Shown piece by piece: positions 1 through 64,000 of a stretch of DNA of 64,000 nucleotides. The stretch spans positions 868,001-932,000 of the forward strand of contig JBHGNT010000021.1 of NCBI GenBank assembly GCA_043228905.1, read 5' to 3'. Each line of letters opens with the position of its first letter. The first letter of the stretch is position 1. The notes below the pieces were generated by a model, which worked only from the letters and a program-made list of their open reading frames with translations, was not told where the DNA came from and did not search any database. This DNA is from Azolla caroliniana (taxonomy: Eukaryota; Plantae; Polypodiophyta). Position numbers and translations under genes: made by a program.

Positions 1-1143
1 GATATTTTGCTACAGAGTGAAACAGCTGAGATGGAATGATCCCTAGACTGGAGAAGGCAGAACTCACATGCCCCAGGATCAGCATGTGATCAGCCAAATT
101 AGCATTGAGTTCTGATGCTTGTGGTATGTGCCACCAAGTCAAGCAGTAAAATTGTGACCTCAGAAATCTTCAGCCCTTCAAAAAGCATTAACCATCTTAA
201 CCAGTGTGACTGCTTTTGCACATCAACTATGAAACCTTTCCCATAATAACCTTACATCTCAAAAGCTTGCATTGGATCAACCTATCTTTCATTCAGTCCC
301 TAAGATCATCTTGGCCACAAATGCAGAATAACTCAAGACACAACTAGGAAAGATAATCTGAAAAAACACCCAACCTGTCAATATTTGACAACATCCTCTT
401 TACTGGAGTTAAGTTACTGGACAACGCATAGCATGATAAGATCATGCGTCCCATACCAATCTATTGATGTTCATCAGACCACAAACGGTGAACCAAACAC
501 TCATCCCAATAATTAACCCTCACCAAACCTCCTACTCTGATATGAAGACATAACACCAGGTTTTCTTGCATTTGGTGGCACTGTATCCTTGGGTTTTCTT
601 GCATTTAAATCCATCATAAAGTTCCTACTTAAACTTGATTCAGCTAAAGTTACCACTGAAACTTAATTCAGCTCACCATGGGTACTTAGCATCTTGGCGG
701 GTGAAAATATACTAAATAAACTGCACATTAACTAAAAACGCAAATGAGTTACATAGCACCATTGGCCAAAGTTGCTTCATGATGAATTATTACACATTTC
801 CTTGAGGAAAATGATGACTTACCCAAAAAACTGTTGTTCACAAAATATAAGCTTCCCACACATGAAAAAACGCATCATTTAGAACACTTCTCGCTCTCAG
901 AAAATATGATTTTTAGCACTCAAAACGTTTGCATAAATATGACTTATCCCATGGCTCGTCGAGAAAATAGTGATTAGCACAGATATCGTTCACCAGAAGG
1001 TTAAGAAAATGAAGGTTAAGAAAATGATGAATTGAGCATCAACATTTCTTTTCACAGATATCATACAGGTAAAATATGATAGCTCACTTAGAGAAAAGAT
1101 GGCTCGTTGCATAAATCGTTCTGATTATAAAGGGATGACTTAC

Positions 1144-1462
1144 CACAAAGGTCATTAACTTTCTTCGCCATGTCTTTAATTTCCTTCTCCGCTTTCTTGA
1201 TAGATGTGGCATAAGGTCCGAGTCCCTAGAACAGAAAAGGCACAGAGACATATCAGACAAAGAAGCAAGAAAGAGAGAAATATACACCTGCAGAGACATA
1301 CGACGTAGAAAAAGAGAGATAGATGCATTTGAGCAGACGATCTAGTAGAATAAGAAGAAGACGGAGAAGTGAACTTACATAGGTCTTGAGAAGAGCGATG
1401 TCATCTTCGTCGAGAGGAGGCGGATTCTTTTCATCCAATTCCTTCTCTGGTTCAGGCGCCAT
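1144..1462 (-). CDS. RPT1: 26S proteasome AAA-ATPase subunit RPT1 (regulatory subunit 7), first two coding exons; the gene continues off the left edge
   Basis: Exon 1 (1462-1379) reads [28 protein letters not shown], followed by a GTAAGT donor. Exon 2 (1225-1144) reads [27 protein letters not shown](G) with AG/GT boundaries. Both match the plant RPT1 N-terminus. The expected next exon (IKESDTGL...) was not seen in 1-1143. Confidence 0.93.
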
Positions 1463-1825
1463 GGCTGTTTCTGGGGGAGCCTAGGGTTTCGTCTACTGTC
1501 TTCTGCACAGAAGAAAAATGAAATGGCTTCTTCCTGTCTTGGATCTCAAGCTTCCCGAGCCTCGATCGATACAACTTCAGTGAATCTATATAAAAAAGAG
1601 AACAAAAATGGTCCCAAGGTTTGCAGAAACTCCAGAAATGGTCCAATAACGTTTACAAAAACTACGAAAATGGGGCCACTCAACGATATCATTCATCCAT
1701 AGATAATCAAACTTCTAAATTTGGGGCGGCTAGGGGGCCCTAATCTTGGGTGTCTCCTAGCAAATTTTGTATGTGCTCGTTTCCACACAAGGCATCGGAA
1801 GAACACAATTTACAATCACAATCAA

Positions 1826-2025
1826 ATATATACAATGATATAGTTAGGCATATAGGGATAAAACCGAGATGACTAGTAAAGGGGACACAATTGTGTGCAT
1901 TCATTCATTCATATATATACAATGATGTAGTTTGGCATATAGGGGGTAAGTAACCAAGATGACTCATAAAGGGGACATATATGAAGCATGCTACACAATC
2001 GTGTGCATTCATTCATTCATATATA
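1826..2025. repeat. Imperfect tandem duplication, about 90-110 bp x2
   Basis: tatatacaatgat(a/g)tagtt...gatgact...aaggggaca...gtgtgcattcattcattcatatat occurs twice in succession. Confidence 0.8.
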
Positions 2026-3110
2026 ATCGAGTTTATGAGTTTAAAGGTATATCTTTTGTAAATGTGGTGGATGTGTGTATTGGGAGCCCCTTGCAATGTC
2101 CCCCCCCCCCCATTTGGTCCTTCATGTAATGCATGTTTAGGAGTGTGGATCTCCTCAATCTCTTTGTTGGTGGGAGATGTGCACTCCAAGGGTTAACTCC
2201 TCTTTGTGGATGAACCCTGGAATAATTGTCTAAGTTGGGATCGTCTACTTCCTCTCGAGCATTGAAGACTATTTGAATGTTCCTGTGAGCCTCTCTTGAA
2301 TATCTAACAAGCATAACACTCCAAAGGGTGCACATGTTTATATCTTTTGTTTTGCATACATAGCCCATTGGACGAAATAGATCACCTATGAAAGCCTGCA
2401 TGAAGCATACAGGTTGTAATAGAGCATGTGTTTGATTTTTTCATGTACCTCAAAATATTTCATGTGGACGATCCATTGAAAGTAATTAAGAACCTCGTAG
2501 TCATGCTTGGCGTCCTCAAATTTAATGTAGCATGCACAAAAAGGCCAGGTGATTAGAATGGCAAACATTCCCCTATTCATACAAACTCGCTTCTCAAAGT
2601 ATGTACTTCACACCACTCTCTCTTGCACATCGAAGCACAAAACGCATAACTGCGTGTTTGATGTTCCTCTAATCAATCATTTCCGAGACCCATTTCAATG
2701 GGCAATTGAAGGTGATGCCCAGCCAAACATAGAACTCGAGAAGCTTGACGTGACCTCCTAGACTGATGCATGAATAAATGATATAGGTGATGGATTTTCC
2801 TAGCAAAGTGCGAGAGAAAAGAAAAGGAGAACATATAACAGGTGCAAGAGAAAAAACCAGAACGAGAGCATATCTATCATAGATATGAATTTAACCCAAT
2901 CTCGATAACGTGGTTATTGTATGTACTTAAACTCAAATGGCGGATGGAAATTACACTTATTGCAAAACAGACACACTTTAGGAGACCCGGAAGTTACGAT
3001 GCGCCCCGCCCTTCGCCTGCTCCGTGAAGGGTTACCGGGGGGGTGGTTTCTCGGCAATACGACACACTTTGGGAAAGATCAAGACGTACCATTGGGAGCG
3101 GGTCCTAATG

Positions 3111-3160
3111 CCACGTGGACAAACCGCGTGCCATGTCAGCAAACCGCGTGCCACGTGGCC
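3111..3160 (+). promoter_or_regulatory. Promoter module of two G-boxes and two CGCG-boxes upstream of CBP60
   Basis: CACGTG at 3112-3117 and 3152-3157 flanks AAACCGCGTGCCA repeats (CCGCGT at 3124-3129 and 3144-3149). The module sits just before a (CT)n tract typical of the transcription start region. Confidence 0.6.
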
Positions 3161-3162
3161 TG

Positions 3163-3212
<50 letters not shown>

Positions 3213-3806
3213 GCTCGTCAGCGTCTGTGTGGGTGTGTGTCTGCAGATGAACGGAAGGTTCTTCTGATTTTCCACATATGTACAGGAAGGATCGGGTATC
3301 TCTCCTTGCGAAAAGAAAAGAATCTCGTTCAAGAATCAATGCATAGCAGAGAAGCTTGTATAGAGCTCGATCGAGTCCGGAGGAAAGTAGACGGCAACCA
3401 GTTTTCAGATAGATATATACAAAAATATATACACTGTTTCGACTTCAAGAGAAGAGTTCTGCGCAGATCGGACCGTCTTACATACGGTTAGTAATTCTCG
3501 CTTTTCTCTGTCTCTCTGTCTCTCTGTCTGATATTAGTTTTCTTTTCGCATCTCTTTTCCGTCCGTTTCTTCAGGATTTCATGAATATTTTCCTTCATCG
3601 CATATTCACTTCAAATTAAAGAAAATTTGGAGAATCGCAATTAATTGCGAGCTGCTGACTCTTTCTTTCGCATGTCTTGATCTTGATCTGCTCTTATTTG
3701 TATATCCTCAGCTCCCACAAGGAGAAAACAAAGAATATTTTTGATGACTTTCTGTTTTCTGGTTTTGTTCACTTCATTCAGTGTGACATAGCAGAAACTC
3801 ATTGCA

Positions 3807-6800
3807 ATGGCACATAAACGTCCACTTGATGATTCTGGGGGTGGCAACGATGATTCAGAAGAGAAGAGACAACGCATCAATCTGCAAAGGTTTCTTTTGT
3901 GCGCAATATTTCTTTACACGTCTGTTGATGATTTCATCTCAAGACTCAATATGCCTTTCTTTTTCTGCTGATATCTGCTTGTATTTCTCTGCCCTTTGTT
4001 CCGTAGTTCTGCGCTAGAATCTATGAAGTCAAATACTATGCAGATGTTCTGGGTAGTACTCGAACCAATGCTTCGAAGGGTGGTACTGTTTTGATTCCCT
4101 CATCTTTATAAATTTTCCACTCTTCGTTTTAAGTTCATTTGAAAATACCACAACTTATGCATGAAATGATGGGCGTTTATGAGAAAATACCACAATTTGA
4201 AGGAACTCTGTGGTACAGAATTGATATATATTATGTCATATGTTGCTTCCTTTATAAATGTCAAACTAGCAAGCTTAAAGCTTTTTGATCAATGTTTTGG
4301 TGAATGAAGATTTTATGTACCAAACAATTGAACGTTTTACTCTCTTCTCATAGACACCCTACTGAGGGCGAATTGGGTGAGGGATTGTCAAGCACTCTGG
4401 GGCTGCTGAACTCATGTATCTAGACTCAGCGAACTCTCACTCACCTCTCTTGAAGGCCATCCTCACCAAGAAACCAGTGCCTTGTTAAGGCTTAAGTGTT
4501 AGGCGATATTAACAGGTAGAACGAGTACAAGTTTATAGACTTAACCACACTTTGATTGATTAAGATTACTGACACACATGATAGAGAGGGATGGAGGGAG
4601 AGAGATATTAGAGTTTGGCCCAAAGAGCACTTAATGCTAATCTCTCAAAAAGTATGAGAGGGAGAGCTCTAGCTTTGGATATATTGGAGAAACAACTGAA
4701 TCAACTTGCTTTTAAAGTCTAGCTAGGTGTGAACACACATGATTATTCTGTTTTTGAGCTGGGGCTGATGCCTCTCTTTCATCTGGTTTCTATGTTACTG
4801 TTCGCTCTGAGGTCCTCTGATGATCGAGAGTGATGGTTCATTTGTGCATGACCAAATTCCATCGTGGTTTTAATTACATGGTTGAAGCATACAAAAACTA
4901 CCGCCCTTGCGATACTTCCTAGATGCACTGTCTTACACTGACCAATTCAGAATTTAATGTATTCATTAGACGATATCTCATTCAAATAGGAACTAGGACA
5001 TGGAGCTAGGAACAAAGACAACCTTCTATTGAAATAATCTTCTCCATATCATGAATAATGGATTCATACTTTGCATTCAGTATATGGATATCCATTTGTC
5101 TAATGCTCTGAGATCTGGCAATGGACAAATCCACACTTCATTCCATTTGCTGGAGATGGAGATAGGTAGGGTTAAAGGTGTATCTCATATGAAAGGATAT
5201 GGTAGCTCTGCCTTATAGTCCCACTCATGTGAAACATAGGTTTTTAGATTTTTCTTGGAAGTAAAAGAAAATAATGCTCATAGGGTAATGTTCTACTATT
5301 GGAATACCTATGGAATGCACATTTCTTGTAAAAGAGAATTAGCAATGCTTTAAAACGAACATTGCTATTATTGTTTCTCTACCAATTGCCTGAAATATCA
5401 AATTTATAGAGAAGTTACCCCCTGTGGTACATTACTCAAGAATAATGTACCACAGGGGGTAACTTCTCTATAAAAATGCATGTGGGTATAATATCACATT
5501 ACTTGAATCAAATTTAAAATGCAATTCGTATGAAAGGGAAATATCTAGACTTGGAATGGACAACAAGATTTTAACTGCTTTTTCCTACATTTATGTGAAT
5601 CTCTCATTTGAGAGGAGTGCCTCCTCTTGTACATTTATCGTACGAATCAAATTGGAGTAAGTACTAAGTATAAGCATGCAAGAGTGTAAAAAAAAGAACA
5701 TAGATATTGTGATATTTGAAGAACTTGTTAAGACCATACACAGATGATATTACCACCTTCTTAGGTGGAGACTGTTTAACTGTAGTATTCTTACACGGTA
5801 TAAATTATAGTCAACTACACTCATGTTATGAAATGGTATACCATCTCTAGTATGAATAGACTTCAAATCCATTTAATGAGAAGAAATTAAACTTCATATG
5901 CGGATTAATATTTCTATATGTAGAAATATATAGAGGATCATCATTAACTCACAAAAAAACACATGGTTTATGTGTTAAAATAACTACTAGACGTCTTTTA
6001 ATTATGTGACCTGAACTTTGTAATGTTGTGTAAATTAACACTGAAGATGCTATAAAGAAAACTGTCGTGATTTAAGAGCCCCATTAGGATCCTTTGAGAA
6101 AGCTAATGAACTAAGCTGCCAGTTTGAAAGATAAAAGCACTTCATGGACAAGAATCTTGTAGACCATATTCTTTGCTCACAATCATTTACCGTACACATG
6201 TGATGGCACTTGCTGGGATATTTCATATTTTAGTATTCATAGAAGAATGTGGACAGATGCACAACATGGATATGCAATCAGTCAATGACTCATGTGAATG
6301 TTTTGGAGAAAGAGGGGTTTACTAATATCTTTATGATATGGCTCTTACACATTTCATCTGGATAAATCCATGGAAAAGCTTATAGTAGGCAGTGGATAAA
6401 GACTTGATAAATGCAATTTCATAGCTGAATTGTGAGAAAAAAGCTTCATCTAGAACATATGAGGTTTTCACAATACTAAAAGTACATCTGGCTGGAAAAA
6501 TGCTCTACTTTGGCATTTTTCTAGCATAGCTATTCCTTTTTATAAAGATGTTTTTTATTTCTCGACCAAAGAAGGGAATACTTGCATAGGAGTTATACTC
6601 TGGGCATATTTAATTATGGATAACGGTAGTAAAAGAGTCTTGGTTTTAAATTGTTAAATAAGTCAATTGTGGATTGTGGATCAGGTGAGTGAAGAAGTGG
6701 AGCGAGTCATTACCAAATATCTTCCTTCTCAAAATGGATTAAGGTGCTCTTGCTGCTCTTGTCCGTTTTGCTGAGCATGCATTATCTTCTGTAATTTCTT

Positions 6801-9800
6801 ATTGGCACCTGTATCAGCTTCCTCTATTGGTGTTCTTTATTCATAGCAGGTTACCATCAAAGCAGCTTCAAGGCTCAGAATCTGCATCATTGCGGCTGCA
6901 GTTCCAGAACAGGCTAGCACAGCCACTGTACACTGGTCGCAGGGTGGAAGGAGAGAATGCGAATTCAATTCAGGTGTTTTTGCAAGATGCAAATACAGGT
7001 AGCATAGTAATTATCGAGGATGAATCAGCAGTCAGATTAGACATAGTTGTTTTAGAAGGGGATTTTTCTAATGATGACAAGGAAGACTGGAGTTCAGAGG
7101 AGTTTGAGAACTATGTAGTCAAAGAGCGAGAAGGTAAACGCCCCCTTCTTACAGGTGATCTTTCAATACAACTGAAACAGGGAATAGCCACTCTTGGAGA
7201 CCTCATATTCACAGACAATTCAAGCTGGATTAGAAGCAGGAAGTTTAGACTTGGAGTGAAGATAGCAAGTGGGTGCCTTAATGGGTCTAGAGTTCGAGAA
7301 GCAAAAACAGAGCCATTCTTTGTCAAAGATCATCGTGGACAGTGTAAAGAATCTATTTATACTGCTGTTGAAATGATACAATTTTATATAAACGATTTGA
7401 TTTGTTGCTTAGTCCATATATATTGTAATAGGATTAAATTCCTAATGTTCCTCATCTGTTCTAGGAGTCATGGTTCAATAAATTCAACCTTCCGTTGCTA
7501 TAGGATGTGTACACCCAACTATGTCTTTTGCGTCCAATGCTGATCATGCTTAAACATCTTTGCGAATTTTATGCTAGAAAATGGCAGTTTCCGCTTGTGT
7601 GTGTTTACTCTTTTTGCAAAGTAGATATAAACCATTTTTGGCTTTTTAATGTTTGTTGAATATTGTATTTAGTCTTATAAATAATAAAGCTTCAATTCTA
7701 ATGGACAGTGTACAAGAAGCATTATCCTCCAAATCTAGATGATGATGTATGGCGATTGGAAAAGATAGGTAAAGATGGTGCCTATCACAAAAGGTTGTGT
7801 GAACTTAACATCAACACAGTGAAGGATTTCCTTATAAAATATTCAATTGGGCCAACAAAACTTCGTGAGGTTAAAAATATGTTCTTTCTTTGTATTGTTG
7901 TGGTACTAATAACATTAGTTTTAAATATTTTATTTGTGCATTATTAAAGGAAAAGAATATCATCACCATATATTACACACTCATATATTTTTTGTTGTCA
8001 ACTTATTGCAGATATTTGGAACAACAATGTCAGGGAAAACATGGGATTGCATAATTGAACATGCAAAGACTTGTATTCTGACTGACACTCAACATGTATT
8101 TTATCCTGATGAGAGCCATTCCATTGGAGTCATTTTAAACACAATATATCAACCTTTAGGAATAGTTAGAGATGGAACTTACATCCATTCAAGTTATTTG
8201 TCAGATACAGAGAAGGTCTGTGCAGTTCTTTTTTTTGTTTTGTTTTGTGTACTTCAACTGATGTTAACTGATATATGCGGCAGTTTTAAATAGGTAAGGA
8301 AATGTTTCTTTTCTGGTAATGACAGAGTTTGCATATCTATATTACAAACTGATGTTGTAGTGTGCAAGCTTGTGGAAAGAGTTTCAAACACGAGGAGCAA
8401 TGTAAACATACTCGATTCAGTCATGTACATGCAATTCAGTCATTAAGCTGGGTTGGTTGCTGGTAGATAGTCTTCCAACCAATGCACAGCTTCACAATGG
8501 TGAGAAAGGAATGAAGCCATTCATGGCTAATGTTTCGCTTCCATTGCCTCGTGAGGGAGGGATTTGACCTATTCTTCTGGGCCATGAACACTTATGATAA
8601 CAGATGTTTGGGGCTCTTTTTACTAGTGGTTCTTTAATTTTGAGAGGTTTTCCTGTGGATTAGGCAACCAGAAGGGACTTCAGAAGGCCCGGCCAAGATA
8701 CCTCAGAGCAAGCTCAACCAACATCTCATGTTGGTGACCAAGTTGTTTAGCCAAGATTAGTTACTAGTCCACAGAGCCAATTTCTTTTCCACTGGCTCCA
8801 TTTGGCTTTCAGCAAGTTCAGATTCAATATGCAGCAGTTCTGCACGTTCTACCGTGCAGGGGAATGTTTGCTTGCCTGCAGACCAGGATTATAGCAAATA
8901 GATAGAATGTATCTACATTTTGTTAACTCTAGACACCCAAGGAATGTGCCTCAGCACATAGAAGACAATTCATGAATTGGAGGATATGTAGTGGTGGGAC
9001 ATTGCTTGACTGAGTAGTCCGTTCTGTTTAATCTAGACACCCCCAAGGTATGTGCATTAGCACATAGAAGAGAATGCATGAATCAGAGGATATGTAGTGG
9101 TGGGACATTGCTTGACCGAGTAGTTCAGTGTGTTCACTCTAGACACCCAAGGTATGTGCGTCAGCACATAGAAGACAATGCATGAATCAGAGGATCTTCC
9201 TGATGCTTCACCAGGGATAGTGATGTCAATTAATGTACTGTGGTATCATCCCATACGAGAGTTCATGGGCTGATCCACACACGTTCTTACTTTCTGATAT
9301 ATATGCATATACATACATATATTAATCCGTAGATACGTTATATTTTCCACATTACGTCAAACAATAATCTGTACTTCATTGTACTTTTATCACAACCTAG
9401 CTACATAGGGAAGGTACCTAATTCATGTGCAATTTCATTCAGCTTTGTTTCTTCAGACATTCTATAATATTCACGTGGATGTAAGTTTTGGTTTCATAGG
9501 TAACGTTGGTCTTTTCAAGACATGAATATAACTGTTCATTACATTCTTCGCACTTCTCGCTACCCAGGGGTACTAATGTGAGCCACTTATCGATAGATGT
9601 AGTGTGAGTGTGCATCCTGTGCATGGTGCCTGTTCTTTAATCTTTACTTTTCTTATTATGAGAGACCTCATATCAGATCATAAGGTCATTTTGGCCTTTT
9701 CATGCTACAACATAACATTTCGTTTTTCTGTCGCTTGTCCGTCTTCCTGTAAGGTGATCCGAGTAGGCATAATCAAAGTGGACCATGAAAGGTAGTGGAT

Positions 9801-11111
9801 CAGTTGCATGAGATGAGTCGCTATACATTGGACTCACTACAAGCTGTAATTATCTATTATCAGGCCCTCTTATATGAATACACATCTCACTCATGCTCTT
9901 TGTAGTGTCAGAAAGCACGATAGCACCTCTTCAGATCAGTCAAACATTAAGAGACAGATATGCACACCAAGGCATAGAGGAATGAATCTTTCAATTGTGC
10001 AATCTAGAGATTGAATCAGAAGAACGTTGTAGCTGATCCTGGAAGTTTCTGTGCGTTTTTTAGCAGCTAATTATGAATGCCATTAATAATTTAATTGCTT
10101 CTGCAAAAATGTTTTATAATTATAATTAGAAAACAAATTATCTGAGTCATATGGCTTTTGCAGGTATATATGGATAGATTGGTTCAAGATGCACACAATG
10201 ATCTGAACAGTATCCAGCAACTTCCATCAAGTGTGAAATATGAAGATCCAGACAGCATTGTTAGAAGTATATTCTACCACCTATTTATATAATATTATAA
10301 GTTTTAGAATTGATCTCTGATCAATTGGGCCGTGTTTTAATAATTCACTAATCCAATAACAAGCATTTTCAAGAAATATTCACCCACCTGCCATCATATT
10401 TAGGTTTATGACTTACTGGTTTTGCTTCAGTCTCTATGCAAGTTTCCTAGCATTTCGTTTGAGATGTTCAGTGGACCTTGCATATACACTCATTTTCCAA
10501 TTTCTAACTAATATTCACCCAACCACTTCAATATTAAGGTTCAGCTAATTTCCTGCTGTTTTGTGGTTATGGATTCTTGGACTTGATTGTTTATTTATGT
10601 TTGTGCAGGTGGACAGGCTAGTTCAGTCAGTGATGCCTTTTCGTGGCATGATTTGCAAGGACAAGGAGGTGAAATGTTTTATGAGAATTCGGCAACCACC
10701 ACTTCAACACATGACAGCTGTAATGCACTACAGAATGATATGACAGCATCTGCAACTGGGGTTGATATATCTCGCTTGCTATACAGTAATGTTTATTCAC
10801 CTGGGACATTTGAATCCCTCTTTGCATATGAAAACTATAACACCCCCAACCGATCAGTGTATGATGATAAAGAAGCACGGGCAGTAGCATATTCAGGAAG
10901 TGATGAAGTGCTTCTTTCAAATGTAAATACAGGGCGCTTTTCCAGCTCTGCGATCCAAAGAGATCTCATAAATTCTATATCAACCAACAACCATCCAATC
11001 AGTTTGCATCGAAGGCCTTACATTGGCTGGATAAAATTGAAGGCAATTTTAAAATGGTGTTATTTAATGAAAGCTTCTAGAAGGAGAGTGCATGTACAGC
11101 AGTTGGATTGA
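3807..11111 (+). CDS. CBP60: Calmodulin-binding protein 60 family transcription factor, about 560 aa, 8 coding exons
   Basis: Exons 3807-3889, 4007-4082, 6685-6743, 6850-7343, 7709-7869, 8012-8215, 10164-10266 and 10609-11111 join in phase (1683 nt) with GT-AG boundaries. Motifs: [79 protein letters not shown], and a C-terminal CaM-binding-like [11 protein letters not shown]...RRVHVQQLD. Confidence 0.93.
5403..5474. repeat. Perfect 32-bp inverted repeat with an 8-nt loop, in a CBP60 intron
   Basis: tttatagagaagttaccccctgtggtacatta (5403-5434) is the exact reverse complement of 5443-5474. The loop is ctcaagaa. Confidence 0.95.
8926..9195. repeat. Intronic tandem repeat, about 105 bp x2.5
   Basis: The unit tctagacacccaagg.atgtgc...agcacatagaaga...gaggatatgtagtggtgggacattgcttgac recurs at about 8926, 9031 and 9137 (third copy partial). 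Confidence 0.9.
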
Positions 11112-12137
11112 TGTTTGAGTAGTTTTCTAATCAATGTTTTTTTGATATTGTTTCTGGAATTTAAACCGCGGTTGAAATATCTTATTGCAACGAGAAAATA
11201 TGCACTATTGTGTATGTTACATCAATCTTGGTTGCTGTGAATTTTGAATGGGGGTGTAATGTGTGCCAACGCATCTCTTTCACTTATTTCAATCCCTATC
11301 CCCTTTTTGGTCATTTAGCATATGTTGTATATGTTGATGAAGAGAAGTATATGTCGCGGTGTATTCCTTCTTTCTTCTGTCAGAGGTATTGAAGATGATT
11401 CCAGGTTATCCTGATGCATTGTAGAATCAATGGCCTTCTTGTTACTTTGGCATATAAAATGACGATTTCCTGCATTTAACAAAGAAGAAGGAAATTGATG
11501 ACTCAGGTGATTCAACAGTTTCACTTGCGCATCCCCCATTGTATATTTAATCAATGGATTCGAAGGGGTTTTGACCTTTTGTAGCCAAGTGTAGAGATAG
11601 CTTATGGAGTTTCGAAGGGCATTAAACAATACCTCCATCATCATCCAAAATATTTGTATCCCAAGTTCAATAGATTAATTTTTAATTTCCTGCACAGTTG
11701 TTTCTAAACAACCTTTTTAAATTCCCAACAGATTGTATAAGTGTAGACAAATAAGCCTATTGGAAGCTTATGTTGGTAATAGTTATGCATATATTCATTT
11801 GATTCTTGTTATTGATGAATTTGAAAAGGTGTTATGATTCAACCTACAAGGATAAGCTAACCTTTGTGGGTCTTATCTCTAACATCAAATTAAATTAAAT
11901 TTAGAATAAATGACCGGCTAGTACTGCATGCAGTAGAATCAAACGATTCAACAACTAGTAGTAGTGTATCGATAAGTATTTTTGGATTACGCAACTAATA
12001 CCTGTAGTAGCTGTTATAATAGCATAAAGATAGGGATGCTGAAAGTAGGGAAAACAGATTCTAATGAAAGGTGGGATTGAGGAAACTGAAAAATGATGAT
12101 ATAAAGAAACAAACGGAAATTTGGTTAGAGCAAGGAT

Positions 12138-12275
12138 AGGGAATGAAGAAACATAAGCAATGAAGATGAAAGAGAGAAACAACAAAAAGAAAAGGTAAGG
12201 GTAGGGAATGAAAAGAGAAGTGAAGAAACATAAGCAATGAAGATGGAAGAGAGAAACAACAAAGAGAAAAAGTAA
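12138..12275. repeat. Purine-rich imperfect tandem duplication
   Basis: gaagaaacataagcaatgaagatg.aagagagaaacaacaaa occurs twice. Confidence 0.75.
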
Positions 12276-12862
12276 GAAATAAACCAAGGTGCAAAATACA
12301 AGAAGGTTCTTGTTTGGAACGAAAGAAAGATAGAAAGTTTGCAAGACAAATGGATGGTAGAGGTGTGAAGTGCATAAATGAGACGGGTAAAGCATGGAAT
12401 TGTAGAGTATTTATATGCTTAAGAAGATACTCTTAGTATTCATATGCAATAGATATCGTGGGTTGATGGTAGAAGCATGTTGATCTCTATTGTCGCCTTG
12501 TTTGTCGTTTAGAGAGAATATTAAATTGAGTATAGAGGCTTGTTTTGGTAATTATGCGTTATTATGAACGAGATCCACATTCGTGCAACAAATTTGCTCA
12601 ATGCTATCAAGACATTGCATTCACAAATTTACGTTGGTTTCTCTTCGTGCAAGCTAAGATATGTGAATGTATTTCTATTTTCTTGGTTGGCAAACAATGC
12701 TTGCCACTTCAGCCATCGAGTTGTATTTGTCTCAACTTGGTTGTCTATGTTTTCTTCATTGTGTGTTATGTACAAAGTATTTGTGTATTGGCACTAAAAT
12801 GAAGTCGTCTAATATTGTCGTAAGTGCACTATCTTTTACATTGTGTGGATGATGAGAAACAC

Positions 12863-12947
12863 ATCATAACTAATCAACATGGGTCTATAACGCTTCATGC
12901 CTCTCATCATAACTAATCAACATGGGTCTATAACACTTCATGCCTCT
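12863..12947. repeat. Tandem duplication, about 43 bp x2
   Basis: catcataactaatcaacatgggtctataac(g/a)cttcatgcctct occurs twice. Confidence 0.85.
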
Positions 12948-13796
12948 AGGAGCGTGTCTTTAGATATCACATACATTCTTAAGATGGGCTTCATTATTAT
13001 ATGGAATGTATTAGACTTTTTGTATAAGACCATATTCGTGCGCCTTGAGATGCCAGGAAACTCACACAGTGCAAGGTCCACACAATGTGGTATGTTCATA
13101 CTTATTACAATGTTATTCTAAAGTGTTTGCCACTTTTGCTAGTATTATAACAAACCGATATTTTAAATTTTAAAGGGAACTCTGACAAAAGCTTCATTAT
13201 TCAAATTTATAGGTAACTGTGTTGATATTGGGTGTGGAAATTAAGCAAAATGAATTGCACCCAACAAAGCCATGTGATCTAGAAGTTCAAAATTCAAAGG
13301 CTAAAGTTGGATGCTCTCATGAATCTCAACGTACGTGAGAGAACCTTGTAATGCAAGGGATCCAATCGCGAGTTCATTCGATCCACTTTATCGGGGGAAA
13401 TGCCGAGAGGAAATAGTGAGATGAAGTATTTGGCCGATCTTGGAAGTTTTGAAGACGGCTTGGGGGATATTCTCATTGTCGTGACCTGGGGTGGGCGGAC
13501 GGGGGAGAGAGAACAAGGGAGTGAATTGGAGATGAGAAGGCCCCCGAAGACTCATACGAATGAGATTCTGTATCATTGTGTCCGGAAGGAAGGCCCCCCC
13601 GAAAGAAGACATAAGACAGGAATGAATGAGAGAGATTCTGTGGTTTGTCCGGACGCCCACAATGACTGGTCTTCTTGAATGGACACGTGGCGGTGCTCCA
13701 CACGCGTTTTCATTTTGTTTCTTCCTTTGGCTTTTCTTCTTCTAAGTTGTCTTAGTATGTATCAACAACATACACACACATATATGTTCTGTCTTT

Positions 13797-13798
<2 letters not shown>

Positions 13799-13844
<46 letters not shown>

Positions 13845-13940
13845 GTCTTCCTCTTCCTCCGCCTTCAAAAGGAAAAGAAGAAATCCAAGAGAAAAGAACC
13901 TGCACATAAAACCAGAAAACAGAGGCATTAGAGAGAGACT

Positions 13941-13995
<55 letters not shown>

Positions 13996-14050
13996 GAAGA
14001 AGTCTGCCTCTGCGCGCTCTTCGACTTACGCAGTTACGTGCAAAACGACC

Positions 14051-14097
<47 letters not shown>

Positions 14098-14200
14098 CGC
14101 AGAAAGCTTCTTCATCTTAGCCATGGAAAACCCTCTCTCTTGTACATAAAACCTGCCTCAATTTCTCACTCTCACAAATTTCCCTTCATAACCCATCTCG

Positions 14201-14236
<36 letters not shown>

Positions 14237-14415
14237 CTTCACCTTTGTTATCTTCCATCTTATTATTTCTAAAGCCAAACACTGATCTAAAGAAACTCTG
14301 TTCTCCCTCTCCCTATTCGTCTTCTCTGAATAAAACCAGAGCTTATATTATATTTACTGTGCAATTCTTTCTCTCTCTCTCTCCCCCACACAGACATACA
14401 CACACACACACACTA

Positions 14416-14460
<45 letters not shown>

Positions 14461-14490
14461 ACACCCACACCCACACACACATACATACAC
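13799..14490. repeat. Microsatellite cluster of (CT)n, (GA)n and (CA)n in the COBL promoter and 5' UTR
   Basis: Long dinucleotide tracts at about 13799-13841, 13943-13991, 14054-14092, 14204-14232 and 14400-14490. Confidence 0.95.
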
Positions 14491-14505
14491 ACTCAGACAC
14501 ACGCA

Positions 14506-17500
14506 ATGAGTATTTTTCTTCTTCTTCTACCTCTCTCTCTTCTCGCCTTCATCTCTTCTTCTACACAAGCGCAGACATTCAACAACATCTCGCAGACTTG
14601 CAACTCGAGTGTCGGGATCATATACAAACTCGAATCGATCACAAGGTCTTATCCATATGTAACCGACCTTACAAAACAACCCTATGCTTTCAAGGCCACG
14701 CTAGACATCTTCAACGCAGGGGAAGAAGACTTAAAAGGATGGGACATATTCATCAATTATGTGAATGGGGAGATCCTCGTCGATGCCGGAGGATCCCTAG
14801 TGGCAGATGGTTCTTCATTTCCTTATAATGCTAGCAATGGTGTTATATTGACCAGTTCAGGGACGCTTAAGACAGGTATTGAGACGGCCAATGATTTCTC
14901 ACAAATGGGTGTTAGCCTCAGTTTGCTGGGTACCGAGTTTGGGAAGAATGAGAGCTCTTTGCCTACTAATATAACTCTCCTTGATTCGAGTTATGAGTGT
15001 TCAAATCCCGTTACTTCTATACCAGGTCTGTGTTTCTATATCCATTGGTCATTGTTTAACAAAAGAACAGTGTTTTCTAACGTTTTCCAAAAATAAGATG
15101 TATATTTTCAGGCATCAGTAATAAGGACTAACATTAATTTATATTTCGGCCGTGTCTAATGTTTCTTTTATCCATTCTCATGATAACCATTTTCCTGAAT
15201 TCTTAGGTGCAATATTATTTTTTGGTTAAATTGATCAAAATACCACCAAAATGATTTAGTGTCTAATGTTTCTTTTATTCTTTCTCATGATAACCATTTT
15301 CCTGAATTCTTAGGTGCAATATTATTTTTTGGTTAAATTGATCAAAATACCACCAAAATGATTTAGTGTCTAATGTTTCTTTTATTCATTCTCATGATAA
15401 CCATTTTCCTGAATTCTTAGTTGCAATATTATTTTTTGGTTAAATTGATCAAAATACCACCAAAATGATTTAATTGCTCACTGAATTTATCATAATGCAC
15501 ACCCTTCACAAAATTTAAATGATCAAATTACCTTTTCTTTCTCTTTCCTTTTTCCTCACACTCCTACTTCTTGAAAGCTCCTTTGACAATGCCTTCTCTT
15601 CCCTCTTATCAACAATATTCTTCTTGTCTCTAAAACACTAGGGTGTCAGTGAATTGTAGAATAGGTTTTAGTGTCTGTGGAAACTATGGAAACTACGATC
15701 CTAGTGAAGAGGGGGAGTCCAGCAAGATAATGCGAAGTGAAACAAAAGGGTAGTTTGATCATTTCACCGTTTCAAGGTATTGTTTTGTTTCAAGGTGTAG
15801 GTACAAAATGTCGTCTTTTTTTGTTGTTGTTGTAACACCATTGCTATTCCTAGGTGAGTGGGTAGATTCGTCAATTCTCTAATCATATTTTGAATCTTGA
15901 TGCATATGCTTTCCATAGGCCGGGTGTTTTCATTTACTAATACCAATCATTTCTTTTTCTTATAAAACATCTTATGCCTTTGTGGTGTTTTGATTGATTG
16001 TTTTTTATTTACTGATTGCCATTTTGATGCGTCAATGGTAGTTCTTAGCTTGATCACTTCTTTTTGGTTTTGGTGGTTCAGTTTATTTTTTATACTGTTT
16101 TGATTGCCTCAGCACTTTGGGTCAGAGTTGTTTTGTTTTCCGATACCTTGGTTTTTGCACTGTTTTTGTTCTCTTTCTGATGCTATTTTGTTTTCCTAGA
16201 CCATTCCAATTTCATTACAAGTCTTTTGTTGCAGGTGGAAATTTAGATCCAATGTCTTGCTCCCTGATTTACAACTACGCACACCACTCTTCTGCATTCA
16301 AGTCTTGTTGTTACACATTTAAATAATAACTTGATAATTGGTTCTTGTATAGGAGGCTGTAATTGTGACCTGTATATTTATATAAATATATATTCAAGTA
16401 TTTTATTCCTGACTTGTGCAGATGGAACCATTCAAACATGTTGTACTAAAGTGAACTCTACAATTGTGCTAGCACAAAATACATATTTGCCACGATATAC
16501 AGGTGATATCACTATCTCTTATGATGTGCTCAAAGCTGCAGCAAATCAATACTCGGCACAGGTTACTATGTCAAATGATAACCCAACTGGGAGGTTGGAC
16601 TATTGGAACTTACAATGGACTTGGGAGAATGGAGAATTCATCTATTCAATGCGAGGTGCCACCACCACTGACCAAGATCAAAATGAGTGTATCTTCGGAG
16701 ATGCTGGAACATACTATGCTAGTGTGGATTTCTCTCAAGTCACTAGTTGTACGATAAGCCCAACCATCATTGATCTAGACCAATATAAAGCCAATGATTC
16801 AACAGTAGGGAAACTTGACTATTGTTGTCGGAATGGAACGTTATTGCCGGCTCTTCAAGACCCGACAAAGTCAAAGTCAGTATTTCAGTTACTTGTGTTC
16901 AAGCTTCCTCCTCAGAATCAGAATAGCACACTTATCGATCCTCCTATAAACTGGAAACTGAATGGAACATTCAATGCGGATTATACATGTGGGCAGCCGA
17001 GATTGGTTGAGCCAACTGTTTATGCCGATTCGAGCACTCCCCAGAGGTCAACATCAGCAGTTATTACCTGGCAAGTTACGTGCAACCTGACTGTGACGCC
17101 ACCACCGATCCCAAAATGTTGTGTATCTTTCTCAGCTTATAACAATGCATCAGTCGTGCCTTGCAAGACATGTGCATGTGGCTGTAGTGCTGCTCAAACT
17201 TCTTCTTCTACATGCAATTCATCGGCTGAAGCTTTATTGATTCCAGTGGAGCTTGCCACTGTGCCGGGTGTGAATCGAACCGCGAAGACTCTTGCATATT
17301 ATGAGCTTAATCAATGGAATATCCCTCAAGTACTACCATGTCCTGATAATTGTGGAGTTAGTGTGAATTGGCATCTTGTGTCAGACTATACCGATGGCTG
17401 GAGTGCAAGAATGACTATTTTTAATTGGCAAGGGTTGCAGTTTTCTGATTGGTCGGCTGCAGTTGAGCTTGGTTCAGTTGTTTATCCTGGATTCCAACAA

Positions 17501-17800
17501 GCGTATAGTTTTAATTATACGAATACGGGTAACAATACTGTCTTGTTATATGGTCTAGCAGGGCTGAACTATCTGAATGGGATATATGACAATTATCCCG
17601 GGATTCAGCAATCAGTTCTATCATTCACATTGCAAGGAGTGTCTGGTAATGTAACAACACGAGATTATTATCCAACAAAGGTCTTCTTTGATGGGAATGA
17701 GTGTACTATGCCAGATATATTACCTATAAGTTGTGCTCAAGAGGTTCTTCCGAGCATGCTCTGTGTAATCATTATACTTTTATTTCTTCGACTTCTGTAA
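14506..17800 (+). CDS. COBL: COBRA-like GPI-anchored cell-wall protein, COBL7 subgroup with N-terminal extension, about 632 aa, 2 exons
   Basis: Exons 14506-15025 and 16422-17800, joined in phase 1. It has a signal peptide (MSIFLLLLPLSLLAFISSSTQA), QPYAFKAT, GDITISYDV, GRLDYWNLQWTW, CCRNGTLLP, the CCVS motif, CPDNCGVSVNWH and PTKVFFDGNEC, and ends in a hydrophobic GPI-type tail. Confidence 0.95.
15152..15472. repeat. 107-bp x3 near-perfect tandem repeat in the COBL intron
   Basis: The unit gtgtctaatgtttc...caccaaaatgattta starts at 15152, 15259 and 15366. Confidence 0.95.
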
Positions 17801-18322
17801 GACATGCACTGCTTTTACACACAATCAGTTTTGGCTCATTAGAGACTATGTGTTCATATCAGAGCAGGAGATTCACTTTATTCTTTGTAAATAACATATG
17901 ACCTGGTTAAATAAAACATTAATGTTTCGTGGTGAGCCTTGGTGTGTATGGGATGTAAAGGTAGTCTTGCAATAAATAATAACACGATTTGAGCTCTGGT
18001 GATAGCATGATTTTGACATTTTATGTAGTCTTGTCACAGCACAGAAGTTTGATTTTCTAACCTTGTTAAGGGGATCTTCATGACTACTTTATCATGATAA
18101 CTTGCGACTACTTCATCTCTTCATTTTTGTAAAAAAATCATTATAGATGAAAATTTCCAAGCAATGGGTTTCAAACATAGAATTTTGCGCAAAGGTTTTA
18201 ACCTCCTTTCAAAAATACAAAACTACGAAATACTTTACAGTTTGAATATCTCTTCATTTGGTGCCATCTTCCTTGACAAAGACCAAGTTAGCACAGGATA
18301 GTGTCATTGCAATACAACACCC

Positions 18323-18398
18323 TTGTGCATTCAAATATAAGAAGGAACATGGTAGAACACTTGTGCATTCAAATATAAGAAGGAACATGGTAGAACAT
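18323..18398. repeat. Tandem duplication, 38 bp x2
   Basis: ttgtgcattcaaatataagaaggaacatggtagaaca occurs twice. Confidence 0.9.
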
Positions 18399-18508
18399 AC
18401 AAGCCCAAAGATTCTGTTCATTTAGTAACATTGATCATTAAACAATATTGTCATCAACATAAATAATATTATCTTGTCCACTTGACTATCATCACCCACA
18501 ATCTTACT

Positions 18509-18944
18509 TTTTCTTGGTGTGAAACAAAGAATTATGTCACCACAATTTTGAATAAAAGAGATCAGAAGAAATGCACAGCAATAACAAATCATGAGAAATG
18601 CTAAGTAATAACAGATTATGAGAAATGCACAATTAGCTATATATTATACTGTTGAATTTTGAATTAGTGGACGATATATTACTGGAAAAGAATTTAGAGA
18701 TTATAGTAGTTTACTGAGGTTGGGCATAGGAATTTAGAGATTGTAGTAGTTTTCTTGGTGTGGAACAACGAATTATGTCACCACAATTTTGAATGAAAGA
18801 GATCATGAGAAATGCACAGTAATAACAGATCATGAGAAATGCACAATTAGCTATATATTATACTGTTGAATCTTGAATTATTGGACGATATAATACTGGA
18901 AAAGAATTTGGATATTGTTGTAGTTTACTGAGGTTGGGCATAGG
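18509..18944. repeat. Imperfect tandem duplication (about 200-240 bp) between the convergent COBL and kinesin 3' ends
   Basis: tttcttggtgtg.aacaa.gaattatgtcaccacaattttgaat...tagtttactgaggttgggcatagg occurs at about 18509-18730 and 18750-18944. Confidence 0.85.
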
Positions 18945-19165
18945 TAGGCCACGAACTTGTTATAGTTGGGCCTTCTACCATAAAAAAATTTGAATCAAAG
19001 GTGAGGAGGATAATAAGTTTGATCCTCTCAAATGTATAGGAATTAACAGATGTGAGCAAGGTAAGGGTTTCAAGACAAAGAAACCAATCACATCCTTTCA
19101 ATTGACTGGAATTGGCAAAAACAGGATTTGTTTCTGAGATCAGAAACCACGAATGTGTGTTGTTG

Positions 19166-22100
19166 CTACATCCATCTCTTTGATGACTTTTGAATGGAGA
19201 CAGCTGGAGCCGCCGATTGCCGGGGAATTGTGGCTTTCGCATAGCATTCGACAGTGCCCCCTTCCGAAGAAACTAGCGCATAAAGCAATTAATGGATCAA
19301 TCAGTGGCATTATTATAGATAATGCAACATAGCATTCATAATTTACTACTTGCAGAAGACATCAGAAGATAGCAATTGAGCATTCGCAAGCAAAGAGATA
19401 CGAAACCAAACATTCACCACACAACATAGTATTTAAGGCAAACATAGAAATAACCCGAATTATACACAACATAGCATTCATATAAAGAATTGAAAGTTTC
19501 GCATGACTATTCCCCATACATGACATTAGTATCAATATGCAACCAAACATTGCTTTGTCATGATCTAAAGATGAACCATAACATTAACATAGACATGAAT
19601 AGTTATCCTAATATATAAACAGTAGATCAATGGCAATGGGATGCAATATAGTATGCATACCTGCTATGAGCTTTGCCTCAAGTGTAGTGCTGCTCACATT
19701 TCTTGTTCCTGCTGCTTTCTTTGCATGGGAACCAGTCAAAGAAAACCTCCTTGATCGCCTTACAGCACTATTTGTATTAGCATCCACTTTGAACAATGTA
19801 TTCGGAGATTGTTTGGTGGTAGCCAACCTAACAATAGCAACAAAAAACACCATTATTCACAATTGCTCATTCTCTCTGTAAAATGGTTTCCATTTTGTCG
19901 TTCACTGTATATATTGATTATGCTCATTCACTCTATTAATGTCCCTCTCATTTTGTCGTTTTCCATTTCATTCTGTAAGCTACAGAAATTACCTCTTTTC
20001 TGCACTTTTCTTGTTTCCCTTCATTTCCTGGACAGATTCAGATGTGGCAATAGCAACACTAGGGTTTGCCCCTGGTTTCGGACATGTTTCATCATCTTCA
20101 GAACACTCACTGGCAGCACTTTCCTCCACTTTTAGATCGTTTTGCCCAGTGAATAGAGGGGAATCCATGTCTACTTGTTTGGAGAAGTGTTTTAAATGCG
20201 ATCCTTGTAGATGTAGAGGTCTATCTTCATTATCCTTTCTTCCACTATTGAATACCATGGTAACCCCTTCAGGTACAAATTTCTCTGCGGGTGTGGAAGC
20301 TATCGCAGAAGATTCTCGAATGTCAGTTCCTTTCTTCATTGGTGATTCTAGCAAACTCTCTCTTCGGATCTTATTCTTGCTTGTGACTCGGCTGGAGGAA
20401 ATTACTTCCAATTCATGACCAGGAGAACTCAAGTGTTCTGTGTAAGCAATAGCTTGCCTAGGAAGCTTGACTGCTTTCCGTTTACATGAATCCTCGTCTG
20501 GCTTTTGTTTTACATAATCTTCATCCATAAAGTCATTATCAAAGACACTCGGAGAAGATATTTCTACACCTGAAGCATGTTTTTGTACTGTATTGATATT
20601 GAGTGGGCTTGGCCGAACCTGATAATACATAATGTGCACTTTACAATTGGAACAATCAAAAAATTCATACATGCAAAGAAAATGTACACATCCTTACATC
20701 CGAATTTCGCACCTCTTCCAAGGGCTGTCTTCGTTTGCCTTGTCCACTCTGTCCCGTCTGTTGTGGCATAAACTCCCCACTTGTTCTCATCTGTTGAATC
20801 TGACCAGGTGAACACCCAGACTTCAACTTGCCCTTTTCGTGTACACTATCAATTGGTTTTATTTTCATTTCCTTGGGTATTCTTTCTGCTTCTACATCCT
20901 TCTTCGCTAGAACATCTTTCAAAAATGCTATCTGGACAAATGATTAAACATGTCAATTTCTAAACTCAATGTGGTGTACAGAATGATTTTAGATGGAGTC
21001 AAAGGAGATTAGACTGCTTTGCCTGATCCTTAAGATCTCGAACTTCTCCGCTCTCTTTGTGTGACTGAGCAGCACCCAGTTCCACTGTAGCCACCCTTTC
21101 TGCGAACTTTAAGGTGCTTACTGTTTCAGAATATGATTCTTCGTCTGGACTTACATGCACAAACATAAGAGTTTTGGCTTGACCACCTACAATAAATTAG
21201 AAGAAAATTTACTGTTAACCAAAAAAGACATACCAAGAGCTTTCAATTCACTCTACTTGCAATCATGCCTTGAACTAGTTCTACCTAAAGAATCTTGAAG
21301 CAACTGTGTCAACTTGCTGTTTCTGTAGGGAACATGAGCAGTCTTTTGGGCAAGCGCAGCAATAACATCACCCAAAGCAGAGAGGGATTTGTTAATGTGT
21401 TGAGCTTCTTTCAACCTATCTCCTGTCACCTCTGACTTGTCGACTCTCTCACTTCCTGCGAGGTCGACCAGGTGAAGACATCCACGAAGGATAGCTCCAG
21501 ATCCTAGGTCTGTACCTCTCACATGCACTGTCAAAACACTGTAGTGCAAAATATGATAACGTGAGGACAATGCTTTCTTGAAGATCTCGGTCTCAAAACA
21601 GGCCTTTAATAATTTCAAACCTGTGAGATCGACTGCTTCGGTCATTTAAGGCAGTAGAACCCACTGCACGATTCTTATGCCCAAGATTCATGAATTCCAT
21701 AACATCTTCGGTACATTTAACAGACAGCATCGTGGCATCTGGGACATTGAGTCCGTTTTGTTGAGAATTATTCCGAATCTCTAACGTTTTATTCAGTTAA
21801 GGCTTTTCAACCACATAGCTAGCATACAGTTATAATAAGCAATTATCTACATAGCAAGCATGCATCAAACACATAGCGTGATGTGCTGCCTCTTCCATCC
21901 CGAAGTAACGGCATTTTCAAACTAGGCTTCTAAAAACATAACCTTACCGTGACAAGCGTTCAAGAGCCAACAAAAGCTACTTTCTCAATGAGGAAATTTC
22001 CAAATTAAAACCTATGGTATATAAACCAACATGAAACCATGGAAAGGATATTTTTTGTTAGAACCATCAGAACACAGAAGATCCCGCACTTGTTCGTTAT

Positions 22101-25100
22101 AAATCTCCATCATTTGAACTCCAACTTCATACTTCATAAACCCATCCCTTTTCTGAGATAGTTCAAATAGATCATTTAGTGCTCGAAAATTCACACCCCA
22201 GTCATTTGGTGATGGGTTGTTTGGGCCCGTCTGCAAAAGTTGCATATGTAATTTGAGAAGAATTCAGCAAGAGGAAAAGGACAACCGATGTCTCAACACC
22301 TATCTGAATGCTATAAACTAACCATAGTGAAGGTCTTCCCGGATCCAGTTTGGCCATAAGCAAAAATGCATACTTTGAAACCGTCCAAAACCGACCTTAT
22401 TAGTGGTTGCGTGTCGAGGAAAACTTCCGCTGCAATATACCATTCCTTAATATAATACAAGACTTTAAACATCTGTACATTCCGTTTCTAGTCAAAACTC
22501 ATACAAGGACCTACCTTGTCCTGCAGTGGGTCCAAACACTTTATTGAATTTGAAGAGTTTGCGTTGATCTTTCCCTTGTTTGTTGGGGTGTGCAATCATT
22601 ATGGATCCTTTCTCTCCCACAAAATCCACTGTGCTATGACTGTCACTTTGTCCTGGCAAAAAGGGCCTTACCCTACAGTATACCCTGATATTTCCTGGGA
22701 TTCAATCACAATAGAATGTTCTTAAGCAATCCACATGTTCTGTAAGCTGTCCTACGTGAGATTGAAGAATTACCTTTCAGATCTTGAACTTGGTTGTAAA
22801 GCTCTCTATTCTCAGCGACTACTTTGTGGTATTCAGCGGCAGCTTGAGCAAGGCCATGGAGTTTGGTATCTGGCGCATTCATTATAAATCTCAGAACAAA
22901 GGCCCAGTTTCACAAAAATTTCCATCCAAAACATTTCGAACTAATCAATAGATCATACCAGCAGCTTCCATTTCCTTTCTCCATTGCTCTTTAGCATCCT
23001 CTATCTCGTCCCTGGTGCTTTCCAGTAATTGCTTTACATCCTTCACAGACATAAAACCACGTTCTCAATGTTTGAGACTACATTTGACGGGAAAAACTTC
23101 AAAATTCCCCAATCGTATGGATTGAGGAAATAGAGGTTGCATTCTCCATTCTATTGCTCAAATAGCACATACAATTGACAAATTGGGAATAAATTGATCA
23201 TATAACTGTTCAAATTGCACATCTATCTAATTAATTGCTCAAGAGAGGGTTGACCAATGACATCTGAGAAAAATCACAGGCGTTTAGATAAATTAAGAAA
23301 AAGTTGTGGTTAGTTTAGGTTTTCTTCCACTTAAAACAATATGTTTATGCCAGTAAAGGTAAACCACCTTGAGTTCTTTCTGTTGTGACTCTAAAATATT
23401 GGCCCGTCTCTGGTTAACTTTCTGTGCCTCTTCTAGCTCCATCTTCAAGTCGTTCAGATTAGCATGATCTCCTCCTAATTGATCTATTGCAGCAGCGGCA
23501 TGATCCTCCCTCATTGCCTTGTGGTTTCTCTTGCACTTAAAAAGTTCATATACAAACTTTCTTCAGATTTCACAGTGAAAGTGAATACAACGAACTTTAT
23601 CTCATATTATTAATGACTTCATCTCATATTATTAATGACTTCATCGACGAAACGTACCTGTGTTGCTGAGAGTCTGCGTTTAGATTCTTCCAAAACTTTC
23701 CGTAACATCACCTCAACAAGCTGTAGATGTACACCTAAGGAATGATTTCTACGAAGCAAAATACCAATTTGTAAAGAAACTAATCTTAATCTTTACTAAC
23801 CACAGGAACCTCTTCTGGCTTCTTATCGTGCAAAGCTAACATGATCAACTTCGCAGGGAACTCAGTTGAAACACTCTGTCAAGAGAAAGAATCGCTGTGT
23901 AAAAGGAAACCGTTTGTAGCCTATAGACATTCACCTAATCAGTTGTATTTCGATTACAAACTCAGAAGTATACCTCTAGACATATAGGTGTGTGAGGCAT
24001 TTCATCACAGGCTTCTAGTGTGTCCATGCCCTTAATATCGGTGGCATCATTGAACCGCTGGATCACATATTGCTCCCATGTAGCAGTAAAATCTGAACGG
24101 ACATAGGAGAGACCCAATTTAGCTACCATACAAGACAATACATTACATGCAAAGTACAACGCAAATGAAACTAATTACTCTTTAGCAAGCAGAACGAGAT
24201 AAGGAAGGATCAGCAGGAAAGCCATTAAACATTGATGAGAATAAATGCACTAAACTGAATGAGATGCATCATTTTTTATGCGAATGCTCCTAATTAATTA
24301 TTAGAAATTAATAAGAAAGAAGGGAGCAAAGTGGATCTTAACCATCATAATTCATACCAGCATTAGACAATTCCATCTCAGTTGAATTGAGTTCGCCATC
24401 AGTAGACTGCCCTCTGGAATGTCCCAATGTCACCTTTTGAGTAGTAGTTAAGGGACTCCCCCATTCATCGAAAAGGTTCTTATTCGTACCATCCAGTGTC
24501 AACGGTTTGCGAGACGGGCAGTGTGGTCGAGATGATTTATGCTCCGCAGATGCAAGCCTAGTAAAGGATTTGAGAGAACATGGAGATTTGTTGGGTACAA
24601 ATTTCCATAAGCTATGGCCTCCACGGAGCTGCCATTCTTGGTAAGCCTTTAAGGCTAAAATACAATCTACAACTCTAGCTGACGATAACCCTGTCTGTAA
24701 GCTGTCCCCCTAAAGGATCATAAATCACACAATAAAAAGCAAATTTTAAGGCAAAGGTCAAAAGGAAAATTCATTTTTCTTTTGTAAAGGTTTAGCTGTG
24801 CAAAGTTGATTGATAATTAGCCCGACACAAAATGGATAAAGATTGCGAAAAAAAAAGCGTATAATGTATATGCAAGGTAACAAAGCAATTTACTTTGTCC
24901 AGATCGGATGCTTGAAAGGAAGGTAGATTCAGTTCCTTCACAGCTACGAGAAAGTTTCTGACATTCTCGAAGTATTGATATGCAGAGAGTGCTACGCCTT
25001 GAGGCGGAGGGCTGGAAGGTGCTGGGTTTTCTACTATCTGAGACAGAAAATCAACTACGTCAACAATTTAAAGCACAGATAAAGATAATAAATTCCATTC

Positions 25101-26136
25101 CATCAGACAGATAGATTAACACAGGAACCCATAGGAAGAGTTGTGTATACATATAATTGGACAGGAACATAAGACGTTTTCTCAGACATATATATGATCA
25201 TTGATGTGCGATACAACGTCGATGTTTCCTCGTATACAATATTGCATATTTCTATATTCAAAATTGCACCTTCAGGACTGCCCCGGGATGGATTTTGTTG
25301 ATGAGATTGCACAGGACGAGTCCATTTCTTAAGCTCAGGCGGAGCTCCTCCTCTGATGGTTCCCTAGGCAGATCGGGTAAAGGACCAACCATATTATGCA
25401 GCCATGATGCAGCCTGAAATCTTCTAGCCGCTGCAAAGGATTATACATGAGTATCTTCATTTAGATGCTCGGAATAAAGAAAGCGTCGAGTCTTCGGTGT
25501 CCATGTCTGTACGCGTAAGAGAGAGAGAGAGAGATAGAGAAACTATGGACGGCAAGCAATGTTGGAACAGGCATAGTGGAAGAATAATAAGCATTACGAG
25601 ATGCCATTCATGTGTTTCAGGGAAAACAAGCATGTGGCATATAGTAAGGATAGAATTAGAATTCAAAAATATGAACCATAAGGATCCTGATTCAGATACT
25701 GTAGGAATAGAGAAAAAGGCATACAGGGAGTGAGCATGCATCCGTATGTGATAGAGAGGAAGAGATAATGTGCTCCTGACAATTGCCATAAGAATTAACT
25801 GAGAGAGAGAGATAGAGAGAGAAAGAAAGAGTCGCGTACCATAACTATGACGATGAACTGACACATAGAAAGAGTATAAGCATTACCTGATTCATTCGCT
25901 TTCCTAGATGCCAGATTCACATCGCAACTCGTGTTTCCTGCAACTCTAAGCTCATTCGGTTCGCAATGAGGAAGGAAAGATGAGGAATAGGAAGGAATGG
26001 CTTTGGATGGAGTCTGATTGCATGACGGCGGACTAGTTGCACTCATATCCATACTATCAGTACTGGTACTGGAGCTCCTTAACTCAGGCGTAGTACTTTC
26101 TTCCACTCCTTCTGCATTACCGATCCGCCGTGCCAT
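19166..26136 (-). CDS. KCH: Kinesin-14 with an N-terminal calponin-homology domain (KCH type), about 1230 aa, 20 exons
   Basis: Exons on the minus strand: 26136-25887, 25430-25270, 25037-24894, 24709-24358, 24092-23974, 23875-23801, 23720-23658, 23535-23368, 23040-22959, 22869-22774, 22694-22515, 22429-22323, 22230-22052, 21785-21621, 21538-21285, 21186-21023, 20931-20698, 20618-19993, 19827-19661 and 19272-19166. Phases are consistent (3693 nt). Motifs: CH domain [19 protein letters not shown]...YFENVRNFL, neck [22 protein letters not shown]-loop [24 protein letters not shown] and [19 protein letters not shown]; it ends KRWM*. Confidence 0.95.
20932..21022 (-). other. GC-AG intron in the kinesin gene
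   Basis: The downstream exon ([11 protein letters not shown]) needs phase 0. The only phase-0 donor before an in-frame TGA is CAG|GCAAAG. Confidence 0.75.
21786..22051 (-). other. U12-type AT-AC intron in the kinesin motor domain
   Basis: The 5' site is ATATCCTTT, the branch point CCTTAAC lies about 10 nt from the end, and the 3' terminus is AC. Splicing restores ...[12 protein letters not shown]... Confidence 0.92.
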
Positions 26137-26513
26137 GGCTGTCCTTAGCTGACTGAGAGTAGATTTGCTTCGACACGGTCTTCCCGCTGGAAAACGAAGA
26201 TGCAGCGAGCACAGGATTGAGAAGGAAGGCTGAATTGAAAATGCAACGAGGTAGAGCTAGGGAAGGATCACGGCTATGGCGGAAGAGTGATGGTACCAGT
26301 TTTGGATGGGATCAAGCAGAGGATTGGGAGGGGATTTACGAAGAAGAGATCGATCGGGTGGCGCCTTTACGTAGAGATCAGCAGAAGCTGAATCGGGAGA
26401 AGGAGATTAAGAACAGGAGGAGAAGAGATTAAGAGAGAGCAGACAGAAAAAGAGCGAAGCAGAAGACGAAGAAGATGAAGACGAAGATGAAGAAGAAGAT
26501 GAAGACGAAGCAG

Positions 26514-26569
<56 letters not shown>

Positions 26570-26629
26570 AATTCATGAAGAAAACAGTGAAAATACCAAA
26601 AGGCCCCCGACCAGCCAATCCCATACCGC

Positions 26630-26783
26630 CACGTGCCGCTCCACCTCGGCTCAAACGGTCATTTATCCGCCTCCCTAGACGGCCGACGTGTCTCGCCCCG
26701 CTAGCGGCACGTGGCGATTATGCCTTGCCACGTCGGACAACCTCCGAGGTGGCCCCCTCCACGTCATCGGGCCGGCCCACGTC
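26630..26783. promoter_or_regulatory. GC-rich cluster of ACGT-core (G-box/ABRE-like) sites upstream of the kinesin
   Basis: Six ACGT cores: CACGTG at 26630 and 26708, GACGTGTC at 26685, and CACGTC at 26729, 26760 and 26778. There is also one MSA-like AACGG at about 26654. Confidence 0.5.
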
Positions 26784-29700
26784 GGCGCCCATTCATCCAT
26801 CATTCTGGCGCCCCCGCCAAGAACGAAAAAAAAGCTTCTCTCTGTTTTTTTTTAAAAACAAGTTAAAAAATAAATCAGCGTGAAATATCGATTAATCAAA
26901 AATATATATATATATATAAATAAAAAGGGCGGAGGGGTTTAAAAATGGTTGGTAAAATAGAAATAATTTTAGATAAAATAAAATACGAAAAAGAAAAAGA
27001 AAAGGAGATTTATTTATTTTCGAGTAAGAAAAATGGGAATTGGAGGAAAGGCGAACAAAGCAAAAACGCAAAAGTCACCTTTGCTTTTTTGTAACCGTTA
27101 CACACTGGGATCCTCCTCTGCTTCAATGGAAAAAGAGAAAAGAGAAAAGAGAGAGAGAGAGAGAGAGAGAGACTTCTTCATTTTCTTCTTCTTCTTCTTA
27201 TTCTATTCCTTTTTGAGAGAGAGAGAGAGAGATAAGAAAAAATTGAAGCGCGTTTTTGAATTTGAAAAATCGAACGCTAAGAATTCAGTAGCGATTGAAA
27301 TGAGAAAGTTCACGAGCCCCTCGAGAATCCATCCATCACACCTTGCAACCATGATCTACTCTCTTTCTCTCTCTCTCTTTATGCATTCGATATGTCTGAG
27401 TCTGCTCCCCACACTTACGATCGGTAGACCCCTGGTCCCCATGCTCATGCTCATTTCCCTCCCGATCGCAACAATGCTCATCGGTGAAATTTCTCGAATG
27501 TCATGAGTCATGGCTTCATACCTGCACGCACGAAAAAGTTGGTTCACCTTTTCGTCTTGTGGATCATATGTGACCTCCGAGAACTATAATAAAATTTGTT
27601 TATCTCTACCTCACTTTCGCTCAACCCCATCCCTGGCCAATCTCTCTCACATATGCGAAATGTAATATTTTTGGTCTCATAGGTTATATTTAACCTCCAA
27701 AGATAATAATAGAATCTATCTATATCTTTCTATCATACACACACACACACATTCTATGCATATCGATTTCACTAAGAACAATGCACCATGCATAGGATGA
27801 ATAGAAATCAATCACTCACAATACATCTATTGGTAATTGATTGATATTAGTAGGCCTGGGTAGCGAGGAGTGCAAAGAATGTAACGAACAATTATATTCA
27901 TGTCTTAAAAAGACCAAAGAAGTTACCTATGACACAGACACCTTCACTTATTTGGATTCCACCTCAATATAACAATAATTACATTCTTTTTTGTGCATTG
28001 GTTTCACCCGCGTCTTCAACATGTACAATATTTTGTTGTGTAGTGATCGTAAGCCTCACACGTTCATTTCTACCTCGAGGAGGTTGCATTGTCCTCTTTC
28101 ATGTGAATATCAATTAATGCAACAATTCACATTTCCCTCACGAGTGTGTGCATTCAATAACCACCCTACCCTAGCTCATCGATTTCTCATGATCCATAAA
28201 AAGCTCAACTCACATCCAACACAATCTTCAAGGTGGAATGAGGTTCAGATTATCTCAATCGAAGAAAATAAGAAATGGTTTCATATTATGCCAAGAGAAA
28301 GAAATTTCCTTTTTGAGCAAAAAATAATAATCTCACGCTATGACATTTCATGCATTGTTGTTTGCACAAAAAGAGCTAATCAAAACAAAAAAGTTGAGAA
28401 ATGTGTCAATGTTTTTTGCCATTGTGGTTTTCTATCGACGACACAATGAAGCCTAAGGTAGGGGCATAAAAAGGTTTGAGCATTTTTCCTGATGTTTGCA
28501 CTTACATTTTATCATCTAGTTAGTTGCTAGTTCCCTTGCATTATTTGATTTATATTGCCTATTTGGGTTAAGAGTATGTGATGTTTTATGGCTCAAATGT
28601 TTCACAAATTTCTGCAATCCTCGTTATAGATCGGATTTTGTTGCATTTGTTGTTGTGCCATGACAAAGATACTTGTTGTCGAAAGTAGTTTGTTATAATA
28701 CATACTCTCATGGGGAAGGGACTTTGTGGTGTTCCGCTTGTTGCCTCCTTACAATCAAATACTCAAATTTCTCAAAGAAACCACCATGGATGGAAAAAAT
28801 GGAGTGTGTGCCACTATATAGGATGAAAATGAGGAAGGTTTCAACCTTATTAAGTGCTATAATGTCCATAAAAATCAGCCAATTTCTACTCTAACACCTC
28901 AATGCATTTCTTGGAAAATTTTACAAAGCAACTTTGTTGTTCCAACTTCCAATTGCATAATTCCCATTTTTAGTTGTCATGCAATAACAACCCGAGTCAT
29001 GCAAAGGAAGAGTATGCTCAATTCCGCCTTTCTAAGAACATGGTAAAAGTGTGCATGTGTAGTGAACCTACACGTGATGGACAATCACTTTGTTGTGTGT
29101 TTCTTACTAAACAATTTCCCACGAACATGTACACAAGCAATGACAAATTTAGTTTAACCATCCATGACATCTTATCAATCCTTGGTATTTTTACAATTCC
29201 ACATAGATTATGGAGTTGCTTTATTTTAACTTGTATGTGATTCGTGTACCAATGGATTTTGCTTTTGATAACAGAGTTGATTGAACCATGTGTTTGCTTA
29301 TCCTATTGGGAAAGTTGGAGAGCATGAGAGTTATTCATTTACAAACATAATATACTTTGGTTGTTGATGATCAAACCTTTAGTAAAGGAACTGATTGACT
29401 TGAAAGTATGTATAGTATACTCAATGACTAGATGTGCCAAGATAGATATATACATATTTCCATCAATGATCACCAAATGATCAATGATGTACTCTCTCTA
29501 TACTCAAGCTATAACCCCATTGTCTTTTCATGTTCTCTTTACCCATACAAAATAGGTATCATTCATGTAATATTTAGCTACTTCTTCGGCTTCTTCTCGT
29601 TAACTTCTTATAGTTGTCTGCATGAATTTGTAGCATTTAAGTCATAAATTTTTTATTGTCATTTGCCCATATTCAACATGTCAATAGGTATGTTTCGTTG

Positions 29701-32504
29701 TTCATGTGAACACGTGTTTAATGCTAGGCTCACTTTTGCTCGTTGCCAATGGTTAGAGACTTTCGTGTGTTGCTTTTGGAATGGATAAATGTTTGGAAAT
29801 TGCATCACTTTGTGGGGTTGAAATGAGATTTTTATTTCCTTTTTGCTTATTGTAGTGTAAATCCAAGCTACTTAAATGTGTTGTGTAAGATAATGATGAG
29901 GCATCATTTCTAGAGAACCATCCGAGAACATTATGGCTCATGTGTACCGGTACAATAAGAAATGAAAATGAATACTTTTACATGACAGCAAAATATTTTA
30001 GAGTTTCAAATGATGTGTGAAACACTGTGAAAGAAATCAAGTCATTTGATCTTCCAAACATGTCCACATTGAGGCAACGTGTGTGTGCACATAATGATGT
30101 TCTCGCATTTTAGGCTAATCCCCCTCCCCCCATTACTCATTTATTGCCATGTTCACCATCTTCCCAACCTTATATTAACATGCCCTTAGACTAAAATATT
30201 GGTATACTTACTTACAACAAGGTCATACATCACATACAAAAGCAAGATATGCTTACAAGGTTTCTATGCATGTCCAATGCATGGGGGGGGTCATTCATAG
30301 TGTGATTTCTACTAGATATATATCAAGGGAGTGTGATTTCATAAAGAGTTGAGGGGGTGAGATGGTCGAGTGTTGGTATACGAGGCATTCCATGAAAGAG
30401 TGATATTTACATTTTGTAGTTTGCACTACTAGGGGAGGTTCATGTCGACATGGATGATAATGAATCAAATGATTATGTAATGTAGATTCGCAACATGTTG
30501 TGGATGTACCTTTTGAACTTTGATAAGTACTTCTACAATATGATGTGAATGATGCTTGGCATATGAGAATCAATAGTTGGTGTGGAAATGGATTGCAAAA
30601 TCTTGCATTATTAGGAAGTTTTGATGATCTAAGATATTGTCTCCCCCTCTTTTCCTTTCAATATATAAATTATCCTTTGTTTCTAAGTACTGTAACCAAT
30701 TTCGAAGTAGATTGGTTTTCAAATAGTAGGCTCAAAGGGGGAAAGTCATTGTTAGAACTTCGGAACCATTTATTGACCATCTACATTTGATGATTTTGTG
30801 GTTAAAAGAGCCCAAGTAATGAGCATCATGAAATGACTTGAGTACTTAGTGTCGACACCAATCTTCTCCATTTCACACAATAGTAAAAGGAATGCCCAAA
30901 AACTTGGATGTACATAGAACATCATATCATATATAAATCAAGTAACACATTTTAATTAGTAGGATTGCATGAGAATGCGTGTCAATTTTCAATCAACGGG
31001 ATGTGTTGTCAAACATGGTAATGCAAACACCAATACTTTGGGATGTTTTTTGTAATACAATGATTACTCATAATATGTGAAAGGGACTCTCTTGTAGAGG
31101 AATATGGATGTTCTCACAAACACAAATTTGTTCTCACATGAGGTTGTTTGAGTGTTAAAATGGTTCATACAAGCACTAAGGATTGGACTTCACAAACAAG
31201 AAGCGTCATCAATAACATATATTACAAACCCTCTAGGCTCTAGGAGACAAATTCACACACAATAGGCATGATTACCTATGGGATATAGCAACAAGCACCG
31301 AAGACTAGGAGATGTTAAAATAAAACTGCAAAATTTATCACACAATGTGTCTTAGTTTTATCCTTGAGTTCTCACTTACGTACATTGCAAAGATAGATTA
31401 CAACAATGGTGGTGCATACTCATAGAGTGTGATTTCACCATTAAATCCCATGTCCCTAAATACGTACAAATACTTTATATCCTACCAATAAATGTGTCGG
31501 TCCATATCGTATTACTCGAGTACTTCTTTCCCAATTAACTCCAAACTTCTTGACTAAGCTAGCCAAAATATAATTTGAGCCAAATTTTTCTCATTGTGAT
31601 ATTTACATATCTTTACATATGTGTTGACAACTACCAAAGAAACCATGCAATTTATCATATCACAAGACATTTCACTATGTGGGAAAGAATCCGGAAAACA
31701 TGAATCAACAAATGCACAAGATTAGCGTGTGAACACAACATACACACATGTCTCGTACACATGCCCTTAAATGATAACAACAATATTGTTATTAATATTA
31801 ATAGTGACTTAGTTGCAATTCTCATTTTATGTGCATTGCCAATGGAACACCAAATAAAAGTGAAAATAGGCTATAATTATTATGAACATACCTAGAGCCT
31901 ATAAACTCGCCACGATTAGAAAAGGGAGTGAACGGAATGTCACATATAAGTAAAAGAGTTTGTGTAACCTATTTTAAATACACAGAATTATTAGCCATAT
32001 TGTCAAATATAGGCAACAATGAAAAACAAAAGTAGTCCCACAACTTGAACTTCTTATTGTGAAGTGAGTGTCTTCATCGATTTATGTTATTGGAGCATGC
32101 CATGATATTTTATGAAGAGACTTTATAGGTTCGTATACTGTAATCAACTCTTTCCCTTTTAGATTGGTTGGGTGGATCATGTAGCTTATGGTCTTTTGTG
32201 TGAAACCATTAAATCCAATGCAAATCATATGATTTCAGTTTTGCTTCCAATAATGATGAATGCAAATGTATGTGTAATAAGACATTTATGAAAATATGGT
32301 TGAGTACTTATCACCTTAATGTTGAAAGCAAATCATTTTGTACAATAGATTAAATGGAACAATAAATCACCGCCGGCCATTAGTGTGATGTTCATACTAG
32401 AAGTTGCCAATATTTTTCTTTTGCTTTTATGTGATGGTTTATCACCGGCCTTGACCTGTGTGTCATACAAATATGTTAACCATTTATATGAGTAATAAAA
32501 ACAA

Positions 32505-33615
32505 GGGAAAAGTACCAGGATACCCCTGGAAGTTTGTCTATTTACTAGAATGCCCTTGGAAGTTCCAAATTTACCAAACTACCCCTATGTCCAAAAAAAT
32601 ACACTTTATAAAGTAATTACACACTGAAATCTACAAGCCCTATTTACCAGAATACCCTTAAACCTAAACTTATTTACCATAATGCCACTATATATCTATT
32701 CTGACCAATTTATACCACTTTTATTTTTCAAAATACATCATAAATCAAACTAAATTATCAAAATTAAATTATATATCAAAAAATTCAATTGAAAGGTCAC
32801 CTTAAAATCCAATTCTATGAATTTACACCGAGTTATACTGGCTTAATCCGATAAAACCAAAATTTGTGATTGAAGTGACCAAAATTTAATCTTAAAACCA
32901 AAACATTTGATCGCACACCAAATTTTACCATTGGGATGCCATTTTGAAGCCAAATTCCATGAATTTGCGGATTCACAAACAATTTGCGGCCAAAATGTTA
33001 AACCAAATCTCACGAAAAACTTTACTACCAAAATGTCATTTTAAACGAAATCTCACATAACACTTTGCTATTAAAATGCTATCTTAAACCAAATTTCATG
33101 ATTTTACACTCGCAAACCAAAATTAATTATCGAAATGTAATAATTACATGTTATCGAAATTGTTTGTGAATTCGCAAATTCATGGATTTTGGCTTCAAAA
33201 TGGCATCCCAATGGTAAAATTTGGTGTGTGATCAAATGTTTTGGTTTTAAGATTAAATTTTGGTCACTTCAATCACAAATTTTGGTTTTATGGGATTAAG
33301 CCAGTATAACTCGGTGTAAATTCATAGAATTGGATTTTAAGGTGACCTTTCAATTGAATTTTTTGATAATTTAGTTTGATTTATGATGTATTTTGAAAAA
33401 TAAAAGTGGTATAGATTGGTTAAATAGGTATATAGTGGCATTATGGTAAATAAGTTTAGGTTTAAGGGTATTCTAGTAAATAGGGCTTGTAGATTTCAAT
33501 GTATAATTACTTTATAAAGTGTATTGTTTTGGACATAGGGGTTTGGTAAATTTGGAATTCCAGGGGCATTTTGGTAAATAGACGAACTTCCAGGGGGTAT
33601 CCCGGTACTTTTCCC
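32505..33615. mobile_element. Non-autonomous Mutator-like foldback element with very long TIRs
   Basis: It starts GGGAAAAGTACC and ends GGTACTTTTCCC. Arms at about 32505-32985 and 33158-33615 are near-perfect reverse complements. An identical 9-bp TSD, TAAAAACAA, lies at 32496-32504 and 33616-33624. Confidence 0.95.
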
Positions 33616-34769
33616 TAAAAACAATGTTAATTTTTATTGTTAATATAACATTAAACCAAGAGCACACATGCTTTTAAATCAATAAGCGACGTTCAAACAT
33701 GCGTGCATCAACATAATACAACAAGAATGTTGAAGGGAAGGGAGGGCACTTTGGACAACACAAACATTACTCCACTTCACCACATTAAGGACCCTTTTTA
33801 GTGGGATGATAAGAGTATATAAAGGAATGGATGATCAAAGTAGATTTTCATAGTAGTCAAAGCTTGTCATACATGGAGAGTTGACCATTTGCACATATTT
33901 TTTAATTTTAGGGAAGGAGCATCTGAAAGTTTCCCTAAGCAACAAAGTAGCAAATTACAAGAGTTAGTGGAACAAGGCCCTACAATGGCGTAAATCTCAG
34001 GGGAACAATCATCTATCATTGAAATCACTCTAAAGGCATCGATTGATCCAAACAGTCATTTTTAATTAGTACTTTCCATTTCCAATATGAGATGTTAAAC
34101 TCCTATTCAATTGTTGAATTTGGTAGTGTTAATGAATGCAATAGAGGGGGTCAAGGGGTGGAGAAGGAAATATGATGGGCGATGACAGGAATGATGACAA
34201 TGGGAGAGAGATGGGTATGTGGAAGGTACACCATAAAATAAATGAAGTGAAAGGTAAAAGAAGAGAAGGGATGAAAAACAAGCAACTAAGCCAAACAAAG
34301 AATATGAGTAAAGGACATGGCACATTAGATGCCCTTGGGGTTGAACCACAAGGAACAAAAAATGGACTGGAGAAACAACCATCTAATGTGGCAACAAGAT
34401 GAGCGGAACAACAATACAACCAATTGTCAGAGGGGGGAGCACGAATTTGCAGGAACCAAAGATAAGCAAACACACATAAGTCAATTAGAGTAGGAATTCT
34501 ACATTAGGGCACCAAAAGTCTAAAGATAGATAGATATTTTTAGTGTCCATAGAGAAGCCAACATTGAAGTGACAAATGGAACCTTTAGCACAAAATTTTT
34601 CTTGATGTGTGTCTCCTTCCTAAGAAGGGATATTCATACTTCAAAGCACCAAGTCTCGATGTGTGAATAAGGCATACACATATGAGCTCAACCTTCTAGG
34701 TGTTCTCTTTCGTATGATACTCAAGACATCACCCCCTCTTAATATATCATCATAGCTTTCATGACACTC

Positions 34770-34805
34770 AAGAAGAAGAAGAAGAAGAAGAAGAAGAAGA
34801 AGAAG
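34770..34805. repeat. (GAA)n microsatellite
   Basis: Run of aag/gaa triplets. Confidence 0.9.
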
Positions 34806-36426
34806 GTGAAACATAATTCGAACCACAACAAGACAACTAGTGAAGATATAGAAGATAATGAAGAGGCTCATAAGAAAGCAAAAGACATGATCAATAGTGC
34901 TAGAGTGGGTGTGAAAGAAGTGGGATGGTTTGCAAAATCATATCAACTGGGGATACTACTATTTTGCCCTAGTCTCGCAAAAAATGGCAGAATACACCCA
35001 CAAATCTCATGAAGAGGTCAACACAATAGAGATGGTTCAACAAAATAGCGCAAGTAAAAGATAGCTCATGTATAACCATCAAAATTTTCAAGTCAACAAA
35101 GTGCGACCGACTCATTCACACAAATCCTCAATTATGGTAGATTTGAATCACGTTTCCTCTAAAGTGAGTGAGATGCATGAGCTGTGTCATAGTTGTGATT
35201 CTATCACAAACATAGTGCACATGCACAATTGCTTGGTTGAATTGTAATAGCATACATAAGTACCATAGATTTCCTAATAGTATAATTTATGATTGTAACC
35301 TCCATTTCATTTGAAGCTTCAATATTAGACATACCAACCATTATGTTTGGTTATATAACCATTTATGAAATCATTGATGTCCTTGCTTATGTCAACATCT
35401 GTAATCCCACTTTGTAACATGAAATCGTGTGAATGCTATCTAAACCAAAATTTTCAGAAACAAAAATTCTTAACTCTATGATTATACATTTCCTCTAAGA
35501 CCATGCAATCGGGAATCGGCTAGTTTATGATGAAGTTTCTTGAAGAAATTATCATTTACTAGTTAGTGAAGAGAAGCAAGAAATATAGCATAAGGGAAGG
35601 CAAAGATTACTCAAGATTGAGTCATTCAAAAACATATGTATGCTTCACTTGTTTAAACTTCTTGACATAACCGAACGATGACCCTTGTAAGTCTCATTTT
35701 CTCAATGATACAAATCTGAGCAATCATTTGAATGAAAAGAACAGTTCTTCAAGTTGGCATTCTGTAATATATTTGATAAACCCATTATTACCGACAATTT
35801 GAGCTTTATGCAAGGGGGTTTATTTTCTACCATGTAACTAACCAAAATTAGGGGAAGTCAATGGATACTTTCTGATGCCAAGAAATATAATCATATTGAA
35901 ACTTTTGAGCTTCTTGCTAGCATTAACTGTTGGTGCCCACATTAACTGTCAATTTAAATATGAACACTTATTCCACCCCACTTCCAAGAAAAGAAGCTAG
36001 CACAATTACCCAATTGGTTTAACCCCAAAAGTCTTGAATGGGTTCAAACTAAAGTGAACACTTAGCCAATTGATTCAACTCGGAGGTGCGAATTGTCACC
36101 TATCGAATAAGCAACATAATGTTGTGTGGGTTATGGTTGGGTATGAAGAGAAAATAATAATTTAGGTGAAAAAATAGCCAAATGTGCAAACGGATCCAGC
36201 ATACATTGGCTTGATTGTTTATATTCTCACTATATAGCTGATTGCAGACCAATTTTAACCCTTTAAATTTGTATTATAGCATTTTCTTAGAAACATGAAG
36301 ATTGACCATGACAACATTGTGGAAGAGTGAATACTACTTAATACATTAGTACAAAGGTGTAGCATATCCCTGACATCAACACGAGTAAAACAAAGATTGC
36401 ATTGTAATTATAAAATATGAGGCAGT

Positions 36427-39400
36427 TCAAGAGTTGAGAATTGCTGCTTCCAACCTGTGTGACTTGATGGAAGTTTGCTTACGATGGAATGCAACAAGAG
36501 CCCTAGTAGCGTTTATCAAAAGACGTTGCTCTGATGTTCCTTCAGAATATGTGTGTGTTGGTCCTGCATGCCTTGGCTTCAATTTGAGGTTCAAAATCCC
36601 CCTCTTTTGTACACCTTCTAGCACTTGTTCATATGTTGGGCATCCTCTTACAGCCAGGGCACCAATTTGGATCTCATAGTGAAGCTTAACTGAAGTGAAA
36701 TTTATCTGCAAGTACCACAATGACTAATATATTCAAAACTTATCTCCAGTTTCAATTTCTTTGATGCACAATGTGAAAGAACTCATTTCAATTACCAGGT
36801 TAGGTACTACAGATTGCACTGATGATATAGTTTCTACCAATAAATTGATCGTCTTAGTTTGTGCAATCATTACAGCATGAAGTCGTTCTATCTCTTCTGG
36901 AGCTGAACATGTATCATGAATACTACCTAGACAAGATTCAATTATTCCTAGAATAAGTTCAGCCAATTCTGGAACGCCCGACTTTTGATAATTAGTCGTG
37001 TTGCCTGCCCATTCACAAATTTGTATAAGACCTTTCCATAAATGCATCCATTGGATACTTTCGGACGTCAACTGCCATCCTTGTTGCCTAAGGGCATTGA
37101 AAATAAGAGGAATGAGGAGAGAAGCACGATGGAAGAGGTCTGGATCTAGTGAGCCACCTGGTGCTGTGTTCATAATGTCTATAACATAGCGTAGAATAAA
37201 ACACAAGACGCTATTGGAGCCTACACTGAGTGGCAATCCTGAAATTCCATGGATGGGCATTGTAACCTTGAAATTGTCACTGTCACAGAAGGCGAAAAAT
37301 TCTAGTGCCTCCTTTGTTTCCACCATGCACCTTAAGAGGTTCAAACCACATTTAACTTTCAGTACTTCAGGAGCATCAGCATCAGCATTTTGCATTTTAC
37401 ACAAAGCCAGGAAAGATCTAATGCACTGCATCCATAATGAAGCTACTGATTGTGTCAAGATGCCAGGGCTCTGAAAAGACAGATCATTTGAACTTGGCCA
37501 CAACTGCGTGCACACAATCACAATATAGTTTGAGGTTTTATTGACACATTTAGCATCAGCAAAAGGTTCTCCTGAGTATTAGAAAAACATTGATCATTGT
37601 CAATACCTGTGTCAATTTCATCAGTGAACTATGATATATAATGGAATATGCCAAGATTACCCCTGCAGTTGTGTTTAACCAGAACTCTTCTTGGCTACTG
37701 AGACCAGGGCCAGGAGGGATAGAATCTATTTCTTGTGAGACAGAACCACCTCCAAGAAAGCTTCCCATGAAATTGTATATAGAATTTGACAGTGACCAAA
37801 TCTGTGAGGTACTTGCAAGTGATAAATCCTGTGGAGTTTCTGCATATGCCATGAGTGATTGTGCAGTTTGGAGGAGAGGTGCTAGAGGAGAAGACGGATG
37901 TGCCAGACTATTTATGTAAACGTTTTCACCCTCTCTCCATGAGAGAAGTAGGATGAATATTAGGGTGGCATCAAGTTCAAGGCACCTTCTATCACCAGAC
38001 AGCTTTACTGACAAAGCAGCAAGAATGGCATTCATTATATTGTTTTGAAAGAAATAACTTGCAACAACATTTGTGTTTACGTTATCGGTCATGGTCAAAA
38101 TGGTAAAGTAGAACCTGTAGAATATACACGATTTTCAGATAAAAGACAAACAACTATTAAAAGTCATCAGAAAGCATGAAAAATGACTTCACACAAATGG
38201 ATCTAAATTAAAGTTCATAAGCATGTCTATATTGCAATCCTACGGACATAATCATTATGGGAGATAAAATCTGACAGGAATCCATCTGCTATCGTGAGGA
38301 ATATTCCATTTAACCTTTCTCCATATTCATATCATGCCCTCAGACAATTTGAGGTTTCATGGAGTTTTATTTCTTTCCCATATTTCAAATGTATATTTAT
38401 TAATCACTACATGGTGTTGGCTATATGGCAGGCTTTTGTGTTTAATCAGACTACTTTTGAATGTAAGCAAACCCTCTATTATAAAGGAATTTTGTGCATT
38501 CTATCCAAAATAGAAATGTAACTTCGTATGAAAAGGACAAGGATCATTGTCCACCTAATAAAATAGTAAGAAGATACTTGATGACTGAAGCGGAAGTTAA
38601 GAGCAAATAGGCATTGAAGAGGAGATATCCAGGCAGAGTGGGCGATGGATCAAGTCTCCTCCTATCACCCGCACCTATAAAAGCTTGGATATCACCCTAT
38701 TTGGGCATGAAAAAGGAGTGGCAAAGACAGAAAAGAAGGATTTGGAAACTATTTGTAATCCACCGCATAGATTATCAGTGATATTAACTACTATTCAGTA
38801 CCATCCCACCTCTGCCAAACTCTTTTTCCCCTCTTTATTCTTAAGTAATTAATTCCATGAGCATTGAGTGTCACCTAAGTAATTAATTACGTGATTAAGT
38901 ACAGTGTGCTGTTAAAACTTAAGTGTCTGAGAGAGTGATCGTCCAGCCATTATGCCATGTGCTGTACGCTTCAGCTGCCTTTGGCCGACTTGTTAACTGA
39001 CAGACCTAAATTGTGTGGCGCTTAGAAGACATTATGGTTTATACCTTGTGACCAGCCTCCTTGTTAAGAACTCGACCTCACCGGTGCTGCCCAAGGCCAA
39101 CCACGGATGGCCTATCAAAGACCCCACAATACCACAACCAGCACATGGTCTATTGTGCAAGGAATTTAATGCAGAAAATGAATATGTTTGTCCGTGACTT
39201 GATTGATTATTGTGGTTTTTTGTGCTCTTCTAAACAACTAAATCTGCACATAACAAGTGTGGGATCTGTATGGTGCTCAAAATGACGTATTAAGAGCTTC
39301 ACTTTGAACTTGATACCCAAAAATCATACAGCCATTATACAAGTTGAAAATATCTACTTCCAGTTAAAGTGTAAACGAGAGTAGCTTTACCACTTCATCA

Positions 39401-41872
39401 AACAAAATTAGAGTTGTTTATCAATTATCACAATCATGATTCTGTGAGTATTATCCCCCCCCCCCTCCCATAACCATGAAAAATCAATACAGCTGTAGTA
39501 TACAAATATACTTCATACATTTTAAATATGAAAATAAACCTTATATTTACCAAATTTCATTACTTTTCACCATTATTTTACATCCTCACACATTTACCTC
39601 AAAGATAAGGATTTCACAGGGATAGGGACATCGTCTCTCTGAAGTAAATTTGAGACTCTATTGATAAGTTTTGCAAAATATGAATCTGCATTTTCCATAG
39701 ATCCAGCAATCAAACCAATCACAGTAAGACCCTGTACAGAAATACAACATTACAATACACGTGAAAAGGAAATTCCCGTGGCTGCATAATTATCGATAGT
39801 AGGGTACATACTTGTTCACTGAACCTTTTCTTGAAGATTTCCTGGAATAGTACCATCAAGGTCTCCAGTGCATGAGCGACTCTGATGAAATTTCCGTCAT
39901 CCAAATACCTGGAGAGTTGAAGATCAAAACATGAATCACATAAGATGAATTTCAGTCTAATCAATTCTCCACATCGATGGAATAAATAAAGCTTCAATTT
40001 TATAAATAGAGAGAAGAAAAACATAGCTTCCAGGTTCCAATTATGCTATTTACATTCATGAATACCATATACAGCTTTTAATTGTTAAATAACATAGCTT
40101 CCAAGACGTACCGCAAGACTCATGGCTAAATGAGTTTTGTATGCTATTTGATTATCTTAGTCAGAAAATAACTGACACATTACTTGTTAGCCAAAAACGC
40201 ACTGTTAGATGCAGCATATATAGTCCAAGCCTTCCAGAAAATAACATAAAATTTTCGACTGCTTGAAAACTGAGCTCTACATCTTGCAAATCCTTGCTTG
40301 CCAATTCTGGCATAGAAACATTTAGAAATGACACACGACTATGAATTTTCTCCATAGCAAAAGAAACATAGTATACTCTATATCAGCGCCAGTTTACTGT
40401 CAGAGACAGAATCAGTATAATGTTTCAGAGTAAATGCAATACTCATGTGATTATGAATTTTCTCCATAGCAAAAGAAACCTAATATACTCTATATCGGCT
40501 CCAGTGTACTGTCAGAGACAGAACCAGTATAACATTTTAAAGTAAATGGGGTAATCATATGTGAGCTTGATTGCATTAAATAACTCATGCATACAATACT
40601 ATCATGACACAGGTTTTTTATTTTCTCTTACAAAGTACTATATTAATCAAAATATATTTATTTCCTGAAGGATTAGGACAAATCACAAACTATCTAGAGA
40701 GTTTGGACGAGCCAGTAGAGTACACAAGATATCAGGCCTATTCTGGGACAGGTTTATGATTGAGACAAAAGCATATACTACCGATTCAATATTGCTTGCA
40801 TTAACTTGTGCAGTTATCATTGTGAGCATGGTGTGCAAAGATATTGCACATTACAAAACGAGTTGTTCAGGCAAAAATGAATATGAATCTATATCTCCAA
40901 CTTACAAAGAGCAAGTTCCGAAAAGCTCGTTCAACACCAATTTCAAGTCCTTTTTTAGCTGTACTTCAGTAAGGTTTGAAATGCTTTGTATAAGAAATAC
41001 TTTGTTTACCTGTATAAATGTAGAAATAGCAACGCTCTCATATGGGAAGTTAGGATATTTTGATACATAAAATAAAATTCATATCAATCGTTCATTAAAA
41101 TGTGTAGAGTAAGACAGGTTAAAAGGTAGATATAAAAAGATGTTCTTGAAAGATAGAAATGAGTGTGGAAAATGTTAAGGTTAAATAAATAATAGCATAC
41201 AATCAATTAGACACATGCACAAGAAGATTTATTATAGATCGTTGCGCAAGGACCAAGTGGTGTATTATTATTCTGTTGTACAAACAAGGCCACATTACCC
41301 TTGTTTCTTCAATGTCAAATCTTTACCAACGAATCTTAACATAATCTTTTGTATTTTGCAGTATGTAAGAAATAATATGCAAAATGATTAAATATATTCA
41401 CGAACTATGCTAAAAAGATAAGGCAAATGATTAGCAAAACATATTTTAATAGCTTATTTATTAGTTTTCTTATTATACAGCAGTATAGTGCCTAGTTGAG
41501 GTAAAGAGAAAAATTCGATTTCAAATTATAAGAAACCTACAGTAATGAATGGGATCCCAATGAGCACCATCTTACACTTGGGTATTTATGATAGATCAAT
41601 AAACCAATCAATAAAGCAAGGATAAGTAGGTAGATTATCCTCTCAGCCATAACAGGCATAATACCAGGGAATATAAAGCCACTTACTTTTAGTAGCAACA
41701 GTTCATCCCAAAACCTTGTCAATGCTGCCTGTCCTTGGATTCCAGAATCTTTCCTTGAATGAATTAAACTGCACCCTGAGAAAATCTCCTTGTATAAATG
41801 CACAAACTTCTCCTCCAAAGGCGGCTTGGTTCTTTGATTATTAGACATCATTGATTCCTGTGATTGTTGCAT
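36427..41872 (-). CDS. ARMH3: ARMH3/C10orf76-like armadillo-helical protein (DUF1741-type C-terminus), about 671 aa, 7 coding exons
   Basis: Exons 41872-41687, 41009-40906, 39908-39812, 39731-39598, 38114-37607, 37503-36796 and 36705-36427 join in phase (2016 nt). Motifs recalled from ARMH3: PLEEKFVHLYKEIF, RFWDELLLLKVN, IRVAHALETL, TMTDNVNTN, WMHLWKGLI and PTYEQVLEGVQKRGILNLKLK. Probable 5' UTR exons extend to about 42980. Confidence 0.8.
40340..40560. repeat. Intronic tandem duplication, about 112 bp x2
   Basis: tatgaattttctccatagcaaaagaaac...tactgtcagagacagaa.cagtataa...agtaaatg occurs twice. Confidence 0.85.
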
Positions 41873-43509
41873 TGTTATTTCAGTGATTAATGGCCAAATT
41901 CATGAATGCAATGAGCGTCTTACAAACCTGTCATGAAAATATTTTATCAGGATATCACTTACATACTCTGATTAACCCCAACCACAAGTTCATTGTACTC
42001 GGGACATGAAACTATACAAAAATGACACGAATATTAACTTTAAATTGTTATTAAAGCATGATAATAATAATCTTATACGTACCATATGGCTGCCAAAAAT
42101 GAAATTCGTATGTTACTAATTTGAAGAAAACAAAATCTAGTATCCAAGTTCTTTTCATTGTCCGAAATTAGCTAGTTGACATCAAAATGTTTGTTTCTTG
42201 GACATTAAAATGTTGAGTACTTCCACATGGTCATGGAATGGTTCCTTAATATGAAAAAAAAAACACTTTGTGCCTTCCACCTAAGCTGCGCAAGAAGAGC
42301 TCGAAGCCAATCCCAGGGAACAGTGAAGCTTCATAGGAACCATAGAAAATTTCTCAGAACTTCATCAAAATGCTTGTTATTGAACTTCAACTTTCAAGGA
42401 TTTCCATACACAAAATCCTTGTGTAATGAGTAGGATATGATGCATATGGCGAAGAGATTTCGTACTTTTCTGGTTACTTGAATTTCAAAATCTTCAGAAT
42501 TTACAGCATAGTAATAAGAGGAATCCATAATGCAAGAGATCAAAAGAGCTTTATGTAAAACAATTGTGCAATGATACATAAGATGAAGTGATTCCAAACG
42601 CAGTTCAATACCAAATTGCTTCAAAATCTCAAAAACAATTTGCATGCCTATGCAAAACTGGCAAAAAAAAAACAATTTTCAAAAATCTCAACAGTCTGTT
42701 TTCATGGTTATGGAAGACCGATCTTCATGCAAAAAGAAAAAGGAAAAATTGCGTAAATATGTGAATGCGCGCGTGCCATGATACATCAGAATGAGAAATT
42801 TTGGTTTACCTTGGTCCTACACAGGTGAATTGTCTGTGTCCCTTGTACTTAAAAAATCTCCGGGAGCCGCGAAGAGCCGTCTCCTTCGTTTAGCTGTCTC
42901 CTGTCTTCTTCATCTTCTGCTGCCGCTGTCTGCTTCTTCCGTATCGCCTTCTGTCGTCGGTCTTCTGTCTTCTTCTCTTTCAAAGACTATTAAGGCCTCC
43001 TCCGGGTTTCCCAGTTTAGGAAATTGTGGCCTGAGGTTTCCCGATTAGGAAACACGGGCCCTTGGAGTTTTTTTCCCCGAAACATGGTATGTATTTTGCA
43101 ACAAACACATAACATATGTATGTGTGTTTGTCCGGCCGTTTATTTATCACGAGTTTATGGTGTTTTCACGATGAGGAAATAGACCCTCGGTGTTTTTCTT
43201 CCGAGTCATTGCATCGAACACCCTCTACTCGTCGACACATTCCTCACATTTTGCGGTCATGTATGTATGGTTGCTTGTTTAGTTGTTTATTTGAGCCTAT
43301 CTAATAGGGTCACTTGTTACATACCCCTCCCTCGCCTATACAAGATCAAACCCTCTCATATATACTGCGATCGTAGCCTTGGGTTACTTTTGTACAAAAA
43401 TTCAGTTGTATGCCCACCACTAGAACCATTTACCTTCCATTTTTTTATTTTTTTATTTTATTGTCTTGGGGGTCGGAGGGGGGGAGATCTTCGAAGATGT
43501 GCTTTACAC

Positions 43510-45289
43510 TACCTCATATGAATTAGGTATCCTCTTCTTCTATATTACATGCTTGTGCATATTGATGAAGCGAAACACACATATGTTAAGAACTTATTGA
43601 AGTCTTACCCTTCCTTAAAGCAATCGATTTTTCTTTCCCACACCCCTTGACTATAATACATAGGATAACTAAATCAAAAAGTGTCGGGTATCTTCTTATG
43701 TCTTTCATAGAAGTAGCTTTCCACGTATGGTGTCGTTGTGGTGATGTTTTCCCTTGTTAGTTGAGTTCTCCTACGTCTCTAATCTTATTTGAATAGAGAG
43801 AAAAGTTTATAGTGCAACTTGAATGTTTCAAGAGCAAAAAGGTGTATATTTAAGTAATGAATTGTTACGTCAGAGATAGAAACATTTTTCCTTGTTAATT
43901 GTTGTCTCCTTGCCTTCCAAACATGTGTATTGTGCATAAAAAAGATAAACAAACTGATAAACAATCTACTTTTTCCTAATATTATTCGATGGGACTAGGC
44001 GTTATGAATGGGAGATAAATTCTAAACCCCTTGAGTTCACCACACAAAACATTGGGGGGAGTACATCATGTCATATCCATTGTATGGAACGTACAAACCT
44101 ACAGTGATCATGTAGAGATGTGTTGAGAGGGTAGATTTGATAAGTGGATAAGGTAGATTTTGATATGGCAAGGTAATGAGTGCGCTACAAAATTCTAGCC
44201 CTTTTTACTGCTTAAAACATTCATTAGGATTTCCTACTACAACTACAAATAAACACAAAGTCCACAAGAAGAAATTGTGGGACATAGACCAATAGATTCT
44301 TAGGATAATTAATGCATTTATAATCCTTGATTAAGCATGCTTAAGAAAAAGCGGTGGTGCTAAGTAAATCCAGTTAGTGCAGACGAACATTAGTAAAGGG
44401 CACCCATTGCATTTTCATAAATAATGAAAAAATGGAGGGTATTTTCCGAAATGCTAGAAACAAATTCCATGGAATCATGAGCTTCTTCTAGAATCGATTC
44501 TTTTCAGAAATATGCTCCCGTGGAATCATGATCTTCTTCTTCGATCAGTGCTTGTCAGAAACATGTTCTCATGAAAGCATAATCTTCTTCGACGATCAGT
44601 TATTTTCAAGTGTCTCCTCCGTGGTAACATCAAGGTACGAGAATCAGAGTTTTTTTGATCCAGTCGTTGTAACCATGAGAAAATCACTATAAGCAATGCT
44701 GTCCACCAATCTAGATCTAAAAGAGAATCAAGAGAAACATATCATAAAGGGACAAACTTGTAGTGAAGATCTTGCGTTTATTTCATTACTCAAGGCTTGA
44801 GCCTATAACAAGGACTTTTGCAAAGGCATGCATTTACATGCCAACATCATGAAGAGAGGTTTACTCCAAAAGAGCCTGTATGTAGGTAGCTCTTTGATCA
44901 ATATGTATGCGAAATGTTGTCACTTTGCAAAAACAACACAAGTTCCTATGCAAATATGTTTTAGTTGGCAATGCTTTGGTAGATATGTATGAGAAGTGTG
45001 GTCAGCAAGTGCTTGAATAGCTTCCAATCTGAGATGTTGTCAGTTGGAATGTCCGTATTGCCGGATATGCCCACAAAGAGAAAGGTCATGAAGCATATAT
45101 TGTTTTGAAAGGATGCAACATGAAGCTCTATCTCCCGATTCCGTGCCCTTTGTTTCTATCTTGAAAGCTTGTGGAAGCAATGGTCTCATCATCAAAGGCA
45201 AGCAAATTCATGAGAAGATTGTAACTTGTGGCTTGCTTGAAACACACAGTGTGCTCGGCACTGCAGTGGTGGATATGTATATAAATTGT
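43510..45289 (+). repeat. Diverged local duplicate of about 47478-49502 (PPR upstream region plus 5' coding part)
   Basis: Collinear similarity throughout, for example atgaattaggtatcctcttcttctatattacatgcttgtgc (43518) versus atgaataaggtatctacttcttctaaattacatacttgtgc (47485), continuing into PPR codons. Confidence 0.92.
44696..45289 (+). pseudogene. PPR pseudogene, a truncated copy of the PPR gene at 48666
   Basis: It has the same ATG context (aagcaATGctgtccacc) and a TGT>TGA change at 44798. A deletion of about 227 bp (matching 48916-49142) is joined at a GTTC microhomology, and further stops and indels follow. Homology ends at about 45289. Confidence 0.92.
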
Positions 45290-45639
45290 CACCCCCTTAT
45301 TACCACATCTTATGTGGCCTAAGTATTACACAAGCTTTTGTATTAGGAAGGTTTTCTTATAATTTAAAATGCCTACATGATGACCCGTTGATCATGGGAA
45401 ACATTAACGACAAAAGGTTTTGCTACTTCTAACATAGAGAAACGATCAAAACTATATTCCCTTAAAAAGATACGGAAGATCACATCATTGAGTCATCGTT
45501 GAAATCAATTACATCGATATCCGAACCAAAAAACAAGGAAGGAAATTTGTCAAACATAAGCACTATTTTCAGGTCGAGGAACTTAGATACTTTGAGAGGA
45601 AACAAAAGTATGTGTGGCAATATTTCTCGGCGATCGGAG

Positions 45640-46383
45640 TTAGTCCCACTTGTCGTATGCCTTGAAGACTGGGTTGCGGCGAATGACTGTTTGAATGCCA
45701 TCAGGCACAAGGAGTAAGACACTAGTGCAGAATCGTTTCACATGGGCCTCTTCTACGAGTGTGTCAGCGAACACCTTATTGAACTCGAGGCGAGGGTAAG
45801 CCTTCACGACCTCCGCCACAGTATCGGGGTGGATGAGCTCCGCGTAGTAGCCGAGCGCATCCAATTGCGCCCCAAACCGCAACATCTGACCCTCGGGAGA
45901 GAAGCCGTAGCTCCCGGCGTCGACATCCTTGTGCCTACAGATGGATTCCATGACCGTGTCCCCGAGATGTGGCGGGGCCCCGGCCACGTCCACGAGAAAT
46001 GTGCGCGCTGCCATACCCCCGTGCAGCTCGAACGAAACGTGTGACTGCTGGAACGCGTGGCTTGTGCACTTCACGTCGTGCAGCAAGGCCGCGAGGTAGA
46101 ACGTCTCGGGGTCCCACCCGAGGTCGGGGAAGATGTCGGTAGCGATAATGGTTCCAAAGTAGTACGTGCGGAGGCAATGCGAGAAGATGGAAGGGGGGAG
46201 CTCAACCTCGGCGAGCTTCGTTGCCGCTTTTGTCAATGGGGTGGATGGAACCGGAATCGATGACAGCGGAATGTGTCGCGGCTGGAGCTTTCCATCTGCC
46301 ACTCGTTGCAATGCGTCGGTCACCTCTCTCTGAATGCGGAAGTAGTCAAACTCCCCCCCATTGGGGTTACCATTGGATGCCAT
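45640..46383 (-). CDS. HD-domain metal-dependent hydratase/hydrolase, cyanamide hydratase (Ddi2/Cah)-like, 247 aa, intronless
   Basis: An uninterrupted ORF from MASNGNP to YDKWD* shows the family motif order: PSTPL, LPPSIFSHCLRTYYFG, ETFYLAALLHD, SFELHGG, ESICRHKD, LDALG, IHPDTVAEVVKAYPR and FADTLVEE..K. It is visibly GC-rich; one sampled 60-mer had 35/60 G+C. Confidence 0.88.
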   Translation of the reverse strand: MASNGNPNGGEFDYFRIQREVTDALQRVADGKLQPRHIPLSSIPVPSTPLTKAATKLAEVELPPSIFSHCLRTYYFGTIIATDIFPDLGWDPETFYLAALLHDVKCTSHAFQQSHVSFELHGGMAARTFLVDVAGAPPHLGDTVMESICRHKDVDAGSYGFSPEGQMLRFGAQLDALGYYAELIHPDTVAEVVKAYPRLEFNKVFADTLVEEAHVKRFCTSVLLLVPDGIQTVIRRNPVFKAYDKWD

Positions 46384-46559
46384 GGTATATATATATATAT
46401 ACAAGTTGTGTGTGTGTGTGTGTGTGTGTGTGTATCTTAATCCAGTTACAATACTTCAACTTCTTTTTCAATGTCTTCTTCAACAATATAGGTATTCTTC
46501 TTCAACTTCTTCTCTGAGTGGATTCTTGCTTGTGATGCCATTACATCCTTCGCCTCATC

Positions 46560-46567
46560 TATATATA
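46560..46567 (-). promoter_or_regulatory. Putative TATA box of the HD-domain gene
   Basis: TATATATA lies about 180 bp upstream of the ATG. It is followed on the minus strand by a GAA-rich and (CA)n leader resembling other leaders in this window. Confidence 0.5.
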
Positions 46568-46716
46568 GTACACACACAAACCAACCAACAGAGACAAAAG
46601 AAGCCAAAGAAGAAAGGTCAAAAGTAAGGGTGGGCTAACAATATTGACCCTTCCAACTAAAGGCCTGCCATCAAATTTCAAGTGATCAATTCCCAATCAT
46701 CGTTATCAATATAAAT

Positions 46717-46770
46717 TGTGAATAGTGTGCTTGGCATGTGAATAGTGTGCTTGGCATGTGAATAGTGTGT
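46717..46770. repeat. 20-bp tandem repeat x2.6
   Basis: tgtgaatagtgtgcttggca is repeated in tandem. Confidence 0.85.
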
Positions 46771-48665
46771 TTTTATTTGATTCCTCATGGTGTACTCCTA
46801 CTCATCGTACTGCGTTGACAGGTTCACATACCACATCATTCATTCTTGTGCTTCGCAATCAAATCAGATGAAGCAAAATGTTTTCAGTTTTTTGTCTGTC
46901 TAGTTAACAATTTTGTTCCTTTAGGTGCACACATTGTATACAATTTCGTGACGAAATAAGAAAGGCCATGTCACCTATGGACAAGTTGAACATTACGCCT
47001 CATTTGCTTACCTTTCTTTGTGAAGAGTTTCTTTCAATGTTTTATTTTGGTAGATCTCATGTGTGGGTGCATGTTTGTATATAATGGGCAACTTCTATAA
47101 ATTGGATGAATTGGGTTTCTCATGAAGTCATTCTCATAGTAAAACATTTGACTATTGTGGTTTCTTCATTTACTCTTAACCAAAATCATGTGCATGTTAG
47201 ATGTGATGAAGAAATTGTTATGACCTTCCACTTGATGGCCTAGGAAGGAATGAGCGCATGCTTTATAGCACATCCAAAAGCATGTATGCATGTGTGTAGC
47301 CATTTATTTAGCCTAGCTACTAGGGCCCACATGGTACATACCCCTCACCTATACATGACGATACCTTGGGTAATACCACAATCATAGTGTTGAGCTACTT
47401 TTGAACAAAACTTGGTTGTATGGCCAACGCTAGAAAGTTAATCCCGTTCACCTTCCCTTTGGATATTCTCCTACGATGCCTCGTATGAATAAGGTATCTA
47501 CTTCTTCTAAATTACATACTTGTGCATTTTGATAAAGCGGAAGACACATATGTTAATCAATTGATTGAAGTCTTGCTCTTCCTTAAAGCAATTAACTATT
47601 CTTTTATACACCCCTTGACAATAATACATATGATAACTAATGTTCAAGCAAAAGGTGTTGGGTATCTTCTGATGCCGTTGAGAAAAGTAGCTTTCCACAT
47701 GTTGTGTCGTTGCGTTGTTTCTTTTCCTTGTCAATTAAGTTCTAGTGTATCTCTCATCTTTTTTGAACAGAGAGAAAAGTTTCTAGTGCAACTTGAATGT
47801 TTCAAGAGCAAAAAAGCGTATATTTTAGGCATGCATCGTTTTGCCAAGATAGAAACATTTTTCCTTGTTAATTGTTGTCTCCTTGAATTACAGAGTGGCA
47901 ATGTGTATTATACATCGAAAAGACAAACAAATTGATAAACGTTGTACCTTTTCCTAATATTATACGATGGGACTGGGCATTTGTCTCATGGTATGAATGG
48001 GAGACAAATTCTAAAACCCGAGGGAGTTCACTACACAAAACATTGGGGGGAGGACATTGGATCATATCTGTTCTATGGAAGGTAGATATAGAAACATACA
48101 AATTTACATTGATGATGTAGAGAGGTGTCAAGAGGGTAAATTCGATAAGTCAAGAAGGTAAATTTCGATATGGTAAGGTAATGAGTCCGCTAAAAAAATC
48201 TAGCCCTCTTTTCCGTTTAAAATATTCATTAGGATTTTCTCTTGCAACTACAAATAAAGGCAACGTCCTTATAAGAAATTTGTGGGACATATCATAACTG
48301 ACATATTCTTAGCCTAATTGATCAATACATAATCCTTAATTAAGAATGCTCATAGAATCCACTTAGGACCGATTAACATTAGTAAAGGACATTGTATTTT
48401 TCCACGAACGCAAGGGAGATCAAGAGATGTCATTTTCATAAATACTAAAAGATGGAGGGTATTTTCATACATTCTAGAAACAAGCTCCATGGAAGCATGT
48501 GCTTCTTCTGCATTCAATTCTTTTCAGAAACATGGCCCCGTGGAAACATGATCTTCTTCTACGATAAATTCGATTCAAGTGTCTTCTCTGTGGTAACATC
48601 AAGGTAAGAGAATCAGAGTTTTTTTTTATCCAGTTCATGTAAACATGACAAAATCACTATAAGCA

Positions 48666-51440
48666 ATGCTGTCCACCAATCTAGATCTAAAAGAGAATCA
48701 AGAGAAACATATCATAAAGGGACAAGCTTGTAATGAAGATCTTGTTTTCATTTCATTACTCAAGGCTTGTGCCAAGAACAAGGACCTTTGCAAAGGCATG
48801 CATTTACATGCCGACATCGTGAAGAGAGGGTTGCTCCAAAAGAGCCCATATGTAGGTAGCTCTTTGATCAATATGTATGCAAAATGCGGTCACTTTGAAA
48901 AAGCAACACAAGTTCTAGAAGAGATTCCGATCCGGAATATAGCATCATGGAATTCTATCATCGCAGGATACGCCCACCACAGCCGAGGACACCAAGCATT
49001 GCATTGTTTGGAATACTTAGAAAGTGAAGGATTTTCTCCAAACTCAGTGACATTCATCTGTATCTTGAAAGCTTGTGGCACCACACATGCCTATGAAGAT
49101 GTAGGCAAACAAATCCATGAGAAGATTGTGAAGAGTGGGTTCCTATGCAAAGATGTTTTGGTTGGCAATGCTTTGGTAGATATGTATGCGAAGTGTGGTG
49201 CTCTTGAAAAAGCTCAACAAGTGCTTGAAGAACTTCCGATCCGAGATGTTGTCAGTTGGAATGCCCTTATTGCTGGATATGCCCACGAAGGGAAAGGTCA
49301 TGAAGCGCTATATTGTTTTGAAAGGATGCAACATGAAGCTCTATCTCCTGATTCCGTGACTTTTGTTTCTATCTTGAAGGCTTGTGGAAGCAGTGGCCTT
49401 ATCATCAAAGGCAAGCAAATTCATGAGAAGATTGTAAGTTGCAGCTTGCTTGAACGACACAGTGTGCTCGGCACCGCGCTGGTGGATATGTATGCCAAAT
49501 GTGGTCTACTTGAGAAATCACAGAATGTTCTAGAAGGGCTTCCTCTTCGAAATACCATCTCTTGTTCAGCATTGATTGCCAGATACACCCAACATGGTCG
49601 ATGTCATGAAGCTTTGAATTGTTTTGAATGGATGCAAAGTGAGGGTATCTCTCCAAATTCGGTAACTTTCATTTTGGTTTTGAGGGCTTGTGGCAAAATA
49701 CAAGCTCTGGACAAGGGCAAACAAATTCATGATGAGATTGTACAGCGCAACTTGCTGGAAAATGATAGTTTACTTGGCCATGCTTTGGTAGATATGTATA
49801 TCAAATGTGGAATGCTCTCAAAAGCACTGAGTGTGCTCAAAGAGTTACCTATTCAAGACACAGTTTCTTGGAATGCACTCATTGCGAGGTATGCTGAACA
49901 AGGGCAAGGTCATGTAGCTTTGAAATGTTTCAAACAAATGCAAAGTAAGGGTTTCTCTCCAGATGCAGTAACCTTCATTTGTGTATTGAAGGCTTGTGGC
50001 CTTTTGGGGGCCATAGAAAAAGCCAAACAAATTCATGACGATATTGTGAATAGAGGCTTGTTGAGGAAAGATATTGTGCTTGGTACTGCTCTAGTGGATA
50101 CGTATGCTAAATGTGGTGTGTTAACAAAAGCGAAACAAGTGCTTGAAGAGCTTCCTGCTCGGAATATAGTCACTTGGAATGCACTAATTGCTGGGTATGC
50201 CCAACAAGGGCAATGCCAGGAAGCATTGAATTGTTTTGAATGGATGCAAAGTGAGGGCCTCTTGCCAGATGTTTCTACCTTCACTTGTATTTTGAAAGCT
50301 TGTGGCCAAGCAAGAGATATTGACAAGGGAAAACTGATTCATGAAGAGATTTCAAGTAGGGGCTTGGTGGGGAAAGATAAAATTGTTGGCACTGCTTTAA
50401 TAGATTTCTATGCCAAATGTAGCATGCTCGGAAAAGCACACGAAGTGCTCGAAGAACTTCAGATTCGAGATATAATATCATGGAATGCATTAATTACAGG
50501 ATATGCCCAACTAGGACAAGTTCACAAGGCACAGAAATGTGTCGAACAGATGAAAAACGAGGGTCTTTGGCCAGATTCGGTCACTTTCATTTGCATCTTA
50601 AAGGCTTGTAGTAGCACCGGAGCTATAGACATGGGCAAACAAATCCATGGTGAGGTTACAAGTAGAGGCTTGCTAGAGAAGGATATCAGCCTTGGGAATG
50701 CTTTGGTGGATATGTATGCCAAATGTGGTAAGCTTGAAAAAGCACAACTAGTGTTGGAAGAGCTTCCTTTTCGGGATGTTGTCTCGTGGTCAGCATTAGT
50801 TGCAGGATATGCTGAGCAAGGGCAAGGGCAAGAAGCAGTAAGGTGTTTAGAACACATGAAAACTGAGGGTCTCTCACCTAATAGAGTGACATTCTTGTCT
50901 GTTCTAAGTGCATGTTCTCATGGAGGGCTCTTAAATGAGGCCCAAACGCTTTATACTGATATGACTGGACAACTCAACATACCTCCAAACACAGAGCATC
51001 ATATGTGTATGGTGATGGTTTTTGGATTGGCTGGCCATTTCGATGATGCTATGTCCGTGATTAGAGTTATGCCATCGTCTCATGATCCTACGTTGTGGCT
51101 TGCACTATTGGGTGCTTGTAAAAAATGGGGAAATGTGAAGCTTGGGAGGTTAACTTTTGATCAGATAGTACAATTGGATAATAGTTGCTCCACAGCATAT
51201 GTCCTTATTTCGGACATTTTTGCCATGGCTGGAATGCATGAGGATGTAGAAAAGATCAATGCCTTGAGGCTAAAATATGCTACTTGGAAGAAACAAGGAA
51301 ACAATTTGGGGGTTGATACGAGTGGAAATGTTCATGCATTTTCTAGGAAGGATATACAACACTCTTTAAGTAAAACTATGTATACAAATGAAAAAGCTAT
51401 TACATGCAAAATGGCAAGTGTTATGGTCACAGTCTCCTAA
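48666..51440 (+). CDS. PLS-class pentatricopeptide repeat protein with E domain and truncated DYW start (organellar RNA-editing factor type), 924 aa, intronless
   Basis: About seven PLS triplets (LVDMYAKCG...; RDVVSWNALIAGYA; PDSVTFVSILKACG), then VTFLSVLSACSHGG, LWLALLGACKKWGNVKLG, AYVLISDIFAMAG and KKQG...GNVHAF. There is no HxE/CxxC/DYW. No obvious transit peptide is present, so the true N-terminus may differ. Confidence 0.93.
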   Translation: MLSTNLDLKENQEKHIIKGQACNEDLVFISLLKACAKNKDLCKGMHLHADIVKRGLLQKSPYVGSSLINMYAKCGHFEKATQVLEEIPIRNIASWNSIIAGYAHHSRGHQALHCLEYLESEGFSPNSVTFICILKACGTTHAYEDVGKQIHEKIVKSGFLCKDVLVGNALVDMYAKCGALEKAQQVLEELPIRDVVSWNALIAGYAHEGKGHEALYCFERMQHEALSPDSVTFVSILKACGSSGLIIKGKQIHEKIVSCSLLERHSVLGTALVDMYAKCGLLEKSQNVLEGLPLRNTISCSALIARYTQHGRCHEALNCFEWMQSEGISPNSVTFILVLRACGKIQALDKGKQIHDEIVQRNLLENDSLLGHALVDMYIKCGMLSKALSVLKELPIQDTVSWNALIARYAEQGQGHVALKCFKQMQSKGFSPDAVTFICVLKACGLLGAIEKAKQIHDDIVNRGLLRKDIVLGTALVDTYAKCGVLTKAKQVLEELPARNIVTWNALIAGYAQQGQCQEALNCFEWMQSEGLLPDVSTFTCILKACGQARDIDKGKLIHEEISSRGLVGKDKIVGTALIDFYAKCSMLGKAHEVLEELQIRDIISWNALITGYAQLGQVHKAQKCVEQMKNEGLWPDSVTFICILKACSSTGAIDMGKQIHGEVTSRGLLEKDISLGNALVDMYAKCGKLEKAQLVLEELPFRDVVSWSALVAGYAEQGQGQEAVRCLEHMKTEGLSPNRVTFLSVLSACSHGGLLNEAQTLYTDMTGQLNIPPNTEHHMCMVMVFGLAGHFDDAMSVIRVMPSSHDPTLWLALLGACKKWGNVKLGRLTFDQIVQLDNSCSTAYVLISDIFAMAGMHEDVEKINALRLKYATWKKQGNNLGVDTSGNVHAFSRKDIQHSLSKTMYTNEKAITCKMASVMVTVS

Positions 51441-54404
51441 TTGCATATTTTTACTGAGTTATTAAACAACATTAATTAATTTAAACATGCAGAAGGCTAG
51501 ATTTCTTAGTCTGCACTCCCACCCCAAGCCCAAGCCCATCAAGTTAACTAGAGGAGTGGGCACTATTGTAGTTTTGGAGCATATGCCAAGCTATCCTCCA
51601 TGGTGGGTTACGATAAGTCAACATAGGAAGATGATATATAAGATGTGGCCATTCATGAAATTAGGTATTTGATTACTAGAAAAAAAAGATGAAAATGATG
51701 TCGGGGGTGTCTAAATATAGGCTACAGTAGAAACTGATTCTTCTTAGTAGTGTGTCCACACTAGATCTCCACTTCAAATCCAGGGATATTTACATGTGAG
51801 ACATCATTGCAAGGCTACCTCCCAATGTATCATGCTATATTAATCATGATAGTCACTAGTAATTATAAGCGCCTTTGTAGAGATGTCTCGTGCAAAACAT
51901 AATCATTAGGAGGGGTTCCTTCTATAAGCCCACAATCATGTCCATGCGATTGTAAGTTGGAATTATTTGTCCGATCTAGGAGGAGGAATAATCCTTCCCA
52001 CATTAAGGTTTTGATATCATTTTGCGTTCTTTAACATATCTAGATGGACGATGTGCTCGAATGCTTTGTTGGTGCAAACATGAAAGCGTCATGCACAACC
52101 ACTACGTATAGGGCATTTGTGCCACATCCTTGCAATTTCATTATCATTTACACCACTTTTGTTTCTACAATCATATCCCATTGATGCATCCGAGTGTATG
52201 ATTGCAAGCCATATGGGTTACAATATCTTCCCCCATCCATCACATTTCACTCTCAAAGATTGAAATGGATTGGTCCATCATCATACCTTGTTGAGATCCC
52301 TATAGTTGCATTTCCATGTATGTGTATGAGGATCATAACTTAGGTTCCATGATGGGTAAACACATAGTGCAATTACATAAACTTTTTCATCAAGTGGATT
52401 TTGGGAATGAAGAAACACTAAAAGATACTTCATAGATTTCAAGAACCTCTATGACATTCTCACCGCCCATCCTCATTCTCTCCACATCCTTTTTGAAAAT
52501 TTCTCGCATTCAAAATGTGCAAATCGATTGCTATATTCATTGGTAAAAATGTTGAACATTGAAAGCCACTACTAAACTCCTTGTTGAATTAAGCGTACAA
52601 GCACATATTTGAAATTAAAACCCTAGGAAGTTTTTCTTGGATTTGATCTATAGGCCTATTATATCAAGTACTTTGATCACACGGCTAAGGTATATATGTT
52701 GCAAGCAATACTGACCTCACATCAAAGAGGTGAATATCATCAAGAGAGAGATTACATAGTGCTATTGTATTAGAAAATTAATATAGCACATTGTATTTAT
52801 TTGACATTAAGATCGTCTCTTGTATTCTCTTTCTCTATTTATGTTATAACCTTTCTATTCAAATGTAACTAACATTCCTCGCATACTTCGTGAAAAATGT
52901 CATATTTGACATTTGAGAATGATATAAAAAATGTCTATGTAATCTCATTAGTGTCTCCCACACCAACTTACTGATGCCACCATATGTTAACCATGATATC
53001 GCTTGGCCGCAAATATTTAAGTCCACTTTGGACCACGGTTCAAAACATCAACACCCACTCCATTGCCAAATCTAGGCCATCATTCTTGACATAGGAGGCA
53101 TTGTTTTAGAAGCATGTCCACCTTGGATTAACCTAATAAGAATAACTTGAGAAACCCCAATTTAGTTTCTTTTCTTTGATCGCATATTTTTTTAATCATA
53201 TTCTTCAAATCTTGTAACCCTAGTAAACTTTTTTAAAATAATACATAGTGTAAGATTAAAAATTTGAGCCCCGATTTGTAACCATATGAGTAGCTACGAT
53301 TCGAGCAGCTTATCCACTTTATTATTGTTCTTGTATAAATTAGAGAAAGAAACTTTTAGTTGTAATCTCTTGTTGCGTCTCATAGGCCCTTTTATGCCAA
53401 AGACTATACCTTTATTATTGAATAATATATGTTTCTTTTAGTTGTAATCTCTTGTTGGGTCTCATGAGCCACTTTGGTTCCTAAGGGGGCTTGAATGCAT
53501 CTTTGTTATTCAATAATATAATTTCAATCATGACAACGCATCGAAAACTGCTCTCCTTAAATTCAAAATGCAATGGAAGAGTTCACATAGTAAAAAGATT
53601 TGCATGCTAGGATCACATCTAAGGTGCTTAAGAGTATGTACTTCCAAAGCATCTAACCAAGGTTTACATAACATTGATTTTTTTCTCCACAATAATGCCC
53701 CCCCTATGACATCTCTGAAATATGCATGTGAATGGCATCCCATCAATTCATTGTCCATGAGAGAAACTATGCATCCTCAATCTAAACAAAACATAATGCT
53801 AGTTTTTTACATTTTGAAACATTTTTCACTTCTATGGCTGGAAATCATTGACAAAATTTTCGGTAATGTTTAATCATATAAAGTAGTTGAAAATCGTCTA
53901 TAACTCCGTCAAGTCGATGTTACCCATGATCACTACGATGATGACCATTGTGCCATTCATCCATTTTATTCATCCACAAAATGTTGTTGGGACCATATAA
54001 TATACAAAAATGCAAAAGACAGAGATGGGTCGTCCTCTTAATAAGATGATGGGTTCCCAAATCTCATTAAGACTATTGCAATCATGTTGATAAGGGTGTT
54101 GTCATACTACATTCATGTGTATTTGTATGAAGATCAGGATCTTACTACTAAGTGCATAATGAGCATCTATAAATAAGGAAACAATGTAGTGTTTTTCAAG
54201 GCTTAATGTAATTACACGTTTCTATTAAATGGCTTATCAGATCAGAAATAAGTTGCATTATGTTAGAGCTGAGACCCACGAGAATATGATCGGATACATG
54301 CATATCTATGTCTTAAAAATGAACTACAAGGAACACATCTTGTTGGATAAAGCTATGTTATCTTGCTCAAGAAAACAAACACCAAAGTACCCATAACTTT
54401 CTGG

Positions 54405-54464
54405 AGTGTATGTATGAATGTATGCGCGTATGTACGTATGCATGTGTGTGTGTGTGTATGTATG

Positions 54465-54498
<34 letters not shown>

Positions 54499-54585
54499 TG
54501 TATGTATAATGTATCAGTATGTATGGATGGATGGATGAATGTAATATGTATGTATGCATGTATGCATGTATGTGTGTATGGATGT
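54405..54585. repeat. Compound (TATG)n/(TG)n microsatellite
   Basis: Visible tandem tatg, tgtg and gatg tracts. Confidence 0.9.
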
Positions 54586-56919
54586 ATTACGTATTACCAA
54601 TATTTGGCTTTGGGAACTTCTAAAATGAATGGTCAAGTTTCATTTTCGTGCATGATATAATATGAAATTATGTGGGAATACCATAAAAAGTGACACATTC
54701 TTATCAAAGTGTGTGCTCCTTATAAATGTTTCCACTCCTACCAATTCAATAATTTGACCAGCATTTTAGTGAAATGGTGGAGCACCCTTTTCAAGAACAA
54801 TTCATCGATCCATTTGAATTAATAACTCACACTCATGCGAATAAGATGGAATTAGCTATTACTATATGCTTGGCATTATAAACATGTTCCGTGATATTCC
54901 AAATCTCACACTTACCTATAAGATGGAATTAGATACAATTATATTATTGGGAAAAAACTTTGAACACCTTAATATCCTTGTGTTTTCCTTTATTTCCCAG
55001 CTTAAGGTGTTTGGTCTTTAACTACACCTTGAGAAAAATATATTGTGCCACTTGCACATGTTTATCTTTCAAACGCCAACACATTTATGTGAAAGTCAAA
55101 CCCAAGAGAGGCAAAAATCTACTATATTGTAATGCCAAGACCTTAGTAAGTTTCCGTAAAGGTAATAAGAAAGGGTGAAAGCAATGGAAGTTACATGCTT
55201 GCTCATGAGTCATGTTGTTTTACTTAATTCTATCATCTAAGTTTAATGATTTTAAATACTCTCTCTATCTTGAATTAATGCAAAGCCTTATTTATTGGAT
55301 ACTTCTGTATATAATATATTATATCACAAATTACAATAATAATGTATGACTCGTGAGTATGACTAACCGATGTATGGGGTTTGCTTCTTATAGTCAATGG
55401 TTTCTCTATCACTATCCTTGAAAACTTTTACCTTTCAGTTCATTAATAACACGATCCTTTATGTGTCCACAAGTTAATAAATTCATTCATGAATGTTCAT
55501 TGTTGCTTTCTGTTTTGTGGCCCAACCCTTTTGAGCTCATATGAGGTCTCGTCGAGTGTTTATAAAGGCCGTCTATTTTGGTAAAAGAGAACTCGTCCAC
55601 GTTGGAAAGAAAATGTACAATTTCACATTTTTATGTTTCATCGGGCAAATCATTGAGTTTTTCTTTTGGTGGCTAGTGGAGGCTTTTGCCTTGAATTGTT
55701 AGCCTCAGGGTATTGTTGTATTGTCATGTCCAATACACCCTTAGTTGTGTACAAACCCACGAGGAGCATGGATGTTTCATGGGAATGTGTGAAGCCAGTG
55801 AGGTTGAAATTCGAAAGCCCAAAAAAGAATTGATGGTGTTCCTTTCTATGTTAATACAATTGAACTTCACTTTCACATGAACATCTCCCCAAATGAAAGT
55901 AGCGGATGATGTTCCCGACAAAAAACTCCTCAACGTACATTCATTTTAATTTGGAAAAGAGAAGAAGAAGTAACATATGTCTAAATTTTGATTACAAAAG
56001 AACCATTGAGTATTGAATTTCATTTCCCTAGTAATTAATCGTGTTGCATTATCAACTATTGTAATCATTAATTTTTGGATTTTGACTTATTAATAACCGA
56101 TCTTTGATTAATTCATGGAATTTTGGGATTTAGCTCCGCAATGTTTTGATATGGATATACTAGCAATGCATTATCCTTTGAAACAAATGCATTTAAGGAA
56201 ATGTGATGAATGTAGGAGCAAATCAGAATAATGCAATGGTATTTTAGAGTTTCTTCGTTTTGTTTTGTTGTTAGTTAACATGACTTTTATCAGTTTCTTA
56301 AGGTTTTGGTTTAGGATACTTCTATGATAAAAGTATACCTAAAGTATGACGCATTCTTCATTCATATCACCTTGTGGTACATGAATTCTTAGTGTCCCCA
56401 TACATTATAAATTTATATGTTTTTACAACTAATACAACCTTGGGGGATTGATGGAATGTCTATGTTTTACAACATCTTGTCACATGCATTGCCACACAAC
56501 CCATGGGATGTGTGTTTTCTATGGGATCCCATCACATGCTTCCTTCAAACACCCAAGGAACATTTGGTTCTACATTGTCTTTTTTGCGTAAATGTTGTGA
56601 CTTGTGATGAGTCTTGACTTTTTCTTTTTCTTCCTATTTACATGCATTCTCAAACATTGGAAGAGAGAAACAATGAATATATCTATCATATTATAATTAC
56701 TCAAACATTTATGTAATCGAGAATAAATGAATGAATTGACCACAATTGTTCCAGGTTGACATAGTTCGTTTGGAAAGATGAAGCAAAACTCGGAGGTCCT
56801 CCTTGATTTCATTATCACATTGTTCACTCTTTCCTTTTGTTGTTTGTTGCACATGCATCTTCATTGTCTATTGCATATACAACTTGATTCATATTTGGCC
56901 ATTCTCTTTATTCCTTTCC

Positions 56920-57437
56920 AAATAATGAATCTTGTTTCGATGGTGGCTTGTTTATCGGTCTGGCACATTTGGACCAACCGCTGTAAGTTTGTTTTTCAAC
57001 AACAAAAGATCCCTAGTGGTGAGGTATTAATAAATATCTGGTTTGAGTTGGTCTCTTGGTTGTGGGGACGATACGACTCGATTAAGGGGGAATCTGATGC
57101 AGCTGAAAGATCTCGATCAAAGTTCTTGCTGAAATGGGGTAATTCTCCTATGGTCGGCAGATCATCATCAGGGCCTCAATGGCACTACCAAGCACCCCGA
57201 TGGCAGTTTCCCCCAATAGTTTCCAACAACGTCTAGGTGCTGTAAATTTGTATAGTTATGGTACAAATAACTAGGTTATTTGAGTTGTTTGGATACGTTT
57301 GTTGAAAATGAGGTGGGGACTATGTCCGCTTTGGTGGGAAGGCCAGAGTGAGGGCTGTTGAGAGGAATTTTGAGAGTTCTATGATGTAATTTTGTTTGCT
57401 AACTAATGCGAAGCAGTATTTTTTTGGAAAAAAAAAA
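56920..57437 (+). mobile_element. 5'-truncated LINE (L1-like) 3' end
   Basis: Reads VWHIWTNRCKFVF...IWFELVSWLWGRY, the W-x-IW-x-x-R-x-x-x-x-F motif of plant L1 ORF2 C-termini. A 3' UTR and poly(A) follow at about 57428-57437. No TSD was found. Confidence 0.7.
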
Positions 57438-59656
57438 TACTACCATGTGCACATACATAGAAGCCTTTTTCTTTTTGACTCACCCACGAATATGCCAAAT
57501 TCAAAATGTGGTACATCGTACATTGTCATTATTGTGATTGCAATATCTTTCATCCATTTTAGATCGAGATTCTCCTATTTTACACCTTCACTCATAGATA
57601 TCTATGTTGAATCTAGACACATGCAATAGACGAACCTATGTAGTCATTTTATATATACCCAAGCAAACAATTCCATTTAACTCTACATATCTATGTCTTG
57701 CCAACTTGGTCGTATAAATACAAACTTCATCATGCTCGATCAATACCCACATTTTGAATCATTATACCATTAAGACTTGTGCATTGTACTATGAGTCCTA
57801 TCCCATAGACATTGGATTGATGCCTACTTGGCATACAACTAATTCTCCTAGACTTGTAGACATGTCTCTTGCTACACTTGTAGATTTGCATGCACCTTTT
57901 TAGTTTTAACCGTGGTTATGTTATCATGTTTTGTTTTGAGTGCAAAACCACCAATGCCCTTTTTATATCATATGATCATTTGAGCTAGTACTTACAAAGC
58001 ATACAATTTGGGAACCATATTTGATGTACATGTAAAATGAACCATTTTCCAACTGCTAATGTTGCATATACAACAATAGCATTAAGTTGGTTTTCTCATT
58101 TGGCGTCTTAATTCTCGTGAATAATGTTTCGGAAAAGACAAAGTTTAATAACTTTAGGACTTTGATAGAGTTTAAGATGCACAATTGATAATTTGGAAAT
58201 TTCGTAGGCCAATGTGGCATTTAATTGATGAATGTTTTATGTATCTATCTTTAAGAAGCATATTAGACAAAGAAGGCTTAGCAATATGAAATAAACCCAT
58301 ATTATGTGTACATATGTATGTAGGCGTATATTTATAATCGTGAACATTCTTCGGTGTGGTTGTGATTATTTGAGGACATTTCATAATTAGTATTTATACT
58401 ATATTATTCCCCTTTTCGAATTTTCCTTTGAAGAAGGTGAAATTGTCTTGAATATCTTGAACTTTATCTTTTGACTTCTTTATTCAAATGTATGCACTTT
58501 CTTTGTCTTCTTATGCTTCATGTGTATGTAATTTGTGATCCTAGAACTTTTGAGTGCATAGGCATTTTTATAAACCTTTATTTTGTGTACTCCAAGAATT
58601 CTTTTTACTCAATGTGTACACATCTTTTCATACAATGAAATCTTGTTTTCTCCCATTTCAACTGGGTACATTTGCTATTGGTGATAATAAGTCATAAAAT
58701 AATGGTATTTATGTAGCTACAAATCTTGGTAAATGGACGGGAAGGGGAGTCTTTGTATTTTGAAAATATGGCGTGCATTTGATAAAAGGATACTTGGTGG
58801 GTTAATAGACATTATTTGTTGATTAACCAATTCATATTTGGATGCTATGTTATGGAAGATTATATCAAGCACACAATGAAATGGTTTGGACTCGTTTCAT
58901 TGATCATATACCAATACAAGGACGTATGCGAGCATAATATAAATCTTCTATTGTGATGCCATGTGTTGTATTGAATTACTTTAGTTGATGTATATTTGTA
59001 GTTGGGTTCATGCCTCTCACATGAATAGTCAAGACATTTCATGATTATTTGTTATATGTATTATTATTCATGTTACCTATGGCTATTGTCTTATTAACTT
59101 TTCATCACATGGATCCAAGTTCAAAGGTGGTGTATATACGAACTAGTACGAACTTACACAACATCATCATTATCACTTGAAATGACTCAATAAATGTAGA
59201 AATTGTTTACTTCGTCTTTTACCCTTTAATATATTCGATCATTCTAAGCCTTTGTTGTATGTACAAGAATTTGGTGATAATCCGGCAAGATGGTTGATGG
59301 GGAAAGAGGAAGTATAGTTGTTGACTTTACAACCACAAATGTGGAAAGTGGTTCTTTTGAAAAACCAAAGAATGTAGTTGATTGCCTTCAAAGCCGAGAT
59401 GTATAGGTTGAAGAAGTATTGAATGGCTCATAACTATGACCTCAGAGGGTTTGTTTCCAATTAGAGATACTTGCAATAGATTTCCTTGCAATGTGTCTAG
59501 GGAATAGATTGTAATTGTTAGACTGCTTTCTCTATGTTGGAGTATATAGATTTGTTTCCTCAACCGTTGTCTACACAAGACGAGCTTGGGAAAAAATACT
59601 TTGTACGATGTAACCATTATGACCTTTCTTTATAACTAATGGAAGGATAATTTGTT

Positions 59657-59661
<5 letters not shown>

Positions 59662-59696
<35 letters not shown>
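59662..59696. repeat. (AT)n microsatellite
   Basis: Direct run of alternating AT. Confidence 0.95.
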
Positions 59697-59698
<2 letters not shown>

Positions 59699-60446
59699 CA
59701 TCGTTCTAAGACCATTAAGCCACTACAATGGCATTCTTGACTTTAGGAAGATGAGTAATGACCATGAAGTTTGATGAAAGATATCTACGCATTACCTACC
59801 CATCTACATCAATATGGGAAAACAAATCATTGAGTCATAATACGATGCTACAAAAAGCATGATGGCCATGATACTTTTCTTTCCGGTACTCCTTCTGTGC
59901 ATGGTAGCAAACCCCCTTCCAAGACTCGCTTTCACTAATATATTCTATAATATAATATCTAAAAGGGTAAACAAAGCATCAAGGAGAAATAGTGAAGCAA
60001 GAGGGAATGCATGTGCTCATATGAGCAAGATAATTTACTCCTCATATTGCTAGTTCTACTACATCCCTTTGTACATGTTTTTATCCAAGGTATGCACCAT
60101 AGATTGGAAATGCAGATTATAAATTTAAGTAGATGTATTCTACAACTAATATGCACACATGCTTGGTTTGGGAATGCATATCAACATACATCTCAATGTG
60201 GATGTTTCAACTCACAAGATGGAGAAAAATGCAAGAACTTCAAAGCATCTGAAGTATAGTTACATTATGAAGCATAGAAGTAAACCACTAGATGCATAAA
60301 ATACATGAAGCAATAAAATGAAAGTGTGCTGAATTTGGGCGCATTCAAACATGACATGATAGTGAGGCCTTTTTCCCAATCCATAAGCATTTAATAAAAT
60401 ATTTGTAGGTAAAAAGTGCCGAGTAAAGGAAATGCATTGATAGATC

Positions 60447-60610
60447 TTTTAATAGAATATATAATTGAAACGAACTTGGATTATTCTACCTTGTTGTTTT
60501 ACACCAATTATCTACACCATTTTTCACATATTTTAATAGAATATATAATTGAAATGAACTTGGATTATTCTGCCTTGTTGTTTTACACCAATTATCTACA
60601 CAGTTTTTCA
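60447..60610. repeat. Tandem duplication, about 84 bp x2
   Basis: ttttaatagaatatataattgaaa.gaacttggattattct.ccttgttgttttacaccaattatctacac occurs twice. Confidence 0.9.
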
Positions 60611-62214
60611 CGGGGAAAGACAATTATTATGGTTGCGGGCTTTTGTATCATGGGAAAGGGAAGTGATTAATTTGAAAGTAACCGATTGTAAGTATTGTGA
60701 TCAACACACAAGCCAACAAGATGTGGAAAAGAATGATGGTTAACTTATTATATGAATTCTTGTATGATGGGTGAGCATGTGCATAATATTTTGGATCCCA
60801 TGAATCAGCACACTATAAGTTGAATAAACAATACATCTTTATGCCACATGTGTATGTATAAAACAATGTAAACTAAGAGCTTATCTTTGAATATGTGAGC
60901 GTGAAAAAAATGCATTGGTATTTGGATAAGCAAAAGTGGAATACTATAGTTTGGATTCATTGTAGTGTAGTGGTAAGTATTCTCGCTTGGTATTGTAGTA
61001 TTCATTTTGTTGACAACGGCGCCAATGGGTTGAGTTTTAAATGAATAAACTGAGAAAGCAGAGGAGGACAAGAAAAGGACACCCTAGATTTATCAGATGG
61101 TAGAAGGTAGTGGGAACTATAACATGCAAAGAAGTTTTAAATTCGAACGGGGAAGTTTAGGAATTGACATCAGTGAACTCAGTTTGTTCTTTGAGAGTGG
61201 CACTAATGAATCGAGTTTTAAATGAGTAAACTACGAAAGCGAAGGAAGAAAATAATTGGAAGCTCCACATTTAATTGATGAGAGAATCTAGTGGGAACTA
61301 TAGTTTGTAAATGGTTTTTAGTTCAAGGGGGGAATTATAGGAAATGATGTCGATGCATTGACCACTACAGATTTTGGTGGGAGACAAATCACAATGACAT
61401 GTGAGAGGCCTATAACAATCAAGGTGTTAAAGTCACCAACCGTAGAATTGCCATTTTGTCTTTTGGATTTGAACCTTTTTGTTCCTTCCTCCATCCTATC
61501 CTCGCAAGTTCTTCGCTGTACAAAATTCCATTAGAGACCAAAACAATCTTTTTATTATTCAACGTCGGTTTAGGCTTCAGCCTTGAACCATAAGTCTTCA
61601 ATGTAATGATGATACACATCATTAGACTATGGAGGATTTGCATGCCTCTACAATGAACCAACAAAGACATTGGAAGTAGGAGTAAGAATGGGCTCACAAC
61701 CAAGTTTCAAGCACTTTGTGCAAGCACCAAGGTAGGCAACTTGCTAACCCTCGGTGATTGTGCATCAATCATGGGCTTTGGCTAGGGTCACTAATGCCCA
61801 TGATGCCTTTTGGCGACCAAAAAAATTGATCAAGACGATGACATAATCTATAGTGAATTAAACGAGGTGCAAAATGAGGATAGATACACAAACAAACAAG
61901 TAATGATCTAGTAAAGGCGATGGAGATGTTAACCATGAGCAGTGATTTGTGTTTATAGACGACTAGAGATTACAATCGATATTGGTCATCATATGCTGGG
62001 TTAAGAGGGTGTAGACATAGACGACCGTCGACTATAATGGGTTAACTCTTTTTATTTGTACTACCAACACGATCTTTGTAGCTTTTGAAGATGTTGCTTC
62101 AATGAGACAACCAACAACGATGTGCAAGATTGTGTACATATAGATATCATATCCTAGAGCCAATTCAATACCATGTCTAATTAGAAGCATCCAATATAAT
62201 GTAGTGATTGTCAT

Positions 62215-62741
62215 GTCTTTCACTTTTCCAACGGGTACATCTATCTCACTTCATTTCCATAATTTATTCCATGGTTTAGAACTGAAATTTTGGTTATTTG
62301 GTGTACTATTACGTCATTAGCTCTTTGGACAATATGGAAAATGAGATGTGAGGCTGTTTTTAATAATGGTCACATACATCTCAGTACTATGCTTATTGAA
62401 TTCTGTCTGTTATTTGTCCACACCATATGTGGGCAATATGATGATCTGCAAGTTTCAACTGACGGCAACGTCAAGTGGACTTTAAGAAACGGTGGCGAGG
62501 ACTTCACTTATTTTCAGATACAACTTCATGTATGAAGTGGAATTATGCCATACCTTCTTCTTTATTGCATAGCTTGTAGATTGTTCTCCATTCGTTTCTT
62601 ATATGATATCATTTGTTTGATTAGATGTTGGTAATAGCTTTTGTATTACAATAGAGGTGAGATAAAATGTCTCCTTCTGTTTTCTATATATACATTTCTC
62701 AAGTAATATACTAAGGTGTATCTTTCTTGAAAAAAATAAAA
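62215..62741 (+). mobile_element. 5'-truncated LINE insertion with A-rich tail and 17-bp TSD
   Basis: Reads ALWTIWKMRCEAVF...GQYDDL, the L1 ORF2 C-terminal motif. The A-rich tail is at 62730-62741. The TSD AATGTAGTGATTGTCAT lies at 62198-62214 and 62742-62758. Confidence 0.88.
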
Positions 62742-63339
62742 AATGTAGTGATTGTCATAAAATTAAGGTAGTGAGGTAAACCAAGAGTTAGAATTTGAAT
62801 GTCCCAAGTGTCATGGAAAGAGACAATTTAAACTCTCGCACCATGGATCCTGTGCTTGAATATGGTGTGACATAATGTTGAACACAATAAGATGATGATA
62901 TGTACATGTAATCATGTAAAGTTATGTACCCTTCAATTTTTATCTTAATTAGGACAAAGACCCATAAATAAATACAGAAAATTGAGAAATTTGATTTAAA
63001 AGTTACGGAAAATATGCTTATTTCTTGTTGAACCACTTGACATATGCTTGATCAAGCCCTTAATCACATGAAAGTTTAAGGATAAATTATAATAGAACCA
63101 AAGGGAATAAGATATATTTAGACTAAACCTTGGCTTAACATACCATGTTGAAGTGTTTTGGTTGAAAATAGCGATAAAGGAAGATAAATGGAGGACACAT
63201 TGCTAGACTACGTGGCTTCCAATAAACGATGAACATTGAATCAGAGTTGTTTCGAGTTTTCTTAATGATTAAAGCAAACTAACCCACCAAAAACCCACTT
63301 TTTTTTTGGTCGGAAGCACGAGCAACAAAACAAGCATTT

Positions 63340-63900
63340 TATATAATAAAAAGCTTATCAATCCGGGAGGAACGAAGGTGCTATAAGTAGATCAACTTCT
63401 GATTGGATTCGACCAATGAAGGGGGCCCCGCTGAGGAATGGGGCGGGAGCACGAAGGTGCGTGCATCATCAAAGAATCGGGAGCTCAAATTCGCGAGAGT
63501 TTCTCGTGTGATGATCCATAAATCTTTTCATTGTGATGATGAGGAAGGAGCCCCAGGAGAAGGAAGGAGGAAGGAATGAGTACATATATGTATGTATGTG
63601 TGTATGTATGTGTGTATGTATGTGTGTATGTATGTGTGTGTATGTATGTATGTATGTGTGTATGCATATACATATGTATGTATGTATGTATCATGTATGT
63701 ATAATGTAGATGTATATTGTATAGTTTTGGCTTGTAGGGAAGCCCAAAGGAAGAAACCCTAAACCTTAAGAACAGGGGAGAGTACAGCAGACAAACAGAC
63801 ACAGACACAGAGAGAGAGAGAGAGAGAGAGATCTGAGAGAGATTTTGAGATGGAGGAAAAGGCAGAGGAGTTCAGTGGGGTCTGAAGGGAGGAAGAAAAA
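63340..63900 (-). other. Probable 5' leader of a further transcript (minus strand); no coding region identified
   Basis: (CT)n tract, telo-box-like AAACCCTAA at about 63755, (CATA)n tract and a GC-richer block at 63360-63580, similar to other gene leaders here. Only short ORFs are present. Confidence 0.3.
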
Positions 63901-64000
63901 CACAAAAAAAAAGCAGAGAAGAAATGCTTTTACAGTGTCTGTCACTCACTCTTTTGTCTGTTCTTCCTACCATGTTTCCTTTCATCTTTAATTCTAAAGT

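Follow-up and report, generated by a model that had tools for sequence, protein, structure and literature searches.

How does a fern come to carry a gene of an enzyme family that has so far been viewed as protecting microbes from cyanamide, and what might such a gene do there? According to PMC4650597, natural cyanamide was detected in a few legumes only (four species of more than 550 tested). In this study, we analyzed one such gene in a 64,000-nucleotide stretch of the Azolla caroliniana genome (hereafter the window). The account that we favor, and consider probable with appreciable room for doubt when all of its parts are taken jointly, is that a Cah/Ddi2-family gene entered plants by ancient horizontal transfer, was inherited vertically and was apparently lost in angiosperms, and that its product is a predicted single-zinc hydratase of the nitrile type. 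The gene and its upstream elements are as follows.

45640..46383, minus strand: coding sequence of the cyanamide hydratase/Ddi2-family HD protein P0001, 247 aa, an intronless ATG-to-stop frame
46386..46433, minus strand: (CA)n and (TA)n microsatellite leader, adjoining the ATG on its 5' side
46561..46567, minus strand: TATA-like box TATATAT, 184 bases 5' of the ATG, a putative promoter element

The intact, intronless 247-aa frame described in the original prediction was recovered on the minus strand at 45640-46383, and the TATA box (46567-46561) and microsatellite leader (46386-46433) that it mentioned were both located. The alignment of P0001 with its homologs contained no gap calling for an intron. 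All seven motifs of the predicted layout were present in P0001, starting at residues 46 (PSTPL), 69 (HCLRTYYFG), 93 (ETFYLAALLHD), 117 (SFELHGG), 150 (RHKD), 185 (HPDT) and 196 (YPR). Two of them do not extend across the family: PSTPL occurred in one and HPDT in none of 13 named fungal proteins. Contigs from runs X7, X8 and X10, each presumed to be RNA or of a type not on record, matched the gene with one difference in 508 bases and left 46542-47000 uncovered, a faint hint of expression at most. In two runs, the first presumably RNA and the second of unrecorded type, contigs ended at 46536 and 46520, downstream of the TATA-like box; this too is no more than a weak hint that the box is functional. 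None of the sequencing runs matching the gene was recorded as RNA.

First, we asked to which family the protein belongs. P0001 scored 158.4 bits against NCBIfam TIGR03401, the cyanamide hydratase family (curated cut-off 109.85; E 1.9e-46; profile positions 4-212 of 228). The cut-off was also passed by all seven other plant-clade proteins tested, whereas all four bacterial-type proteins fell below it. Only chains of yeast Ddi2 were returned by a PDB sequence search (E 3.4e-26), an H137N structure among them. All top Foldseek matches of the AlphaFold model (pLDDT 88.9) were likewise Ddi2, with its all-helical HD fold (TM 0.75-0.77, rmsd 2.0-2.3 A, E 4e-11); the best listed non-Ddi2 protein had an E of 0.025, and other HD proteins reached a TM of at most 0.41. 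Thus, profile score, Ddi2 sequence match and fold match all uphold the predicted Cah/Ddi2 type. The residues that matter for its chemistry, taken from the alignment and site table, lie at the following positions.

46177..46179, minus strand: codon of His69, equivalent to the Ddi2 zinc ligand His55
46075..46080, minus strand: His102-Asp103 (HD motif), equivalent to the Ddi2 zinc ligands His88-Asp89
45928..45933, minus strand: His151-Lys152, equivalent to Ddi2 His137 (kept) and Gln138 (changed)
45856..45873, minus strand: Gly171-Ala176 (GAQLDA), equivalent to Ddi2 156-161, with Thr157 replaced by Ala172 and Asn161 by Ala176, as in most bacterial relatives

Ddi2 numbering was derived by hand from the PDB alignment and agrees, for His55, His88, Asp89 and Thr157, with the review PMC8177086, in which His55, His88 and Asp89 are the zinc ligands and a predicted role is given to Thr157. 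In the alignment, the residues of the zinc-ligand set H...HD are kept in P0001, and the fourth Asp ligand of HD hydrolases is absent, as in Ddi2. The H...HD...H...D series of the original prediction therefore stands in part: its late Asp, D175, aligns with Ddi2 D160, but the usual fourth HD ligand position (Ddi2 Thr157) is Ala172. The equivalent of His137 was His in all 64 rows of the alignment; a catalytic role for this residue in Ddi2 was reportedly described by Li et al. in 2019. All three substrate-site residues of Ddi2 compared, Thr157, Gln138 and Asn161, differ in P0001 (Ala172, Lys152 and Ala176), and Lys replaces Gln138 in ferns. The T157V change reportedly abolishes Ddi2 function, and Gln138 and Asn161 are important at the substrate site. 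Thr filled the 157 position in 28 of 28 fungal-side rows, and Ala did so in all six ferns, all three liverwort-type rows and 14 of 21 bacteria; Thr was found in four of six gymnosperm-side rows, so this site can switch. At position 171, just before it, Gly occurred in every one of the 15 plant rows and the 21 bacterial rows, and in 3 of 28 fungal-side rows, and Asn161 was present in 17 of 28 fungal-side rows and in none of the 15 plant or 21 bacterial ones. By these residue counts at the equivalents of 138, 156, 157 and 161, the active site of the plant proteins reads as intermediate between bacterial HD proteins and proven cyanamide hydratases.

The rival explanation that survives best shares our view of the origin and differs in function: the plant protein would be a metal-dependent phosphohydrolase or some other HD enzyme that kept the function of its bacterial relatives. 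We judge it unlikely, though worth real attention. Positions 171-176 of the fern and liverwort proteins read like those of bacteria (Gly171, Ala172), and HD proteins are mostly hydrolases according to PMC8177086. However, the fourth metal-binding Asp of such hydrolases is missing, as in Ddi2, other HD proteins fit the model poorly, and the 157 site switches easily, as the gymnosperm side indicates. Nor do bacterial gene neighbourhoods indicate a substrate: of 84 records, four plasmid regions were read, and all four were mixed, three with oxidoreductases and two with cupins. As a separate observation, the bacterial-type relatives P0291, P0293 and P0221 are fused to a DJ-1/PfpI domain or an alpha/beta hydrolase. 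The DJ-1 family includes isonitrile hydratases, and the DJ-1 fusion is a possible clue to the substrate class.

For the nitrile-type hydratase that we prefer, one zinc would be bound by His69, His102 and Asp103, by analogy with Ddi2. A small nitrile would be held on the zinc through its nitrogen and water added to the C-N triple bond with the assistance of His151; cyanamide would yield urea, usable through urease. Its role would most likely be the detoxification or recycling of a small nitrogen compound. That P0001 hydrates cyanamide in vitro seems to us nearly as probable as the opposite. That cyanamide is the natural substrate is doubtful, because Thr157, Gln138 and Asn161 are changed, the compound is limited to few legumes, and the gene, by its dates, is older than legumes by a wide margin. 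Our searches returned no named match to the HD gene from legumes, the group with natural cyanamide.

Second, we examined the distribution of the gene. Orthologs were found in ferns (Pteridium aquilinum, Adiantum nelumboides and Psilotum nudum), gymnosperms (Cryptomeria japonica and Welwitschia mirabilis) and the liverwort Calypogeia fissa; those of these records that come from EukProt, three in number, have transcript-assembly names. Identity to P0001 was 62-63% in Polypodiales, 55% in Psilotum, 38-47% in gymnosperms, 42% in the liverwort and 31-36% in fungi, rotifer and bacteria. An HMMER scan of 1.84 billion representatives gave 1066 matches at E 0.001, and sources were looked up for about 20 of the 150 listed. 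In four protein searches, three of them word-limited and with most matches lacking a source name, there was no named match from an angiosperm, moss, lycophyte, hornwort or alga; the claim that the family is not a standard angiosperm gene is consistent with this result. The lineage-specific domestication that the original prediction implied has to be given up, since orthologs span ferns, gymnosperms and a liverwort. Beyond plants and fungi, the bdelloid rotifer Adineta vaga (P0031 cluster/P0233) carries a family member on an 18-Mb contig, which branches at the base of the fungal side and is likely another transfer.

Third, phylogenetic analysis was used to place the plant proteins. A first FastTree was built on 170 rows with lengths of 190-300 aa and on a single fern-type row below that range. 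Next, 91 rows were picked by hand, and 27 long-branch or near-duplicate rows were dropped to leave a 64-row IQ-TREE analysis under LG+C20. Its rows comprised six ferns (three named plus the query), six on the gymnosperm side (three named), three of liverwort type (one named and two unnamed records), 28 on the fungal side (13 named fungi, one rotifer and 14 without a name) and 21 bacteria (11 named loci and 10 assigned by position). Groups were named after inspection of the tree, and its weak point is where the root falls, given the length of the branch to the bacteria. Ferns formed a clade (100/98) with Psilotum sister to the others, as in the species tree; the gymnosperm side (99/94), ferns plus gymnosperms (97/93) and the fungal side (98/91; 981 of 1000 bootstraps) were also recovered. 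Plants and the fungal side were together separated from bacteria by a long branch (100/100). The bacteria-rooted topology placed the liverwort type first, followed by ferns plus gymnosperms as sister to the fungal side (92/70); this last grouping of euphyllophytes with the fungal side was found in 920 of 1000 bootstraps, with an SH-aLRT of only 70. Land plants were thus not one clade in the best tree, so two plant acquisitions are possible; their monophyly appeared in 77 of 1000 bootstrap trees and was not rejected (p-AU 0.34). AU tests did not reject all plants with Umbelopsis (0.13) or with Dikarya (0.077), and rejected euphyllophytes with Umbelopsis (0.004) and with Dikarya (0.026). The plant proteins therefore lie outside the sampled fungal clade, and nesting of all plants within fungi is disfavored but not rejected. 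Among other candidate sources, the AU test ruled against a cyanobacterial donor, as represented by two rows of the tree (p-AU 6e-68), and a viral vector was dismissed because none of nine pattern matches in viral contigs was a relative. A search of metagenomes for the liverwort-type gene gave 110 pattern matches, none of which was confirmed.

Could the gene instead have been inherited vertically since an early eukaryote and been lost from algae, animals, mosses, angiosperms and numerous other lineages? The full support for plants plus the fungal side against bacteria, the single fungal-side clade and the unrejected monophyly of plants would all fit such a history, and a fungal-side clade of five rows could be a protist or an alga. 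Yet many independent losses would be required, the four protein searches gave no named algal or protist match (20 of 150 listed HMMER matches looked up), and the family is mobile, as indicated by the rotifer copy and by fungal rows out of species-tree order. We therefore regard this descent as quite improbable. When orthologs were compared with a spread across algae and land plants in species-tree order, the pattern named beforehand as evidence for vertical inheritance, the land-plant part did look vertical, but no named algal homolog was seen, and a horizontal origin close to or at the base of land plants stands.

Far less credible is the idea that this fern, in its own lineage only, recently captured the gene from a fungus or a bacterium. 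Such a capture would explain an intronless gene, matches without any named flowering-plant source and an unusual composition: GC was 0.577 and GC3 0.71 in the HD gene, as against 0.41-0.47 and 0.32-0.44 in nine of nine other measured window exons, and the highest-GC 744-bp stretch of the window is the HD gene. The predicted GC richness relative to the window's other exons is thus real, but its reading as a mark of foreign origin is not. In native dirigent, UGT and BAHD exons of the same genome (42 loci fetched and 37 counted, leaving out two identical loci and three with at least two stops), GC3 ranged from 0.37 to 0.87, seven of 37 reached 0.71 or more and nine of 37 reached a GC of 0.577, so we rejected GC richness as a transfer signal. 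Furthermore, six named plant species carry the gene, identity to Pteridium, Adiantum and Psilotum (55-63%) exceeds that to fungi, rotifer and bacteria (31-36%), the ferns follow species-tree order, and a fern-only origin from Dikarya was rejected (p-AU 0.0001). Fern-only recent capture is therefore refuted by the orthologs.

The genomic surroundings in the window are those of a plant genome.

6743-11111, plus strand: CBP60-like gene, an ordinary plant neighbour
about 14500-17800, plus strand: COBRA-like gene, an ordinary plant neighbour
19989-26256, minus strand: kinesin gene, an ordinary plant neighbour
36733-41899, minus strand: multi-exon plant gene, no Pfam match in three exon frames tested
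43534..45280, plus strand: degraded partial duplicate of the PPR locus, downstream flank of the HD gene, 77% to 47501-48915 and 87% to 49139-49493
48666..51440, plus strand: intact PPR gene with E motif, 924 aa, upstream neighbour
56760-57236, plus strand: 158-codon open frame, no Pfam match, apparently similar to the C-terminus of a reverse transcriptase of LINE type

A short-read contig of run X1 (45195-46385) joined the gene to the PPR-derived flank and one of run X2 (45980-46746) bridged the other junction. Gene and flank depths were equal in X1 and X3, and were 15-16 and 24-30 in X2 (about 0.6). Least credible of all is that the locus is a chimera of the assembly or a contaminant contributed by an associated fungus or bacterium. 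In favor of this, the full 6 kb is not covered by any one short-read contig, depth falls in X2, and the assembly may have been built from one of these runs. Against it, both junctions are bridged, DNA runs from three studies cover the region, two more copies lie in plant context on other contigs, and other ferns have orthologs. This bears out the earlier view of a true plant locus. The X2 depth drop over 45195-46746 could reflect a hemizygous block, heterozygosity or bias. Since the HD gene is placed between the decayed partial PPR copy and the intact PPR gene, it is suggested that the window copy moved in during or after the local PPR duplication.

The 523-Mb assembly contains two further, dispersed copies of the HD gene, making three in all. 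The paralog on contig C116 (77134-77870) is 78% identical to the window copy and has three single-base indels, and that on C18 is 73% identical with six indels and two stops; the flanks of both have no match to the window flanks and are of plant context. The window copy showed a dN/dS of about 0.10 against each other copy (dS 1.1 and 1.5), so purifying selection acted on the gene family for a long time. The C116 paralog lies near the end of a 78-kb contig, beside short TTTAGGG repeats and an apparently LINE-like fragment; its indels may mark a pseudogene or a consensus error. In three runs, contigs had a C-terminus similar to that of the C116 paralog, with loose ends at 45704. Over 45625-46385, X7, X8 and X10 held an extra copy of about 88% identity to the window gene beside the 99% copy. 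This assembly contains nothing that corresponds to the extra copy, which may be a homeolog or belong to a related species as a paralog.

Returning to the ancient entry that we prefer, the gene would have reached land plants horizontally hundreds of millions of years ago. It would then have been handed down vertically in ferns and gymnosperms, as well as in some liverworts at least, and apparently been lost in flowering plants. Plant and fungal proteins would share one ancestor from a widespread bacterial HD subfamily, and this shared ancestor in the tree points to one plant-fungus exchange. The idea of a microbial gene acquired by a plant is thus retained for the ultimate origin, given the bacterial outgroup, but not for a fungal donor as such, as the plant proteins are not inside the sampled fungi. 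Transfer to plants from a fungus of an early unsampled lineage is our tentative choice, itself held with less than even confidence. A path from a bacterium to plants and on to fungi appears rather unlikely, separate transfers from one bacterial lineage slightly more so, and any other route more so again. On the second path, the first land plants would have captured a bacterial HD enzyme whose bacterial-type active site was kept in liverworts, ferns and gymnosperms; an early vascular plant would then have passed the gene to fungi. In these, Thr157 would have become fixed first and Asn161 afterwards, and the gene would have spread. The shape of the best tree, with the liverwort type first and then euphyllophytes sister to the fungal side, fits this sequence. 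An origin of the cyanamide hydratases of fungi (Myrothecium Cah, yeast Ddi2/3) in a gene of early land plants is nevertheless, in our estimate, unlikely, though well worth keeping in view. The identity of a well-supported fungal-side clade (P0021, P0038 and P0242-P0248) bears on the direction; a search for members of the same clade gave one weak match in 121, and its nearest ESM Atlas clusters were from Ascomycota and Basidiomycota.

Compared with known systems, yeast Ddi2/Ddi3 (PDB 6DK9, 6DKA and 6DKD) and Myrothecium Cah resemble P0001 in fold, length, zinc ligands, His137 and the SFE motif, and like P0001, which passes the TIGR03401 cut-off, they are without the fourth Asp ligand. P0001 differs in its identity to Ddi2 of about 28% in structural alignment, with Ala, Lys and Ala at the Thr157, Gln138 and Asn161 sites, in its plant host and in its branch outside the fungal clade, and its activity is a prediction from sequence. 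The Cryptomeria japonica RefSeq proteins called 'cyanamide hydratase DDI2-like' (e.g. XP_059076319.1) belong to the same plant clade (47% identity to P0001), were named by automatic annotation only and occur in a tandem array, in contrast to the three dispersed copies here. This array (SUGI_0457580-0457650) has at least five family members, several of them truncated. Bacterial HD-domain proteins from Actinomycetota, Pseudomonadota, Bacillota and cyanobacteria share with P0001 the H...HD...H core and commonly the G-A-x-x-D-V segment, but they have about 27-36% identity to it, fall below the TIGR03401 cut-off and are set apart by a long, fully supported branch. Ancient transferred genes of non-flowering plants include the microbe-derived Tma12, aerolysin-like and PAD genes of ferns (PMC9477723), about 20 fungus-to-plant transfers (PMC12448838) and a bryophyte macro2 gene from Mucoromycota (PMC7181705). 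These genes resemble ours in that they belong to microbial families, are kept patchily in seed-free plants or gymnosperms, were duplicated later and likely serve in defence or detoxification. The plant HD copies differ in that ferns, gymnosperms and a liverwort share the gene and that they branch outside the clade of the presumed donor, which makes either transfer direction possible.

Full-text literature searches listed no paper devoted to a plant member. The family may already appear in one of the large catalogues of transferred genes; Ma et al. reportedly compiled one for land plants in 2022. The word 'cyanamide' did not occur in the main text of PMC9477723 or PMC12448838, nor in the readable portions of the supplements of PMC9023351, PMC11906373 and PMC6786969 (for the last, a part of its orthogroup table). 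It is already known that ancient microbial genes are kept in non-flowering plants and that the Cryptomeria proteins are auto-named DDI2-like. What appears to be undescribed is a group of plant proteins within this known enzyme family that have a pocket of bacterial type and branch apart from the fungal enzymes; the group is ancient and was probably acquired horizontally.

The fungal cah gene has served as a foreign selectable marker in crops. That ferns, gymnosperms and a liverwort conserve a native subfamily which is older than legumes implies that its substrate is another one than cyanamide, and a more ancient one. The gene is not the product of a recent domestication event; it appears to record a previously unreported ancient transfer between land plants and fungi, the direction of which may reverse the usual one. 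If the fungal family proves to be plant-derived, the plant enzyme would point to the ancestral substrate of a family whose cyanamide specificity looks odd.
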